DNA from: Auanema rhodensis
Taxonomy: Eukaryota; Animalia; Nematoda
Direction: 5' to 3'
DNA length: 64,000 bases
NCBI GenBank assembly: GCA_964057225.1
Contig: OZ059894.1
Coordinates: forward strand, 16,864,001-16,928,000
Position numbers and translations under genes: made by a program. The notes beneath the pieces are model-generated. The model was given only the letters and a program-made list of their open reading frames with translations. It was not told the DNA's origin and did no database searches. This document shows, piece after piece, positions 1 through 64,000 of the stretch (position 1 is its first letter; each line of letters begins with the position of its first letter).

Positions 1-630
1 GCACTTGGTTGTTGAGGTGGGGGATTCGGTTGTGGTAAAGTTTTTGTTATTTCCGAAAACCAAGATCGAAAAAAAAAACTCATCAAATAAAAGAAAATGG
101 TATGAAACTTACTCAATATCGGAATCTGATGAAAATAAGATCCAATAAACAGTTTCTGCTCTTGGATCAGTACCTATGCCAACCAAATGATGAACAGAGG
201 AACCATGTGGTAAACTAGGTCGTTTAACTAGAAAATAACTACATTATCACAGAATGGCTGATAAAAAAATAAATAATTTGTATTTAATGTATATTACCTG
301 GCATCCTATCGGTCATTAGTCCAACACAAATGTAAGGTACAACATCCTTTAGTAAAACTGATCCCTTGGGTTTACTACTACCCTAAGAATAAAAACTCAT
401 TAGGAATATTATAATCAAACTAATTTTATTCTCATGAGAGAATTCAAAGAAATAGAAAATAAATTTTAAAAAAAATATATATATAATAAAATTCTTACCT
501 TTTCATCATACCAACAGAAGCGACTGTCAGAAAAAAGAACACCATGATATTTTTTCCATTTACTTGTTAGTCCAAGAAATCCACTCGTATATTTTAAAAT
601 TTCTCCTTCTTTCAATTTTCGAATATCCAT
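1..630 (-). CDS. PH-domain protein, 5' portion (continues beyond the left edge of the window)
   Basis: Spliced exons ~499-630, 298-383, 113-229 and 1-67 read MDIRKLKEGEILKYTSGFLGLTSKWKKYHGVLFSDSRFCWYDEK/GSSKPKGSVLLKDVVPYICVG.../...VYWILFSSDSDIE/SWFSEITKTLPQPNPPPQQPS. This has the PH pattern (KEG-L-K...WKK...VL...Y; C-terminal helix with W) followed by a Pro-rich tail. A TTTTCAG acceptor lies 2 nt before the ATG. Confidence 0.8.
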
Positions 631-2408
631 TGCTGAAAAGAATTCATAATAATAATAATGAAATTTTGATAAAGAACTATTCTGAATTGGATGATATAAA
701 CTAACATATTCTACGATACAATCATTATTGTGAAACTACTAACATTCAATAACTTCATGATATATCGCATCGAAAATATAATTTTATATTGCAAAACAAA
801 AAAATTTGCATTTGATTTCGATTCAAAACTAGAAAAACGATGGGATTTTTCATGGTACATAAAGCAATAAATATGAACTATAACATTTGATAAAAAAATT
901 TAAAAACACAAAACTTGAAAACAAAGTTCAATACTGAAAGCCAACCCATTTAGAACAGAAGTGAAGCTGAGGTATTTCATTATCAAAAATTAAATAGTTT
1001 CCGTTTTATCATATAGAATAATAACCTCAGCTTCACGTCATAGAATTTATAAATAACGTAAAACAGCACGTTGAATAGTGAGTAAGTGTACAAAAATAGA
1101 ACAAAATTGCACAAGTTTCAATATAATTATACATAGAACGTTATTCTAGATGAAGAAATCGATGTGACTCATGGGGCATGTAGAGAATTTGTGAGAGAGA
1201 AGAAGAGAAGAGAACAATAACACGTGATGTCAAAGCAATTGACACGTGATCAGTGAATGGATATACATATGTGTTCACTAGGCATAGGATTCTCCTATCC
1301 TCGATATACCCACCGGCTATATTAACTGCAGGTCCACAACCACAAAGCATTGCCTTATTTGATTAACTTTGTAACAAGTTAAGTTACGGAGGAAGCAGAA
1401 AGTAAAGCAGTTGCAACAGACGAAGTAGGTAAGCTTACTACAATTGGAGTCTAGATTTGTGGGTTGCCCAGCAACTCCAACACTTGCACATGTTTTGCTC
1501 TTTGCTTTTTTTGTTATTAGAGGAATAGTTAGAGTAGTTTAAAATCTATTGTATTATACTTGATCTTTATTCACTTTAACGGTAGATGTTTGTTACCATT
1601 GTTAAACAGTTAGTATTGACAGAGAGAACTTTTCGCGTTACAAGTGATGGACTCGATTGTTCGATAACTTAGATCATATTGAATGAAAAAAAGCTATTCT
1701 TCATTCTTTTTATAACTTTTCAAGCTTGAATAGCATGAAATATACAGGGAAATGTGGTAAAAAAACATAATTATATAATCATATAGTTAATTCTAGTTAG
1801 ATTATATCAAAATATTAAAATATAATAGCACGTGTTATAGTCGTCAGGGAAGAAGAAATCGATGAAACACATTGTGTAGGGGAAGGATGGTGTTGGTCTA
1901 GTAGTGAGGAGGGCTTGACAACAGAGAAAGAGAGCAAAAACATATAAACAGGGAAAACGGCACATTGGTTTCCATCTGGCTTCTTGCACCCAAGACTTTG
2001 AAACCTGATCTGCTTTGTTCGAATTCTTGCATAAAATGACGGAAAATGACCTTCATGAATGAGAAAATTTCTACCTCAGTGGCAGAGATAGGTATAAGGT
2101 AATCCTACTAATATCATGGAATATAATTATACAATCCTGTTTCTTTTTTTTATATAATTTCATGAGAGGAAGTGTTTATTGTTGTTGAAAAAAAAATGTT
2201 TAAATGTCCAAATAAAGGCAATTTTACAACAAACTTCATTCAAGTTTCACAAATTTGTTAGGAATGGATGCTAAGGTAAAATGTGATACGATTATATCAT
2301 CATTGCATAAGTATGAGGAATTTTAAATACATATATTGAGAGAAACGAGGAGAGATATGTATATTTGCAGAGTAAATTGTATTTATAAGATTATCGTAGA
2401 GCAATATA

Positions 2409-3201
2409 TCAATTTGTTTCTTTGAAATGTACTGTTCGGGTGTTTCCTAAGAGATTTTTCAAAGCTTTGTTCTTTTCATCCAAAAACCTATGATACAAAA
2501 CCATAAGAACTAGATTTGTGCTGAAAACGTTTTTCTATAAATTAAGGAAAATGATAAACGAACGCTGCGAAAATCGCAAAAAACAGTGTAATTCCCATGG
2601 ATATCCACATCATCTTGGCACCAGTAATGCTTAATAATGTAATTGCAAAAGTCATAAGAACATAGAAGCCAGCATGAATAATAAGGACAACCAATTGAGG
2701 AATTATTAGACAAGTTTTTGTTATCTGAAATTTTGGAAAATTAGTAATATAGATGGTGTGGAAGTATACTTGAACTCCAAAAATAGTCATAATTATAGAT
2801 GCTAGATGCACAAAATGAAATATACACCATGCTGATACTGATAGCCGATAGCTTAGCCAATATGTTTTTGGATTAGATCTCCTCAGATACTTTAAGAAAC
2901 ATATTTAGAGGGTATGCGTATAAAATAAATAAAGTTTTACCGTTAAAAATTGTCTATAAACAACGAAACTCTCATGCCAATCTATATAAATTAGAAGGAA
3001 TACTCCTAATGATATCCCTAATATACATATCAACATGCTTAGAGTACAATGAATATAGATCCATGTCTGAAATCATAGAACGCAGTGCAAGCTTTGTGGT
3101 AAAATCACTTAGAGCATGCAATGACTTACCTGTATATGCAATTTACAGTAACGATGAGATTTTTCTGTTTCAATTATGTTAGAAAAGGTTGGTTGAAACA
3201 T
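2409..3201 (-). CDS. Small four-transmembrane protein, family uncertain (5 exons)
   Basis: Exons join in frame: MFQPTFSNIIETEKSHRYCKLHIQ/TWIYIHCTLSMLICILGISLGVFLLIYIDW.../YLRRSNPK...WCIFHFVHLASIIMTIFGVQ/ITKTCLIIPQLVVLIIHAGFYVLMTFAITLLS...FFAIFA/ATNLVLMVLYHRFLDEKNKALKNLLGNTRTVHFKETN*. Four hydrophobic segments; canonical short GT-AG introns. Confidence 0.7.
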
Positions 3202-3851
3202 TATATATATGTAATTAAATTAAAACACAGTAAAGGTGTTTAGGATCTTAGAATACTTAGAGAACGAATATATGTAACAAAGGTATTAACCGAGCAATAA
3301 GATGTGACAGCTAACAGCTGACTTCTTTGAAGGCAATTGCATTTCTATTCAATATATCTTCTTATACATGATAGTATAAAAATTGCTTGATAATATAATT
3401 GGAATAATTCACTCAAACTTTGTGTGTGGAAGAGTCAATAACCTTGCGGCTTCATAAGTAGGCATAGTTTTAACTTAAAATTTGTGATGGCAATTCATAT
3501 AAATTAAAGAAACGCGTATCACAACTGATGATGAGCAAATAAGTCGACATTTTTTCTCAAACACAACATATTTCACTTTTTACCGTGATAAACAGATCAG
3601 AACTACTATTTAGGAGTTTCTTATGATTCTTTATTATATTATTTGAATATGTTAACGGCAGTACAAAAGAAAAATTGAAACAACGGTTCCTAAAAATGTA
3701 CAAAATATTTTGCTTCTCCAGTTTGTGCGTGACAGCAACATTAAGTAGAATATCTCTTAAAATTTTCTTGATGCTCCTATACAATCTGAATTAACTTTTT
3801 AAACATATTTCTAAAGATGGTGTGAGCACAATACGTAATTGCGTATTTCCC

Positions 3852-3871
3852 TGAATATTCCCGAAATTTCA
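3852..3871. promoter_or_regulatory. Heat shock element (HSF-1 site) upstream of ahsa-1
   Basis: tGAAtaTTCccGAAatTTCa gives four perfect alternating nGAAn units, ~70-90 bp upstream of the ATG of an Hsp90 co-chaperone. Confidence 0.85.
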
Positions 3872-3942
3872 AGAGAACAACCATCCATTTTCACTGGGCT
3901 TTCTGATTAGCACAGTTGCAACTGTTTTAATTTGGATTAGAC

Positions 3943-5404
3943 ATGGCTAAATGGGGAGAAGGAGATCCAAGATGGATTGTTGAAGAGCGTGCTGATGCAA
4001 CAAACGTAAATAACTGGCACTGGTGAGTATTGTATTGTTAAGCTTTAATTTTTTTTTATTCAGGACTGAGAAAAATGCAACTGGATGGTCCAAGAACCGT
4101 TTGAAAGAGCTGCTTGAGAATTTTTCTTTTGAGGTATATATTATTTTCATAATAGTTAGTTAGTTTTTTTTTTTATTTTAGGAAGGTCCCATAGTAGTCA
4201 CCCTTGGCGAGATTACTAAATGTGAAGGAGAGGCAACTGCTAACAATAGAAAAGCAAAATTAATCTTTCTCTTTGAGTGGGAATTGAAAATTGATTTTGT
4301 TTGTATGTTTAGAAAACATTTCTAAAAATAATTGCTCTGTTTAAGGCAATGTAAGTGGATCTGAAACCACTTACAAAGGGTACGCCGAAATTCCCAACCT
4401 TGGTGATGAGAATGAAGCTCATGAAGTTGATGTGAGTGTATACTTATATTAATATTCTTGAATATCACTTTTAGGTAAACTATACTATTACAACCAAGGG
4501 AGTCCACGATGCTCAAATTAGACTAGTTCTTAATAAAGTTGGAATCCCTAAGATTCAGCAACAATTAGGAGAATATATCAGAGGATTAAAAGAGGAATTC
4601 AGTAAGGGAATTATTCTTCCTACCGATAAGATTAAGCCCCAGGTATATTAGTTTATTGTTTTAATTTAAATTATATTCAAATAGGTCGTCACCAAGGGAA
4701 AAACTTCCTCTTCTGTCGACAAGAAATCTTTCCAAAATACTGTAGTTGTTGAGAAGAAAGAAGAAAAATCAAGTAAGCCATCAGTTAATTTCGTATCATA
4801 TTTTTTTTAGATGAAATTTTCGATGTGAAAAATGTTACCGTTTGTGATTCTTTCAAGATTCCTCCTGAGCGTTTGTATGAGTGTTTAAGTCAGGCTGATG
4901 TACGTCTTATATTTACTGAATGAGTTATAAACCTTCGTTTTAGCTAGTCAGAGTCTGGGCCAATGGCAATATAGATTGGGATTTTAAAGAAGGAGGAAAA
5001 TTCGCATTGTTTGGTGGAAATGTCACTGGTTCATTTTTGAAAATTGTACATTATTTAAAAGTAGAGCAAATATAATTTTGTCACTTTCAGGAGACAAATA
5101 AGCTTATTGATGTACAATGGCGCTTGAAGTCTTATCCTTCCGGTCACTATGCTAATATTAAGTTCCAACTGCAAGATGAGGTTTCATACTATCGAATACT
5201 TGCTGTGTTTATGTTGATTTCTTTCAGGGCGATGCTACTGCTCTTACATTGTTAGCTACAGGAGTGCCCTCACATCTTTCCGATGATACCGAAATGGGAC
5301 TACAAAGGTGTGTTCAAAATAGTTATCTGACTTATATTTTTTTTTCCAGGTACTACTTGCAAAGTATCTCGAGATCGTTTGGTTTTGGCGCAAGAATTTG
5401 CTAG
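3943..5404 (+). CDS. ahsa-1: Activator of Hsp90 ATPase (Aha1/AHSA1)
   Basis: Diagnostic N-terminus MAKWGEGDPRWIVEERADATNVNNWHWTEKNATGWSKNRL, then EGEATANNRKAKLIFLFEW and the START-like C-terminal domain GGKFALFGGNVTG...WRLKSYPSGHYA. Ends FGFGARIC* at TAG 5402-5404. Confidence 0.97.
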
Positions 5405-5903
5405 TTCAATAAACCTATTTTTAAGAAAAAGTTTGTTTTTCATTCTCGATAATCCTAGTTTTTCAATTCATTTTGTTGTATTTTTTGGCTTTTTTGAAAG
5501 GATCTGCTTTCTCCTAAGCCGAATTATAATTGTTTTTCTCCTCTGTTATACTGTTCTCAATATAAAATTTGATCTGTTAAATGAATGACCATTTTAAATT
5601 TTTATTCGATAATAAACATCATTCCTCATTTTGTTCATTGCTATGAAGCTAGAGGTCAGGGCTTGCTGTCATGCACGCTTTTTACAAGCGTCAACCCAAT
5701 ATGTTCGGAATGAAGTATTCGCTACTCAAGCTTATTTCTGATCAGCTGATTTCTCATTGGTTCTCGAATAGCTTTGATTTAATTTTAATTGTATGATGAA
5801 CGAAATTATGTTTCATTCTACACTTATCGATTTACTTGTTTTAACGTCGTCTTTCCTAAGTATGGAATTTAGAAAATTGTTTCAGTTTTTTTAATAGAGC
5901 TGT

Positions 5904-8416
5904 ATGAGGGCGAATAGTGCTTCCTCATTCGGCTCAGCTTCTTCGTTCAGATTAGATGATGATGGTACGAGGTCACCTCCTCCTGAACCAGAAGGTTTGC
6001 CTGACTATAAAATTCATCTAACCAAGTATGGTAAAAGCTTCTCCACTAAGCTAATTCAGGTAATACGGCTTGCTTACTATTTTTCATAGCTGTACTCGGC
6101 ATATTATGTGCACTTGTTGTCATGCAAGCATTTTATAGATATTAGTACAATCCCGTACCACTGACAGGTTTCCTCACAATTGTACCGATTATGTTGATGG
6201 TCAAGTTCATTGGTTTAATTTGCAACTTGATGAACTAGGCGAAGTAACTGCATTTATGAAGAGTTTGAAAATTGAGTGAGTTGAAGATACTTATAATCAA
6301 TCAATTTAATGAAATCATTTAGAAAATTTCCTCCTGCCGCTCCGCAATTGTCTATCGATTTCTTTCTTTATACTTGTGATCACGAGACGTTACCACTCGA
6401 AACATGGTATTGGTTATTAAAAAAAAATTCGTAATATTTCAATTTCAGGACATTTCATGTGGATGAAAATGATAGAAAAGACTTACCATCGTTATCTCCA
6501 AAAGAACATCAATCTATTTTTTATCATCAGCTGAGTACACTTCTCAGAAGTGCAATGGTTGCTGCTAGAATGACCCCCCTTCACAGGTTTCTTATATAAT
6601 ATTTTAATACAGCACCACTAATTGATTTTTAGATATTATGTGAAAAAACAAAGTGCTGAATCATTTGTCATTTTGTATAGAATAACTAATGGTCCTTCTA
6701 CTATCGATATTGGAAAAGAAGCTAAACGATTCCGGGTTGGAAGTTTACCAACTTACTTGGGATCATGGAAACTCGATGTTGCGTATCGGTAAACATCTCA
6801 AATATTTTACTTTGTATAAATCAAATGTATTTTCAGAACACGAATGGAAATCGAGCCGTCTAGTAGTCATGTTTTGGATGGCACGGAGTCTTTTCAAAGA
6901 GTATGTTGGAAAAAAATAGGCCCTTTTACTTGACAATTTTAAGATTGGTTCTCCTGGAAGTACTCCTGATTCTTTTAAAATGCAGATTGGTTCTCCATCA
7001 TCATTTGGTGGTATTAGTCATTTCAGCACTAGTCCTGTAAGTTAATACTTTTTACATATATTACATTGTACTTTCTCAATTTAGTCCATGAGTTCTCCTA
7101 CCGATTTCTCCCCTCTTCATGATAATTTTATACAATCCAGAATTCAATCATCATGTACTGCTATCAAACCTGCAAGGTTGTATAATTGCATTACTAATAA
7201 TGAGTAATTATTTGGTTTTAGATCAAGATCGACTTCCTTAGTTAGTGATTTAGAAGACGTTGCAGTTGGAAGCCCAAAAGAGGTTTATCACAGTGTGGTG
7301 AGCTTATTTTATTGTTTTTTCTATATGCAATTATGTTTAAAGTCTCTACCAAAAGGAATGCCTTTTGCGAACTTGTTAGTTCTGTCTTATTCCGGTGCAC
7401 TTTTTCCTCTTATAGAAGGAAATTCCGAACATGGTTTGTATTTTAATGCATAGGCACCCCAAAATGCAATTTTTTAGATGATGACAATTCCACTGTTCTA
7501 AATGTTTCAAATACTACTGTTATGGCTCAGTCTTCTAGGGCTGATAATGAGTTGGAGAATTCAATCGAAGAAAGAAGTCGTAAGAATACAATAAGTATGT
7601 AAATCTGGTTTCTATGAAACATAGCCAACTTTTGCAGTTGAAATCAAGCGACCGAAAGATCTTTATCTTAAAAACTGCCATAAACCCAAAATGGAAGAAG
7701 ACGATGAAGAAGACACTTGTGTCACTCCTCGACCATCTTGCAAATCAGATGATGATTTAACTCCACAAGAGGAAGTGTCTTTGTCACCTCTTGGAATCTC
7801 GGAAGACAAAGCAGTTCCTGTTAATTCAGGCTCGAATTTAACGGATATGAGTATGAGCACACCCAAAAATGGTAGCCCTCTGAAAGGAATATCTCCAATG
7901 TTATGTCAAGATGTTATTTTTAAAATGGGGTCTTCTTCTTGTATGAAAACTTCGGAGGATTCTGAAGAACTCAGTAATGTATTAGCCGGTGCAAGCAAAG
8001 TTAAAGCGGAGATAAACTCGGACTCCTGTGAAAAAAGAGATAATGCTGCTGATGTTAGCTCTTCTTCAAATCGTGATGATACATTGGACGGAGATGGTTC
8101 TTTTGTTAAGGTTAATTTTGCTTGTGTAATATAAAGTGGATATTTTTTTTTCAGATCCCTGCATTCCAGAATGCTCAAAACCAATCAGATGAAGGTAATG
8201 AATTGGCTGCTCTGTTATCCCACTGTAAAGAAGCTCCTATTCTTTCTTCATTTAGTACTATTGATATAACTAAAATAAATGAAGAGGTATTTGTTTTAGA
8301 ATTTAACATTTCTACAAACTTCATTTTTTTAGCTTGAAGCTCTTTCCCTCAAGCAAGGTTTGTTCGATCAATTCATTTCTGAGATACGGGAAGCTGCTTT
8401 GGAAGAAGAATATTAA
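5904..8416 (+). CDS. atg-13: Autophagy protein ATG13 (EPG-1): N-terminal HORMA domain plus long disordered Ser-rich tail
   Basis: Spliced translation has KLIQILVQSR...WFNLQLDELGEVT...LPLETW...LSTLLRSAMVAARMTPLHRYYVKKQSAESFVILYRI, matching the ATG13 HORMA pattern (IVQAR/WFNL/LEIW/LLKSL...RVTPAYRL...YVILYRI). Acidic, Ser-rich C-terminal region; stop TAA 8414-8416. Confidence 0.88.
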
Positions 8417-8681
8417 TCTGTACATATTTGTTATTTTTCTACTTCTAAGCTTTTTAGCTTTTAAAAAGAGATTATTAGGTTTTACCGTAACTTGTACCTA
8501 TGTATATATTTTTCGAGGCTCATCACCTTGGTCTAGTTGCTTTGCCTGTTCACTTCTTAATTTTTAAATAATGAATATGGGTATTTTACTGTTCAAGGTA
8601 CCTACATGTGTTTCTCGCTATATATTTCAAATCTTTTTTTTTCATTCGTCATTGTAAGTTGTCTGCTCAAATTTTCAGATA

Positions 8682-10113
8682 ATGAATCGTTTTCGTATAT
8701 TAAGCCGTTTTGCTTCACAGTTTGCAGGTGCCAGTGAAAAAGCAAAATATGTTCCTAGACGATCACTGCTCTATGTACCTGCAAGTAATCAGAAAATGCT
8801 TGACAAACTCCCTCACTTGCAAGTTAGTTCAAACGACGGGGAATAAAATTCCGAGAACATAAAATACTTCAAGTTAATTTGTTTCTAACACTAAACTCAG
8901 AAGCATTTAATTAGTCTTGACAAAGATTTTGATTTTTTATAAATTTTAGTCGGAGAATCTAAGAGGTTATAGGCGGATTCAGTTGTAATTGAACTCGAAG
9001 ATGGTGTAGCATTGACTGCCAAACAGAAAGCTAGAGAAAACGCTGTAATAGCATTAGATAAGTATCATGGACAAGTATTATCGGCTTTTGAATTAGGCCT
9101 CCGTGTGAATTCTGTTTCCAGCGGGCTATTAGATGAGGATGTCAAGGTTTTTGAATTTGAGTTCCAATGAGAGTTGACACAAATTTAAGATCTTGTCCAC
9201 TGCTTCATCTTTACCCCAAGCATTTATGATACCAAAAGTTGATTGCCCCGAAGATTTAGCCACTATTTACGATATTTTTAAAACTCATTATGGGACAGAA
9301 AGAATTCACAATACAGTGAGACAATTAATACTTTTATATAAATAAAAAAGTTAACTTAGAATACCAGACTTGTTATTTGGATTGAATCTGCAAGAGCTAT
9401 GCTAGATATGCCGCGTATATTGTCTTCAGCATTAAACCTTTTCCGAAATTCTGGATTCTTTAAATTGGACGGAGTTGTATTTGGTTCCGATGATTATTGC
9501 GCTGATATAGGTTTTTTATATTGAAATGAAGCCAACCTAATTATCTGGATTCAGGAGCCACCCGAACTGCTGAAGGAAAAGAAGTGCAGTGGGCACGACA
9601 GAAATTCGTAGCTTGCTGTAAAGCATTCCAACTTCAAGCAATAGATAGGTCGTATCTATAGTACTTGTTCAGCAATATTATTCCGATTTTAGTGTTTACA
9701 TTGATATAAAAGATTTAGAAGGACTTAAACATTATTCTGAAGAAGGTTTGATCACTCTATAATAAGGTTAAACTTGATAACTCCAGGCAGAGCGTGGGGA
9801 TTCACCGGAAAACAAACAATTCACCCTAGTCAGGTTACTGTACCATACCGTCTGCTTTGAAATATGCTTATTTTAAGATCGAGGTTGTCAACAACGCCTT
9901 CATGCCACCTGCTGAGAGAGTAGAATGGGCTACAGAGTTGGTTCATGCTTTCAGCCAACATCAGCAAGAAGGAAAGGGAGCGTTTCAGGTATCTTAACGT
10001 TTTTTATGAAAGTGGAAAACATCTTTTCTTAGTTCCGTGGCCAGATGATAGATCGGCCATTGCTCCTTCAAGCTCTAAATATAATTCAACTAGTCGAAAA
10101 AGTGTCAAAGTGA
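8682..10113 (+). CDS. CLYBL: Citrate lyase subunit beta-like / citramalyl-CoA lyase (CLYBL), mitochondrial
   Basis: Arg-rich presequence MNRFRILSRFASQF, then YVPRRSLLYVPASNQKMLDK, LEDGVA, GLRVNSVSSGL, FMIPKVD, VIWIESA, FGSDDYCADIGA, QAIDSVYIDIKDLEGL, GFTGKQTIHPSQI and GKGAFQFRGQMIDRPLL (HpcH/HpaI-CitE family motifs). Confidence 0.95.
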
Positions 10114-10412
10114 GCTGTCACTGAAGAGTTAGTACACGATAAAAACTACGTATTTAGTCAGTATTATTGATATATAAATAAAGATGTAATACATTTGAGG
10201 AAAAAAACGAAAAACTTCGATTCAAGTAATACAGTAACAAAGTAGATTAAAAAAAACAAAAGAGTAAAAGTTTTAAATCATGGAAATAAAAAACAAAGTA
10301 AAATGATGGCGGGTTAGACCAACCTAACATTTCTATAATGAGGTATGTAATGAAATTCTTAATGGTTTGACGCCACGTGAATGTGACATCATTCTTTACC
10401 ATTTTTCTATTG

Positions 10413-11133
10413 ATGTTGGTTGTATTATCTACAGTATGCTTTATTCTAAGCGGAATATTTCTTTGTGTTAAGCACAACATTGGGAAAAGTGAGTTTTTCG
10501 TTAAAAAAGGTTATTTCCAATTAAAAGCTGACGAAGTATTCAGGTAAGTGCTCGACTTTATCAACAAGCTCTTTGCTGTCACCATCTGATATTTCGGAAA
10601 ATCTAGGTCCTACTAACAACGCTAATAAAAGCCCATCTGATTTGGAGTCTTCAAGTCTAACTAATTCACAAATTAAATTCTTTGGAAACAAACAGTTCTC
10701 CAACATTAATGTCGCTTTAAACGAATCATTAAGTGTTAGAAAAGTGTTCACTGATGAAGGTATCTGAACAAATGTTACGGTTGTGGAGTTTTCATATACA
10801 GATGCTTCAAATATTCCGGCAGTTGATCCAACTCAACTAAGTTCTGGAACAATTAAAATGCTTCAAGAAATCCCAGTACCCAAAGGTAAATCATATCCAC
10901 GTTATAATGTGCTTATTCAAACGTTCAGACAAGAGTGGTGCATTAAAGATAGCAGAAGATTTAGATGAACAGGGGGTATGTGAATATCGGGAGAAGTTCA
11001 AATAATATTTTAAATGTTATAGGTAGAAACGGATGATACTTTATTTGATGTGGCATCTCTCAAAACAGATCCTCCTACTCCCACACAACATGGATATATT
11101 GAAACTGATTTCCGAACTCCAATTGCACAGTAA
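10413..11133 (+). CDS. Hypothetical protein with N-terminal hydrophobic anchor and low-complexity Ser/Asp-rich body
   Basis: Five exons in frame: MLVVLSTVCFILSGIFLCVKHNIGK/SKCSTLSTSSLLSPSDISENL...VFTDE/DASNIPAVDPTQLSSG...VPK/DKSGALKIAEDLDEQG/VETDDTLFDVASLKTDPPTPTQHGYIETDFRTPIAQ*. Canonical splice sites. The start codon is uncertain. Confidence 0.65.
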
Positions 11134-12108
11134 AACAATAAAAAAAATAATTTCTCTGCTAACTTATTCAAAATAAGATATAAAAAGCAAACAATATTGC
11201 TTTAGAGTATTTATTATACGGCATATGGGGAAATATTATCTATTTCTCGAAATGGTTAAGCAGAGTTTAAATGTCTTTACACATGGTTAATTATTTGATA
11301 AGACATTCTGGGTAAATGAATAATTGTTATATGATTTTGGTTTATGCAATACGATCGAAAAACCATAAAAACAGTTATTTATACATTTTCTCTGCGTATT
11401 CATAAACCAACCAAATGGTCTGTCTCCGATGAAATTAAAACCACGGTATTGTGGTTTGTAACATTTTAAAGAGACAAGGGATACTGTAATATGACTTCGT
11501 ACTTTAAACAGATGATGAGAGGCTTGGTTAGCTATAACTGATATGCTTACCAAATTTCAAAGATAAGATTATTTTACGACTATGCAAAACTATATTCAGT
11601 ATATGTAATTGAATGGTAAACATATAATAGTTATTGGTGATACAAGTGAAATAGTGAAAACAATATTTTAAGTTAAACTGATTATCAGAAAAAAGTAGAA
11701 ATCTTCTGTATTAATACAATGTTTTTTTTATTGAGATAGATGTTAGTACTCACAGAAACAATTAAAATAAATAAATATATTTATGATTAGCCAGCTATAA
11801 GTTACAACAAAGAATTATAATTATTTGCTTTGATTGTTACATTATATAATGGAGCTTTTGAGTTATAGCATATAGAATACTGTATGTTAAATAACACAAT
11901 TACTTAACAGATGAAGAGGTGTTAATTTATATTTAGAAAAATAAATAAATTACAGAAGAAAAACGATGAAGATATTATGAACTTTGAAATGAATATCCAA
12001 ACTTCTTGCTCAATACTTATTCCTGACTCATCCGAGCAAGTCTAAACCATCATTGTTCTAATGCTCTCCGCTGATATTATTGCATGGGGTGATAGTCAGC
12101 ATAGTTAC

Positions 12109-12161
12109 CTTATCAATTCAAATTATATTGAATTCTGCTTATAAAAGGTCGGAAATGATAA
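12109..12161 (+). promoter_or_regulatory. GATA sites (CTTATCA, TGATAA) flanking a TATA box upstream of the ML-domain gene
   Basis: CTTATCA ~12109, TATAAAAG ~12140 and TGATAA ~12156; more GATAA sites in intron 3 (~12868-12916). This is typical of intestinal ELT-type promoters. Confidence 0.5.
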
Positions 12162-12308
12162 CAGAGTATATCTCAGTGGCATCACTCGAACTAAGAGCAT
12201 CACATCAAAGCCTTGTCTTGCATTTCTTTAATTTCCCTGAAAAGTTGACTATTCGCTAATATACATTTTTAGTTTCCTCATAATATTCTTAATATTCAAT
12301 TTTTTAGA

Positions 12309-13269
12309 ATGCAAAAGCTTTACGTTTTTTTGGCGATAGTCGCAGTTGCTTTCTGTGCCCCAGCCAACGTACCTCACCATGGGGAAAACTTAGATTCATG
12401 CCCATTCCCTAACGGAACCGATAAGGCTCTATATTCCTATATGTGCTCTGATCGTAAGTATATAAATTTAAACTGAAAGTAAAACAAAAACATTTTTTCA
12501 GATGAACAATTCAGAATTGATAACATCACTGTCACGGATCCAAAAGGAAAGGCAATCTATCCAATTGATCCTTCCAAGGAGTTCATTCTCAATCTCTACT
12601 CCTACAACAATGGTCCACAGGTTCGTTGTTTAAAATTTTACTTCATTCTCAACCCAAACATTGGTGTCTTTAGATCAATGACAATAAGGTTAATGTAACC
12701 TTATACCAATACACTAAGGGATGGGTTGGAAATACCTGCGCCTGGAGCACCATTCCCACTTACGGACTTCTGTAAGTCTTCAGAATTATAACTAAAATCG
12801 AAGTATTCACAGCGTTTTGATGCTGCCCATAATTCTTTTATCAGTTACGCAACCATATATGGTTATCTGATAAGATGATGCTCAAATTTCGATATTCTAG
12901 TAATAGATAATGATAAAAACGAAATACTACTATATTCTAAATTATTTATTCTGAATTATCGTAATTTCAGTAACGGGATTGATGGATGTGATTTCGCTCA
13001 CAACTGCCCATTAACTAGTGGACCATTAGTTCTTGAATTACCTATGGATCTTAGTCAATTCAAAGTTATCATCAACATGCTTGCTGCTTACGTAAGTATT
13101 AATATAGTATCATGACTTTTAAAGAATATAAAATATTGCCTTTTAACTATATATACAAATCTATCTATTTCAGAAGCCTTATCAACTTGAGATCCGTCTT
13201 TTCGACTACAACCAAGGATCCCATCATGAAGAGATCGCTTGCGTTATGGCTCAAGTAGAACTCAGTTAA
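12309..13269 (+). CDS. Secreted MD-2-related lipid-recognition (ML / NPC2-like) domain protein
   Basis: Signal peptide MQKLYVFLAIVAVAFCA, then CPFPNGTD...YPIDPSKEFILNL...CAWSTIPTYGLL...GCDFAHNCPLTSGP...PYQLEIRLFD...EIACVMAQVELS*. The Cys pattern (C..CPL..G, terminal IAC) fits ML domains. Five exons. Confidence 0.8.
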
Positions 13270-15569
13270 ATTATTAAAAAAATATCTCTCTCGAGTAATT
13301 TGATTGTTATTTCTTTTTTAAACGAGTCATATCATTATAAAAACAGGTACTGTATATATCCATACATTAAAAAGTTGTATTTTTCGATGAAATCCCGAAC
13401 TTATTGAATGAAAACAACCCGTTGTCCATTAATAAAGTTGAAATTTATACGTCTAACTGTAACAAATTTAAAAGTGATATCATATACAACATAAACTAAA
13501 ATTTGGCTATGTAAAACACAATTCTATTGACTCATTGAATAAGGGAAAATATAAAAAATTAAAACTGCTTTCCTGTGGCAAAAAAAAAAACTGAGTTCAT
13601 GCTCTTATAATTCATTGTCATTATTATTTTCGTAATAACACTTGATAGAAATGAGAACAAATGAAATATGACATCAAAAGAGTTGACAGATTTATTTACA
13701 TTTCTTAAAGAAAAGAAGATCCATAAGGTATTGTACTGTCAACAATCAACATTGTCTCATTCATTCATCTATCCAGATACATTCATACGCATGTAACCTT
13801 TTCAAATTATTCATATGTTGATATAATCGTTCAATATACGTAGATATATACTATATTTGGTAGAAGTTTTATTCAATATAACTTGAAGATTTATCCATCT
13901 AACTATTAGAACATCATTAGTTTTCTATAATTTCTCTGAATAATATTAAATATATTATATTCTTATATTCTATATATTCTATATTGCTTATATTATATGT
14001 CATACCTATTATTTGTTTACTTTGTTTGTCTTCTTTGCGTTGATTAGTCATATATAGCCGTATATGATGAATATAATAGTTGATCTTCTTTTCAAAAGCT
14101 TAACCTAAAATGAAACAAATATTTATTTCGTTTTGATAATTTGCACCTTTGTGTTCTTTCATCAATTTTCTTTTTCTCATTTTTTGTTTCTGAAATCTCT
14201 TGGAAATAATAAGCTTTAATCAACTTATGTGTTTGTTTGATGATTAATGCCTTGAAGAGAGAAGAGAAGACTTTATCGCTATTATATACATATATCATAA
14301 AGTGACAAGGATCAATATCATTCATGTCAATATCTACTTCAAACTATTATATTTTGATCTCATATCTTGTCGAACATGTAGGTTGTAATTCAACTGGCGG
14401 CTGTTAACCGCAACTTAAAACCTATAAATCTCATTCATAATCATTTTTTCTTCTTTGAGGATAATGGTATGCTTTTTCTCGTTCCTGCCCTAATCTTTCA
14501 TGAAAGCGAATAACATCGCTTTTTTTGGAAAATTTTATTTATCCTACAGGCAACCAACTCGTGGTGCAAAGCTGAGCAAATCCGGCCATTGCCAGGATAC
14601 GCGTGTTTGTCGAAAAGAAATAACTTTAGCTTACATTTAAAACTTGAAAAAAGCTTTGTGAGGTTTATTCAACAACTATATTAGCTACTATTCAAGCAAA
14701 GGATATGCTATGTTCCATATACTCTCAGAGAATCAGTCTCCTCGTGTTTCTCAGTTCTTACTCTAGATTATTGAACAGTTAGAAATATTTCATCAATCAA
14801 TTATATATAAATGTATATCATTTGTTTCACTTTTTTTCAATCCTTGGCCTGTATCTTGGCCCATTTTCTTGTATTTCTATTTAATTCCTTTCTGGGACAG
14901 TGAAGTTGTGTCTGTTTCCTTACCAGTCCTTAAGGCCTGCCCTCTTTAAACAATATACAAACAGATGTATCGACACGTACTTGTTGTTGCTAAGGCAATT
15001 CATTAGCCATGTCACTGGCTCCACTTAGCCTCGCGCCTCTCATCCTTCTAGTCATCCAAGTACTTTTCAACTTCTTAATGTCATTTAATGTCCATCTCTA
15101 TCTATCTATTTTCTCTCACTCTTCATGTACATATGTATATTCTGTAAAAGGAGTCTGTGTTTTAAGTCTCATCATCTGTGAAGCCATCTGGTCATTAAAT
15201 ATCTTGTTTTCAATCTTTTCACGCTTAAATGTTGTTTGAAACAAGTTCAAAAAATTGAAGGAGGGAGAACATTTGAGTCACACGTTTAAATCGTTTATTA
15301 AAAAAAATTCGGACTTATTCCATTTTTTTCATTCTTTTGCTTACGGACATCGTACTAATCTAATAATCATAGGCAATGTCATGTGCTATTCATAGTGGAA
15401 TAAGGATTATATTCTTGAAACAAATTGGAAGTGAAAAAAAATAAAAATTATGGCCGTGCTCCCCTTTTTCAGATCGTTGATGCAATCAAAACACTTTCAC
15501 AATTCATCGATTACTGTTTCACAAATTTCTTCTTTAACTTATACTTTTTTCATTTTTTTAGTTTTTTCA

Positions 15570-15668
15570 TCTCTCTTTCTTGTCCTCTATCTCTCTTTCT
15601 TTCTCTCTCAATCACTCTCCCCCCCCCCTCTCTCTCTCTCCCTCTCTCTCCCTCTCCCTCTCTCTCTG
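15570..15668. repeat. Imperfect (CT)n / polypyrimidine microsatellite with a C-run
   Basis: ctctctttct...cccccccctctctctctctccctctctctc, read directly from the sequence. Confidence 0.85.
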
Positions 15669-18600
15669 GCATTCTCACTCCTCCCCAATATCTATTGATA
15701 GTCTTCCCCTAATTTTCGTCTATCTTCTACTTCTTCATCCTTTTTCAGTGTGCGCTAATCTTTCTATTTTCTATTACATTAGAAAATGTTCAGAAGCAAT
15801 CAGAAGTTGAGTCCAAATCCACCCTGACAATAGAATGTGCTTGATTGGGACATTTCTTTCGTTGACCCTGTTCCTAACTAGGAAACTGATTCTATATAAA
15901 TATACAAATGTATGAATTTAACTTGAAATAGATGTATATGTGTATACATTACCCAGGAGTCCAGTTTGCTGGCTTTTTTTCCCTTTTAAACTTTAACCCA
16001 ATTTGTATTTTTCTCACACCACCAAGGTATTTTCATGGCAAGTAGTTTGATTCCCAGCTCTTTGCTGCTATTGTTTGATGGGTGAAGTTCCGATGCACAA
16101 ACCATGGGACTGATTTACTGATGATGAGAGAAAGAGAAAGAAGGAAAGTAGAAGAGGGGTTGGGATGAATAGATAGAGAACGAGGGAGGCAAAGAGTGAG
16201 AGGGTGAATGGAAAAAGAATGGAGTATATGGATCTTCCGTGTTTCTGAAGAAGATACACACATAGTTATCTTCTTTCTTAGGTTTTGTGTACTATGTTTT
16301 TCCTGTTTACGAATTACTACAATTTTTAAAGGTTTTCAGTTTATTTTTGGCATAAAAAATGTGAATATTCACACTTCACACGCATTTTTCCCAAACAATA
16401 ACAATATAGATTTATTCAGTAATAACATATGAAGTCTTATCTTCAGTTGAGCATCTTTAAAATTATTTTTTTTTATTTTTTAAGCCGTACAGTTACCTAT
16501 ATGTAGATAGTTATCTATATTCATTCATAACATACTTTGTTTTTATTGGCTGATTGAAGTCTGCTACTTACTTATCAGAAAAAAATGTATTTCTTAGAAA
16601 AGCATTATGTAAATGAATTCCTTTCTGAATCATCTAAAATTCAAATAAAACCTTATTGTTGACGCGGGTAAAGTACAAGAATTGAACATTCTCAATAAAG
16701 AGAAGGATCCTGCTTTCTCGTCACAACTAAAGCAAATCGAATCAGCCTATGGATTCAGGACGAGTAATGGTTGTGGATCGGCATCTGACGCTTCTCCGTT
16801 GGGTCAGCTTAGCGAAAATCAGTGCAAATGTTGGTAGTAGTTTAATAGTAAATGAAAATAGAGCTTCATTTCTCATGAATCTTTGTTGTATCAACCTTTG
16901 CTTTTATTTCGTTGAGTGTCAACAAACAATATTATAGTCCACTCTCCCTTTCCTGCAACATCTGGATTTTTAGAATGACCTTAACGTATAATTACACTTG
17001 CTGGAAAGAAAAAATGGAATTTAGCTAAGCGATCTTTATTTTTTTAGTTTTATTTCTCAGTTCTCATGATTTATATTATAAATGCTATAGCTGAGGACAT
17101 TCAAACTAAAGTTGAAACCAAAATCTCAATGTTTTTTCTTCTTACTTATACTATTTCGTTTATCCAAAGACTGTATCATATATTACATCTTACACTTTGA
17201 TTTTTTTTTCTTGAATAGTTGATATTTTGAAAGAAATTTTTATGTATTTGTGGAAAAATCCAGCAAGAAATGTATCTATTCATATGTAATTGTGACCATT
17301 TTTGATGCATTTTATATAGACTTAAAGGAAAGTTTTTTTTAACTTTTACATTTTTATTCATATATAACAATATAAATACATGAATTTATACACACATACA
17401 TATATCTATATGTTGGATATATTTATAAAATATAACTTTTACTAAAAACCATTATTTCAAGATTATTATCACATTGTTTTTTCGCAAAATACATATAAAC
17501 ACGTGGATTTTCAATTTTTTTTCGTCATTTTCCTTGTACATCAATGTTCTAATGTTCCTTTTTTTGTTGAAAATGTTCAACTTGACTCTTAATTGACAAT
17601 TCAATCTCTAATCTTAACTAAAGTTAATATTTACATTTCCTTTTGAGTGTCTCAATTTTTAAATCGCTAATCGATTTCTTCTTGGCCCGTTGAAATATTT
17701 TTTTCTGCTTTAACATAAGATTAAAATGAAAATTAAAATTGGTTAATTTGATCATTTATATGTTTTATTATTCTGAACTAATCCAATATTCTAGTATAAC
17801 AGCTACAAAGGCTTACTATCCTTTCCTTTTATTATACTTTTAATGCTTTTTTTCAACTTTTATATCGATCTTCGTATAGATTTACGCATCATTTTGTTGT
17901 TTTGCAATTAATAATATTCTAGCCAGATATTCAATTCATTTTTAACTTTGGAGAGTTGTTTTTCATATTTCCATATAAGATAAATAACCTTCATTTCGTT
18001 TTTTTCAACACTTTTTAACTTTTTTTTTGCTGATAGTTACAAGTATATTGATATTTAGTCTGTTTTATACTATATAATTAAAAACATCTAATAAAATGTA
18101 TTAAACGAAACATGATTGCATGTTAATTGGCTATTTGGCCTTCTCGTTTATCGTTTTTTTTGAATTTCAAACACCACATTATGCTGAACGTATGTATGTA
18201 TTATGTAGGTGTGGATGAATGTATGTTGTTATCGATATGCAGCTGTATTTGAAATAGTTCTATGTGTCTGTGTGTGTGTGTGTTCATATGTGTTCTGAAA
18301 AAGTTTATTTGAAATCAGTTTAATTCTTAATTATTTGAATGAATGACATTGAAATTGAAATATCTGGGAAATATATTAATCAGTTTCTCTCTATTATTAG
18401 ATTTTAATTTAATTTTATAGATTTGTATATTATTTAAAATAACAAACTATATGTATATAGATATCAATATTATTGTTTTTTCGGTTAATTAATGAAAAAA
18501 AACAATTTGAATTTTAGTTTGAAAATTAAAATATGTGTGTAACATAGATAGTGTTGAGAATGAAAAGATGATAACAATGAAAATAAATCGAAATGAGCTT

Positions 18601-19261
18601 ATGTTCATCTTGTGCCAGGATGAGATGTAGAAATCATGATTTATTGAATTAAAGAGGAAAAATTGATCTGATAAAGTTCAATACTTTAACATGTGAAAAT
18701 TCATTTTTCAAAGATATATTATAGGAGAATTGTATTTTTATAAAGTAGTGTAGAAACGTTTTTGTTTTATTTTTAATTTCTATTACTTTATAATATATTT
18801 TTATATTTTATATTTATTTCATATACACAATTTATATACATTATTGTATTTGACATGAAAATTTATTTAATTTTGAGGCTTATACATTCAAACCATTTAC
18901 TAATTCTTAGCATCATCTAGTCCATTATTATCATCTAATTATTGTCAAGGTCGTTGTTCAATTGATGATGTCACATAGCCTTATGTCTCAGAAAGGATTT
19001 AAGTTGTAAAATCCTTTTTTTCTGATGAATTGTCGATCGTTAAAACTGGAAATGTACGTTTTTCAATCCAATATTTGTCATTTATTATTTGCAAATAGAT
19101 TTCTTTGAAAGCTATTTAAACATGCATGATAGTATCTTGCTGGAAAAACTTATTTTTTTTCTTCATTTTCATCATCAAAATATTCTAATTATCTTTTTTC
19201 TATAACAAAAAGAAAAACAACAATCTTGAATATTATACTTCCTCAATAATTCTTAGAAATA

Positions 19262-19300
19262 ATGACGATGATGATGATGATGTTAATGATGATGATGATG
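19262..19300. repeat. Imperfect (GAT)n trinucleotide repeat
   Basis: atgacgatgatgatgatgatgttaatgatgatgatgatg. Confidence 0.8.
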
Positions 19301-21912
19301 AAGGTCATCTTTCATTGTAGAACTAAGACGTTTTATAAACATCAAACTTCATTCAGTTGAGCCAAATACTCGTTAATGCTACCCTTAAATCCGTTTGCTT
19401 TTTATTTATAATATAAGTTTATTATTATATATTTATAGTTTTTTTTCTCAATATTATTATCCATAAATGTGAAAATCTCTTTTGCTCTTTTTACTGTTTC
19501 ATTTTAATATTTCTTATCAATTTTCAGCTACGTATTATACATCATTTTAATCATTATTTAATTAGTCATCTTTTAATTTTATACGTCATTATTCCGCAAT
19601 TTGATTTTAATGTTATGATTTTATCAATTTTTATTTTTTATTTTCAAAGATTAAGCTTAAACTGTTTTTTTTTGCTTTTTTCTTTTCATGTACATGCATG
19701 TATATACATATATGTTTTTATAAATTCAAATAAAGATTTTAGTTAAAGATATCTAAATCTTTTAAGAAACGTCTATCATTATAATTATCTATGATTATTC
19801 TCTTTTTCTCATATTAAATTCTATATATGCATGTATGTATATGTATACGTATATCTTCAGTTTTCTCTTATTCTCGCATTCTACCACCTTTATCACTCTA
19901 TCTTGCTATCTGTACCCACCCTTTCCTTCCGAAATCAAACTGTTCATGTTACTCTTCTCTGATAAGATTCGACTGAACTGTATTGTGATTTTCGACTTTG
20001 ACATTGATTTTCATTCAACTTTCCGGAGATGCAATCTCCGTTCAAGAAACATGCATTCATTTGTCAGAAACACGTTCTTTTTCAAGCTTTTATCCTCTAA
20101 TTACTTTATTTTCTCTGTATTTTGGATAAAATGTAAGAGAAAATTTAGGTTTTCATGACACATGTTTCTTTCACAGATTAGATTACAAATACGGAAAGAT
20201 TTGTTAGTAACGCTTCATCTATTGATTATTTTCTTCCAAATAATTTTTATTAGTAGTTAAACAGAAATATTAAAGATATCATATAACAATTTTATATTTA
20301 TATTTATTTTTATTTTGTACGAAATCTATTATATAAATCCATTATAATGTTCGAAAATTTTACTATTTGCATGAGAGTTTTAGCAATTATGTGTTGAAAA
20401 CGTCTTGATCACCACTCTAAATCCTTTTTCATTTCATCTTCTTTCTCACAAAGTGAGTACAAACTCAACTATTTCTTAATTATATATGTAAATTGATGAT
20501 AGAATGCTTGCAAAATCTATGAAATCGTCGGCTTTTACTTCTGTTTCTTTTCAGCACATACTTTGCATAATGAAGTTGATTAACACGAGATTAATTGCTC
20601 TCTCGCATTTACTTCTTCACTATTAACTAATTTTAAATCTTACATTGTTTCATTCATTTCAAGTATTTAGAGACAGAATAATCTAAATGAACTCATTAAT
20701 GACGTGAGAATTTTCATTTTTATTGACAAACAGTGCACAAAACGTTTTTATTTTCATCTTTATTCTTATTGAAACATGTATTTGTTTGATTTTCACAAAA
20801 TTCAACTCAAAAAGATTTCTAAAAAGGATTGTAGAATCAAATCCATCATTATAATATGAGATGTTGTCGTTCATCATCAACGGTCTTTGATATCAATTTC
20901 CACATCGGCCCTCTTTGTGACATGAAAGGAAAAGGTTTCAGATACGTTAGTAGTATAACTATCTATAACATATATTATAGAAATCTTTAAAGATTATTCG
21001 TATTCTTCTTTGTACTCATATAATCTGTTTGAATGTTTTCTTTTAATTACATTTATCTAGATGATACAATGTTATCTTTCTTCATAAATTCAGATTTCTT
21101 TTATTTGCTATTTCTTTCCTTTTTTTCCGCCAATTTAATTATATATTACACATAGTTTATTTACCTCATCTATTCTCTTTTCATTCTTCTTTTCATTTTT
21201 TATTAACAATTTTTGTTAATTTCTTTTAAATTCTATTGTTTAACACCTGGTCACTGATTTATGCAATAGATCTTCAAATTTTATGAGCAAAACGAAATCT
21301 CTCATATGAAAATCACTATGTCCTTCATAAATCTTCATATATTCTTCTTTATTTCTTTATCTTTTCTTCTTTTATTTCTAACTTACCCTACTCATTATCT
21401 TCAAATAGTTAAACTGTCTATATGTACTGCCTTCAATTTCTTTTACTATACCGCAATTAGTTTACTACTTTTCTCAATATTGTGTGTATTCGGCCTTCAA
21501 ATCAAACAGATCTCATATGAAACCTACATAGACCTATAATTAATTTCCTATTTGAGTTCATTCGAATAAGCATTGTTTTTCAATTTTGTTTATGAATTTT
21601 AACAATTTCTTGTTTTGATTTTCTATGTAAAACTAGATAGAATTTGATAAAATATGCATTTCAGCCATTGTTTATATTGAAAATAGTTCAGTTAATCTTA
21701 AAAAAAAGCTATACCTATCCTTTTTTATCTATATATATAAATCATTTTATATAATTGTAACATTGGCCTTTTTCGTTTTATAAAATGTACTTTTTGAACT
21801 AATAATTATCGTTCATTTAAATATTTATAACTTTATTTCTTATCAATCTACTTTATCTTTATATTTAATGATATATTTTGTATTATTAAGGTACATGAGC
21901 TTTTAAACCAGT

Positions 21913-24221
<2,309 letters not shown>

Positions 24222-24876
24222 AAAGTGGAATAGTTGATTGAAACAACTATCCAAATAAAGTTAGAGTTTTAGGAGAAATCGGCTATAAGTTTAAACGGTT
24301 AAATTATTTATGTTTTAATTTTGTTTTTGTTTTAACATTCATATTTTTCTTGCCTTGAAAAGTAACAACTTTCAAATAGTTTAACTGTATTATTTGAGAA
24401 CATTTGTCAAAATAGGGTTTTGTAAGCCATTTTTTTTTACTTTTTGAAAGATTTTTATTATTTCTTTGACTCGTTTTTCTTTGAACACACTGCTATTTAC
24501 TTTAATTAGGCGTTAAGAATATACGGGTTTTTATATCAAACTGAATGTTTCTTCTTGTCACCTGTCTGTGATTTGAATTTGCTCAAAAAAATAAAAAAAC
24601 CGATAAAACTATGTTTACAATTTGTTTTTTTTCTTAATTGAATATGAATTATAACTCAATAAAATGATAGAAAATTGAAATTTTCATTCAAAAATTATAT
24701 ACAAAATTAATATAAATATAACTGTCATGAATAATATAAAGCATTTTTAATTAAAACTAGGAAAATACATGATTATGTTTTAGAAAATAAAATAAATACT
24801 CCCACAATCTCAAGTGATAATCGTCCTAAATTGAAATTAAAAAAAAACAAAAAATTAAGTGAACATTTTTAAAAAA

Positions 24877-25110
24877 TTAATAAGAAATGTATAATATTAA
24901 TATTGGGATGATATAATGAGCAAGATTAACAAAATTGGTTGAGCTTAATTTGCCTTCCGGTCTTGGAGCATTTAGAACTTCTAATGGAACTACCTAGAAT
25001 TATATCTCATGGTTATATGAAGTATATAAAGTAATTGAACTAACCAAAGCATCTTCACTTCTTTCTAATAGATGCTCTTCACAATGTGGAGATGGACTAA
25101 ACATACAGAG
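24877..25110 (-). CDS. Two orphan coding exons ending in a hydrophobic C-terminal tail (possible alternative lipase 3' end or a small ORF)
   Basis: TTTTAG|LCMFSPSPHCEEHLLERSEDAL (25110-25045), a 51-nt GT-AG intron, then VVPLEVLNAPRPEGKLSSTNFVNLAHYIIPILILYISY* (24993-24877). Confidence 0.5.
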
Positions 25111-25390
25111 CTAAAATAAATGTATTTAAAATAATTTTAATATAAAAAAAAGTATTTATTTATTGAATAATTACATATACATACATATGTATAACCGAAT
25201 ATTTATTATTTTGTTAAAATATTATATTTAATATTTGAATTCTATACAATTCTATAATATATTGATTCAAATGTTAATTTAAAAATTAGTAAGCCCGTTT
25301 TGATAGCAAGTTCTGAATTGGTATAAGTATGTGATAAATGCTTCAAGACCTTTTGTTATTTTTTTTTGAATTTTTTGTTAAAAAATCTAT

Positions 25391-26980
25391 TTACTCTAAA
25401 CCAATTGTTCTTGTTAATATGTTAATTTTACGCACAACTTGATCCAAAACTCCTGGCTTTCCTTCGGGTAATGTAGCGTCGCAACCTGATTTACCATACT
25501 CTGGCACCTGAATCACATAAATTGATTAATTAATACTGATTGTCTTTATAAATTACTCGAACTGTGAAATAATGTCTATGATCCCATATGTAACTGCTGG
25601 TTTGATCATATCGGAACTTGATTCTATCAGAGCAAGAGAAATCTTCATTCTTTGGGGTTCCAGTACATTCTTTGTAATATGCTCCTGGTTCCATAGAATC
25701 TGGATACCTGTAAATGGCATTGATGTAAAATTAAATGTGTGAAGCTAACCATATTTCAGTTCCATGATGATATGATTTATCCATAGCAGTATTATCACAT
25801 GGCCGATTGTCGTTACCAAGTTCATCTGTATGTACTTTGTGACATGCTGGTAAATGTGGAACAATATCTCGACGAAATACTACTCGAAAACTAGAAATAA
25901 GCTTTTGTTCCTTTGTTATATCTTGTATACAATACCTGTAAGGAATAAGCTTATCAAAATTTGTGGCATATTCTAAAGTTCCAACTCGCGGCTGCCCAAA
26001 CGTTATAATCTTCACTTGGCCACCAGTTCGAAATCCTCAAACATGTTTTTCATTTACAATCTCTGATTCTAGTTTTATTTCCTTTATTCTGCTTGTTTAC
26101 TGACTAATTTCAAATTCAACAACCGTTCCATGCTTCTACACAAAGAAGAATGAGACAAGCTTGTCTCTGTCAGATTGTTCACGTTTTTCTCGTGAGAAAT
26201 TATATAAAGAAAGATGAAATTAGCATACCTTGTCTAACAGTTCGAGCTGCTGCTAATGACGCTAATGCTCCACCTAAGGAGTGTCCGGTGAAAATAGTCA
26301 TATAATCCTAGAATATATGATTAAAAACTTTTATTTTTAATAGATATTATTACTTTCAAGGATGGATCTTGAAGAACTTTTTCGATTTCTGGCCATAAAA
26401 TGAGATGAGCATTCAAAAAATATCTATTAACCTAAATTTTTAACATATAAATTAGTCTTTTTGTGAAAAAAAAGACGTACATTTCCCATTTCAAAGAAGT
26501 CAACCCCAGGCTGGATAGAATCCCATCCTTCTAATAGTAATTGAGCCTATAAATGAAAATTTAAAAATAATTATAAACAGATTAGCCTTACTTTGGTTTT
26601 TGTACCTCTGAACACAATATTCAATTCCCGAGTTGTATTTGATATAACTAGAAATAGATTATAATGTTATTGAGTTTAAACTTGAATAACTAACCAACAT
26701 AGCTTTCACATGTATTATCTAAATGATCACATACTTTAGATAATTTCAGTATAACTTCACGTTCTTCATGATTTGGATATGTTCTAAACAATATTTCTTT
26801 TAAAAATAAAAAATATATTAGCTTGAATCACTTGTTCAAACAATTGTCATGCTCATCTCCATAGGCAGCAGCTGCCAAATTCAGGAGCTTCCTAGCTTCA
26901 ACTTCATTATAAGCGGTATGCTTTCCGGGAAATGGAATACATGAGACTGTTGTTAGAAATAGCAAAAACAGTAGAAACAT
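25391..26980 (-). CDS. Secreted class 3 lipase (Lipase_3)
   Basis: Signal peptide MFLLFLLFLTTVSC, then LLNLAAAAYG, IVFRGT, the nucleophile motif FTGHSLGGALA, ITFGQPRVG, FRVVFRRDIVPHLP, YHHGTEIWYP and WDHRHYF. Stop at 25391-25393. Confidence 0.95.
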
Positions 26981-29043
26981 TACAACTTACTATCTAAACA
27001 TAAAAATAAAATTATTATTGATATCTATGATGAAGAATGATTGGAATTATTTGTGGAAAAAACGATGGGCAACTATATAGAAAAGACGGGTTGACGATTG
27101 ATGGAAGGTATGGTGCATTAAGTTATATCAATCGAAAATGACATAATCAGAACATTTTAAAATTATAAAAAAAAAAAAAAAATTGAATGATCAGCTATCC
27201 TAAGAGTTGGGAAATCGATATTAATAGTCAAATAGTCAAAACGACAATTGGAATGACCTCAATTTAAATAGGAAAGTCAGTTAACCTCAAGGACAGTAAT
27301 ATATCTTATTCTAATAGATTTAAATAATTAACAAAATAATAATTTTATGAAGAGTTTTTGTTATAATAATCAACAAAAATATTATAGAAATAGCTATATG
27401 AAAACGGAAAAAGCTATTATATGATTTAAATTCGAAATATTATAGGATGAAACAGAAAGAATAGCTGAGTATACTTTCTTTCTTTTAATCCAAAGATTTT
27501 TTTAATCTCATTGACATGAAAAACCTGTTTGGTAAGATCGAAAAATGCTTAATTGTGAACAGAAAACGATAACCTTTTTGAAATTAAACGAAATTCATAA
27601 AAGAAACTTTCACAAATATTTATAATATTTCATTAATTTTTAGATAAAATAAAAGAAATAGAGTTAATAAAAGATAAAATTTCAGTGTTTATTGTTATTT
27701 TCAATAAAAAATCATGAAATATATATATAATTGCTGATACTGCGACACATCATTTAGGAAGAGGTTATAGTAGCAGGTAGGAGGACATCTGTATTCTCTC
27801 TATTACGTCGATGGTAAGCAAACTCTATAATCGTCTAGTGTCCATTATCTCAACCGGTTTTACGAAATGAGCTCTCGTGTGTTCCAGTCTAAGGTTATAA
27901 AATCGGATTAAGAGAGTTTTGTTAAATATTTTGAACTCGTTCAGGTTTTTTTAGGTTCATGAATCATGACTCTACTCATAAAAAAAATTAGATTTATCAT
28001 TTTTAAAATTGATAATCTTCAATTGATTTGATGATAGCGATTTAATAACAATTGAAAAATAATCATAGTTTTTGTATATCATATGTATATATTTGAAAAA
28101 ATAGAAAATAATATAGAATATATGCATATACATTCATAAAAGAATTTAAATTTTAGTAAAAGATTATGATAAAACAAGGAAAATAATAAAAACTGAAACT
28201 TGTATATAGAAAAATATAAATTTCTTCTTCATAATCTTCTTCATCTGTTTTTTTTTCGACCAATAAAAGAGTAGTGATTCACAAATATCTATGCTTGTCC
28301 AGTGAACAGTTGAAATATGATCGAAAAGTTTGAGTATGATGAATAGAAGGCAATTGAACTTAAATGGACATATTGTGTATATTTAAGGAACAATTTATGG
28401 CAAAACGTGTATGATCTATTATGTTTTTAACGACAACCTATAGTCATTGTCAGCATCTTCATCTTTTCTCCTTTTTTTAACTGAAAACGAGCGGCCAGAA
28501 AAGAGGCAGGTCTTCTTCAAATAGTAGAAGTACCCAAGGACATGGACGTGATGCTTAGGCTGGACACAACAAATAGTTTGATGTGAGAAAACCTTGTACT
28601 ACGACTCTCTCTTACTATATTTCCTATAATCGTATTTCTCAAAATGTATTGAATTATGTAAAATGACATAAGATCATAAAAGTAAAATAAATAAAAAGTT
28701 ATAAGAAGAATACACTGTTGCAAAGAAATTTTTTTTGTGATGCTCATGGTCAGGTTTTCGTTGATTTAAAAATATTTTTATCTAGAAAGAACGTTTGTTG
28801 ACAGACATAATAAACAGGAAAATAATATAAAATAGTTTCAGATATTTATTTAAATTATATAAAAAATATATTTTCACATACAAAATACTGCCGTGTACAT
28901 ATACATACAATTCGGAGGTTAATGATATCTGAACCGTAAATGAAAGCAGAAAACCATCTTATATCCTAAATTATATTCAGAATAAATGGAACCCTATAAA
29001 GAATTATTTGTATTTCACGCCATATATATATAGATATTTTGAA

Positions 29044-32000
29044 TTATCGTGCACTCTTGATATGATCAATTGGATAATCACGTTCATGTGGAATCCATGG
29101 ATCACTGTGACGTCTGGATGTTATTGATGATGGTAAACTAAAATGTTGAGGATATACATCAGATGTTTCATCAATTATAGATTCAACACGAGCTGTTGTA
29201 GCTCGACTTTGTGCTGGACTGATAGAGAATACAGAAGATGAATCTGAACATTCTGTGAATTATGAGAGAATGAACTGTGAATATGTTCATTACCTCCACT
29301 TGTATCTTCATATTTTGGAGGAGAAGCTATAGGCTTAAGTGCATCCTCATATCTGGGAGGTATAGGAGATAATGGTGTTGAAGTTAACAAAGATGGATCC
29401 AAAACATATCCTGAAATTAAGAAATATTAATAAATAAAATATAAATATAATCTGATAAAGTTTCAATACAAACTATACGTAACTATTAATTTGTTTTTTT
29501 TATAATAAAAAAAGTACATAAATGGTCATATAAAATATGATTTGATTTGCTTTCTTTATCAATATCAGTTTAAGATCATTTTATTATATTATTTTATTAA
29601 ATTATATGATACATTCAAATAAAATAATATTGACTATCAGATATTTTTTTATATTTTATTAGCTATATTAATAGCATTATTATTATTAATTTTATATATT
29701 AAATTTGGTTTTTTTCATTCTTCATTCCTCTCATATCTTATATTTGATATTAAAACAATAAACACATCTCATTTATGAAACAATCAAGCATTTATAAGTT
29801 CTAAATAAACTTTAAAGTAAAACTTGAAATCTTTTTGTAAACTTTTTTGTTGCTCTATATCATCATCCTCATCGTCAAAATTTTTATAACAAAAGACAAT
29901 CAAATCGTTTGTTTATTCTTTACCATAAACAACAAAGGTCTTGAAAACATGAAAAGAACCCATTAGACAAGTTAATAGAATGACAAAAACCTTTGGCATA
30001 TGTTGTTCATTTACATTTTTTCTTAAATTTCAGTAACTATATACATATATATTCCTTATTATTATAATTATCATAATCTGACTTGAATGACTTTCTTCGA
30101 AAAATTGTATAAACTTGTGTGAAAATCTAATTCAAGCTTCAGCCTTAAATCTTCACATTCTTTCTTTTTTTTTTTAGAAAATGTGACCAACTCTGCATTC
30201 ACTTTTTAGGATTAATTTTAGCTAATATAAACATGTCTATTCTGTAAAACTCATCTGTCTATGCCATTCAACATGTTTTTATGTCAACTTTACCATATAA
30301 TGTCATAAACAAACATGACTATTGGAAGAGAAAGCTGAACAATTTAGGTTTCCTTGAGTATGATATGGACAAAATTTCATTTTGAGCTTTTCTCTAAACA
30401 CAAAATTTCTTCATTTCATATTTCTTTTTAGATTAAATTATTGAAACAATGACAAAATAGGTATAAATACGGATATGAATTGTCCGTAATCCTTATATTT
30501 CTTCTGGTTTTAACGTCTATTTCTAAATAGAATTTATGCCATTCATGTAACCGATCTTTTCGATAATAAATCCGGTTTTTGATCACAACGAATTCTATTC
30601 TTCAGACAAAAGTATTCAAGACTTGAGTATTTTAAACAAGATTTTCTTTTTAAAACAACTTTTGGTTTCGGCCAAGCCATCCTCTAATTTTCTGCAAAAA
30701 TTAGGAAAAAATGTACTTTTTTTTTATCTCAAAGAACATCTCATATATTGATGAGGTGTGTGCACATATATGTATTTTTTTGTATATACCTCACACCTTC
30801 AGCAATCTATCGTTCCCTTTCTCTCTCTTTGTCTCTCTCTCTTTCTCTCCTTCTCTCTCTCTCATCCTCTCTCTTTCCCTTCTTCCGTTTGGTATCTTTG
30901 GCACTCTGAATTGTCCTTTTCATCCTCCTGTAACTTTTCTCTATCACTAATTCTCATTTTGCAAAAGTTTGAATTGGCTATTCATTGAAAATTACTAATC
31001 ACCCTAATATCCAGTTCCTATCTTTATCGTGCCCGTGAACATCTATTACTATCTAAATCATCGAAAAACTACACTAATAGCTGTTTTCGAATTTTTTTGT
31101 CAGGTGAATGATATGAATTTGTCGGCATGATGTCAACTCTAAATGACAATTTACAATCATTTGTTTTTAAATATTTTTGTGAATTAAAGAATTATTTAGA
31201 TATGTATATATACTTTTATAATTACAAATTTCACTTTTAAGCTTCTAAATTATTTTTTGAAACCATTAAAGCTTTCTCCTTCAAGTTGCTCTGCTCTCCC
31301 TCCATAGTTTTTTCTTTTTAAAATAAAAATATTCTTGCGTATTTCATTCATATGTCATCAGCATCTTATTCTGATTGACATTCTGCTTTTGTGTTTTAAC
31401 TCCATTAAACGGGTCATCAATTCGTCTTTTTTATTCATTTTTTCATATAAAATGTATGTATTCATATTATAAAAATAGATTAAAATATGTTTTCCAAATA
31501 AAATATTATTAAAGAAGATTTGATATGAAAAAAAATTAAAAAAGCAAAAGATTCATAGATATATACATATATGTATGTATATAAAACGTCATCAGACACA
31601 AGAAATGTCCTTGAATCCAATTCTCATTCAGCCATTTTTCTTATTTTACTTGACATAACCATCACCTCCAATTTTAAATTTTAGCTCGCATATCTGAGAA
31701 ATGTTTTGAAACAAATTTTATTTGTTATAAATATAATTTAATATAATAATCTCATTAATTTTCTGAAAATCTTGTTAATTCTTAACTTTCGTTTCTTGTT
31801 TTCTTTAAAAATAGATAATTCTTCATTTTATATTCATTGAATCATGAAAATTCACTTCTTTCTTCAGTGATAATGAAAAAATATGTTGAATGAATACTTC
31901 ATGCTGATGTTGGGATTGCTTTTTCCGCTTAACAATACATTGCTCAGCATGTATCGTCTTGTTTGGTCATCAACTTTTTAATCTTTAAAACTTCTCTCAT

Positions 32001-35000
32001 TCTTACAATGACTATACTATGTTAGTGACGACCATGAGATTATTTCTTTGACTGCTCATGAAAAAACTCGAAACGTCTTCAAACAGACAATATGTGCCTT
32101 TTCTTCATTCACTTTTAGTTTTCATTGTTACCTCTCTCTCCCTCTTCCTCTCTCTCTCTCTCTCTTTCTCTTCTTCTTCTTCTTTCTCCCTCTGTCTTGA
32201 ACTGTTTGATATGATCACAATCTAGGAGATTCTTTTTAGCGAGCTTATTGTTCTTGCAAATTACACATTTTGCATTTTCTTCCTATTTCCACTGATGTAC
32301 GGAGATTTGTTTCCAGGAAACGAATATTATCTCGCACGATGGTTCAATCCAGTTCAAATCGGCAATGCCAAATATAACTTTCAATGAAGAAATGCTTCAC
32401 AAAAATCAAGTTTTTTTGATTTAGCAGATGAAAACTATAAAATCTGGGAGTCACGACAACAGAATTTTGTGTATGTGCACGCTTGTTCTCCTTTTAGACT
32501 TCATCCACACTCTTTAGCTGTTTCAACGCACTTTTTCACGTTCTTTCATTCTCTCTTTTCTTCATATTTCCTCTATATATTTCCTCTTTCTCTCTTTTCT
32601 CTCTTACTTTCTTATACTGGTGGTCGTACTTTCTATTAGTTTAGTCATCATACTTTCCAACAAACTGCTTCATTATTTCTTTTTTAGTACGAAAATTTGC
32701 AGAATTTCAATCCACTTCAAGCATATACATGTACATACATCTAGATGTATGCATGTACATACTATATATGCACATTTCATGTATTCCAACAACTCCTCTC
32801 ACTTTAATGACATTAAACGAAATGTGTTTTCACACATTAGTTGACCTCGGTCAGAAGCTTTTCATATTATATATACAGATATATATTAATATAATATAAT
32901 CTTATCTATTTTTGTCTGTCAACTTATACGACGACCTCGATCACTCAAATTTTTTTTATCATTTTGAAGCTTTAATAAACTGATTACGTATAAGTATACT
33001 GAATTTTGTTTTCTGTTTTCATTTGGTTCTTCTTATGAGAAAATCTTTGGAATAGTCAACAATATTTTTGTTAAATTTTGAAGAAATAATGAAGATCTTT
33101 GAGGATATAAAACTTTGAAAAGTTTATTTCATACACTCAAACTTTCATTAATTTAATCTAATATAAGAATATCGTTTTATTTTCTTTTTTTAACGTTATT
33201 AGTTCAAATTGTTATCTCTCAATTGTAAGATAAAATCATTCGTTTTGAAAACTTGCTAAGTAAATTTAATAGTCAACCATTTAATCAACATTCAAAGAAA
33301 AGTTTTAAAGTTTAATCGTTTTACGTTATATGCAATTCTGACACTAAATATGCCACGACCTTATTTCATCTCTTTTTCCCTATTTTTTTGTTATAAAATT
33401 TCTTTCTATTGTCCTTTTTAACCTTTTTTGGCACAAATAGAAAAATATGATCATGAGACCGTATCAATTAGATTATTAACTCTCATTAGAAGCTACTTAT
33501 TGTTGTTCTTTATGCTATCAATATAAGAATTTACGAACATAGACTCGCACTTTTGATATTACTTTCTCTTCTTATATCAATCCAAGAAAACTATAATTTT
33601 TATGATTTTTCCAATATATAAAACTAGAATTAAAAGTCTATGTTTTAATACTTTCACAACATTTTTGAAATCAAATTTAGTTAATCCCTCCTCACTATTG
33701 TCGTCTGTCTCTGTATTTTAATCTCAATCAGCTTGTGTGTTTCTATATTTACAATTACATTCATCTTCTCTATTCTTGTCTACGATATAATTAATGACAT
33801 TTTGCTGCTCATCTGTCCGATATAACACGATGTTGAATAAGAGCAAAGTCTTGTTCAAATGACCATAAGTGAGACATCATTCAAACGCGATGATGCTGAA
33901 TTTGAAGAAGATAATGGTCAATTAATGACCTCGAGACTTCTAATTGTTGTCTCCTATGCGAGCTAGATGAAGATAGATGAACAACTTGAAACTCATTTCA
34001 AGCATCATACCAATACCGTACGATTTTACTCTTTAATGCGATTCCACGCTTTTCAACAGTTTTTCTTGTTGATACAAGGTTGAAGCAGTTCATGCGGAAG
34101 AGCTGATAATTCGTGTTGCAACAGCACTTTATCATGTGTTACCTCTTCCATATATTACTGAACGAACAATAAAAGCATAATGTGCATACGTAACCGATTG
34201 CAGAAACTGCCCATCGAATTTGGTAATTTCTACAAAAGTGTTCTCATTATCTTTACAGACTTTGTATTCTTACATCAAACATATTTAAGTTTTCACCTTT
34301 TTCTAATTTTAAATGAATGATGTAAAAAACGTGACAATTGAACAACACATTTTTTGAACGAATAATGTTATTTAATAACTTTTTCTGAAACATTTTTCAG
34401 TTTATAGTTGTGATATTCTTTATTTTCTTTTAAATTTTAACTCTAAATTTGTACTTTTGTTGAAAACACTTGAAGAATCAAGAGTTCAGTTCAGGAAAAG
34501 ATGATAAAATCAAAGTATTTTCGTCTAGATTGCTCGTGATTACCCATCATTAGAAAAAAATGTCACATGTTACTTTCGGTAACCATATGTATGGCACATT
34601 CAAACATTTATTCATATGCATGCATTCAATTCATGTGTCTTCCCCTCTCATTCTAAAATCTGTGTTATTTGAATTTTTGAAGATAAAAGCCGTTCTAATA
34701 TATTTCAAATAATAAAAATAATAATATATTTTTTATGTATAATTATAGCTGATGAAGCAGTCCAGTCATCGGCCAAATTTGATTGATCAATTACTTGCCC
34801 CCCCCCCCCCCCACTCTCTCTTGTTCTACCCGATAAGCTGCTATTGTGTTGCTAAGGCTCCGATGACCTTCAGCTACAATTTTATTTTGATTTTAACTAA
34901 AATCATTGTAATGCCTTAAGGTTGATCAACAGCATCATAAGATATTCTTCTGTACATCACGTGCCCTCAAGATATGAATGTGTTTCACGTGAAATGGAAA

Positions 35001-38000
35001 ATGCCATTTGTAATTTTCTTTTGACTGTGAATGGTTGCATATTTTCTTTCGGGTTCCATTCTTTCATAACATTCATTCTCTAAGTCTTAATAGTACCAAA
35101 ATTTTTCTATTTGTGAGAATTTCGGATTTATTTTGTCTGAAAATGACATATTAGAATATGTAGAGAATCATTAATTCTCATGAAGTGGCTATTCACTATT
35201 TCACATGGCTATTAGTTCATTTGTCATTATTATAAAAGATAATTGCAATCTGCTCTGTCATATACTTTATTCTCTCATTTTATATATTTCAGTCTTTATT
35301 CGTTTTGAACAAGAGTTTGAGCCAAATCAGAAATGAAACTGAGATTATGAGAAGAAAAGAGATTAAATACATAGCGTAGTAGAATAGATGACCTCGAAGT
35401 GATATCAGAAGGCAGATGTTGGCTATCTTCAGATATACATCTTTCACTCACATGTTCTATTCGTTGTATTCTGCTCTTATCATATCTATTTTTTATTATT
35501 TAAGCTATTGAAGACAAGTCAGGTACACGTGCTTGTAAATGCATACATACGCATATGTGAATGTTTAAATGAAAAACAAATCAACTACCCAAAAAAGTAA
35601 AACGAAAACTCTCCACCATTTCCGTGAAGCTTGGCACTTTGTTATTTCAGTTTTTCTCTCTTCTTGTTACTTTTCTCTATATTTTCTTTGCATTTACCAA
35701 TCGTCACCTCCGGAGTTAGTAAACTCAATTCCGGGTTCTTTTGTTCTTTTCCAAATAAAATGTTCCATTAACTTATTGAGAAGCAAACTCGCACTTTTTT
35801 GTATAAAACTTTTACAGATTATGGTACTGCCTTTTTTAGCTTCTTAACTATGCTTTCTGTATCTCATATTCCTTTTTTTTTCAATTTCTTTTCTTTCCAT
35901 TCAGCTACTTTACACATACTTCTCACGCTATTTTCTTATTCATTCTAACTAGCAGCATGTTTCTAACTCCTATCAGTATTTTTCGCAAGAATATTCGGTA
36001 AAACTTTCTTTATTTATTATCTAATCTTTGTAACAAAACAAAATCTTGATACATTTTCTCTTACATTTCGTAATGACTTCTACAACATTTATTTGGAAAG
36101 CTAGCTTTATGAGGTATTTGGGTAGTGGTGCAAAGAACTGATTCCAATAATAGACTAGTTTGTTCTTCTTTCAATTTCCTCTAGTTTACAAAGTTCAATA
36201 GTACATTTACTATTGAAAAGAAGAAGAATAATGAATAAAAACCAACATAATTGTATTCCTTAAACTTCCAACTCTCTATTCTTTTTAATATTTTCGTTTA
36301 GAAAGTATGAATTTCTCAACAATAATGAACTTTGAAAATATTCTTTGTGTCTTTTCTTTTCCTTCAAATTCAAAAATATGGTCTATGCTGTTTTCATTCT
36401 ATTTTCAACATTATCTTTTCACTTTCTGAATAATTTATCGTAATCTCATTTGCATTGTTTATCAGATGTCTTTTGTTGTTTATAGATTTTCGTTCATTTC
36501 GGACATCAAAAGTAGCTGCTTAATGGTATCACCATTACTATATCTTTCTCTCTTTCTCTCTCTCTTTGTCTCAATTTCTCTCTTAATCCTTTCCAATTTC
36601 TTATTCATTTACTCTCGTTATATCTATTTATTTCCCATGTCAACTAGACTGTCTTCTGATTAAAATGTCAAATAGGCTTAGCTAAAATCAAAACATTCCC
36701 AATTTTCATAAAATATGAATATATTCCTGTGTCCTATTCACTTTTTTTCATAAATGTTTGTAATTGACAAGCAAGTCGTATGTAAGTCTCAAGCTTTCAA
36801 GACTAATTGAAGCTTTCCAGCAGCACAGCAAGGGAAAAAAGAACAATAAAAGAATTTGCAATGAAAATCTTAGATTGAAGTTTCTTGCAGAAGTAACCTT
36901 TTACTTTATTTTCTCCAAAATATGTTAACAAATTTTGATTCTATTTTACAAGTTCCCGCAATTGAAAAGAATCGAAATTGTAATTATTCCATTTGTCATT
37001 CATTTCATGCAGCATCCTCCTATGACATACGTTCTAGAATATTCCCTAATTTCCTTATTAGCCTTGCTCTTCTCTTCTCCCCCCCTCTCCCATCTTGTCC
37101 CAGACAGACCATCTGTTTTCTTTATTTCAATCATCTAACTATTAAGATTTAATGGAAAAGCTATACACACATGTGTATATGTATGTATATATTTAGCATA
37201 GCATTACATACATGCACATATAACAGGCTCTTGTTTCTCTAAATTATAGAAAATTGCAAGAAACATATCATTTTCATTCATTTCTCGTCTTTTTTTTCTT
37301 CGATTATCCTATACTATCCCTACATTTAAATGCATTCTTATAATCAAAAAATCAACTGCAAAAAGCCTCATCTATCCAATTATCTTTAATCTTGGAACGG
37401 ATGTTATGCTTGAAAGCTTATCGTTCCCACTCTCCCCCTTTATAATCGCTTTACAATCCTATTTATTCATCATCTTTCTATATTATTTTCATTTTCAATG
37501 AAATAAATTGCAATTTGTCAATAGATATACATGCATTTACATCTAAATGTTGTATGTTTTCATATCACTGAAGCCCAAATGAAATAGAGAGACAGATTCA
37601 TTGGATATAGTACCTGTTTCCAACTTCCCTTTCATTATAATCCATTATCATTCTTATTATATCTTACACATCAAATTCAATATAAGATACATTTCCTCTT
37701 ACTATTCTCATAACCTTTCCTAATATTCTTTCTCGACAAAACCAAACATTTCTTCTTCCACTTTCTAATTATTTTAGTCTCTCACAATACACATACTTTT
37801 CGCAGATTTTTAGCAATCTATTTGAATCACTTTTTCTATATATTGATGTGGTAGAAAGATATAAGAAGGATTGAAAATCTTTTTGAAGTCAGAGGTGGAA
37901 TACATATCCCCGATGCCTCTGTTTCCTTTTTAAAGTTTCGAAAAGAAAAAGAGGAAGCGGTTTCAAGTCCTATGAACGGTTGACCAATTTCATTCAATTA

Positions 38001-41000
38001 CGATATATTGCGATCATTACTAAACATTTGTAGGAATCAAGCAATCTTTAGAAGTCATTTAATCATCTTTCACTTTCTATACGATTGTCGTTTTTACTTA
38101 AAACCATCAACAACCATTTGCCAGATAAGTTTCACGTAAATAGCACACGATGTTCATTTCACGTACATCTGAAGCTTTGAATGGTTGTGTTTTCTAAGCT
38201 TTCCTTTTATAATCTATTACCGCTACTACTATCGCCATATCTAATCGTTCTGCTCTCATGTTAAGACTTCATATGGCCATTTAATCCAAATCTGCCTGAC
38301 CTGCCAGTATTCTACATATATGAAATTCGTCTTGTCAACTAGTCATTCATCCAATAGCAGTCACTCAACTAAACTCTCAAACGCATGAGTCCTCCCAACA
38401 AAGCCAGTCAACCACTCATCCCCTTCATTCACCCTCAGACGTTTGTAACGAAAAGTTTCTTGCTGTACTCTGTTGTTTCAAGGCGATTCTGCTCAATGTC
38501 TTTAGATACATACATGACAGAGTTGTATAACTTTGATTTTTTTGGAATATTTTACGTTTTTTCTTTGACTCCAATTCAAATTGTGTTTTACAGTATCATT
38601 CATTTTCATTGTGACAAACAATTTTGAAATATCTGTTGTCACAATTGTTTCTTCACAACTAATTTCATTTTAATTTCACAACACTAATCATATAAATTTT
38701 AGAAATTATGTCGTTTCATGACCTTTTCACTAAGTTCATGACCAAAATAGTAGTCTTGACCTATACTTTGTGCCAATGACATCTTTAAATTCATAGTCGT
38801 TGACAATAACTTTATCAGTCTTTATCATTACTTTCCTCCTTCTCTTTTTCTTCAATTCATTAATTTTTTTTTGTTTAAAGATAAGTATTATAGAATGATA
38901 ATTTTAATTTGTTTTCAGGTAATCTAAACATGAAAATTGACTAATATTATTATATAAGATGATGTCTTTTTAGTATTTATTTGGTAAAAAATATATAACA
39001 AAGACACTTGTCATATTTGCTTCAATCTATCTCAAAACCATATACGGGAATGTGTGAGATCAATATATAAATCGTATAATTCAAAGAGAATTAGTGAGAG
39101 AAAGAATGAGAAAAGGTGAGATATATACATATGAGAAGAGAATGTTAGATGAGAGGAACTTATACGTAGTTCCAAAATTTCAAATCAAAAACCTATACTT
39201 TCAGTTATTTGAACAGGTGTGACGTCGTATAACTTCTAACCTACTACCTATATTACTTAATGTAATAAATATACCATATATATAATATTATATATATATA
39301 TATATTGATATAATTTGATTCATATCTTTTTGGAAAATATTTCTATTACTTTTCATATTTAATTATTCATTTAAAACATTAATTATATTTATAATATGTT
39401 CATATAAACAGCTGTTCATACACCGTTCATTTATTTATTTCTAAAAAACGACCAAAAGCTTGATTATTCTCTAGTTAGAATTAAACAAAAAAAGAATCTA
39501 ACTGTCTGGTGTCATGCTAATATCTAAACGTATCATCAATAATCTCATCTTTCTTCCTTCTTTTCTCGTTCTCCCTTCTGATGATCAGCCATATACTTCT
39601 TCTTCATCATCTATTCTTTAGCTAAATGTCCTATAGTGTTATCAAGACCATCCTTTCACACACACACCCTTTACATCCTACAATCTGATCAATGGCAGGC
39701 ATCGGTCATTAGGCCACCAGCAGTGCGGGAATAGCGGGAACCATTTAGCTATTCTCCTTCTTTCTCTCCAAAATGACACTCAAAGAGACATATCAGAGAG
39801 ACACATGCATTATGTGATTGTATTTATTTAATCCTTATTACTATATGATTTGTAGTCTTTAGCTATGCGTAAATTTTCTAATTATATCAAATACATCTAT
39901 AATCATAAATTCATTATATAAAATATATTTTCAAAAAAAAAAAATATTTTACATACTTGAGATATATTTTTTGACAAAAATTATATTTACTTTATATCTT
40001 TATATAAGAATATCTTTATTTATTACTTTATCGAATTACGGCATTTGAGATCTCCGTTACTGGTTCTTTACGTGAACCTTTTCATGCCTTTTTCGAAAAT
40101 GAAAACTATTAATGTATGCATGAGCTGATTCTAGAAATTTTCTTTTAAACAGATCTTTTCTCAATTTTTTACCTCATTCTCACTTTTCTTGTTCTCCTTT
40201 TATGACGATAAACCGGAACTCGGTCAGTCAACAAGTTGAAATGAGAGAATCGCAAAAATTAGAGAAGAAATCAAAAGAATATTTCATGAAAACTGAAAGA
40301 TATATAACATTAGAAAGCTTACAGTATTAACTGCAGATGTAAGAGATGTTAGGTTATGAGAAGACTAGAAGAAGAGAGATGAACGAAAATTTGGATAGCG
40401 AGAAGACAATTAAAACAAAGCTACATATGGTCGTCGTTTACGTTTGTCGGTCGGTTTGAATAATCAAACAGATTTTTCTCTGTTTCACTCAGAACAGTTT
40501 GTCCTTAATATCATAGAAAGAAAAGAGATGAGTGTGAATACAGTCTGTTTGTGTGTGTGTGTGTGTAATGGAGAATAACCGTGCTTAATGTTTTCTCTGC
40601 TCTCAATTCATTTTTCTTCTTTTTTTTTTTCAAATTTCTTCCCTGCTTTTCCACTTACGTAATTTGTATTCAGATGAAATGTAAAAGTTACAAATTTGTA
40701 CCAATTTTTCTCAAAAAAGAATATACGCCTATTCAACAATGCTAAACGAAATTGCAACCGTTCTACATGCCTATAGCATTAAAAATGACTTTTCAGATTT
40801 TTACGAGAAATTAGCATGATTATAGTATGAAAAATATGGCGGGAAATATAAAAAATATGTTATTTGCGGTTTGCTATAGGTTGTCAATATCATGACCCAT
40901 ATAAACATAGTGAATATTATGTGAAAGCTATTCTTTTACTGCCTATTGGCAATTACATATATCTAAACATTTCTATAAATTTTGTTGATAGTTATATATA

Positions 41001-42887
41001 TATATATATAATGTGCATAATTACATATATAAATGTATATATGTATATGTATATTAATTTTTCTTTTTCTATGCTTTCCTTATCAACTATTTTCATTATT
41101 TAAATTAATTCAATAATTGTATCATTTTTGTATTTGATTGTGAAATGTGTTGTTGAACCTTTTATTAGATGTCGTATATACTTCAATGACTTCTCACGCT
41201 TTTTTCTATTCTTTTCTCTTTGTCTTTCAAAACAGTTTGTTTTGTGCTGCTGCTATTGGTGCTGTCCACGAAATGTCCTTTATTGGCTCAATGTATTCTA
41301 ACTATGTTTATTTATCACCACCAAGCTCACTTACATCATCGTCGTTTAATTTTTATTGAAAACTCTCACCAATATCATTTACAAGTTTATAACTATACAG
41401 TGAGTCTATTTTAAAACTTTAAACATATGTATTCAGATGCATGTATATCATTCATTAGTATTCATTATCATCTCAGTTTATTGTTAGCTTCTCACGCGAT
41501 CAATGTTTTTATATTGTAGCTGAAAACTTATTTTCAATATTGTGAAAACGGTGAACTGAACATGTTACTAGGTGCTTAAGTGCATGTTGATGTTCAGTTC
41601 TTTGATTCAAGCCTGCAGGGCAAATGGGAAGTAGATGTCAGAATACAGATATACATGCATATATAGGTGGCTATGTATTGTCGAAATCAACATTCAATTA
41701 ATCAGAAGGCAGCCGAAAAAGGAAATTCATTCAATGTTTCTCTCAATCATTTTCTCTCTCTCTCTTTTACGCTTATTCTTTCTTGTCTTTCTCACAGTGT
41801 CGAAGACGATGACTTCTGTCACCACTCTCGTTGCTGGCGGCAATCGTTCTGTTTTCGCTTTTCACTCTTCATGTCCCTTTCTTCTCTTCTTAACTATATC
41901 CCTAGTCCAGGTTTACCCTCTGCTCCTCCTCTCTTTTCTACACAAGGAGGCGATCTGGCTGTTTTCAAACTAGAATTTTAATTCTTCGTTTGTCACATCT
42001 CTTTTCGAGTTTTCACCAGAAAATTACATCGAAGGCTGAAGCACGAGTATTTGATGCAGAAATCAAAACCTTGGAATGGTGGTTATGTGTCTATGTGTTT
42101 ATGGGTGTTGTTTTCCACCAAAGGATGCTAGATGATACTCCTATTTCGCATCCGTACTTTAACTGAACCAAGAGATCACATCTCATCATTTTTTCATTTC
42201 CAATTTTCTACTTGGACACAACTGTTTACGTCGTCAGAATATTTTTTATTTCCGCCTTCTTCATAATTCTAGGCGATTCGGCTTGTTTAATAGTGAGATT
42301 CTTTATCTATTAAGTCAGTCCGGAGCGTAGATTAGCTACTTTCACCTTCATCTAGCTGTCAAGTTTGCATTTACCTTTTCAAGATTTTTTCCCAATTCAT
42401 TTTATCGTCATCATCGTTTTATTCGATTTCTACCTGTCGTGTCATCAGCTAAATTAGTCATTTAACCATAAAACTTGAAGGTTTACCACTTATTCCTTTC
42501 ATTTCACTGATGTCCTCTCTCGTTTAACTACTTCTGTATCCTATCTTAAGCAATTCATTCTTCTTATTCGGTTTCTTTCTATGCTTTTGTCATCGCAGCT
42601 GGACACTCGGAACTACTTAAGAGTGTTTCTCGAGCTCTTCTTCATCTAATATCTCTTGCTCTCCTACTATATTCACAGTATTACCTTCTATTTCTTCCGC
42701 GTATCGTTCATCTTTCATTTTATTTCTACCTATCTAACAGTCTATTTCTCTTGTTTTCCCTCTCCACATTCAACGATTATTCATCTCATTTTCTGCTCAC
42801 ACCTTGACCTGGTCATCATCAACGTTATCGTCGTTTTCTCCAAAATTTGTGAATACAGCTTTTTACCAATTTTCATATGTAACTTAG

Positions 42888-42929
<42 letters not shown>

Positions 42930-45900
42930 TATTGTATCTTGTTTTCATCTTTCACATTAAAGGACACAATTTTGTTAGAAAAAAGCAGCCTATTTTCTGA
43001 TCAAAAAACAAAATCATCCACACATAGCATAAAGTATTTTTCTGCCATCTCTCATATTTCTTTTACTATCTCTCAGGCTCTCGTCAGTCCATGTATGCAT
43101 GTTATTCCTAACAGAACAGAAACAAGTCGTGTTGCCAATTCAAAAACATTCTTCATAATGCTTACAAGCTGCTTGATACATACTTGATGACTTTAGAGAC
43201 GAGATCTTTACTCTTCGCTAATTCTTCATTTCTATTCGATTGCTTGTTCTCTCTCTCTCTGTGGTCATGTGTAGCTCGACTTTCTTGATCAACTTGACCT
43301 TTGTTTTTACGAGATTGTTCTATTACTATTATAGAGCATGGTTATATATCTATATAATCTATCTGGCATCTAACAACCTGACGAATAAGGAAGAACATCT
43401 GCTATATCTATCCGCCAAACCATAAAACATTTTCATCATATTCATGTTACTTCTTTAATTGAGTCTAATTAGTTTATGTATATAAAAAAAATTTTTTTTT
43501 CTCCAAATGTTTCAGAAAAAGCCAGCTAAATCCTTCACAAAAGGCTCATTCAATAGTAATTTCTGGGAAAAAAAAACCTTCATGAAAGTTGTTTTTGCAT
43601 ATTTCAGTGAATTTACTATTTTTCTGCACTTCTTTGCTTCCTCTCCCTACTAACACTTGTACATTCTCAGATTATCGTATTACAAATGTCTAGATAATCA
43701 TTAATTTCTGCTGAGCAAATTAATGAATATTATAAGCATTTTATTGTAATTCTGTCGTCACTTTGTCTATTCAAAATCACAAACCGACAACAAAGATAAC
43801 TGTGAATTGCCTGTTCCACTGATCATCCAATCCAATAAATCAGCTGGACAGCACGTGTATGTGCCGACCATATGGCCATTCTCTTCCTCTTCCTCTCTAT
43901 TTATCTTCAATATCTCGTGTATAATATGTATATCTTGCCACTTTTGACCTTTTTTTCTCTTGTGCCCTCATCCTAATTCCTATCGTCGTTAATGTCTCTC
44001 AATCAAGTCTCTTATGTTACTTACAAACCATCAGCTCAACTCAACTGACTAACTGTGTCATGCTCCTCCTCCGATCTGAGAGATAGAAAGAGTAACAGAA
44101 ACACAATCACTCAATCTCTCTTTTTCTCTTCCACACTCTTCCATTTTCGCCGACAACGACAAAGAACCACAATCATGAATATACATACATTTCACATAAA
44201 TAAATATATATATATATATATGAAATGTTGTATGTTGAAGGCTTTTTCAAATAACTTCGATTTATGTTTTTTTCTTCTATTTAGTATGTTTGCCCCGCTT
44301 GTTTTTCCATTCCTTCACGGTTCTTCCTTTATTCTATGATCATCTATCTCTACGCTCCAACTAAGTCTGTTCAGTCTCTGTCATTTCTATTCAACTTGTT
44401 TATTCAACTACAACTTTTGCATTCGTTTTTTTTTCAATTTTTGCAGTTAAACTTTGATATTATTAATTAAATTCATTCTTACTTCATTTTGCAACTATTA
44501 CGAAATGCACAATGAATTAAAATTATTTTGTGACTACTAGACAACTCTATATCTCATTTTCTCAATCTATCTCTCTATATTTTTCTCTCTCTTTCTCTGT
44601 GAGAGCTGAAATCCTTTTTGGTTTTTGTCTTCTTGCCCTCCTGTGCGTATCTGGTCTTCCAGTCTTATCTCTCACAACTACGTAACGAGACAATATAATC
44701 TCAGATTACTTGATATAGTATTCTGGTAGCATCGTAAGTTGTTGAGCATTGAGTTTCAAAACATAAATAACAAAAGATAGTTCATCAAGAATACATTTGA
44801 ACAACTCATTTTAATAGAACAAAACTTGTTTTATGACATGTTTTCGTATGTACTATCCCTCAATATATCTGACACTCCTCTTCTTTTTTTTGTCTTTCAC
44901 TCTTTCTCTCTTTTAAAGCCAATATGTTTCTCCATTTTTTGTCTTCTTTCCGTTCATCCGACAAAGCTACAACCATTTGTGTTTGCGAAACATCGAAGAA
45001 ACTTATTCATCAGTTATACTATTGCAGCTCGAAATGGATTAGTATCAACTTCGAGACTAGCTATGCAATGCTAATTTAAACGTTTTTTTTCCAATTTTCC
45101 ATTATGTGTAATGAATTTGTGATCAAGGCATCTAGGAAATAGCCCGACTCATCTTCTTGAAAGGCTTTATTCATGGCAATATTCTGAGCATCTCTAAACA
45201 GAACAGCAAATTCTTTTGAACAGTGAGGTGACAACGGATGCGACCTAGGCTATATCTCGTAAAAATGTCATTTTTTGTGTTTTCCTGCAGACACATGTAG
45301 ATGTTTCCATGTTTTATTCATTCCGCTCTGCCTATCTATATATCTCTTCTTCAATTCTAATTTGCCTGTCTTCTCTTCATATCAAAATGCCTTCGTCTAA
45401 TCTCTCCTCCGTTATTCGTGTTGGCAAAAACCAGACGATTGTAACGAAAAAGACAACGAGGTTAGGCAGTATGCGGATCAACATGGTTAATGACTATATT
45501 AGGCCGATTGTCATCTTCTTCTTCATCATCTCTTCAACAACCTCAGTCTTTCTCTCTTTCTCTCTATTATATCATTCCATTCGTCTCTCTTTGCCACATC
45601 TGTCCCCAACACTCATAGAGATATGAAAAGACTGAAGTATAAAGAGAGATAGAGAGATGGTGAGCTCATTCGCCACCCTCTTCGTTCTCTTTCATTTCCA
45701 ATACTAGCAATTATTTATAGTGAACAGCTTGGTCATTCTCTATGTCTTTTCTCAGATGACAGACTTATAACTCGCGAATCGTCTGCCTGTTTCCGTATTT
45801 GACTAACTTTCCAAATTTAGTAACTCTGCTGCTTATTCAACAATATTCGTTTTCTTTTTCACTAAATAAATTTCTTTTTCACATATGTTTTTGGGTTGCT

Positions 45901-48889
45901 GAATTGCTAATTCTTTTCAACAATTCTCAGACACACTCATAAAATCTTGTCGGAAGATGTCAGTTCAATATCTTGTGAACTGTTTTTCATTTTTTCTTTT
46001 TTCTCTCCGTTTTCTGTACTCATCCTTCATTTTTTGTATCGAAATCTGTTCTATTTGTGTTGTCAATAGAACATCTTGAACTAAACTTTTCTCATTTATT
46101 CATTCCCTTCATCTTCCCATCTCTGTTTCTCTCTCAGTTTCATTCTTAATCTGGCTTTCTCTTTCCTGTATTCCAGTTCAACTTTCACTATTCTTTATAT
46201 CGGTTTATCTGTGTTTTATTTGAAATCTGAGAAGCCAATCGCATGAAAGACTTTGTGCTTCACTTCAGCTAAATGGGTGGCCGTAAGTCATTCTGTTTGG
46301 CATTATGGCATCTTCATCCGTTCCGTTTCTCAGGATTGAATTCTTATTTTGAGTCCAACGGCCTTATGCCTTTGGCAATCGGACAGCTTGAGCATGTTTT
46401 CCATTTTCGGCAATTCGACACCGCCATCATCGCTAGCAACGAGAGTCTGGTTTTCTTTGTGCACAAGACACATCATTCTACTCATCTTTCCCTCTTGAAA
46501 CCATGACCAGAAGCTTGCAATTATATTCAAGTTCATTAACTATAAACATTTTCTAATAACTTTTGAGTATCATTTATTTGAAAAGTTATATAATGACACT
46601 TATTAGATTGCCTTGGCCAGACAACATTCAGAGTTCTGAGCCCAATGGCAAACCTCACGTGATCTTTATCCGTATTTGGACTTTGTTTTTCATTTCCATA
46701 GCCTACCAAAGTGAGTACCTTTTGCTCCCTCTCGTTTTCATTTAATCTATCGTAGACAAAGATACATTTTGAGGCTATTTTGTCGTTTAGATTAGTTCTT
46801 TGTACAGTATTTTGATCTTCTGTAATAAAACAATACCGTTTTATAGGATGACTGAAAAGCATTTATAGTATCTTCTATCCCTTTACAGTTCTCTTTTTCT
46901 CTATGTTCACTTATTGCTTCAGATCTTCCATTCACTGACCCTGTGTTTGCCTTTTTTCTCTTTGGTATGTGCTTTGTGCCATCATACTTATTCGATGGCG
47001 GCTACAACAGGATCTCGGGAACAGCCATCAGCAACGTGCTACGATGCGTCCGGAAACTGTCATTGTCAGCAATAACTGTTTATTATATTTTCTTAAATCT
47101 CACTTATATTTATTCAATTCGAAACTGCTTGCTTAACATTAAGCATGACTCCACAGCCAAACATCAAGCTTCTGTTCAACCGTTTTATGGCCATTTCTCA
47201 CATTTATAATTCCGTTATTCAAGTACCTCCATTCATCTATCTTTCTCTTTTTGCTCTTGTTTTGAATCGGAGAACAACGCTTGAGAAAGCTTCAGCCTTT
47301 GGCTTCATTGCCTCTAATTCGACGGTTTGCAAGCACATACATAGCAGCAACAGCGCCCGACATTTAATTCTTTCATTTCCATTTTCTTTTCCGTTTTTTG
47401 TATTTTTAACAAACGGATGAGCGATGAACTTTCTCCTCATTCTAGTTCATCTTGTCTCTTCATCATCGTCTAACGCAAGCTCTCCCAATCGTTCTCGTTC
47501 ATTTGCTATTACTGATTTATACAGCATATGAGCAAAAGAGATTTCGTCGAAACAGTCAAACAGTTTTCTCTCAATTCTTCCCTTATCTTTCATCTTTTCC
47601 AACTTTTCTCTCATTCTGTGCACTATTTTATTTTTTTATTTTCTGAAATGTATTTTTTCTTTCTTTTGCAGCCTTCATCATAAGTTTGAGTTAATTTTTC
47701 TCGTGAACTCGCTATGTTTTGCAATTTCTTTTCAAAGTAAATTCTGTACTTTTTTTCGAATGCTTAGTCTTTCTAACTGCTTATTGAGACTACTTTTTTT
47801 ATTTTTTCTTCTCTTATACAGCTTTGATAACATGGTTTGAGCATGCTTTTCAGAATAACAATACAAAGATGGCTGCACTTTATAAATCCTTTTATGGATA
47901 TTAAGCTTTTTTAAATTTTGTTTTCTCATTTTTCTGTTTTGTGCAAGAAAAAAAATAATTGAAAGATGAATAGTTAGACATTTTAATCAACTTTAGCACA
48001 AAGAAGAAAAATGATTAAGACATCTGCGTCAACGACGATGTTTGCTTCTTAAACGTCGCTGCTGCCTTTTTCCTCATCTACTTCTTCTTCGTGTTCGTTG
48101 TCGTCATCTTCTTCGTTTCTTTCCTCCTTCTCATCACCATCATCATCATAATCATTGTCATTATTAACGTTGATCATGTAGAAATGACAGCAATGAAGAA
48201 GAGAATGAGGAAAGACAAAACAAAAAAAAACGTTGCAGCTGGCTGTTAGATAAATATTTTGATGTCAATCTATTCGAGCAGTACTCTTCCTTCGACATGA
48301 GCATAAACATCAAGCGTTCGACCTATGATGACTGTTATTTTTCTGTCTAATATACATTGTATTTTCTTATTTTCAATCATCTTCAAATTGTTTTTTGTTC
48401 ACTTCATTTTTATATATATATATATATATATATCTATCTCGTTCTCCTAGTTCTCCTAGTTCCTCTCTCGAAATCATCTACTTGATGTATCTACATTTCA
48501 AGCACTTTTCTCCTTTTATCTCAATGAATATGCCAAAATGGTGAACAATAGATGAACGCATGTATATATCAATCTATGTTATGTGCCTATCTGGGTGTAT
48601 ATGTCATTGTGCCTTCGGGGTTACTTGGTCTAAGGTCGGGTCAAACTACGGACTTAGATATCTGGGATACGCAACTTGCAACTGTTTTTCATGTCAATCT
48701 ATCGGTTTTGTGTCTTCTTATCCCTCTCACCATTATTATCTTACATTATTCTGAACTTATTTTTCTATAGGTAGTTCAGATTACATTGATGTCAATGAGT
48801 TTGGGGCTAAGCACTCGACATGGGAGCTCATATACTTTTGTGCTACATATCGTAACCCTCTCTTTCTCTCTCTCTCGTTCGGCTTGTCT

Positions 48890-48928
<39 letters not shown>

Positions 48929-51334
48929 CTTTTCTCTCTGTTTTTCTATTAATATATCTTTTTATTTTAAATTATATATATTTTTTTCTGATTTTTGTTC
49001 AACTATTTTCGTTCCAAAACTTTCATGCAATGATTCTGCTCAATTTCAATGTTTTTCTCATTGTTCAACGAATTTTTTCTTCCGATTTATCTAATTTTCT
49101 GATTCATTTCAGCACATTTAATCTGCAATGTCGAGCAGCACATACAACTTGCGACCTATACTACTACCTTCACCACCGCACAAAAAAATGGCCATGGTTT
49201 GTGTTTTATTGACATATTTTCTTGATTTTCTCTTTCTTTTTCGAAAGTTTAAATTATTTTTCTGAGCTGAACTCAATGTTTTGCAGGAACCATCTCCAAC
49301 AGAGCTATTCAATAGATCTCCATTACCGTCTATTGAAACTTTACTACCTCAATCACCTCATTCTCCTTCTAACTACTATCAACAAAACGGATATTGCTCC
49401 TTTAATCCCGGAAATGGTAAGTGTTTATCAATGTTCTCTCTCTTTCTAACTTAGTCCATACTATTTTATTTTGTAATTTCAAATATTAAGTATATAAAAC
49501 ACCAAAATTGCTTATATAATTCCGAATAAAACTAATTATATTGTTGATTTCAGGTACTATAACCCCTCTGCATCAGCCATTAACAATAATCACAGATGAA
49601 CGGTTTCTTAACGGCTCTATGTATTATCCACCGCAGTACCCTATCAGCTACTGCAATCAGTTCCAGCCATTGTATTAAAAGACAAAAAAGACAAAAATCT
49701 ATATCATCGTGTAATATCATTCAAGGAAAAAGTTCTTTTTATAGTTAAATATATACATATGTGTTTATATACATATTTTATATATATCCATACATGTATA
49801 TGTTATAAATGACGGGTTTTTACATATTGTGACAAGCTTTAAATGAATAAAGATTATAAATTATATTTTTTCTTTTATTATTAATTTTATTTTGTCTCTC
49901 ATTTCTTCATAGTTTCTCTTTCTCTTCCTCTCTTTCTTCCATTCTCTCTATTATTTGTATTTGAATTACTTTAATTTAGCAACAAAATCAAACATATTCA
50001 ATCATCATGAGAGGCTAAAGAACAATATTAATTTTTCGTTTATGTTCATGTAAAATTTATCAAAATATTTCCGATCGCTGAATTTATAAGGCTGTTCAAA
50101 TATACAGCAAAAAGAAAAACATTTCCAGGTTAGAAATGGAACTATTTCAATCAAATTTCGACGTTTTATTTAAATAGTTTATCTTTTCCATAATTGAATT
50201 TATTCTTTTTTTTTCTAATTTTCTTATATAATATAATATATTTTGAAAATTTTTGAAACAAAAAAAAAAGAAAGCGTACCCATAATCTGAGGACAGTCAT
50301 CATCACCAGGCTGAACTCTCGCAGCTATCATAACGCTGCGAACACGATTATTTTCATCCAAATATAACCTTCTACTTGTATCTAAATTCCTCTATTTATT
50401 TATTTTCCAATATATCCTACTGTTTTTTCATTTTTTTTTTGAAAAAAAAAACTTATTCGAAAGTATTTACGAGAAAAACGAACAATGTTGTGTTGATCCA
50501 ACAAAATATTGAGAATGATAATCTTCTAAGCTATGACGACTTCCCCCACAACCTGTAAAAATATTTTAAATTGTACTCTGTTCTTCATCTTTTTTTCAAA
50601 GTTTTTTTCCTTGAAATCATTGTTTATTTGATCTTTTGTCAATATTGAAAATTGGTATTAAGAAAAATACAATCACTATACTTCAATCAACTCTAAGTAT
50701 GAATAGTGCAAATATTGAAATGAATAGTTTCAAGTGATATATGACTTGAATTCTCTATTTTTTTCAAAAACAAAATGGCTTTTATGAGCTAGTTTTTTCT
50801 TTTCTTTTCTTTTTTTTTTTGAAAAATTGCCCATTTCATGTTTCTGTTTGTCTAATTATACTGATTTGTGTGTTCGAAAAATGCTACAAAGTATTCTCTT
50901 AAAATCTCTTGAGCTTCAAATTAAATGAGACATAACATCAGAATCAGAATATACTATAGTAAAATGGAACAAAAAATTTTTTTTCATATTCTACTAATCA
51001 GAGATTGGAATATGTTATTTTTGATTTCAATTTTGATAATTAATTCAACAAAATATTAAAATATCGTAGAATTGAAACCTTTTGATAATAATAAATCAAC
51101 TGTCTAAATATAATTTGATAGCTATTTTTGATTAAAAACCAGTCAATGAAATAAAGAACTAATAAAGTTAAATATGAAAAGAGGAGGAACATACAAGATG
51201 TGTTTTTTAAAAAATAAAAATAAATTTGTAAAACAAGAAAACTAACCTCGAATTGCAAACCGAATACAACATGACATCACAAGTATCATGACAAAAAGAG
51301 GTGTGAAATATGTTAAAAGATCGTTATCAATCAT
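29044..51334 (-). CDS. Single-pass membrane protein with two PPxY motifs (194 aa; 5 exons; ~20.9 kb intron 3)
   Basis: Exons 51334-51247, 50552-50484, 50381-50280, 29410-29294 and 29252-29044, all joined by phase-1 GT-AG introns, give MIDNDLLTYFTPLFVMILVMSCCIRFAIRGCGGSRHSLEDY...DCPQIMGYVLDPSLLTSTPLSPIPPRYEDALKPIASPPKYEDTSGECSDSSSVF...HIKSAR*. The architecture is a TM segment, CC, then PPRY and PPKY. The individual exons are well supported; the long junction is inferred. Confidence 0.65.
34798..34812. repeat. C15 homopolymer (G15 on the minus strand; G-quadruplex-capable)
   Basis: 15 consecutive C in otherwise AT-rich DNA. Confidence 0.9.
42896..42926. repeat. (AT)n microsatellite
   Basis: Uninterrupted atatat run. 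Confidence 0.9.
48896..48926. repeat. (CT)n microsatellite ~200 bp upstream of the nested gene's acceptor
   Basis: Uninterrupted ctctct run. Confidence 0.9.
49128..49678 (+). CDS. Small Pro/Ser/Tyr-rich protein (107 aa), nested antisense within the intron of the PPxY membrane-protein gene
   Basis: Exons 49128-49196, 49287-49416 and 49554-49678 give MSSSTYNLRPILLPSPPHKKMAM/EPSPTELFNRSPLPSIETLLPQSPHSPSNYYQQNGYCSFNPGN/GTITPLHQPLTIITDERFLNGSMYYPPQYPISYCNQFQPLY*. Supporting signals: ATTTCAG acceptor 15 nt before the ATG, TTTTGCAG and ATTTCAG acceptors, a GTAAGT donor, and AATAAA at 49846-49851. Confidence 0.75.
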
Positions 51335-51602
51335 CTTAATTATAAAATAATTAAGATAAGTAAAGAAATAATCAGATATATTATAGTTAATTATAAAAAA
51401 CTTTAAATAATGAGTAGAAAAAAATAAAAAAAAGAATGAAATGTTCAAATACGTGAGGTAACAAGATCAAATGAAAAGTATTATTTACTACTTGTATTAT
51501 AATATATATTTTTTTGAATCGAAGACTTCTAGAGAACAGAGAGTTGAAGTAATAGAAAAAAAGCAACTTAATTTGTAACTAAAAATGGATAAAGGGAGAT
51601 GG

Positions 51603-51604
51603 AG

Positions 51605-51660
<56 letters not shown>

Positions 51661-51682
51661 GAGAGAGAGAGAGAGAGAGAGA
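51603..51682. repeat. Compound (GATA)n(GA)n microsatellite upstream of the minus-strand PPxY gene
   Basis: agatagatagatagatagagagagag..., read directly from the sequence. Confidence 0.9.
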
Positions 51683-54600
51683 AGGGAGAAAATAAATAAT
51701 GAGAGAAGGTGTTAGAATGAACAGTAAAACAAGAATTTAGTTGTGCACAGAACTAAAAAGAGATTTAGCAAAATAGGCTATATTTCAACAGTTGTAGCAA
51801 ATTGAAGTGGGTATTTTGGTTTTTTAGTATCATTATCCAGATTATTGGATTTGACTGTTAGTCCTTAGGTGACTAGTAGATTAAAGTTTTTCTTTCATGC
51901 ACTCAGCTTCTTCAACATTCAATTGAAGAAAGGTGAGTAATTGTATAATAAATTCATTTATCGTCCGAAAGCAGTAATGGAAAAGGTTAGAAGCAAATAG
52001 CAAATGAGCAAAGATGAAGAAGATGATTATGTGATCTGTTGCCGACACACGAATAAGGGCATAACGATGATGAGATCGGAAGCTTAAATCTTGTGAAGAA
52101 CAATTTTGAAACATTCAGACAGCGAGATTGTATGTACATATGTATGTATGACGCTGATATAAGTGCATTTTCATTCCTCTAACAGCAAAAGATTAAACTA
52201 TTGGATTGGAATATATAAATATATTTTTATATTTTAATATAAAATAATAATAATAATAAATATATAATATACTTATATGTATGTATATGCATATTCATAC
52301 ATACGGAAAGAAAATTGAGGAGGTTAGGCTGATTTTCATGGTTTCCTGACAAATAAAAAACAGATTTGCTGTATATAACTTATAAAATATATATTGAAAT
52401 ATAGAAAATATTTTAAGAAATTGATTAAATGATGTTTGATTTATCAGATTCAAAACATGCCTGAGCATATGACTTTAGGGAAATTATTGTAATTGCGATA
52501 ATTTTTCCAGTTGTAAATAATGAAAAAGAACTTCGTTGTAAAGAAAAAAGTTTTGCTCTTTTTCTGCTTTTTTTAGATTAAGATTATGATGATATAGCAT
52601 TTTCACAATATATGCACATCAATAGCTTAATCTGAAAAGAAAAGGCAAACGAGGGAATAAGATATAAAGAGAGAGAGATAGAGAGAGAGAGGGGGGGGGG
52701 AGACAGAGAGAAAGAGGGAGAGAGAATAAAATCAAAAATATTAATAATATGCTTCTTTACTTTTATTTTTTTTGCTTTTCTTTTAATTTTATGATCAATC
52801 ATTTCTGGGATAATCTAAAATCTATAAGCTTTTCGATTATATATGATATACATACATGTATGTATGTGTAGAATAGACATCAACATCTATCAAATCTATG
52901 TATAAGCTATTCATATTTAACTAAATAACTAAAGTATACACTGAATATAAGAAATGAATAAAAAATATAGAAGAACAGGAAACCAAAAAAAAAGATAAAA
53001 AAGAATTTACAACAAATAATTTATAATTTAATTCAATTTTATACATTATAATAAATATAATTTATCAAATTTTAAAATAAGTTCAAGAAAATGTTTAATT
53101 TATCCAGAATATTTTAAATGTAACATTATGATTGAAAGCATCATGACGTATCGCATCAGAGGCATGAACTTAAAAAAAAGTCAAAATAGCCATTGCTTTT
53201 TTTCGAAAAATTCGATGCTGTTTCTGAGTCCAAGACCAAATGTGCCAAAGTTAAATCGCTTTGAGTTCCTCTATGGAGAGAATAAGTACTCGTGGTAGGT
53301 CAATGAAACTAGAAAATGACAAGAAATGGGGGGCTGCATGTAAACGAGTGGGTGAGATTTGACACAATGTATATAAGGAAACCTCAGTCTATTCCTCTCG
53401 TTCTCTGACTACTACATTCTATCCGCACACTTCTGTTTCACGTAATCTTACGTGAAATTTGAATTTGCAATCTGAGCTTCATTTAGAGTTTGAGAAAATG
53501 GCAGAACGGTTGTTTTTCATATCTTTCTTCACATCCTCAGTTTTCTTTTTATATTTTTTCTTTTAACATATCTTAGAATCATTCACTATTTCTCAATGCT
53601 TCTTCTTTTTTTTTGGAAAATTTTCAATCTCTCAGCATCTTGATGCCTATTCTCTTCTTTTATCCCGCATAGATCTCTTGTTCTCTCGTTCATTTTGCTT
53701 TCCTTTTTGTCTTTTCCTCTCCTTTGTCGCATAACTTCTCCTTGCTCTCCTATTCTACCTAACAACACAGAATTAATCATAGCCAAAAAGAATAATGGAT
53801 TTTCCATTAAATACCGATAGTGTTATAGAATTGAAATAAACACGTACACACGCAGAACAAAAAAATGTTCAGCGGCATAAGACTACAAGGCTTGTACTAC
53901 ACGTAAAGCCAAGTTGTATAAATATATATATACATCAATTGTATGATTAATAGAATTCAAATTTGTTATAAACATTTTGGATTCATAGGGATCACTCACT
54001 AATGGTCTAACTAATCTGACAGAAATTACTAAAAAGTTAAACAAAAATAAACAAAAATAGCTGTGAATCAAGTAATTTTGTTGAAACCGTTAAAACAGTT
54101 GAAACATGAATAATATAAGATGTAGAATACACTTTTTATACTGAAAAGACAATACAAATGAAATCTTTTATAATAAAAATGAATTATAATTAAAGACATT
54201 TACTTATAAATTAGGAAAATGTTTAGAAAAATTAATATTTAACTAAACTTACTAAGAACAAACTAAACTTCAGATAATTAAATTATAATCTAGTATAAAA
54301 TCATATAAGATAGTATACATCATAACATTTTACTAAAGATATTAAAAAAAGTGAGCAAATATGCTAAAAACTTAGAGAAAAGCTTGAAAGTGAAAGAAAG
54401 AGGGAGGGAAAAAGTGGGAGGATAGAGAATGAAAGAACGAAGTAGAGTAATGAAGGAAGCATGACATATTTGGATAATAGCTTCAAGGAAAGGAAATGGT
54501 ATGCATGAATTGGCTATTTCTTCTTGGAAAATTAAAAGAAAAAATGATTTAAATCAAAAATGTTGAAGAAATTCTCAAAAAATAGAAACAATTTAAGATA

Positions 54601-55071
54601 AATTAAATTCTTTGTTCCTTCATCTTTACCTTAAACTGGTCATTCGCCCTTTTTCAATCTTTTTAATCCACGTAGGATTATGCGAAACAATTATTTTCGG
54701 TATTTCATGAAGCTCCCTTAATAAATTTTAAAGCATATCATTATATTTTAAAATAAAATTAGAATATTATTTAATTAATGAGAAAGAGAAATTGAAAATA
54801 TATAAAATAATAAGTTTATATAGTAAATAATTTGAAACAATAATATATATTGTGATAATTCTATAAACTATTATCAATTTCTATTTACTTTAATTATCAC
54901 TTTTCTCTTTTCAACTATGCAGATACTATATTTAGCATAATAATGCTGTTCAAACAATATTTGGAAATCTAAAATATTGAAATAAATTTGAGTGCAATTA
55001 CATCGTTTTTTTCTTTAAAATTTTCATATAAAAGTGATAGGAAAGCTTGAAACAATTGTCCATTTGTCATT

Positions 55072-56207
55072 ATGTTTTGGCTCTGCTTAGCAACCTTTGT
55101 TTCAGTTGTCTTAACAACTGAAGTTTGCAGTCCTGATTGTAAGTTTTTGCCAAAATCTTCCTTTTATTTTCAAAGCTTTGGAAAATTTTAACGTTGCTAC
55201 CGTGTATAATATTAAATTTTAAAATAAAATTAAAGGTTTTAACTTATTCTCATGAATGTTTAATGATGAATGCCGTTTATAAAACCGAGAATGAAAAAAA
55301 TATGTAATTCTTAGTTCTTACTATTTAAACCAAAAAGTTACTAAGTTGTGTTGAAGAAGAAAATAAAATATTCTTTCAGTATGTGATAATACTGTTCAAT
55401 TATGTCAAGCTGGCATGTACTGCAAAATTTTGGTGAGAAACATAAAGTTTTAAGCTTTTTCTTTAAACTTTTTTGAAATTTTTGAGATGGGATCCATAGG
55501 CCAATGTTGTGTTGACACGAATGCTCAATCCCCTACATTGCCACCTCTTCCAAATGCATTTTTGACAACAAAAAATTCAATTTTAACTACTCACCATCAA
55601 ACAACAAAGAAAGGTAAAACTCAGAAAGCTTATTTGAGCGTGTTGAGCTAGTTTAGGTTCATCTACAACAATGAAACACATAGTACAAACTCGTTCTACT
55701 CATATGCCAACTCATTCGATAACACTTCCTGATCATGGTTGTCAGGATAGATACGTTCCGGGAAGTAAAAGAACAGAATGTCTTCAGAAGTATCTTATCT
55801 ATAGTATATCAAACATATAAATTATTATAGAATACATTTATGTGATGATTTCTTATATTATAATTTAATGACTCAAGAATGTCCAAAAACATGTGGAAGG
55901 TACAAACTTTTATTAAATGAGAATAAATCTCAAATAATATATATTTAAGATGTCAACCTCAACATAATACACCAACATATCATCTGAAAAGTGATTATAA
56001 CTGTAATTTTCTTATTTTTCAACAACATATTGCAGATTGTATAGATAGGATTAATTCAATAACTGGAAGAAGTGATTGTTTTGCTAGATCAAATCTATGT
56101 CATGTACCTATATATAGGTAATTTGTTTTTCTAATTATTCAAAATATTATATATAATTTAGAAATATTATGCAAATACAATGTCCAAAAACCTGCAACTA
56201 TTGCTAA
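55072..56207 (+). CDS. Secreted ShK-domain protein 1 (Cys-rich N-module, Thr-rich linker, 2 ShKT domains)
   Basis: Signal peptide MFWLCLATFVSVVLT. ShKT domains: CQDRYVPGSKRTECLQKIHLCDDFLYYNLMTQECPKTCGRC and CIDRINSITGRSDCFARSNLCHVPIYRNIMQIQCPKTCNYC*. TATAAAAG at ~55027. Confidence 0.92.
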
Positions 56208-56588
56208 AATATTACAGTATTCTTCCAATTATGATCTATGTATATGCTATGACGTTATTTAAAAAATCTTCTATGTGTAGTTTCACATATCTTTTTTCAA
56301 ATATTTTGTTTATTTATTAGAACAAATTACTTTTATAAAAAGAAAATAAACAACATAAAATAATAGATATAATAAAAATTTAAGTTTTTTTTTTCAAAAA
56401 TTAAAAGCAAAAAAACAAAAATTAAAATAGGATAAAGCTGATTAAATAGAAATAACAGCATATTCGGTATACAAGTATAGAGAAGAAAAAGGTTATTGTA
56501 AACAGAACAAGCATATATAAGGAAAACAAATTGAGTTTTGAAATAAGAATTCCAAGCGTTTTCATCAGCTTCCAAAAAAAAAATTAAA

Positions 56589-57367
56589 ATGCTTCATCAT
56601 ATCTTTGCTTTTGCTGTTATCATCTCTAGTGCTTTTGCTGCTACATGTAATGAAAGCTTAAGTAAGTTATAAAACTAAATTATTCTTTTATCTTTTTTTT
56701 CTTTTTTCCAATAATTCATCATATTCCCTAATTTAAGTCTGTGATGATTTCTTAATGACCTGTCCTAATGGATATGAATGCAAACTGACTGAAGGAGAAA
56801 AAGAAGGAATATGTTGTGGTTCAGGTCAGTTCTTTCATATTTTTTGCAAGCATCTCATGCATCATTGTGCTTTTAACAAATACTCTTCAATTCTGTTTTC
56901 AGATCCTTTTTATCCAGAAAACTCAAGAGGAAACTGTCAAGATCAAATTTCCTCTAAAGGTTTTGAACTCAGAATTTCAAATTGAAAGATAATTATTTCA
57001 GGAACTTCTGATTGTAAGAAGTTTAATCATCTTTGTGAAGATAAGGTTTACTTTGATGTTATGACTATTCAATGTCCAAAAACATGTAACAGATGCTCTT
57101 CCGTAACAAGCTCACCAGGTTTTTTTTTAAAATTAAATCAATTGAAAACCAATATCCAAAAATTAAGTTGGATGTGTTGATAAAGGATCAGAATGCCCAA
57201 AGAGAAAGAATTTATGCTCTGATCCTGTTTACTTTGATGTTATGAATAGAGAGTGCCCAAAAACTTGTGGAAGGTTTGTGATTAGATTTAAATTGTAAAA
57301 ATTAACAAATTGTGATACTTTAAGATGTGGAATGAGCACAAGCACCACAGCATCATATGGAAAGTAG
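56589..57367 (+). CDS. Secreted ShK-domain protein 2 (Cys-rich N-module, 2 ShKT domains)
   Basis: Signal peptide MLHHIFAFAVIISSAFA. ShKT domains: CQDQISSKGTSDCKKFNHLCEDKVYFDVMTIQCPKTCNRC and CVDKGSECPKRKNLCSDPVYFDVMNRECPKTCGRC. Stop TAG 57365-57367. Confidence 0.92.
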
Positions 57368-57686
57368 CAGTTGATTAATAATACTTTTCTTTTTAAATTA
57401 TTTAATCAAATAATATTTAATATATAATAATTATTATAATAAATAATATAATATAATCAATTTATATTGTATATTTCTTAAAAAAGAAAAACCAATAGAA
57501 TCCACTGGTTTAACGAAGATGATGCAAACAATGTTCATACTTGAGTGTTTCTGAAAAACACTTATATGTATATATCTCAAACAATAAAATTGCTTTTGAT
57601 GGTCATTTTGTTTTTAGAAATGAGCATATTCTTCAATTTTTTTCCATTTTCAACTTAATATTTCCTTTTTTAGATTTATTCACATA

Positions 57687-58364
57687 ATGTTATTTGGTTT
57701 TTTCTTTCTTATCTCAACTGCCTATTGTTTAGAATGCTATGGCAAACAACCAGAAGTATCACATTATGGTTATACTTTTCAACATTTTTCTTTATAAATC
57801 TTTTCATAAAATATATTTTAGCTGCTGTTTATGTTAAAAACGACGATGTAAATTATGTAGCTGAAGTTTCATCTGATGCTGAAGATGGAACAGCTGAAGG
57901 CTTAATGTTAACAACATCTGATGACAATTGTCCTTTGTCTTGTGTTTATCAGATTAGAAGCTATTCATCTGATCATGGCGGTATGATTTTATAATTCCAT
58001 AGTAGTCTCCATTCAAAATTATTTTAAAGGTTCTATTCTTCATGTGAGAGAACCAAATCCCTCATTTGTACCTCCTGGTTATCTGCTTATACACTCACCC
58101 CAGTTCTTGTGTGCTCGAGAAGCTGGATTTTGCGGAGCGTACATTCCACTTTTCCGACATTATCGTGTAGAATCTGGAAAAATATGTAAGAAATCAATTA
58201 TTTGAAACAAATAATTATAATTGATTTTAGATCATATCTATTCAATGAATTATACTGTTTATTCAAATTATACAAGAGAATCAGCTATATGCTATGTTTG
58301 GCCAGCTACACCTACTGAGAATGGTAGTAAAACAATTACTCCTGTTGAAAGACCAATAGGATAA
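57687..58364 (+). CDS. Small secreted protein, DUF5648-like repeat
   Basis: Signal peptide MLFGFFFLISTAYC; four exons in frame. C-terminal CAREAGFCGAYIPLFRHYR...HIYS...YTRESAICYVW resembles the CG.tvPLYR..H.Y...gY..E.i.cYvW repeat. The family assignment is from motif recall. Confidence 0.7.
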
Positions 58365-58962
58365 AAAAAAACTAAAAAATATATTTTATTTTGTTTTAAA
58401 CTATAAATAAATATATTTAAATAAAGTTATATTATAGTATAATAATAAGAATAATAATATTCGTTTAAATCTTTCATTTCTTCCATCCAAATGCTTTTTG
58501 TGAAATTGAGAAGAATTCATTTTCTGAATAACAACATTCTCATATATCATAGTTCTGAGGATAACGAGTTGAATGTTTTTCTCAACAATTGACTAAGTTT
58601 GGCATGAAGTACCCGTTCGAGTTAATATACTTTCCGCACTTAATCTATTAAAAGCCTAAATACGTTAGTAATGCTGGAAACACTAAAAGTATTTCGAACT
58701 TGTCATTTTCAGTGCATTTGCTCACAATGAAAAACTATAGAAATAAACTGAGAAGAAATGTTGTTTGCATCTCAAGTTCAACTTTTGCAACTTCAACTTT
58801 AAAATTGAACTTGAAATCATATTATAAACGCATCTGTTAAGAAATAATTAGAATTGATTTTCTTGTAATATAAGATGTAGAAATGAAAGAAACAGTATAA
58901 GCTTAGAAGAATGAGTAGGTGGTAGGAACATGAATATTCAGACATTGCAATTGGTTGTATAT

Positions 58963-58964
<2 letters not shown>

Positions 58965-59008
<44 letters not shown>
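58965..59008. repeat. (TA)n microsatellite in the gcy promoter region
   Basis: About 22 TA units. Confidence 0.9.
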
Positions 59009-59012
<4 letters not shown>

Positions 59013-59136
59013 TAATAGTCAAATATACATATATAACAATATAAAATAAAGATAATATCTTATATAATCTTATAATAAACTATGAATTAATGATATTTAT
59101 TAAGATTATAAGAATTCATATTGTCTACAAAATGGA

Positions 59137-59170
59137 TTTTAAGGTTTCCAGATCAACATCTAAAGGTTTC
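59137..59170 (-). promoter_or_regulatory. Pair of candidate ASE (CHE-1) motifs, GAAACC, 22 bp apart
   Basis: GGTTTC at 59143-59148 and 59165-59170, reading GAAACCTTAAAA and GAAACCTTTAGA on the minus strand, within 60 bp of the gcy ATG. Confidence 0.5.
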
Positions 59171-59202
59171 ACATAACACAGTACCCTAAGGCATTGTTAA
59201 AA

Positions 59203-62200
59203 AATGTTACTTCAAAATACGGTTAGTTTATCAAAGAATTTTTAGAAAATTTATCTTTTTTAAACTATTTTTCAGTTTTTTTTACTTTTTTTTCAATTTG
59301 TATCACCCCAATTAAAACAGTTACGTGTTGGTCTTTTGGGTAATCGTCTAAATAATACATATACTCGTATTATTGGATATTTGGTTTGTTTTAATTATAA
59401 TTTTATTTTGTGAATATAGTTATAATAGACATATATAACTATTATTATTTTAAAAATCTCATTTTATTCTCAGAATAGTGCGTCTGCTGTTGATTTAGCT
59501 ATGGAAAAAGTTCGGGAAGATCACATATTAGACAACTATAACGTAACGTGAGCCAAGTCTCAATTCAATGAATCATTTTAAATTTTTTGATTTTCAAGAT
59601 TCATAACTGCATTTGATGATTGCCAAGAAGAATTAGCTTTAGCTGCTACTTCAAGGCTCATCATTGACGAGCATGTCGATGCTATCATTGGGCCCACCTG
59701 TGATCGACGTAAACAATTAATTTCTGATGAAATTACAATATTTTTTGTTTCTTTAGCTGCATTAATGGCTGCTATCACAGCTGATTATTTCAATATTCCT
59801 ATCTATGTTTGGGGAATGGTAACAACTTCTGAATTAGCCGACTATGATATCTATTCAACTTGCTTAAGTCTTATGACTACCTCAAAAACGTAATTAAGAT
59901 ATAAAATTTATTTATAAAACTATATTATTATTATTATTATTATAATTAGGTTATTTTTAGAACTGCAGAGTCGGTCATTGAAATGTTTAAAGAGTTTGAA
60001 TGGTCTGAATTTGGATTAGTAACTATTGATACAGATGAATGTAACTTTCTTCGTCGTGATATACAAAGAATCACAGAAACTGAAAATGGAACTGATTTAA
60101 CAGTACAGTATACTCTTCATGATTTATCATTTGATGGCATGCATAGTGTATTATCCAGATTGAAGAATAGAACACGAAGTTTGTATTTATTTATAAACAA
60201 TTTATTTTTAATATTTTGAGTTATAACTATATGTATACCGGATGAATCAAAATACACGCGCAACTTCATGCTAGCAGCATCTGATCTTGGAATGATTACA
60301 GATGAATTTGCTTTTGTATTTGTGGTAACTGTTGGAATAGGCTTCAGTATAATGTCACAACATATATTCTATTAAAAAAAATAATTTTTAGCTGATGTGG
60401 ACTCTGAAGGCAATGTAAGAAGAGCTTGGGAAGATTTCAATACTCCATCTGATGGAAGAGATGAAGAAGCTAAGCGAGCTTTTCAAAAAGCTTTTTTCGT
60501 AAGTTGTTTTGATTTGAAAAAAGAATGTATGAAACATGGCTGATAATTTAAATTTTGTTTCGTTTAATGAAAGTGGTTAGATTACTCAAAAATTGTTTCT
60601 TTTCAGATTATATTATCAGTAGTTGATACAGAAGAACAAATGAAATTTAAAAAAGAAATAATGAATCGAATGAGAGCTCCTCCCTATAATTGTGGAGATT
60701 ATTGCAAAGGAATTGAAGTAACTTATAAATATTAATTTATATTTATAATGAATATATAATATTGAATAGGCGGCAGAATTTGCTCCTCAGTTACATGATG
60801 CAGTTTATTTGTATATGTTGTCTCTCAATAAAACAATTGCTACACATGGAGAACATCAGATTCGAAATGGTAGTATGATTGTTCACTTAGGACAAGAATC
60901 ATTTGAAGGTTTCAAAATCTTCTAGAGTAGTCTAATAAGTTTTCGAATTTCAGGTGAATCTGGTAAGGTGGTTATTGATTCTACCGGAACACGATGTCCT
61001 ATTACTAGTCTAATAAACTTGAATGAAACTTGGGGTACCCAGCTTATACTCCAAGTTGTAGTTTGTGATGGAAAAAAGGTCAATTTAGCTCAAAATTGGA
61101 ATAGTATATAGAAGACATGATAAATATAAAAAAAATTATTTTTAGAACCTTACAAGAATGATAACAAACCCAGATTCTATTTTTCACTGGTATACAGATA
61201 GCATACAACCGTCAGCAGTTCCAAGATGCGGGTTTTCTGGTTCGAATCAAAGAATAACAACTTGAATAACAACTATTATACAGGTACTAACTGTCCAATG
61301 AATTTTGCTGTAGATTATCTTTGGGTCATTATTGTTGGCTCTGTGATAATTGCTTTCGCTGTTGTAGCAGTGATAATAACTTCGATAGTGACTTATAGGT
61401 AAGTACATTCACAATGAGAGAGTTAATGAGAACATTTCGTTCTTTCAAAGACAAAAGAAAGAAGAACAAGCACGATTGAATATGGCTTGGCAAATACCAT
61501 TACATCAGTTGGTAAAGTTATCGAATAAAGCTGGTATTGAGTCACAAAGATCTCTACAAAGTGGTCCAAGTACAACATCAACCAAAATAACGTTAGAAAG
61601 TCGAACAGAAACTTCCCGATTTGCGTTTTTCACATATTTGAAGGTTTTTGTTTGAATTATAAGATGTTCATTGGGCTAGTAATGTTCTTCAGGAACCTAT
61701 AGCTGCAGAGAAGATTAGTGTTCGTCCACCACTTGATAATGAGGATATGATTTTTTTAAGAAAAGTTTCAAATCATATAAATAAAATAATAAAAAATAAT
61801 AATTATAGATGAGAGATGTTCAACATGATAATTTGAATAGATTTATAGGAATGTGTGTTGAAGGTCAAATATATTACACATGTTGGAAATATTGTAATCG
61901 TGGAAGTATAAAAGTAATTTTAAATAATAAAATATAAAATAATAAAATATTTATATTTAAGGATGTAATAAGTAAAACATCAATTAATATGGATGGATTT
62001 TTCATATATTGTTTAATGAAAGATATAGTTAATGTAAAATGAAAAAGAAAAGAAAAATATTTAAAAGAAAATTAAATTTTAGGGAATGTTCTTTATACAT
62101 AAATCATTCATGAAATATCATGGTTATTTAACATCTTCAACATGTCTTGTTGATGATAGATGGCAAGTCAAAGTAACATGTTATGGGGTTCCTTTTCTAC

Positions 62201-63972
62201 GAGAACTTGAAAAAAGGACTGAAGAAGGTTAAAACAAAATTAAAATTTGTTTTGACATAAAGAAACTTTCAGAACAACTCTATACAGCTCCTGAAATTCT
62301 ACGGGATTCAATGAATAATATGCTTGGTTCACCAGAAGGAGATGTTTATAGGTTTTTAAGTTTACAAATACACTTTTTACTGTTATTTCTTTTTACAGCT
62401 TATCTATCATATTTTCTGAAATGGTAAGCAGAACAAGTGCTTGGAATCTGGAAAATAGGAAAGAAGATGCTGATGGTATAAGATCTTCTAATATGATTGA
62501 GTAATCTATAATTTTAAGAAATTATATTTATGGTAAAGAAAGGAAGTAGAACACCATTTAGACCAGATTTAGAATGCCATGAGAGTGTTGATGTAAATCC
62601 ATCTATGGTCAGCTTCACACTATTGAACTGATTAAACGAATACTTTTCATTTAGTTGGCTTTATGTAAAGATGGATGGGAAGAAGATCCACATGATCGTC
62701 CAGACATTGTAACTATAAGAAATCTTTTAAAGAATATGAGTAATGGAAGGTTGATAACGAGACATTTGAAAATATTTTTGAAATAATTTTTCTGTAGAAG
62801 TGATAACTTAATGGATCATGTTTTCAATATGCTGGAACAATATGCTACAACTTTAGAAGAAGAAGTAGAAGAACGAATGAAGGAATTAACAGAAGAAAAG
62901 AAGAAAAGTGATCTTCTTCTTTATAGAATGCTTCCAAAGTCAGTCTTAGAGTATATTCTTTAAAGTTTTCAAAATATTACTTCCAGACAAGTTGCTGACA
63001 AGTTAAAGCTGGGCCAATCTGTTCAACCTGAAAGCTTCGAAAGTTGTACTCTGTTTTTTTCGGATGTGGTTTCGTTTACAACTTTGGCGAGCAAATGCAC
63101 ACCACTACAAGTGAATTTAATTCAATTTATTTATTTCAATTTTTTATTTAATCAGGTTGTTACTTTATTAAATGAGTTGTATACTATCTTTGATAGTGTC
63201 ATTGATGAGCATGATGTTTACAAGGTTACTGTATTGTTTCTGATTACTGTAGGATTACGGTATTGTTGCAGGTTGAAACGATTGGCGATGGATACTTATG
63301 TGTGTCCGGTATACCATTCCGGAATGGAAATGAGCATATTAAAGTTTTTTGTTGAAAATTAATTAAATTTAATAAAATAATTTTTAATAGGAAATATGCA
63401 ATATGTCAATTGGCTTATTAAGAGGTTTATTACCATTTCGAGTTCCTCATCTACCAACTGAGAGAGTGAATATTCGTATTGGCGTTCACACAGGTTTGTA
63501 TTTTATAAAAATAATTTTTTTCAGTTTTTAAAGATAAAAACTATGATTTAGGACCAGTTGTAACTGGAGTTGTTGGTTTAACAATGCCAAGGTATTGCTT
63601 ATTCGGAGATGCAGTCAATACCGCTAGTAGAATGGAAAGTAATGGCAAAGGTTTTTGATGCTTTAGTGATTAGTTTCTGATAATATTGCAATCAATTCCA
63701 GCCAGCCAAATACATTTATCAGCTGATTCCAATGATCTTTTGACATTACACTATCCTACTTTTAAAACAGAAAGTCGTGGAGAAGTTATTATTAAGGTTG
63801 GTCAAGTTTATATGAATAAATAAACAATCAATAACATAAAAGCTTAAAAAGATAAAATTTTTCAAGTGAAAAACGTAGAAAATATCCAATTTTAATCAGT
63901 AATATTGAAATAAGTTTTTGTGTTTAGGGAAAAGGAGTAATGCAAACGTATTGGCTTGTATTTACATTGTGA
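59203..63972 (+). CDS. Receptor-type guanylyl cyclase (gcy family): signal peptide, ANF-receptor ECD, TM, pseudokinase, cyclase
   Basis: Extracellular domain with VDAIIGPTC and [10 protein letters not shown]; TM segment [25 protein letters not shown]; kinase-homology domain HDNLNRFIG and [19 protein letters not shown]; coiled coil [13 protein letters not shown]; cyclase motifs [44 protein letters not shown] and [13 protein letters not shown] last exon may lie beyond the window if GTATTT after YWL is a donor. Confidence 0.96.
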
Positions 63973-64000
63973 TAGAAGGATAAGTAATTGAAGTTGTATG

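Follow-up and report, generated by a model that had tools for sequence, protein, structure and literature searches.

A possible PY-motif membrane adaptor gene of Auanema rhodense with a 21-kb intron that would hold a conserved gene on the opposite strand

Two sets of short minus-strand exons in a 64,000-nucleotide stretch of DNA (the window), which is part of Auanema rhodense chromosome 1, raise the question of whether they are the two ends of one gene. The first set (E1–E3) would supply the N-terminus of a small membrane protein and the second (E4 and E5) a tail with PPxY motifs, while a complete gene lies between them on the opposite strand (Table 1). A preliminary description had joined the two sets into a single host gene around this nested gene. 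All of the exons that it described were found in place, and its figure for the span of the proposed third intron was reproduced. Both exon sets are real, while the join of E3 to E4 is compatible in frame and is otherwise inferred. A single minus-strand gene that spans E1–E5 across a 21-kb intron is the favored reading, with a probability of about 0.5. A receptor guanylyl cyclase is encoded 6 kb upstream of this host gene for a putative PY-motif adaptor.

Table 1. Coordinates of the features discussed, numbered within the window; P0002 is an annotated protein of Auanema sp. JU1783.
Feature	Position	Strand	Description
Host exon E1	51247..51334	-	88 nt; ATG, N-terminal TM helix, CC, basic flank; donor GAG/GTTAGT, phase 1
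Host exon E2	50471..50552	-	82 nt; acceptor TTTTACAG, donor GTAAAT
Host exon E3	50280..50335	-	56 nt; donor TGG/GTACGC, phase 1, without stop
Proposed intron 3	29411-50279	-	20,869 nt; contains nested gene; proposed join
Host exon E4	29294..29410	-	117 nt; consensus acceptor AATTTCAG/G; phase 1 in and out
Host exon E5	29044..29243	-	TAA stop; single copy in genome
AATAAA	28845..28850	-	~195 nt past host stop codon
Nested exon 1	49128-49196	+	23 codons; 100% identical to P0002 residues 1-23
Nested exon 2	49287-49416	+	81% identical to P0002 over exon; matches residues 22-70
Nested exon 3	49554-49678	+	PPQY, TAA; 81% identical to P0002 residues 66-107
Candidate proximal first exon for E4	29924..29999	-	ATG, 25 codons, hydrophobic, phase-1 donor ATG/GTAAAG
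Candidate terminal exon X for E3	48053..48242	-	hydrophobic stretch, then acidic tail, TAA
Purine/pyrimidine asymmetry domain	29540..50917		cumulative Y-R minimum 29540, maximum 50917

E1 is, to judge from its sequence, a well-formed start. The helix that it encodes reaches a maximum hydropathy of 2.21 (19-residue window), and no ATG occurs in the 250 nt upstream of the exon. The helix is flanked by acidic residues on its N-terminal side and by basic residues on its C-terminal side, a pattern that would place the PY tail on the cytosolic side if E1 and E4 share one mRNA. All three exons of this set look exon-like in composition; their GC contrast to the flanks lies at the 97.4th (E1), 96.6th (E2) and 99.6th (E3) percentiles, in the range of the verified exons of the nested gene by the same measure (99.0, 95.3 and 99.8), and E2 has a GC content of 0.366 compared with 0.225 and 0.237 in the adjoining introns. 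GC content drops from 0.482 in E3 to 0.143 directly past its donor, a fall of a size reached at 0.33% of positions, and because this step coincides exactly with the donor, E3 must splice onward as an internal exon. Log-odds of codon usage, with 30 long ORFs as the training set, gave z scores of 2.6 for E3 and −1.4 for its read-through extension and left E1 and E2 at the null, although the test is without power, with the verified nested exons also at the null. An E3 that ends by read-through near an AATAAA was ruled out by the GC step together with the codon score. The acceptor of E3 and its GTACGC donor are both weak, which weighs against a single spanning gene.

E4 reads as real coding sequence that is unable to start a protein, and neither E4 nor E5 contains an in-frame ATG. 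The strings DPSLL, PPRYED and PPKYED are encoded in E4, and the latter two are the only occurrences of the pattern PPxY(D/E)(D/E) in the six-frame translation of 264 kb. An alternative acceptor of E5 at 29252 would lengthen the product by 3 aa, and the AATAAA past the stop codon is likely the poly(A) signal of the host gene. When E1–E5 are joined, the product contains the TM segment, CC, PPRY and PPKY that had been described for it, but the length of 194 aa given earlier was wrong, as the exons total 543 nt and encode 180 aa, or 183 aa with the alternative E5 acceptor.

The connection between E3 and E4 was assessed over the 21 kb downstream of E3, where acceptors were required to match at least six of the seven bases of TTTTCAG. 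Among the phase-1 acceptors in this interval, that of E4 is the sole convincing partner for E3, and a long phase-1 frame that scores positively as coding and is raised in GC content follows no acceptor other than those of E4 and E5. Of the ways to pair the two orphan gene halves, the 21-kb join would be the most economical. Weighing against it are eight other TTTCAG sites between E3 and E4, the size of the other introns within the window (roughly 50–700 nt), and the rarity of introns as long as 21 kb in rhabditid genomes. The two ends of the intron paired as RNA no better than controls did, which also weighs against the join. The DNA of intron 3 is unique, its matches in the rest of the genome being simple repeats only, and a scan for a strict short-intron pattern gave a number of sites too small for use. 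If the join is real, automated annotation would be likely to overlook the gene, which would bring the single-pass PY-motif adaptors of nematodes to a second type and provide a clean case of a tiny gene stretched by the regulatory region of another gene in its long intron.

A reading that is possible but distinctly less probable divides the locus into two separate small genes, which removes the need for a 21-kb intron and requires two extra unverified exons. One of these genes (gene B) would combine the candidate proximal first exon, located 513 nt upstream of E4, with E4 and E5, giving a product of about 130 aa with the PY motifs directly after the TM segment. The other (gene A) would combine E1–E3 with another end exon, such as X, and would keep the nested gene within an intron of 2 kb. 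The hydropathy of the proximal exon is 1.88, and chance alone would put an exon of this kind within 0.6 kb in about 9% of cases. It is weaker than E1 as a start, though a live rival: ATGs lie upstream at −11 and −17 (also at −47) with no acceptor between the first two and its own ATG, its GC contrast reaches only the 86.8th percentile, lower than those of E1–E3, and a lysine ahead of its helix points to an orientation that would not leave a PY tail in the cytosol. In addition, the annotation of Auanema sp. JU1783 holds no protein of 46–145 aa with E4 and none of any length with E5, and because this annotation calls the nested gene yet has no such model, a compact three-exon gene is less likely. 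For the end of gene A, X is compatible in phase, lies 2 kb downstream of E3 and has a GC contrast at the 97.3rd percentile; however, it was chosen as the top scorer among many segments, its acceptor (CTAACAG) is poor, and it includes a decayed GAA/GAT triplet repeat along with a T9 run. Its standing as a coding exon is doubtful.

More improbable still is a single locus that skips exons or has more than one 5′ end, in which E1 would splice directly to E4, or the distal (E1) and proximal (29999) starts would both be used. The donor of E1 is the best of the set, matching eight of nine consensus positions, and shares its phase with the acceptor of E4, such that an E1–E4 product would be 134 aa in length; the N-terminus would be hydrophobic with either candidate first exon, and the isoforms would differ in the TM helix. 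Nevertheless, these two exons have no visible sequence similarity, and E2 and E3, with their strong exon-like GC contrast, are probably included. It is very unlikely that E1–E3 are chance open frames and that E4 and E5 belong to a gene with an unrecognised first exon, since three consecutive exons at or above the 96.6th percentile of GC contrast, the sharp step at the E3 donor and the ATG-free 250 nt upstream of E1 stand against the ease with which short exon chains are built in AT-rich DNA, a negative homologue search and the null codon scores of E1 and E2, in a test that left the verified nested exons unscored too.

If a single gene does span E1–E5, it would run on the minus strand from 51334 to about 28830. 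The N-terminal signal-anchor helix, with juxtamembrane cysteines and a linker of 48 residues, would come from E1–E3; splicing from the E3 donor at 50280 to E4 at 29410 would bridge 20.9 kb, and E4 and E5 would form a disordered cytosolic tail in which the two PPxY-E-D motifs are joined by DPSLL, an acidic dileucine string. By analogy with established PY-motif adaptors (PYT-1, Commissureless, NDFIP and PMEPA1), the 180–183 aa product would reside in the plasma membrane or in endosomal membranes, its tail would face the cytosol and dock the WW domains of NEDD4/WWP-type ligases, and this docking would serve to sort a client membrane protein or the host protein itself. The long intron would hold the independent, conserved 107-aa gene on the opposite strand along with its roughly 19-kb upstream region. 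For the host product, we infer the long splice, the membrane topology and the ligase binding.

The predicted host product has the build of a single-pass membrane PY-motif adaptor for WW-domain ligases. Proteins of this kind are already known; PY adaptors are a familiar class, as are nested genes. The PY motifs of the adaptor class, (L/P)PxY, are represented by PPRY and PPKY, each followed by ED, and the TM segment would be the helix of E1, provided that the proposed long splice brings E1 and E4 into one mRNA. PYT-1 (C12D8.15) of Caenorhabditis elegans is a small, nematode-restricted single-pass membrane protein with cytosolic C-terminal PY motifs that are needed for its endosomal localisation and for the retrograde trafficking of a receptor guanylyl cyclase (10.1101/2023.01.22.525070, 10.1101/2025.08.13.670147). 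Compared by description, PYT-1 and the predicted host protein are both of the small single-pass membrane PY-motif type, a class for which PYT-1 has recently been shown to tune the trafficking of receptors in a sensory neuron. The motifs are LPSY, PPEY and VPYY in PYT-1 and PPRYED and PPKYED in the host protein, and a 21-kb intron with a nested gene is proposed for the host and is not described for pyt-1.

Drosophila Commissureless and vertebrate PRRG4 and NDFIP1/2 resemble the predicted host protein as membrane adaptors with PY motifs, although they are unrelated to it in sequence. These proteins use PPxY or LPxY motifs, often followed by acidic residues, to recruit NEDD4-family ligases and to sort client receptors. 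NDFIP proteins contain three TM helices C-terminal to their PY motifs, whereas E5, which follows the PY motifs of the host, is hydrophilic up to its TAA; PRRG4 contains a Gla domain. The predicted arrangement of an N-terminal TM segment followed by two PPxY motifs is shared with PMEPA1/LDLRAD4 and WBP1/VOPP1, as the preliminary description had noted. However, the Smad-interaction motif PPNR, located between the PY motifs in PMEPA1/LDLRAD4, is absent from the translations of E1–E5, and the WBP-1 family of Pfam (PF11669), which represents WBP1/VOPP1, had no match in the four host exons scanned.

Searches for relatives were carried out exon by exon rather than with the joined spliced model, and they revealed no orthologue of any host exon. 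Four of the five host exons gave no family in Pfam hmmscan with E values up to 10, their shortness limiting the power of the search, and E3 (18 aa) was too short for hmmscan. When E5 was compared with 1.84 billion representative proteins using phmmer, no relative and one spurious match were found. Word-indexed searches with the open frames of E4 and E1 found nothing among proteins of 46–145 aa and 41–129 aa, respectively, a protein atlas held nothing for E4, and two metagenome scans gave no match. Within the genome itself, E1, E4 and E5 are single copy, and a six-frame search with E4 and E5 returned only themselves. Minus-strand ORFs at 46.3–47.9 kb showed no family and no paralogue.

The nested gene extends on the plus strand from 49113 to about 49870, with an AATAAA at 49846–49851 and a TTTCAG acceptor that ends at 49112, 15 nt ahead of its ATG. 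Its 107-aa product, which carries PPQY, corresponds exon for exon to the annotated 107-aa protein P0002, a match that bears out the earlier description of the gene and, at the level of sequence, establishes it as real and conserved. P0002 has no Pfam family, and its protein atlas model is disordered. The nested gene lies between E3 and E4, and likewise between E3 and X, in what would be an intron of the host. The host and nested genes had also been suggested to form a pair of PPxY proteins acting on the same ligases. This idea found no support in the comparison with the closest orthologue, since P0002 has PTQY in place of PPQY, and single PPxY strings are common, with 25 by chance in 264 kb. 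No test result favored the co-regulation or mutual interference that had been proposed for the two genes.

The DNA that surrounds the nested gene forms a domain of strand asymmetry. Its plus strand is 56–62% pyrimidine in most 2-kb windows and is rich in (CT)n, and TCTCTCTC is present 38 times on the plus strand and 0 times on the minus strand. The strand rich in pyrimidines is the sense strand of the nested gene and not that of the host, which weighs against the host join. A pyrimidine-rich upstream region on the sense strand was considered as a general mark of gene starts and was rejected, with means of 0.508 upstream and 0.497 downstream across 52 ORF clusters. Because the domain nearly fills the host intron region (29411–51246), a highly speculative proposal is that transcription or organisation of this strongly asymmetric, unique DNA follows the sense of the nested gene, which would make host and nested expression exclusive by transcriptional interference. 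The same long-shot proposal would have the adaptor also serve the neighbouring receptor guanylyl cyclase, much as PYT-1 serves GCY-23.

All five minus-strand exons (E1–E5) of the host, a candidate gene for a small membrane protein with PPRYED and PPKYED in E4, were found exactly as in the preliminary description, and the same length, 20,869 nt, was obtained for intron 3, the proposed intron from E3 to E4. The product had been put at 194 aa; the exons sum to 543 nt, corresponding by arithmetic on exon lengths (the searches were run on single exons) to 180 aa, or 183 aa with an alternative E5 acceptor.

Features in and around the window (window positions unless prefixed C1)
Feature	Coordinates	Strand	Remarks
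E1	51334-51247	-	ends in phase 1
E2	50552-50471	-	host exon as in the preliminary description
E3	50335-50280	-	ends in phase 1
E4	29410-29294	-	phase 1 at start and end
E5	29243-29044	-	alternative acceptor at 29252
Proximal first exon	29999-29924	-	rival start for E4
X	48242-48053	-	rival end exon for E3
Acidic tract	48052-48168	-	ends in TAA
Nested gene PPQY	49646-49657	+	
Asymmetric domain	29540-50917		plus strand pyrimidine-rich; ends near E4 and E1
Similar asymmetric domain	12000-22000		
Similar asymmetric domain	C1:16,676,000-16,688,000		
Similar asymmetric domain	C1:16,704,000-16,715,000		
Similar asymmetric domain	C1:16,772,000-16,783,000		
GH47 mannosidase gene	21.9-24.2 kb		compact gene
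Class-3 lipase gene	25.7 kb		compact gene
Receptor-type guanylyl cyclase gene	57.7-64 kb (57700-64000)	+	HNOBA and cyclase domain matches
Multi-PPxY open frame	C1:16,863,393-16,863,428	+	about 600 nt before the window
4,128-codon open frame	C1:16,810,366-16,822,748	+	internal repeats

With 30 long ORFs as its training set, codon usage left the verified exons of the nested gene, on the plus strand inside intron 3, indistinguishable from the null, and GC contrast against equal-sized flanks was used in its place. The nested exons lie at percentiles 99.0, 95.3, and 99.8, and E1 to E5 at 97.4, 96.6, 99.6, 95.3, and 94.2, respectively. Across the 264 kb surrounding the window, translated in all six frames, PPxY occurs 25 times and PPxY followed by two acidic residues only twice, 13 residues apart and both inside E4, which is not a chance event. 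The host exons are genuine, as is the nested gene, and there is very little chance that E1–E3 are spurious.

Neither E4 nor E5 contains an in-frame ATG, and a coding exon upstream is therefore required. GC content is 0.482 up to the E3 donor and 0.143 directly beyond it, a drop of a size seen at 0.33% of positions, and read-through would append 17 codons whose score is that of non-coding sequence, which rejects that end for E3; E3 is hence internal and has to splice to a further exon. Nine TTTCAG sites lie downstream of this donor on the minus strand in 21 kb, the ninth being that of E4, and among acceptors matching at least six of the seven positions of TTTTCAG, those of E4 and E5 are the only ones to lead into a long phase-1 frame whose coding score is positive and whose GC is raised. 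An E3–E4 junction would give each orphan half its partner with no further exons required. Of the coherent five-exon gene originally proposed, the exons and phases hold, and the frame-compatible long splice is a plausible candidate junction; a single host gene spanning E1–E5 is given a probability of about 50%. In the annotation of Auanema sp. JU1783, the compact nested gene is present and a compact E4–E5 gene is absent, a pattern mildly favoring a gene missed by predictors, e.g., one with a 21-kb intron.

Two separate genes in place of one are possible, if less probable, and two potential partners, one for each half, weigh against the E3–E4 join. The proximal first exon, 513 nt from E4, supplies an ATG, a hydrophobic segment (1.88), and a phase-1 GTAAAG donor, and such an exon would arise by chance within 0.6 kb in ~9% of cases (null count, 264 kb); however, ATGs stand upstream of its own at -11 and -17, no acceptor separates them from it, and its GC contrast is lower (86.8th percentile). 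For E3, exon X is phase-compatible and would contribute a hydrophobic segment and an acidic tail closed by TAA, but its acceptor is poor, a T9 run lies inside it, and its acidic part resembles a decayed GAA/GAT repeat. The acidic tract at 48052-48168, three-periodic, D/E-rich, and built of GAT/GAA codons ~900 nt upstream of the nested ATG, can be read either as a small coding exon or as a triplet repeat that has decayed. Alternative 5' ends, or skipping from E1 to E4, are improbable explanations of the same exons.

The nested gene encodes 107 aa, and its three exons are matched in order by P0002, an annotated 107-aa protein of JU1783, confirming both the gene and its splice pattern as first described. 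Identity is 100% in exon 1 and 73 and 81% in local matches that span exons 2 and 3, with exon 2 alone at 81%. P0002 belongs to no Pfam family, and its structural model is disordered. A PPxY partnership of the two genes, as suggested at first, is unsupported: the nested PPQY is PTQY in P0002 with the flanks MYYP.QYP kept, and what is conserved is the Tyr/Pro-rich C-terminus as a whole, not a WW-binding consensus.

For the host, no orthologue emerged from protein searches with E5, E4, and E1 or from metagenome scans: E5 gave one match, spurious, among 1.84 billion representative proteins, the E4 and E1 frames none within their protein-length limits, and the metagenome scans none. The 250 bases upstream of E1 are free of ATG, and the E1-encoded helix (hydropathy 2.21) is preceded by acidic residues and followed by basic ones and cysteines, the right orientation for a cytosolic tail. 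The product would resemble single-pass PY-motif adaptors in build, with a transmembrane helix joined to a cytosolic tail, and its PPxY motifs would be docking sites for the WW domains of NEDD4/WWP ligases. The nearest known relative in kind, by description of build and PY motifs, is C. elegans PYT-1 (C12D8.15), a small, nematode-restricted single-transmembrane protein whose PY motifs are needed for endosomal localization and GCY-23 retrograde trafficking; its authors stress that such adaptors have little common sequence beyond the motifs (10.1101/2023.01.22.525070; 10.1101/2025.08.13.670147). Membership in the WBP1/VOPP1 or PMEPA1 families, likeness to which had been proposed, or in NDFIP, fails on the features tested. 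The host would be an addition to an already known adaptor type.

The interior of intron 3 is unique DNA, in which only CT and TA simple repeats matched elsewhere in the genome, with no Pfam-bearing ORFs and no tRNA or Rfam matches. Strand asymmetry is striking: the plus strand is 56–62% pyrimidine in most 2-kb windows, TCTCTCTC occurs 38 times on the plus and 0 times on the minus strand of the asymmetric domain, and the cumulative strand-bias curve turns at 29540 and 50917, near the E4 acceptor and E1. The bias has the same sense as the nested gene, in which a (CT)n tract and a TTTCAG acceptor precede the ATG; most simply, the domain is part of that gene's upstream region, and its asymmetry leaves the host model undecided. 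Similar domains of 8–12 kb, likewise unique DNA and rich in (CT)n on a single strand, occur elsewhere in the 264 kb, each having a same-sense ORF or gene at the 3' end. Pyrimidine bias as a general mark of gene starts was not borne out; the asymmetry may stem from mutational bias, from regulatory DNA with an orientation, or from a long outron or 5' intron.

The window is AT-rich (24–35% GC), and compact genes are typical of it. A receptor guanylyl cyclase gene lies ~6 kb upstream of E1, and PYT-1 sorts a receptor guanylyl cyclase in C. elegans; this proximity may be coincidence. Just before the window, the open frame PPPYPPPYPPPY, the only multi-PPxY string besides E4 in the 264 kb examined, may be a further PY-rich gene. 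Farther off runs one unbroken frame of 4,128 codons, whose antisense frames are long too.
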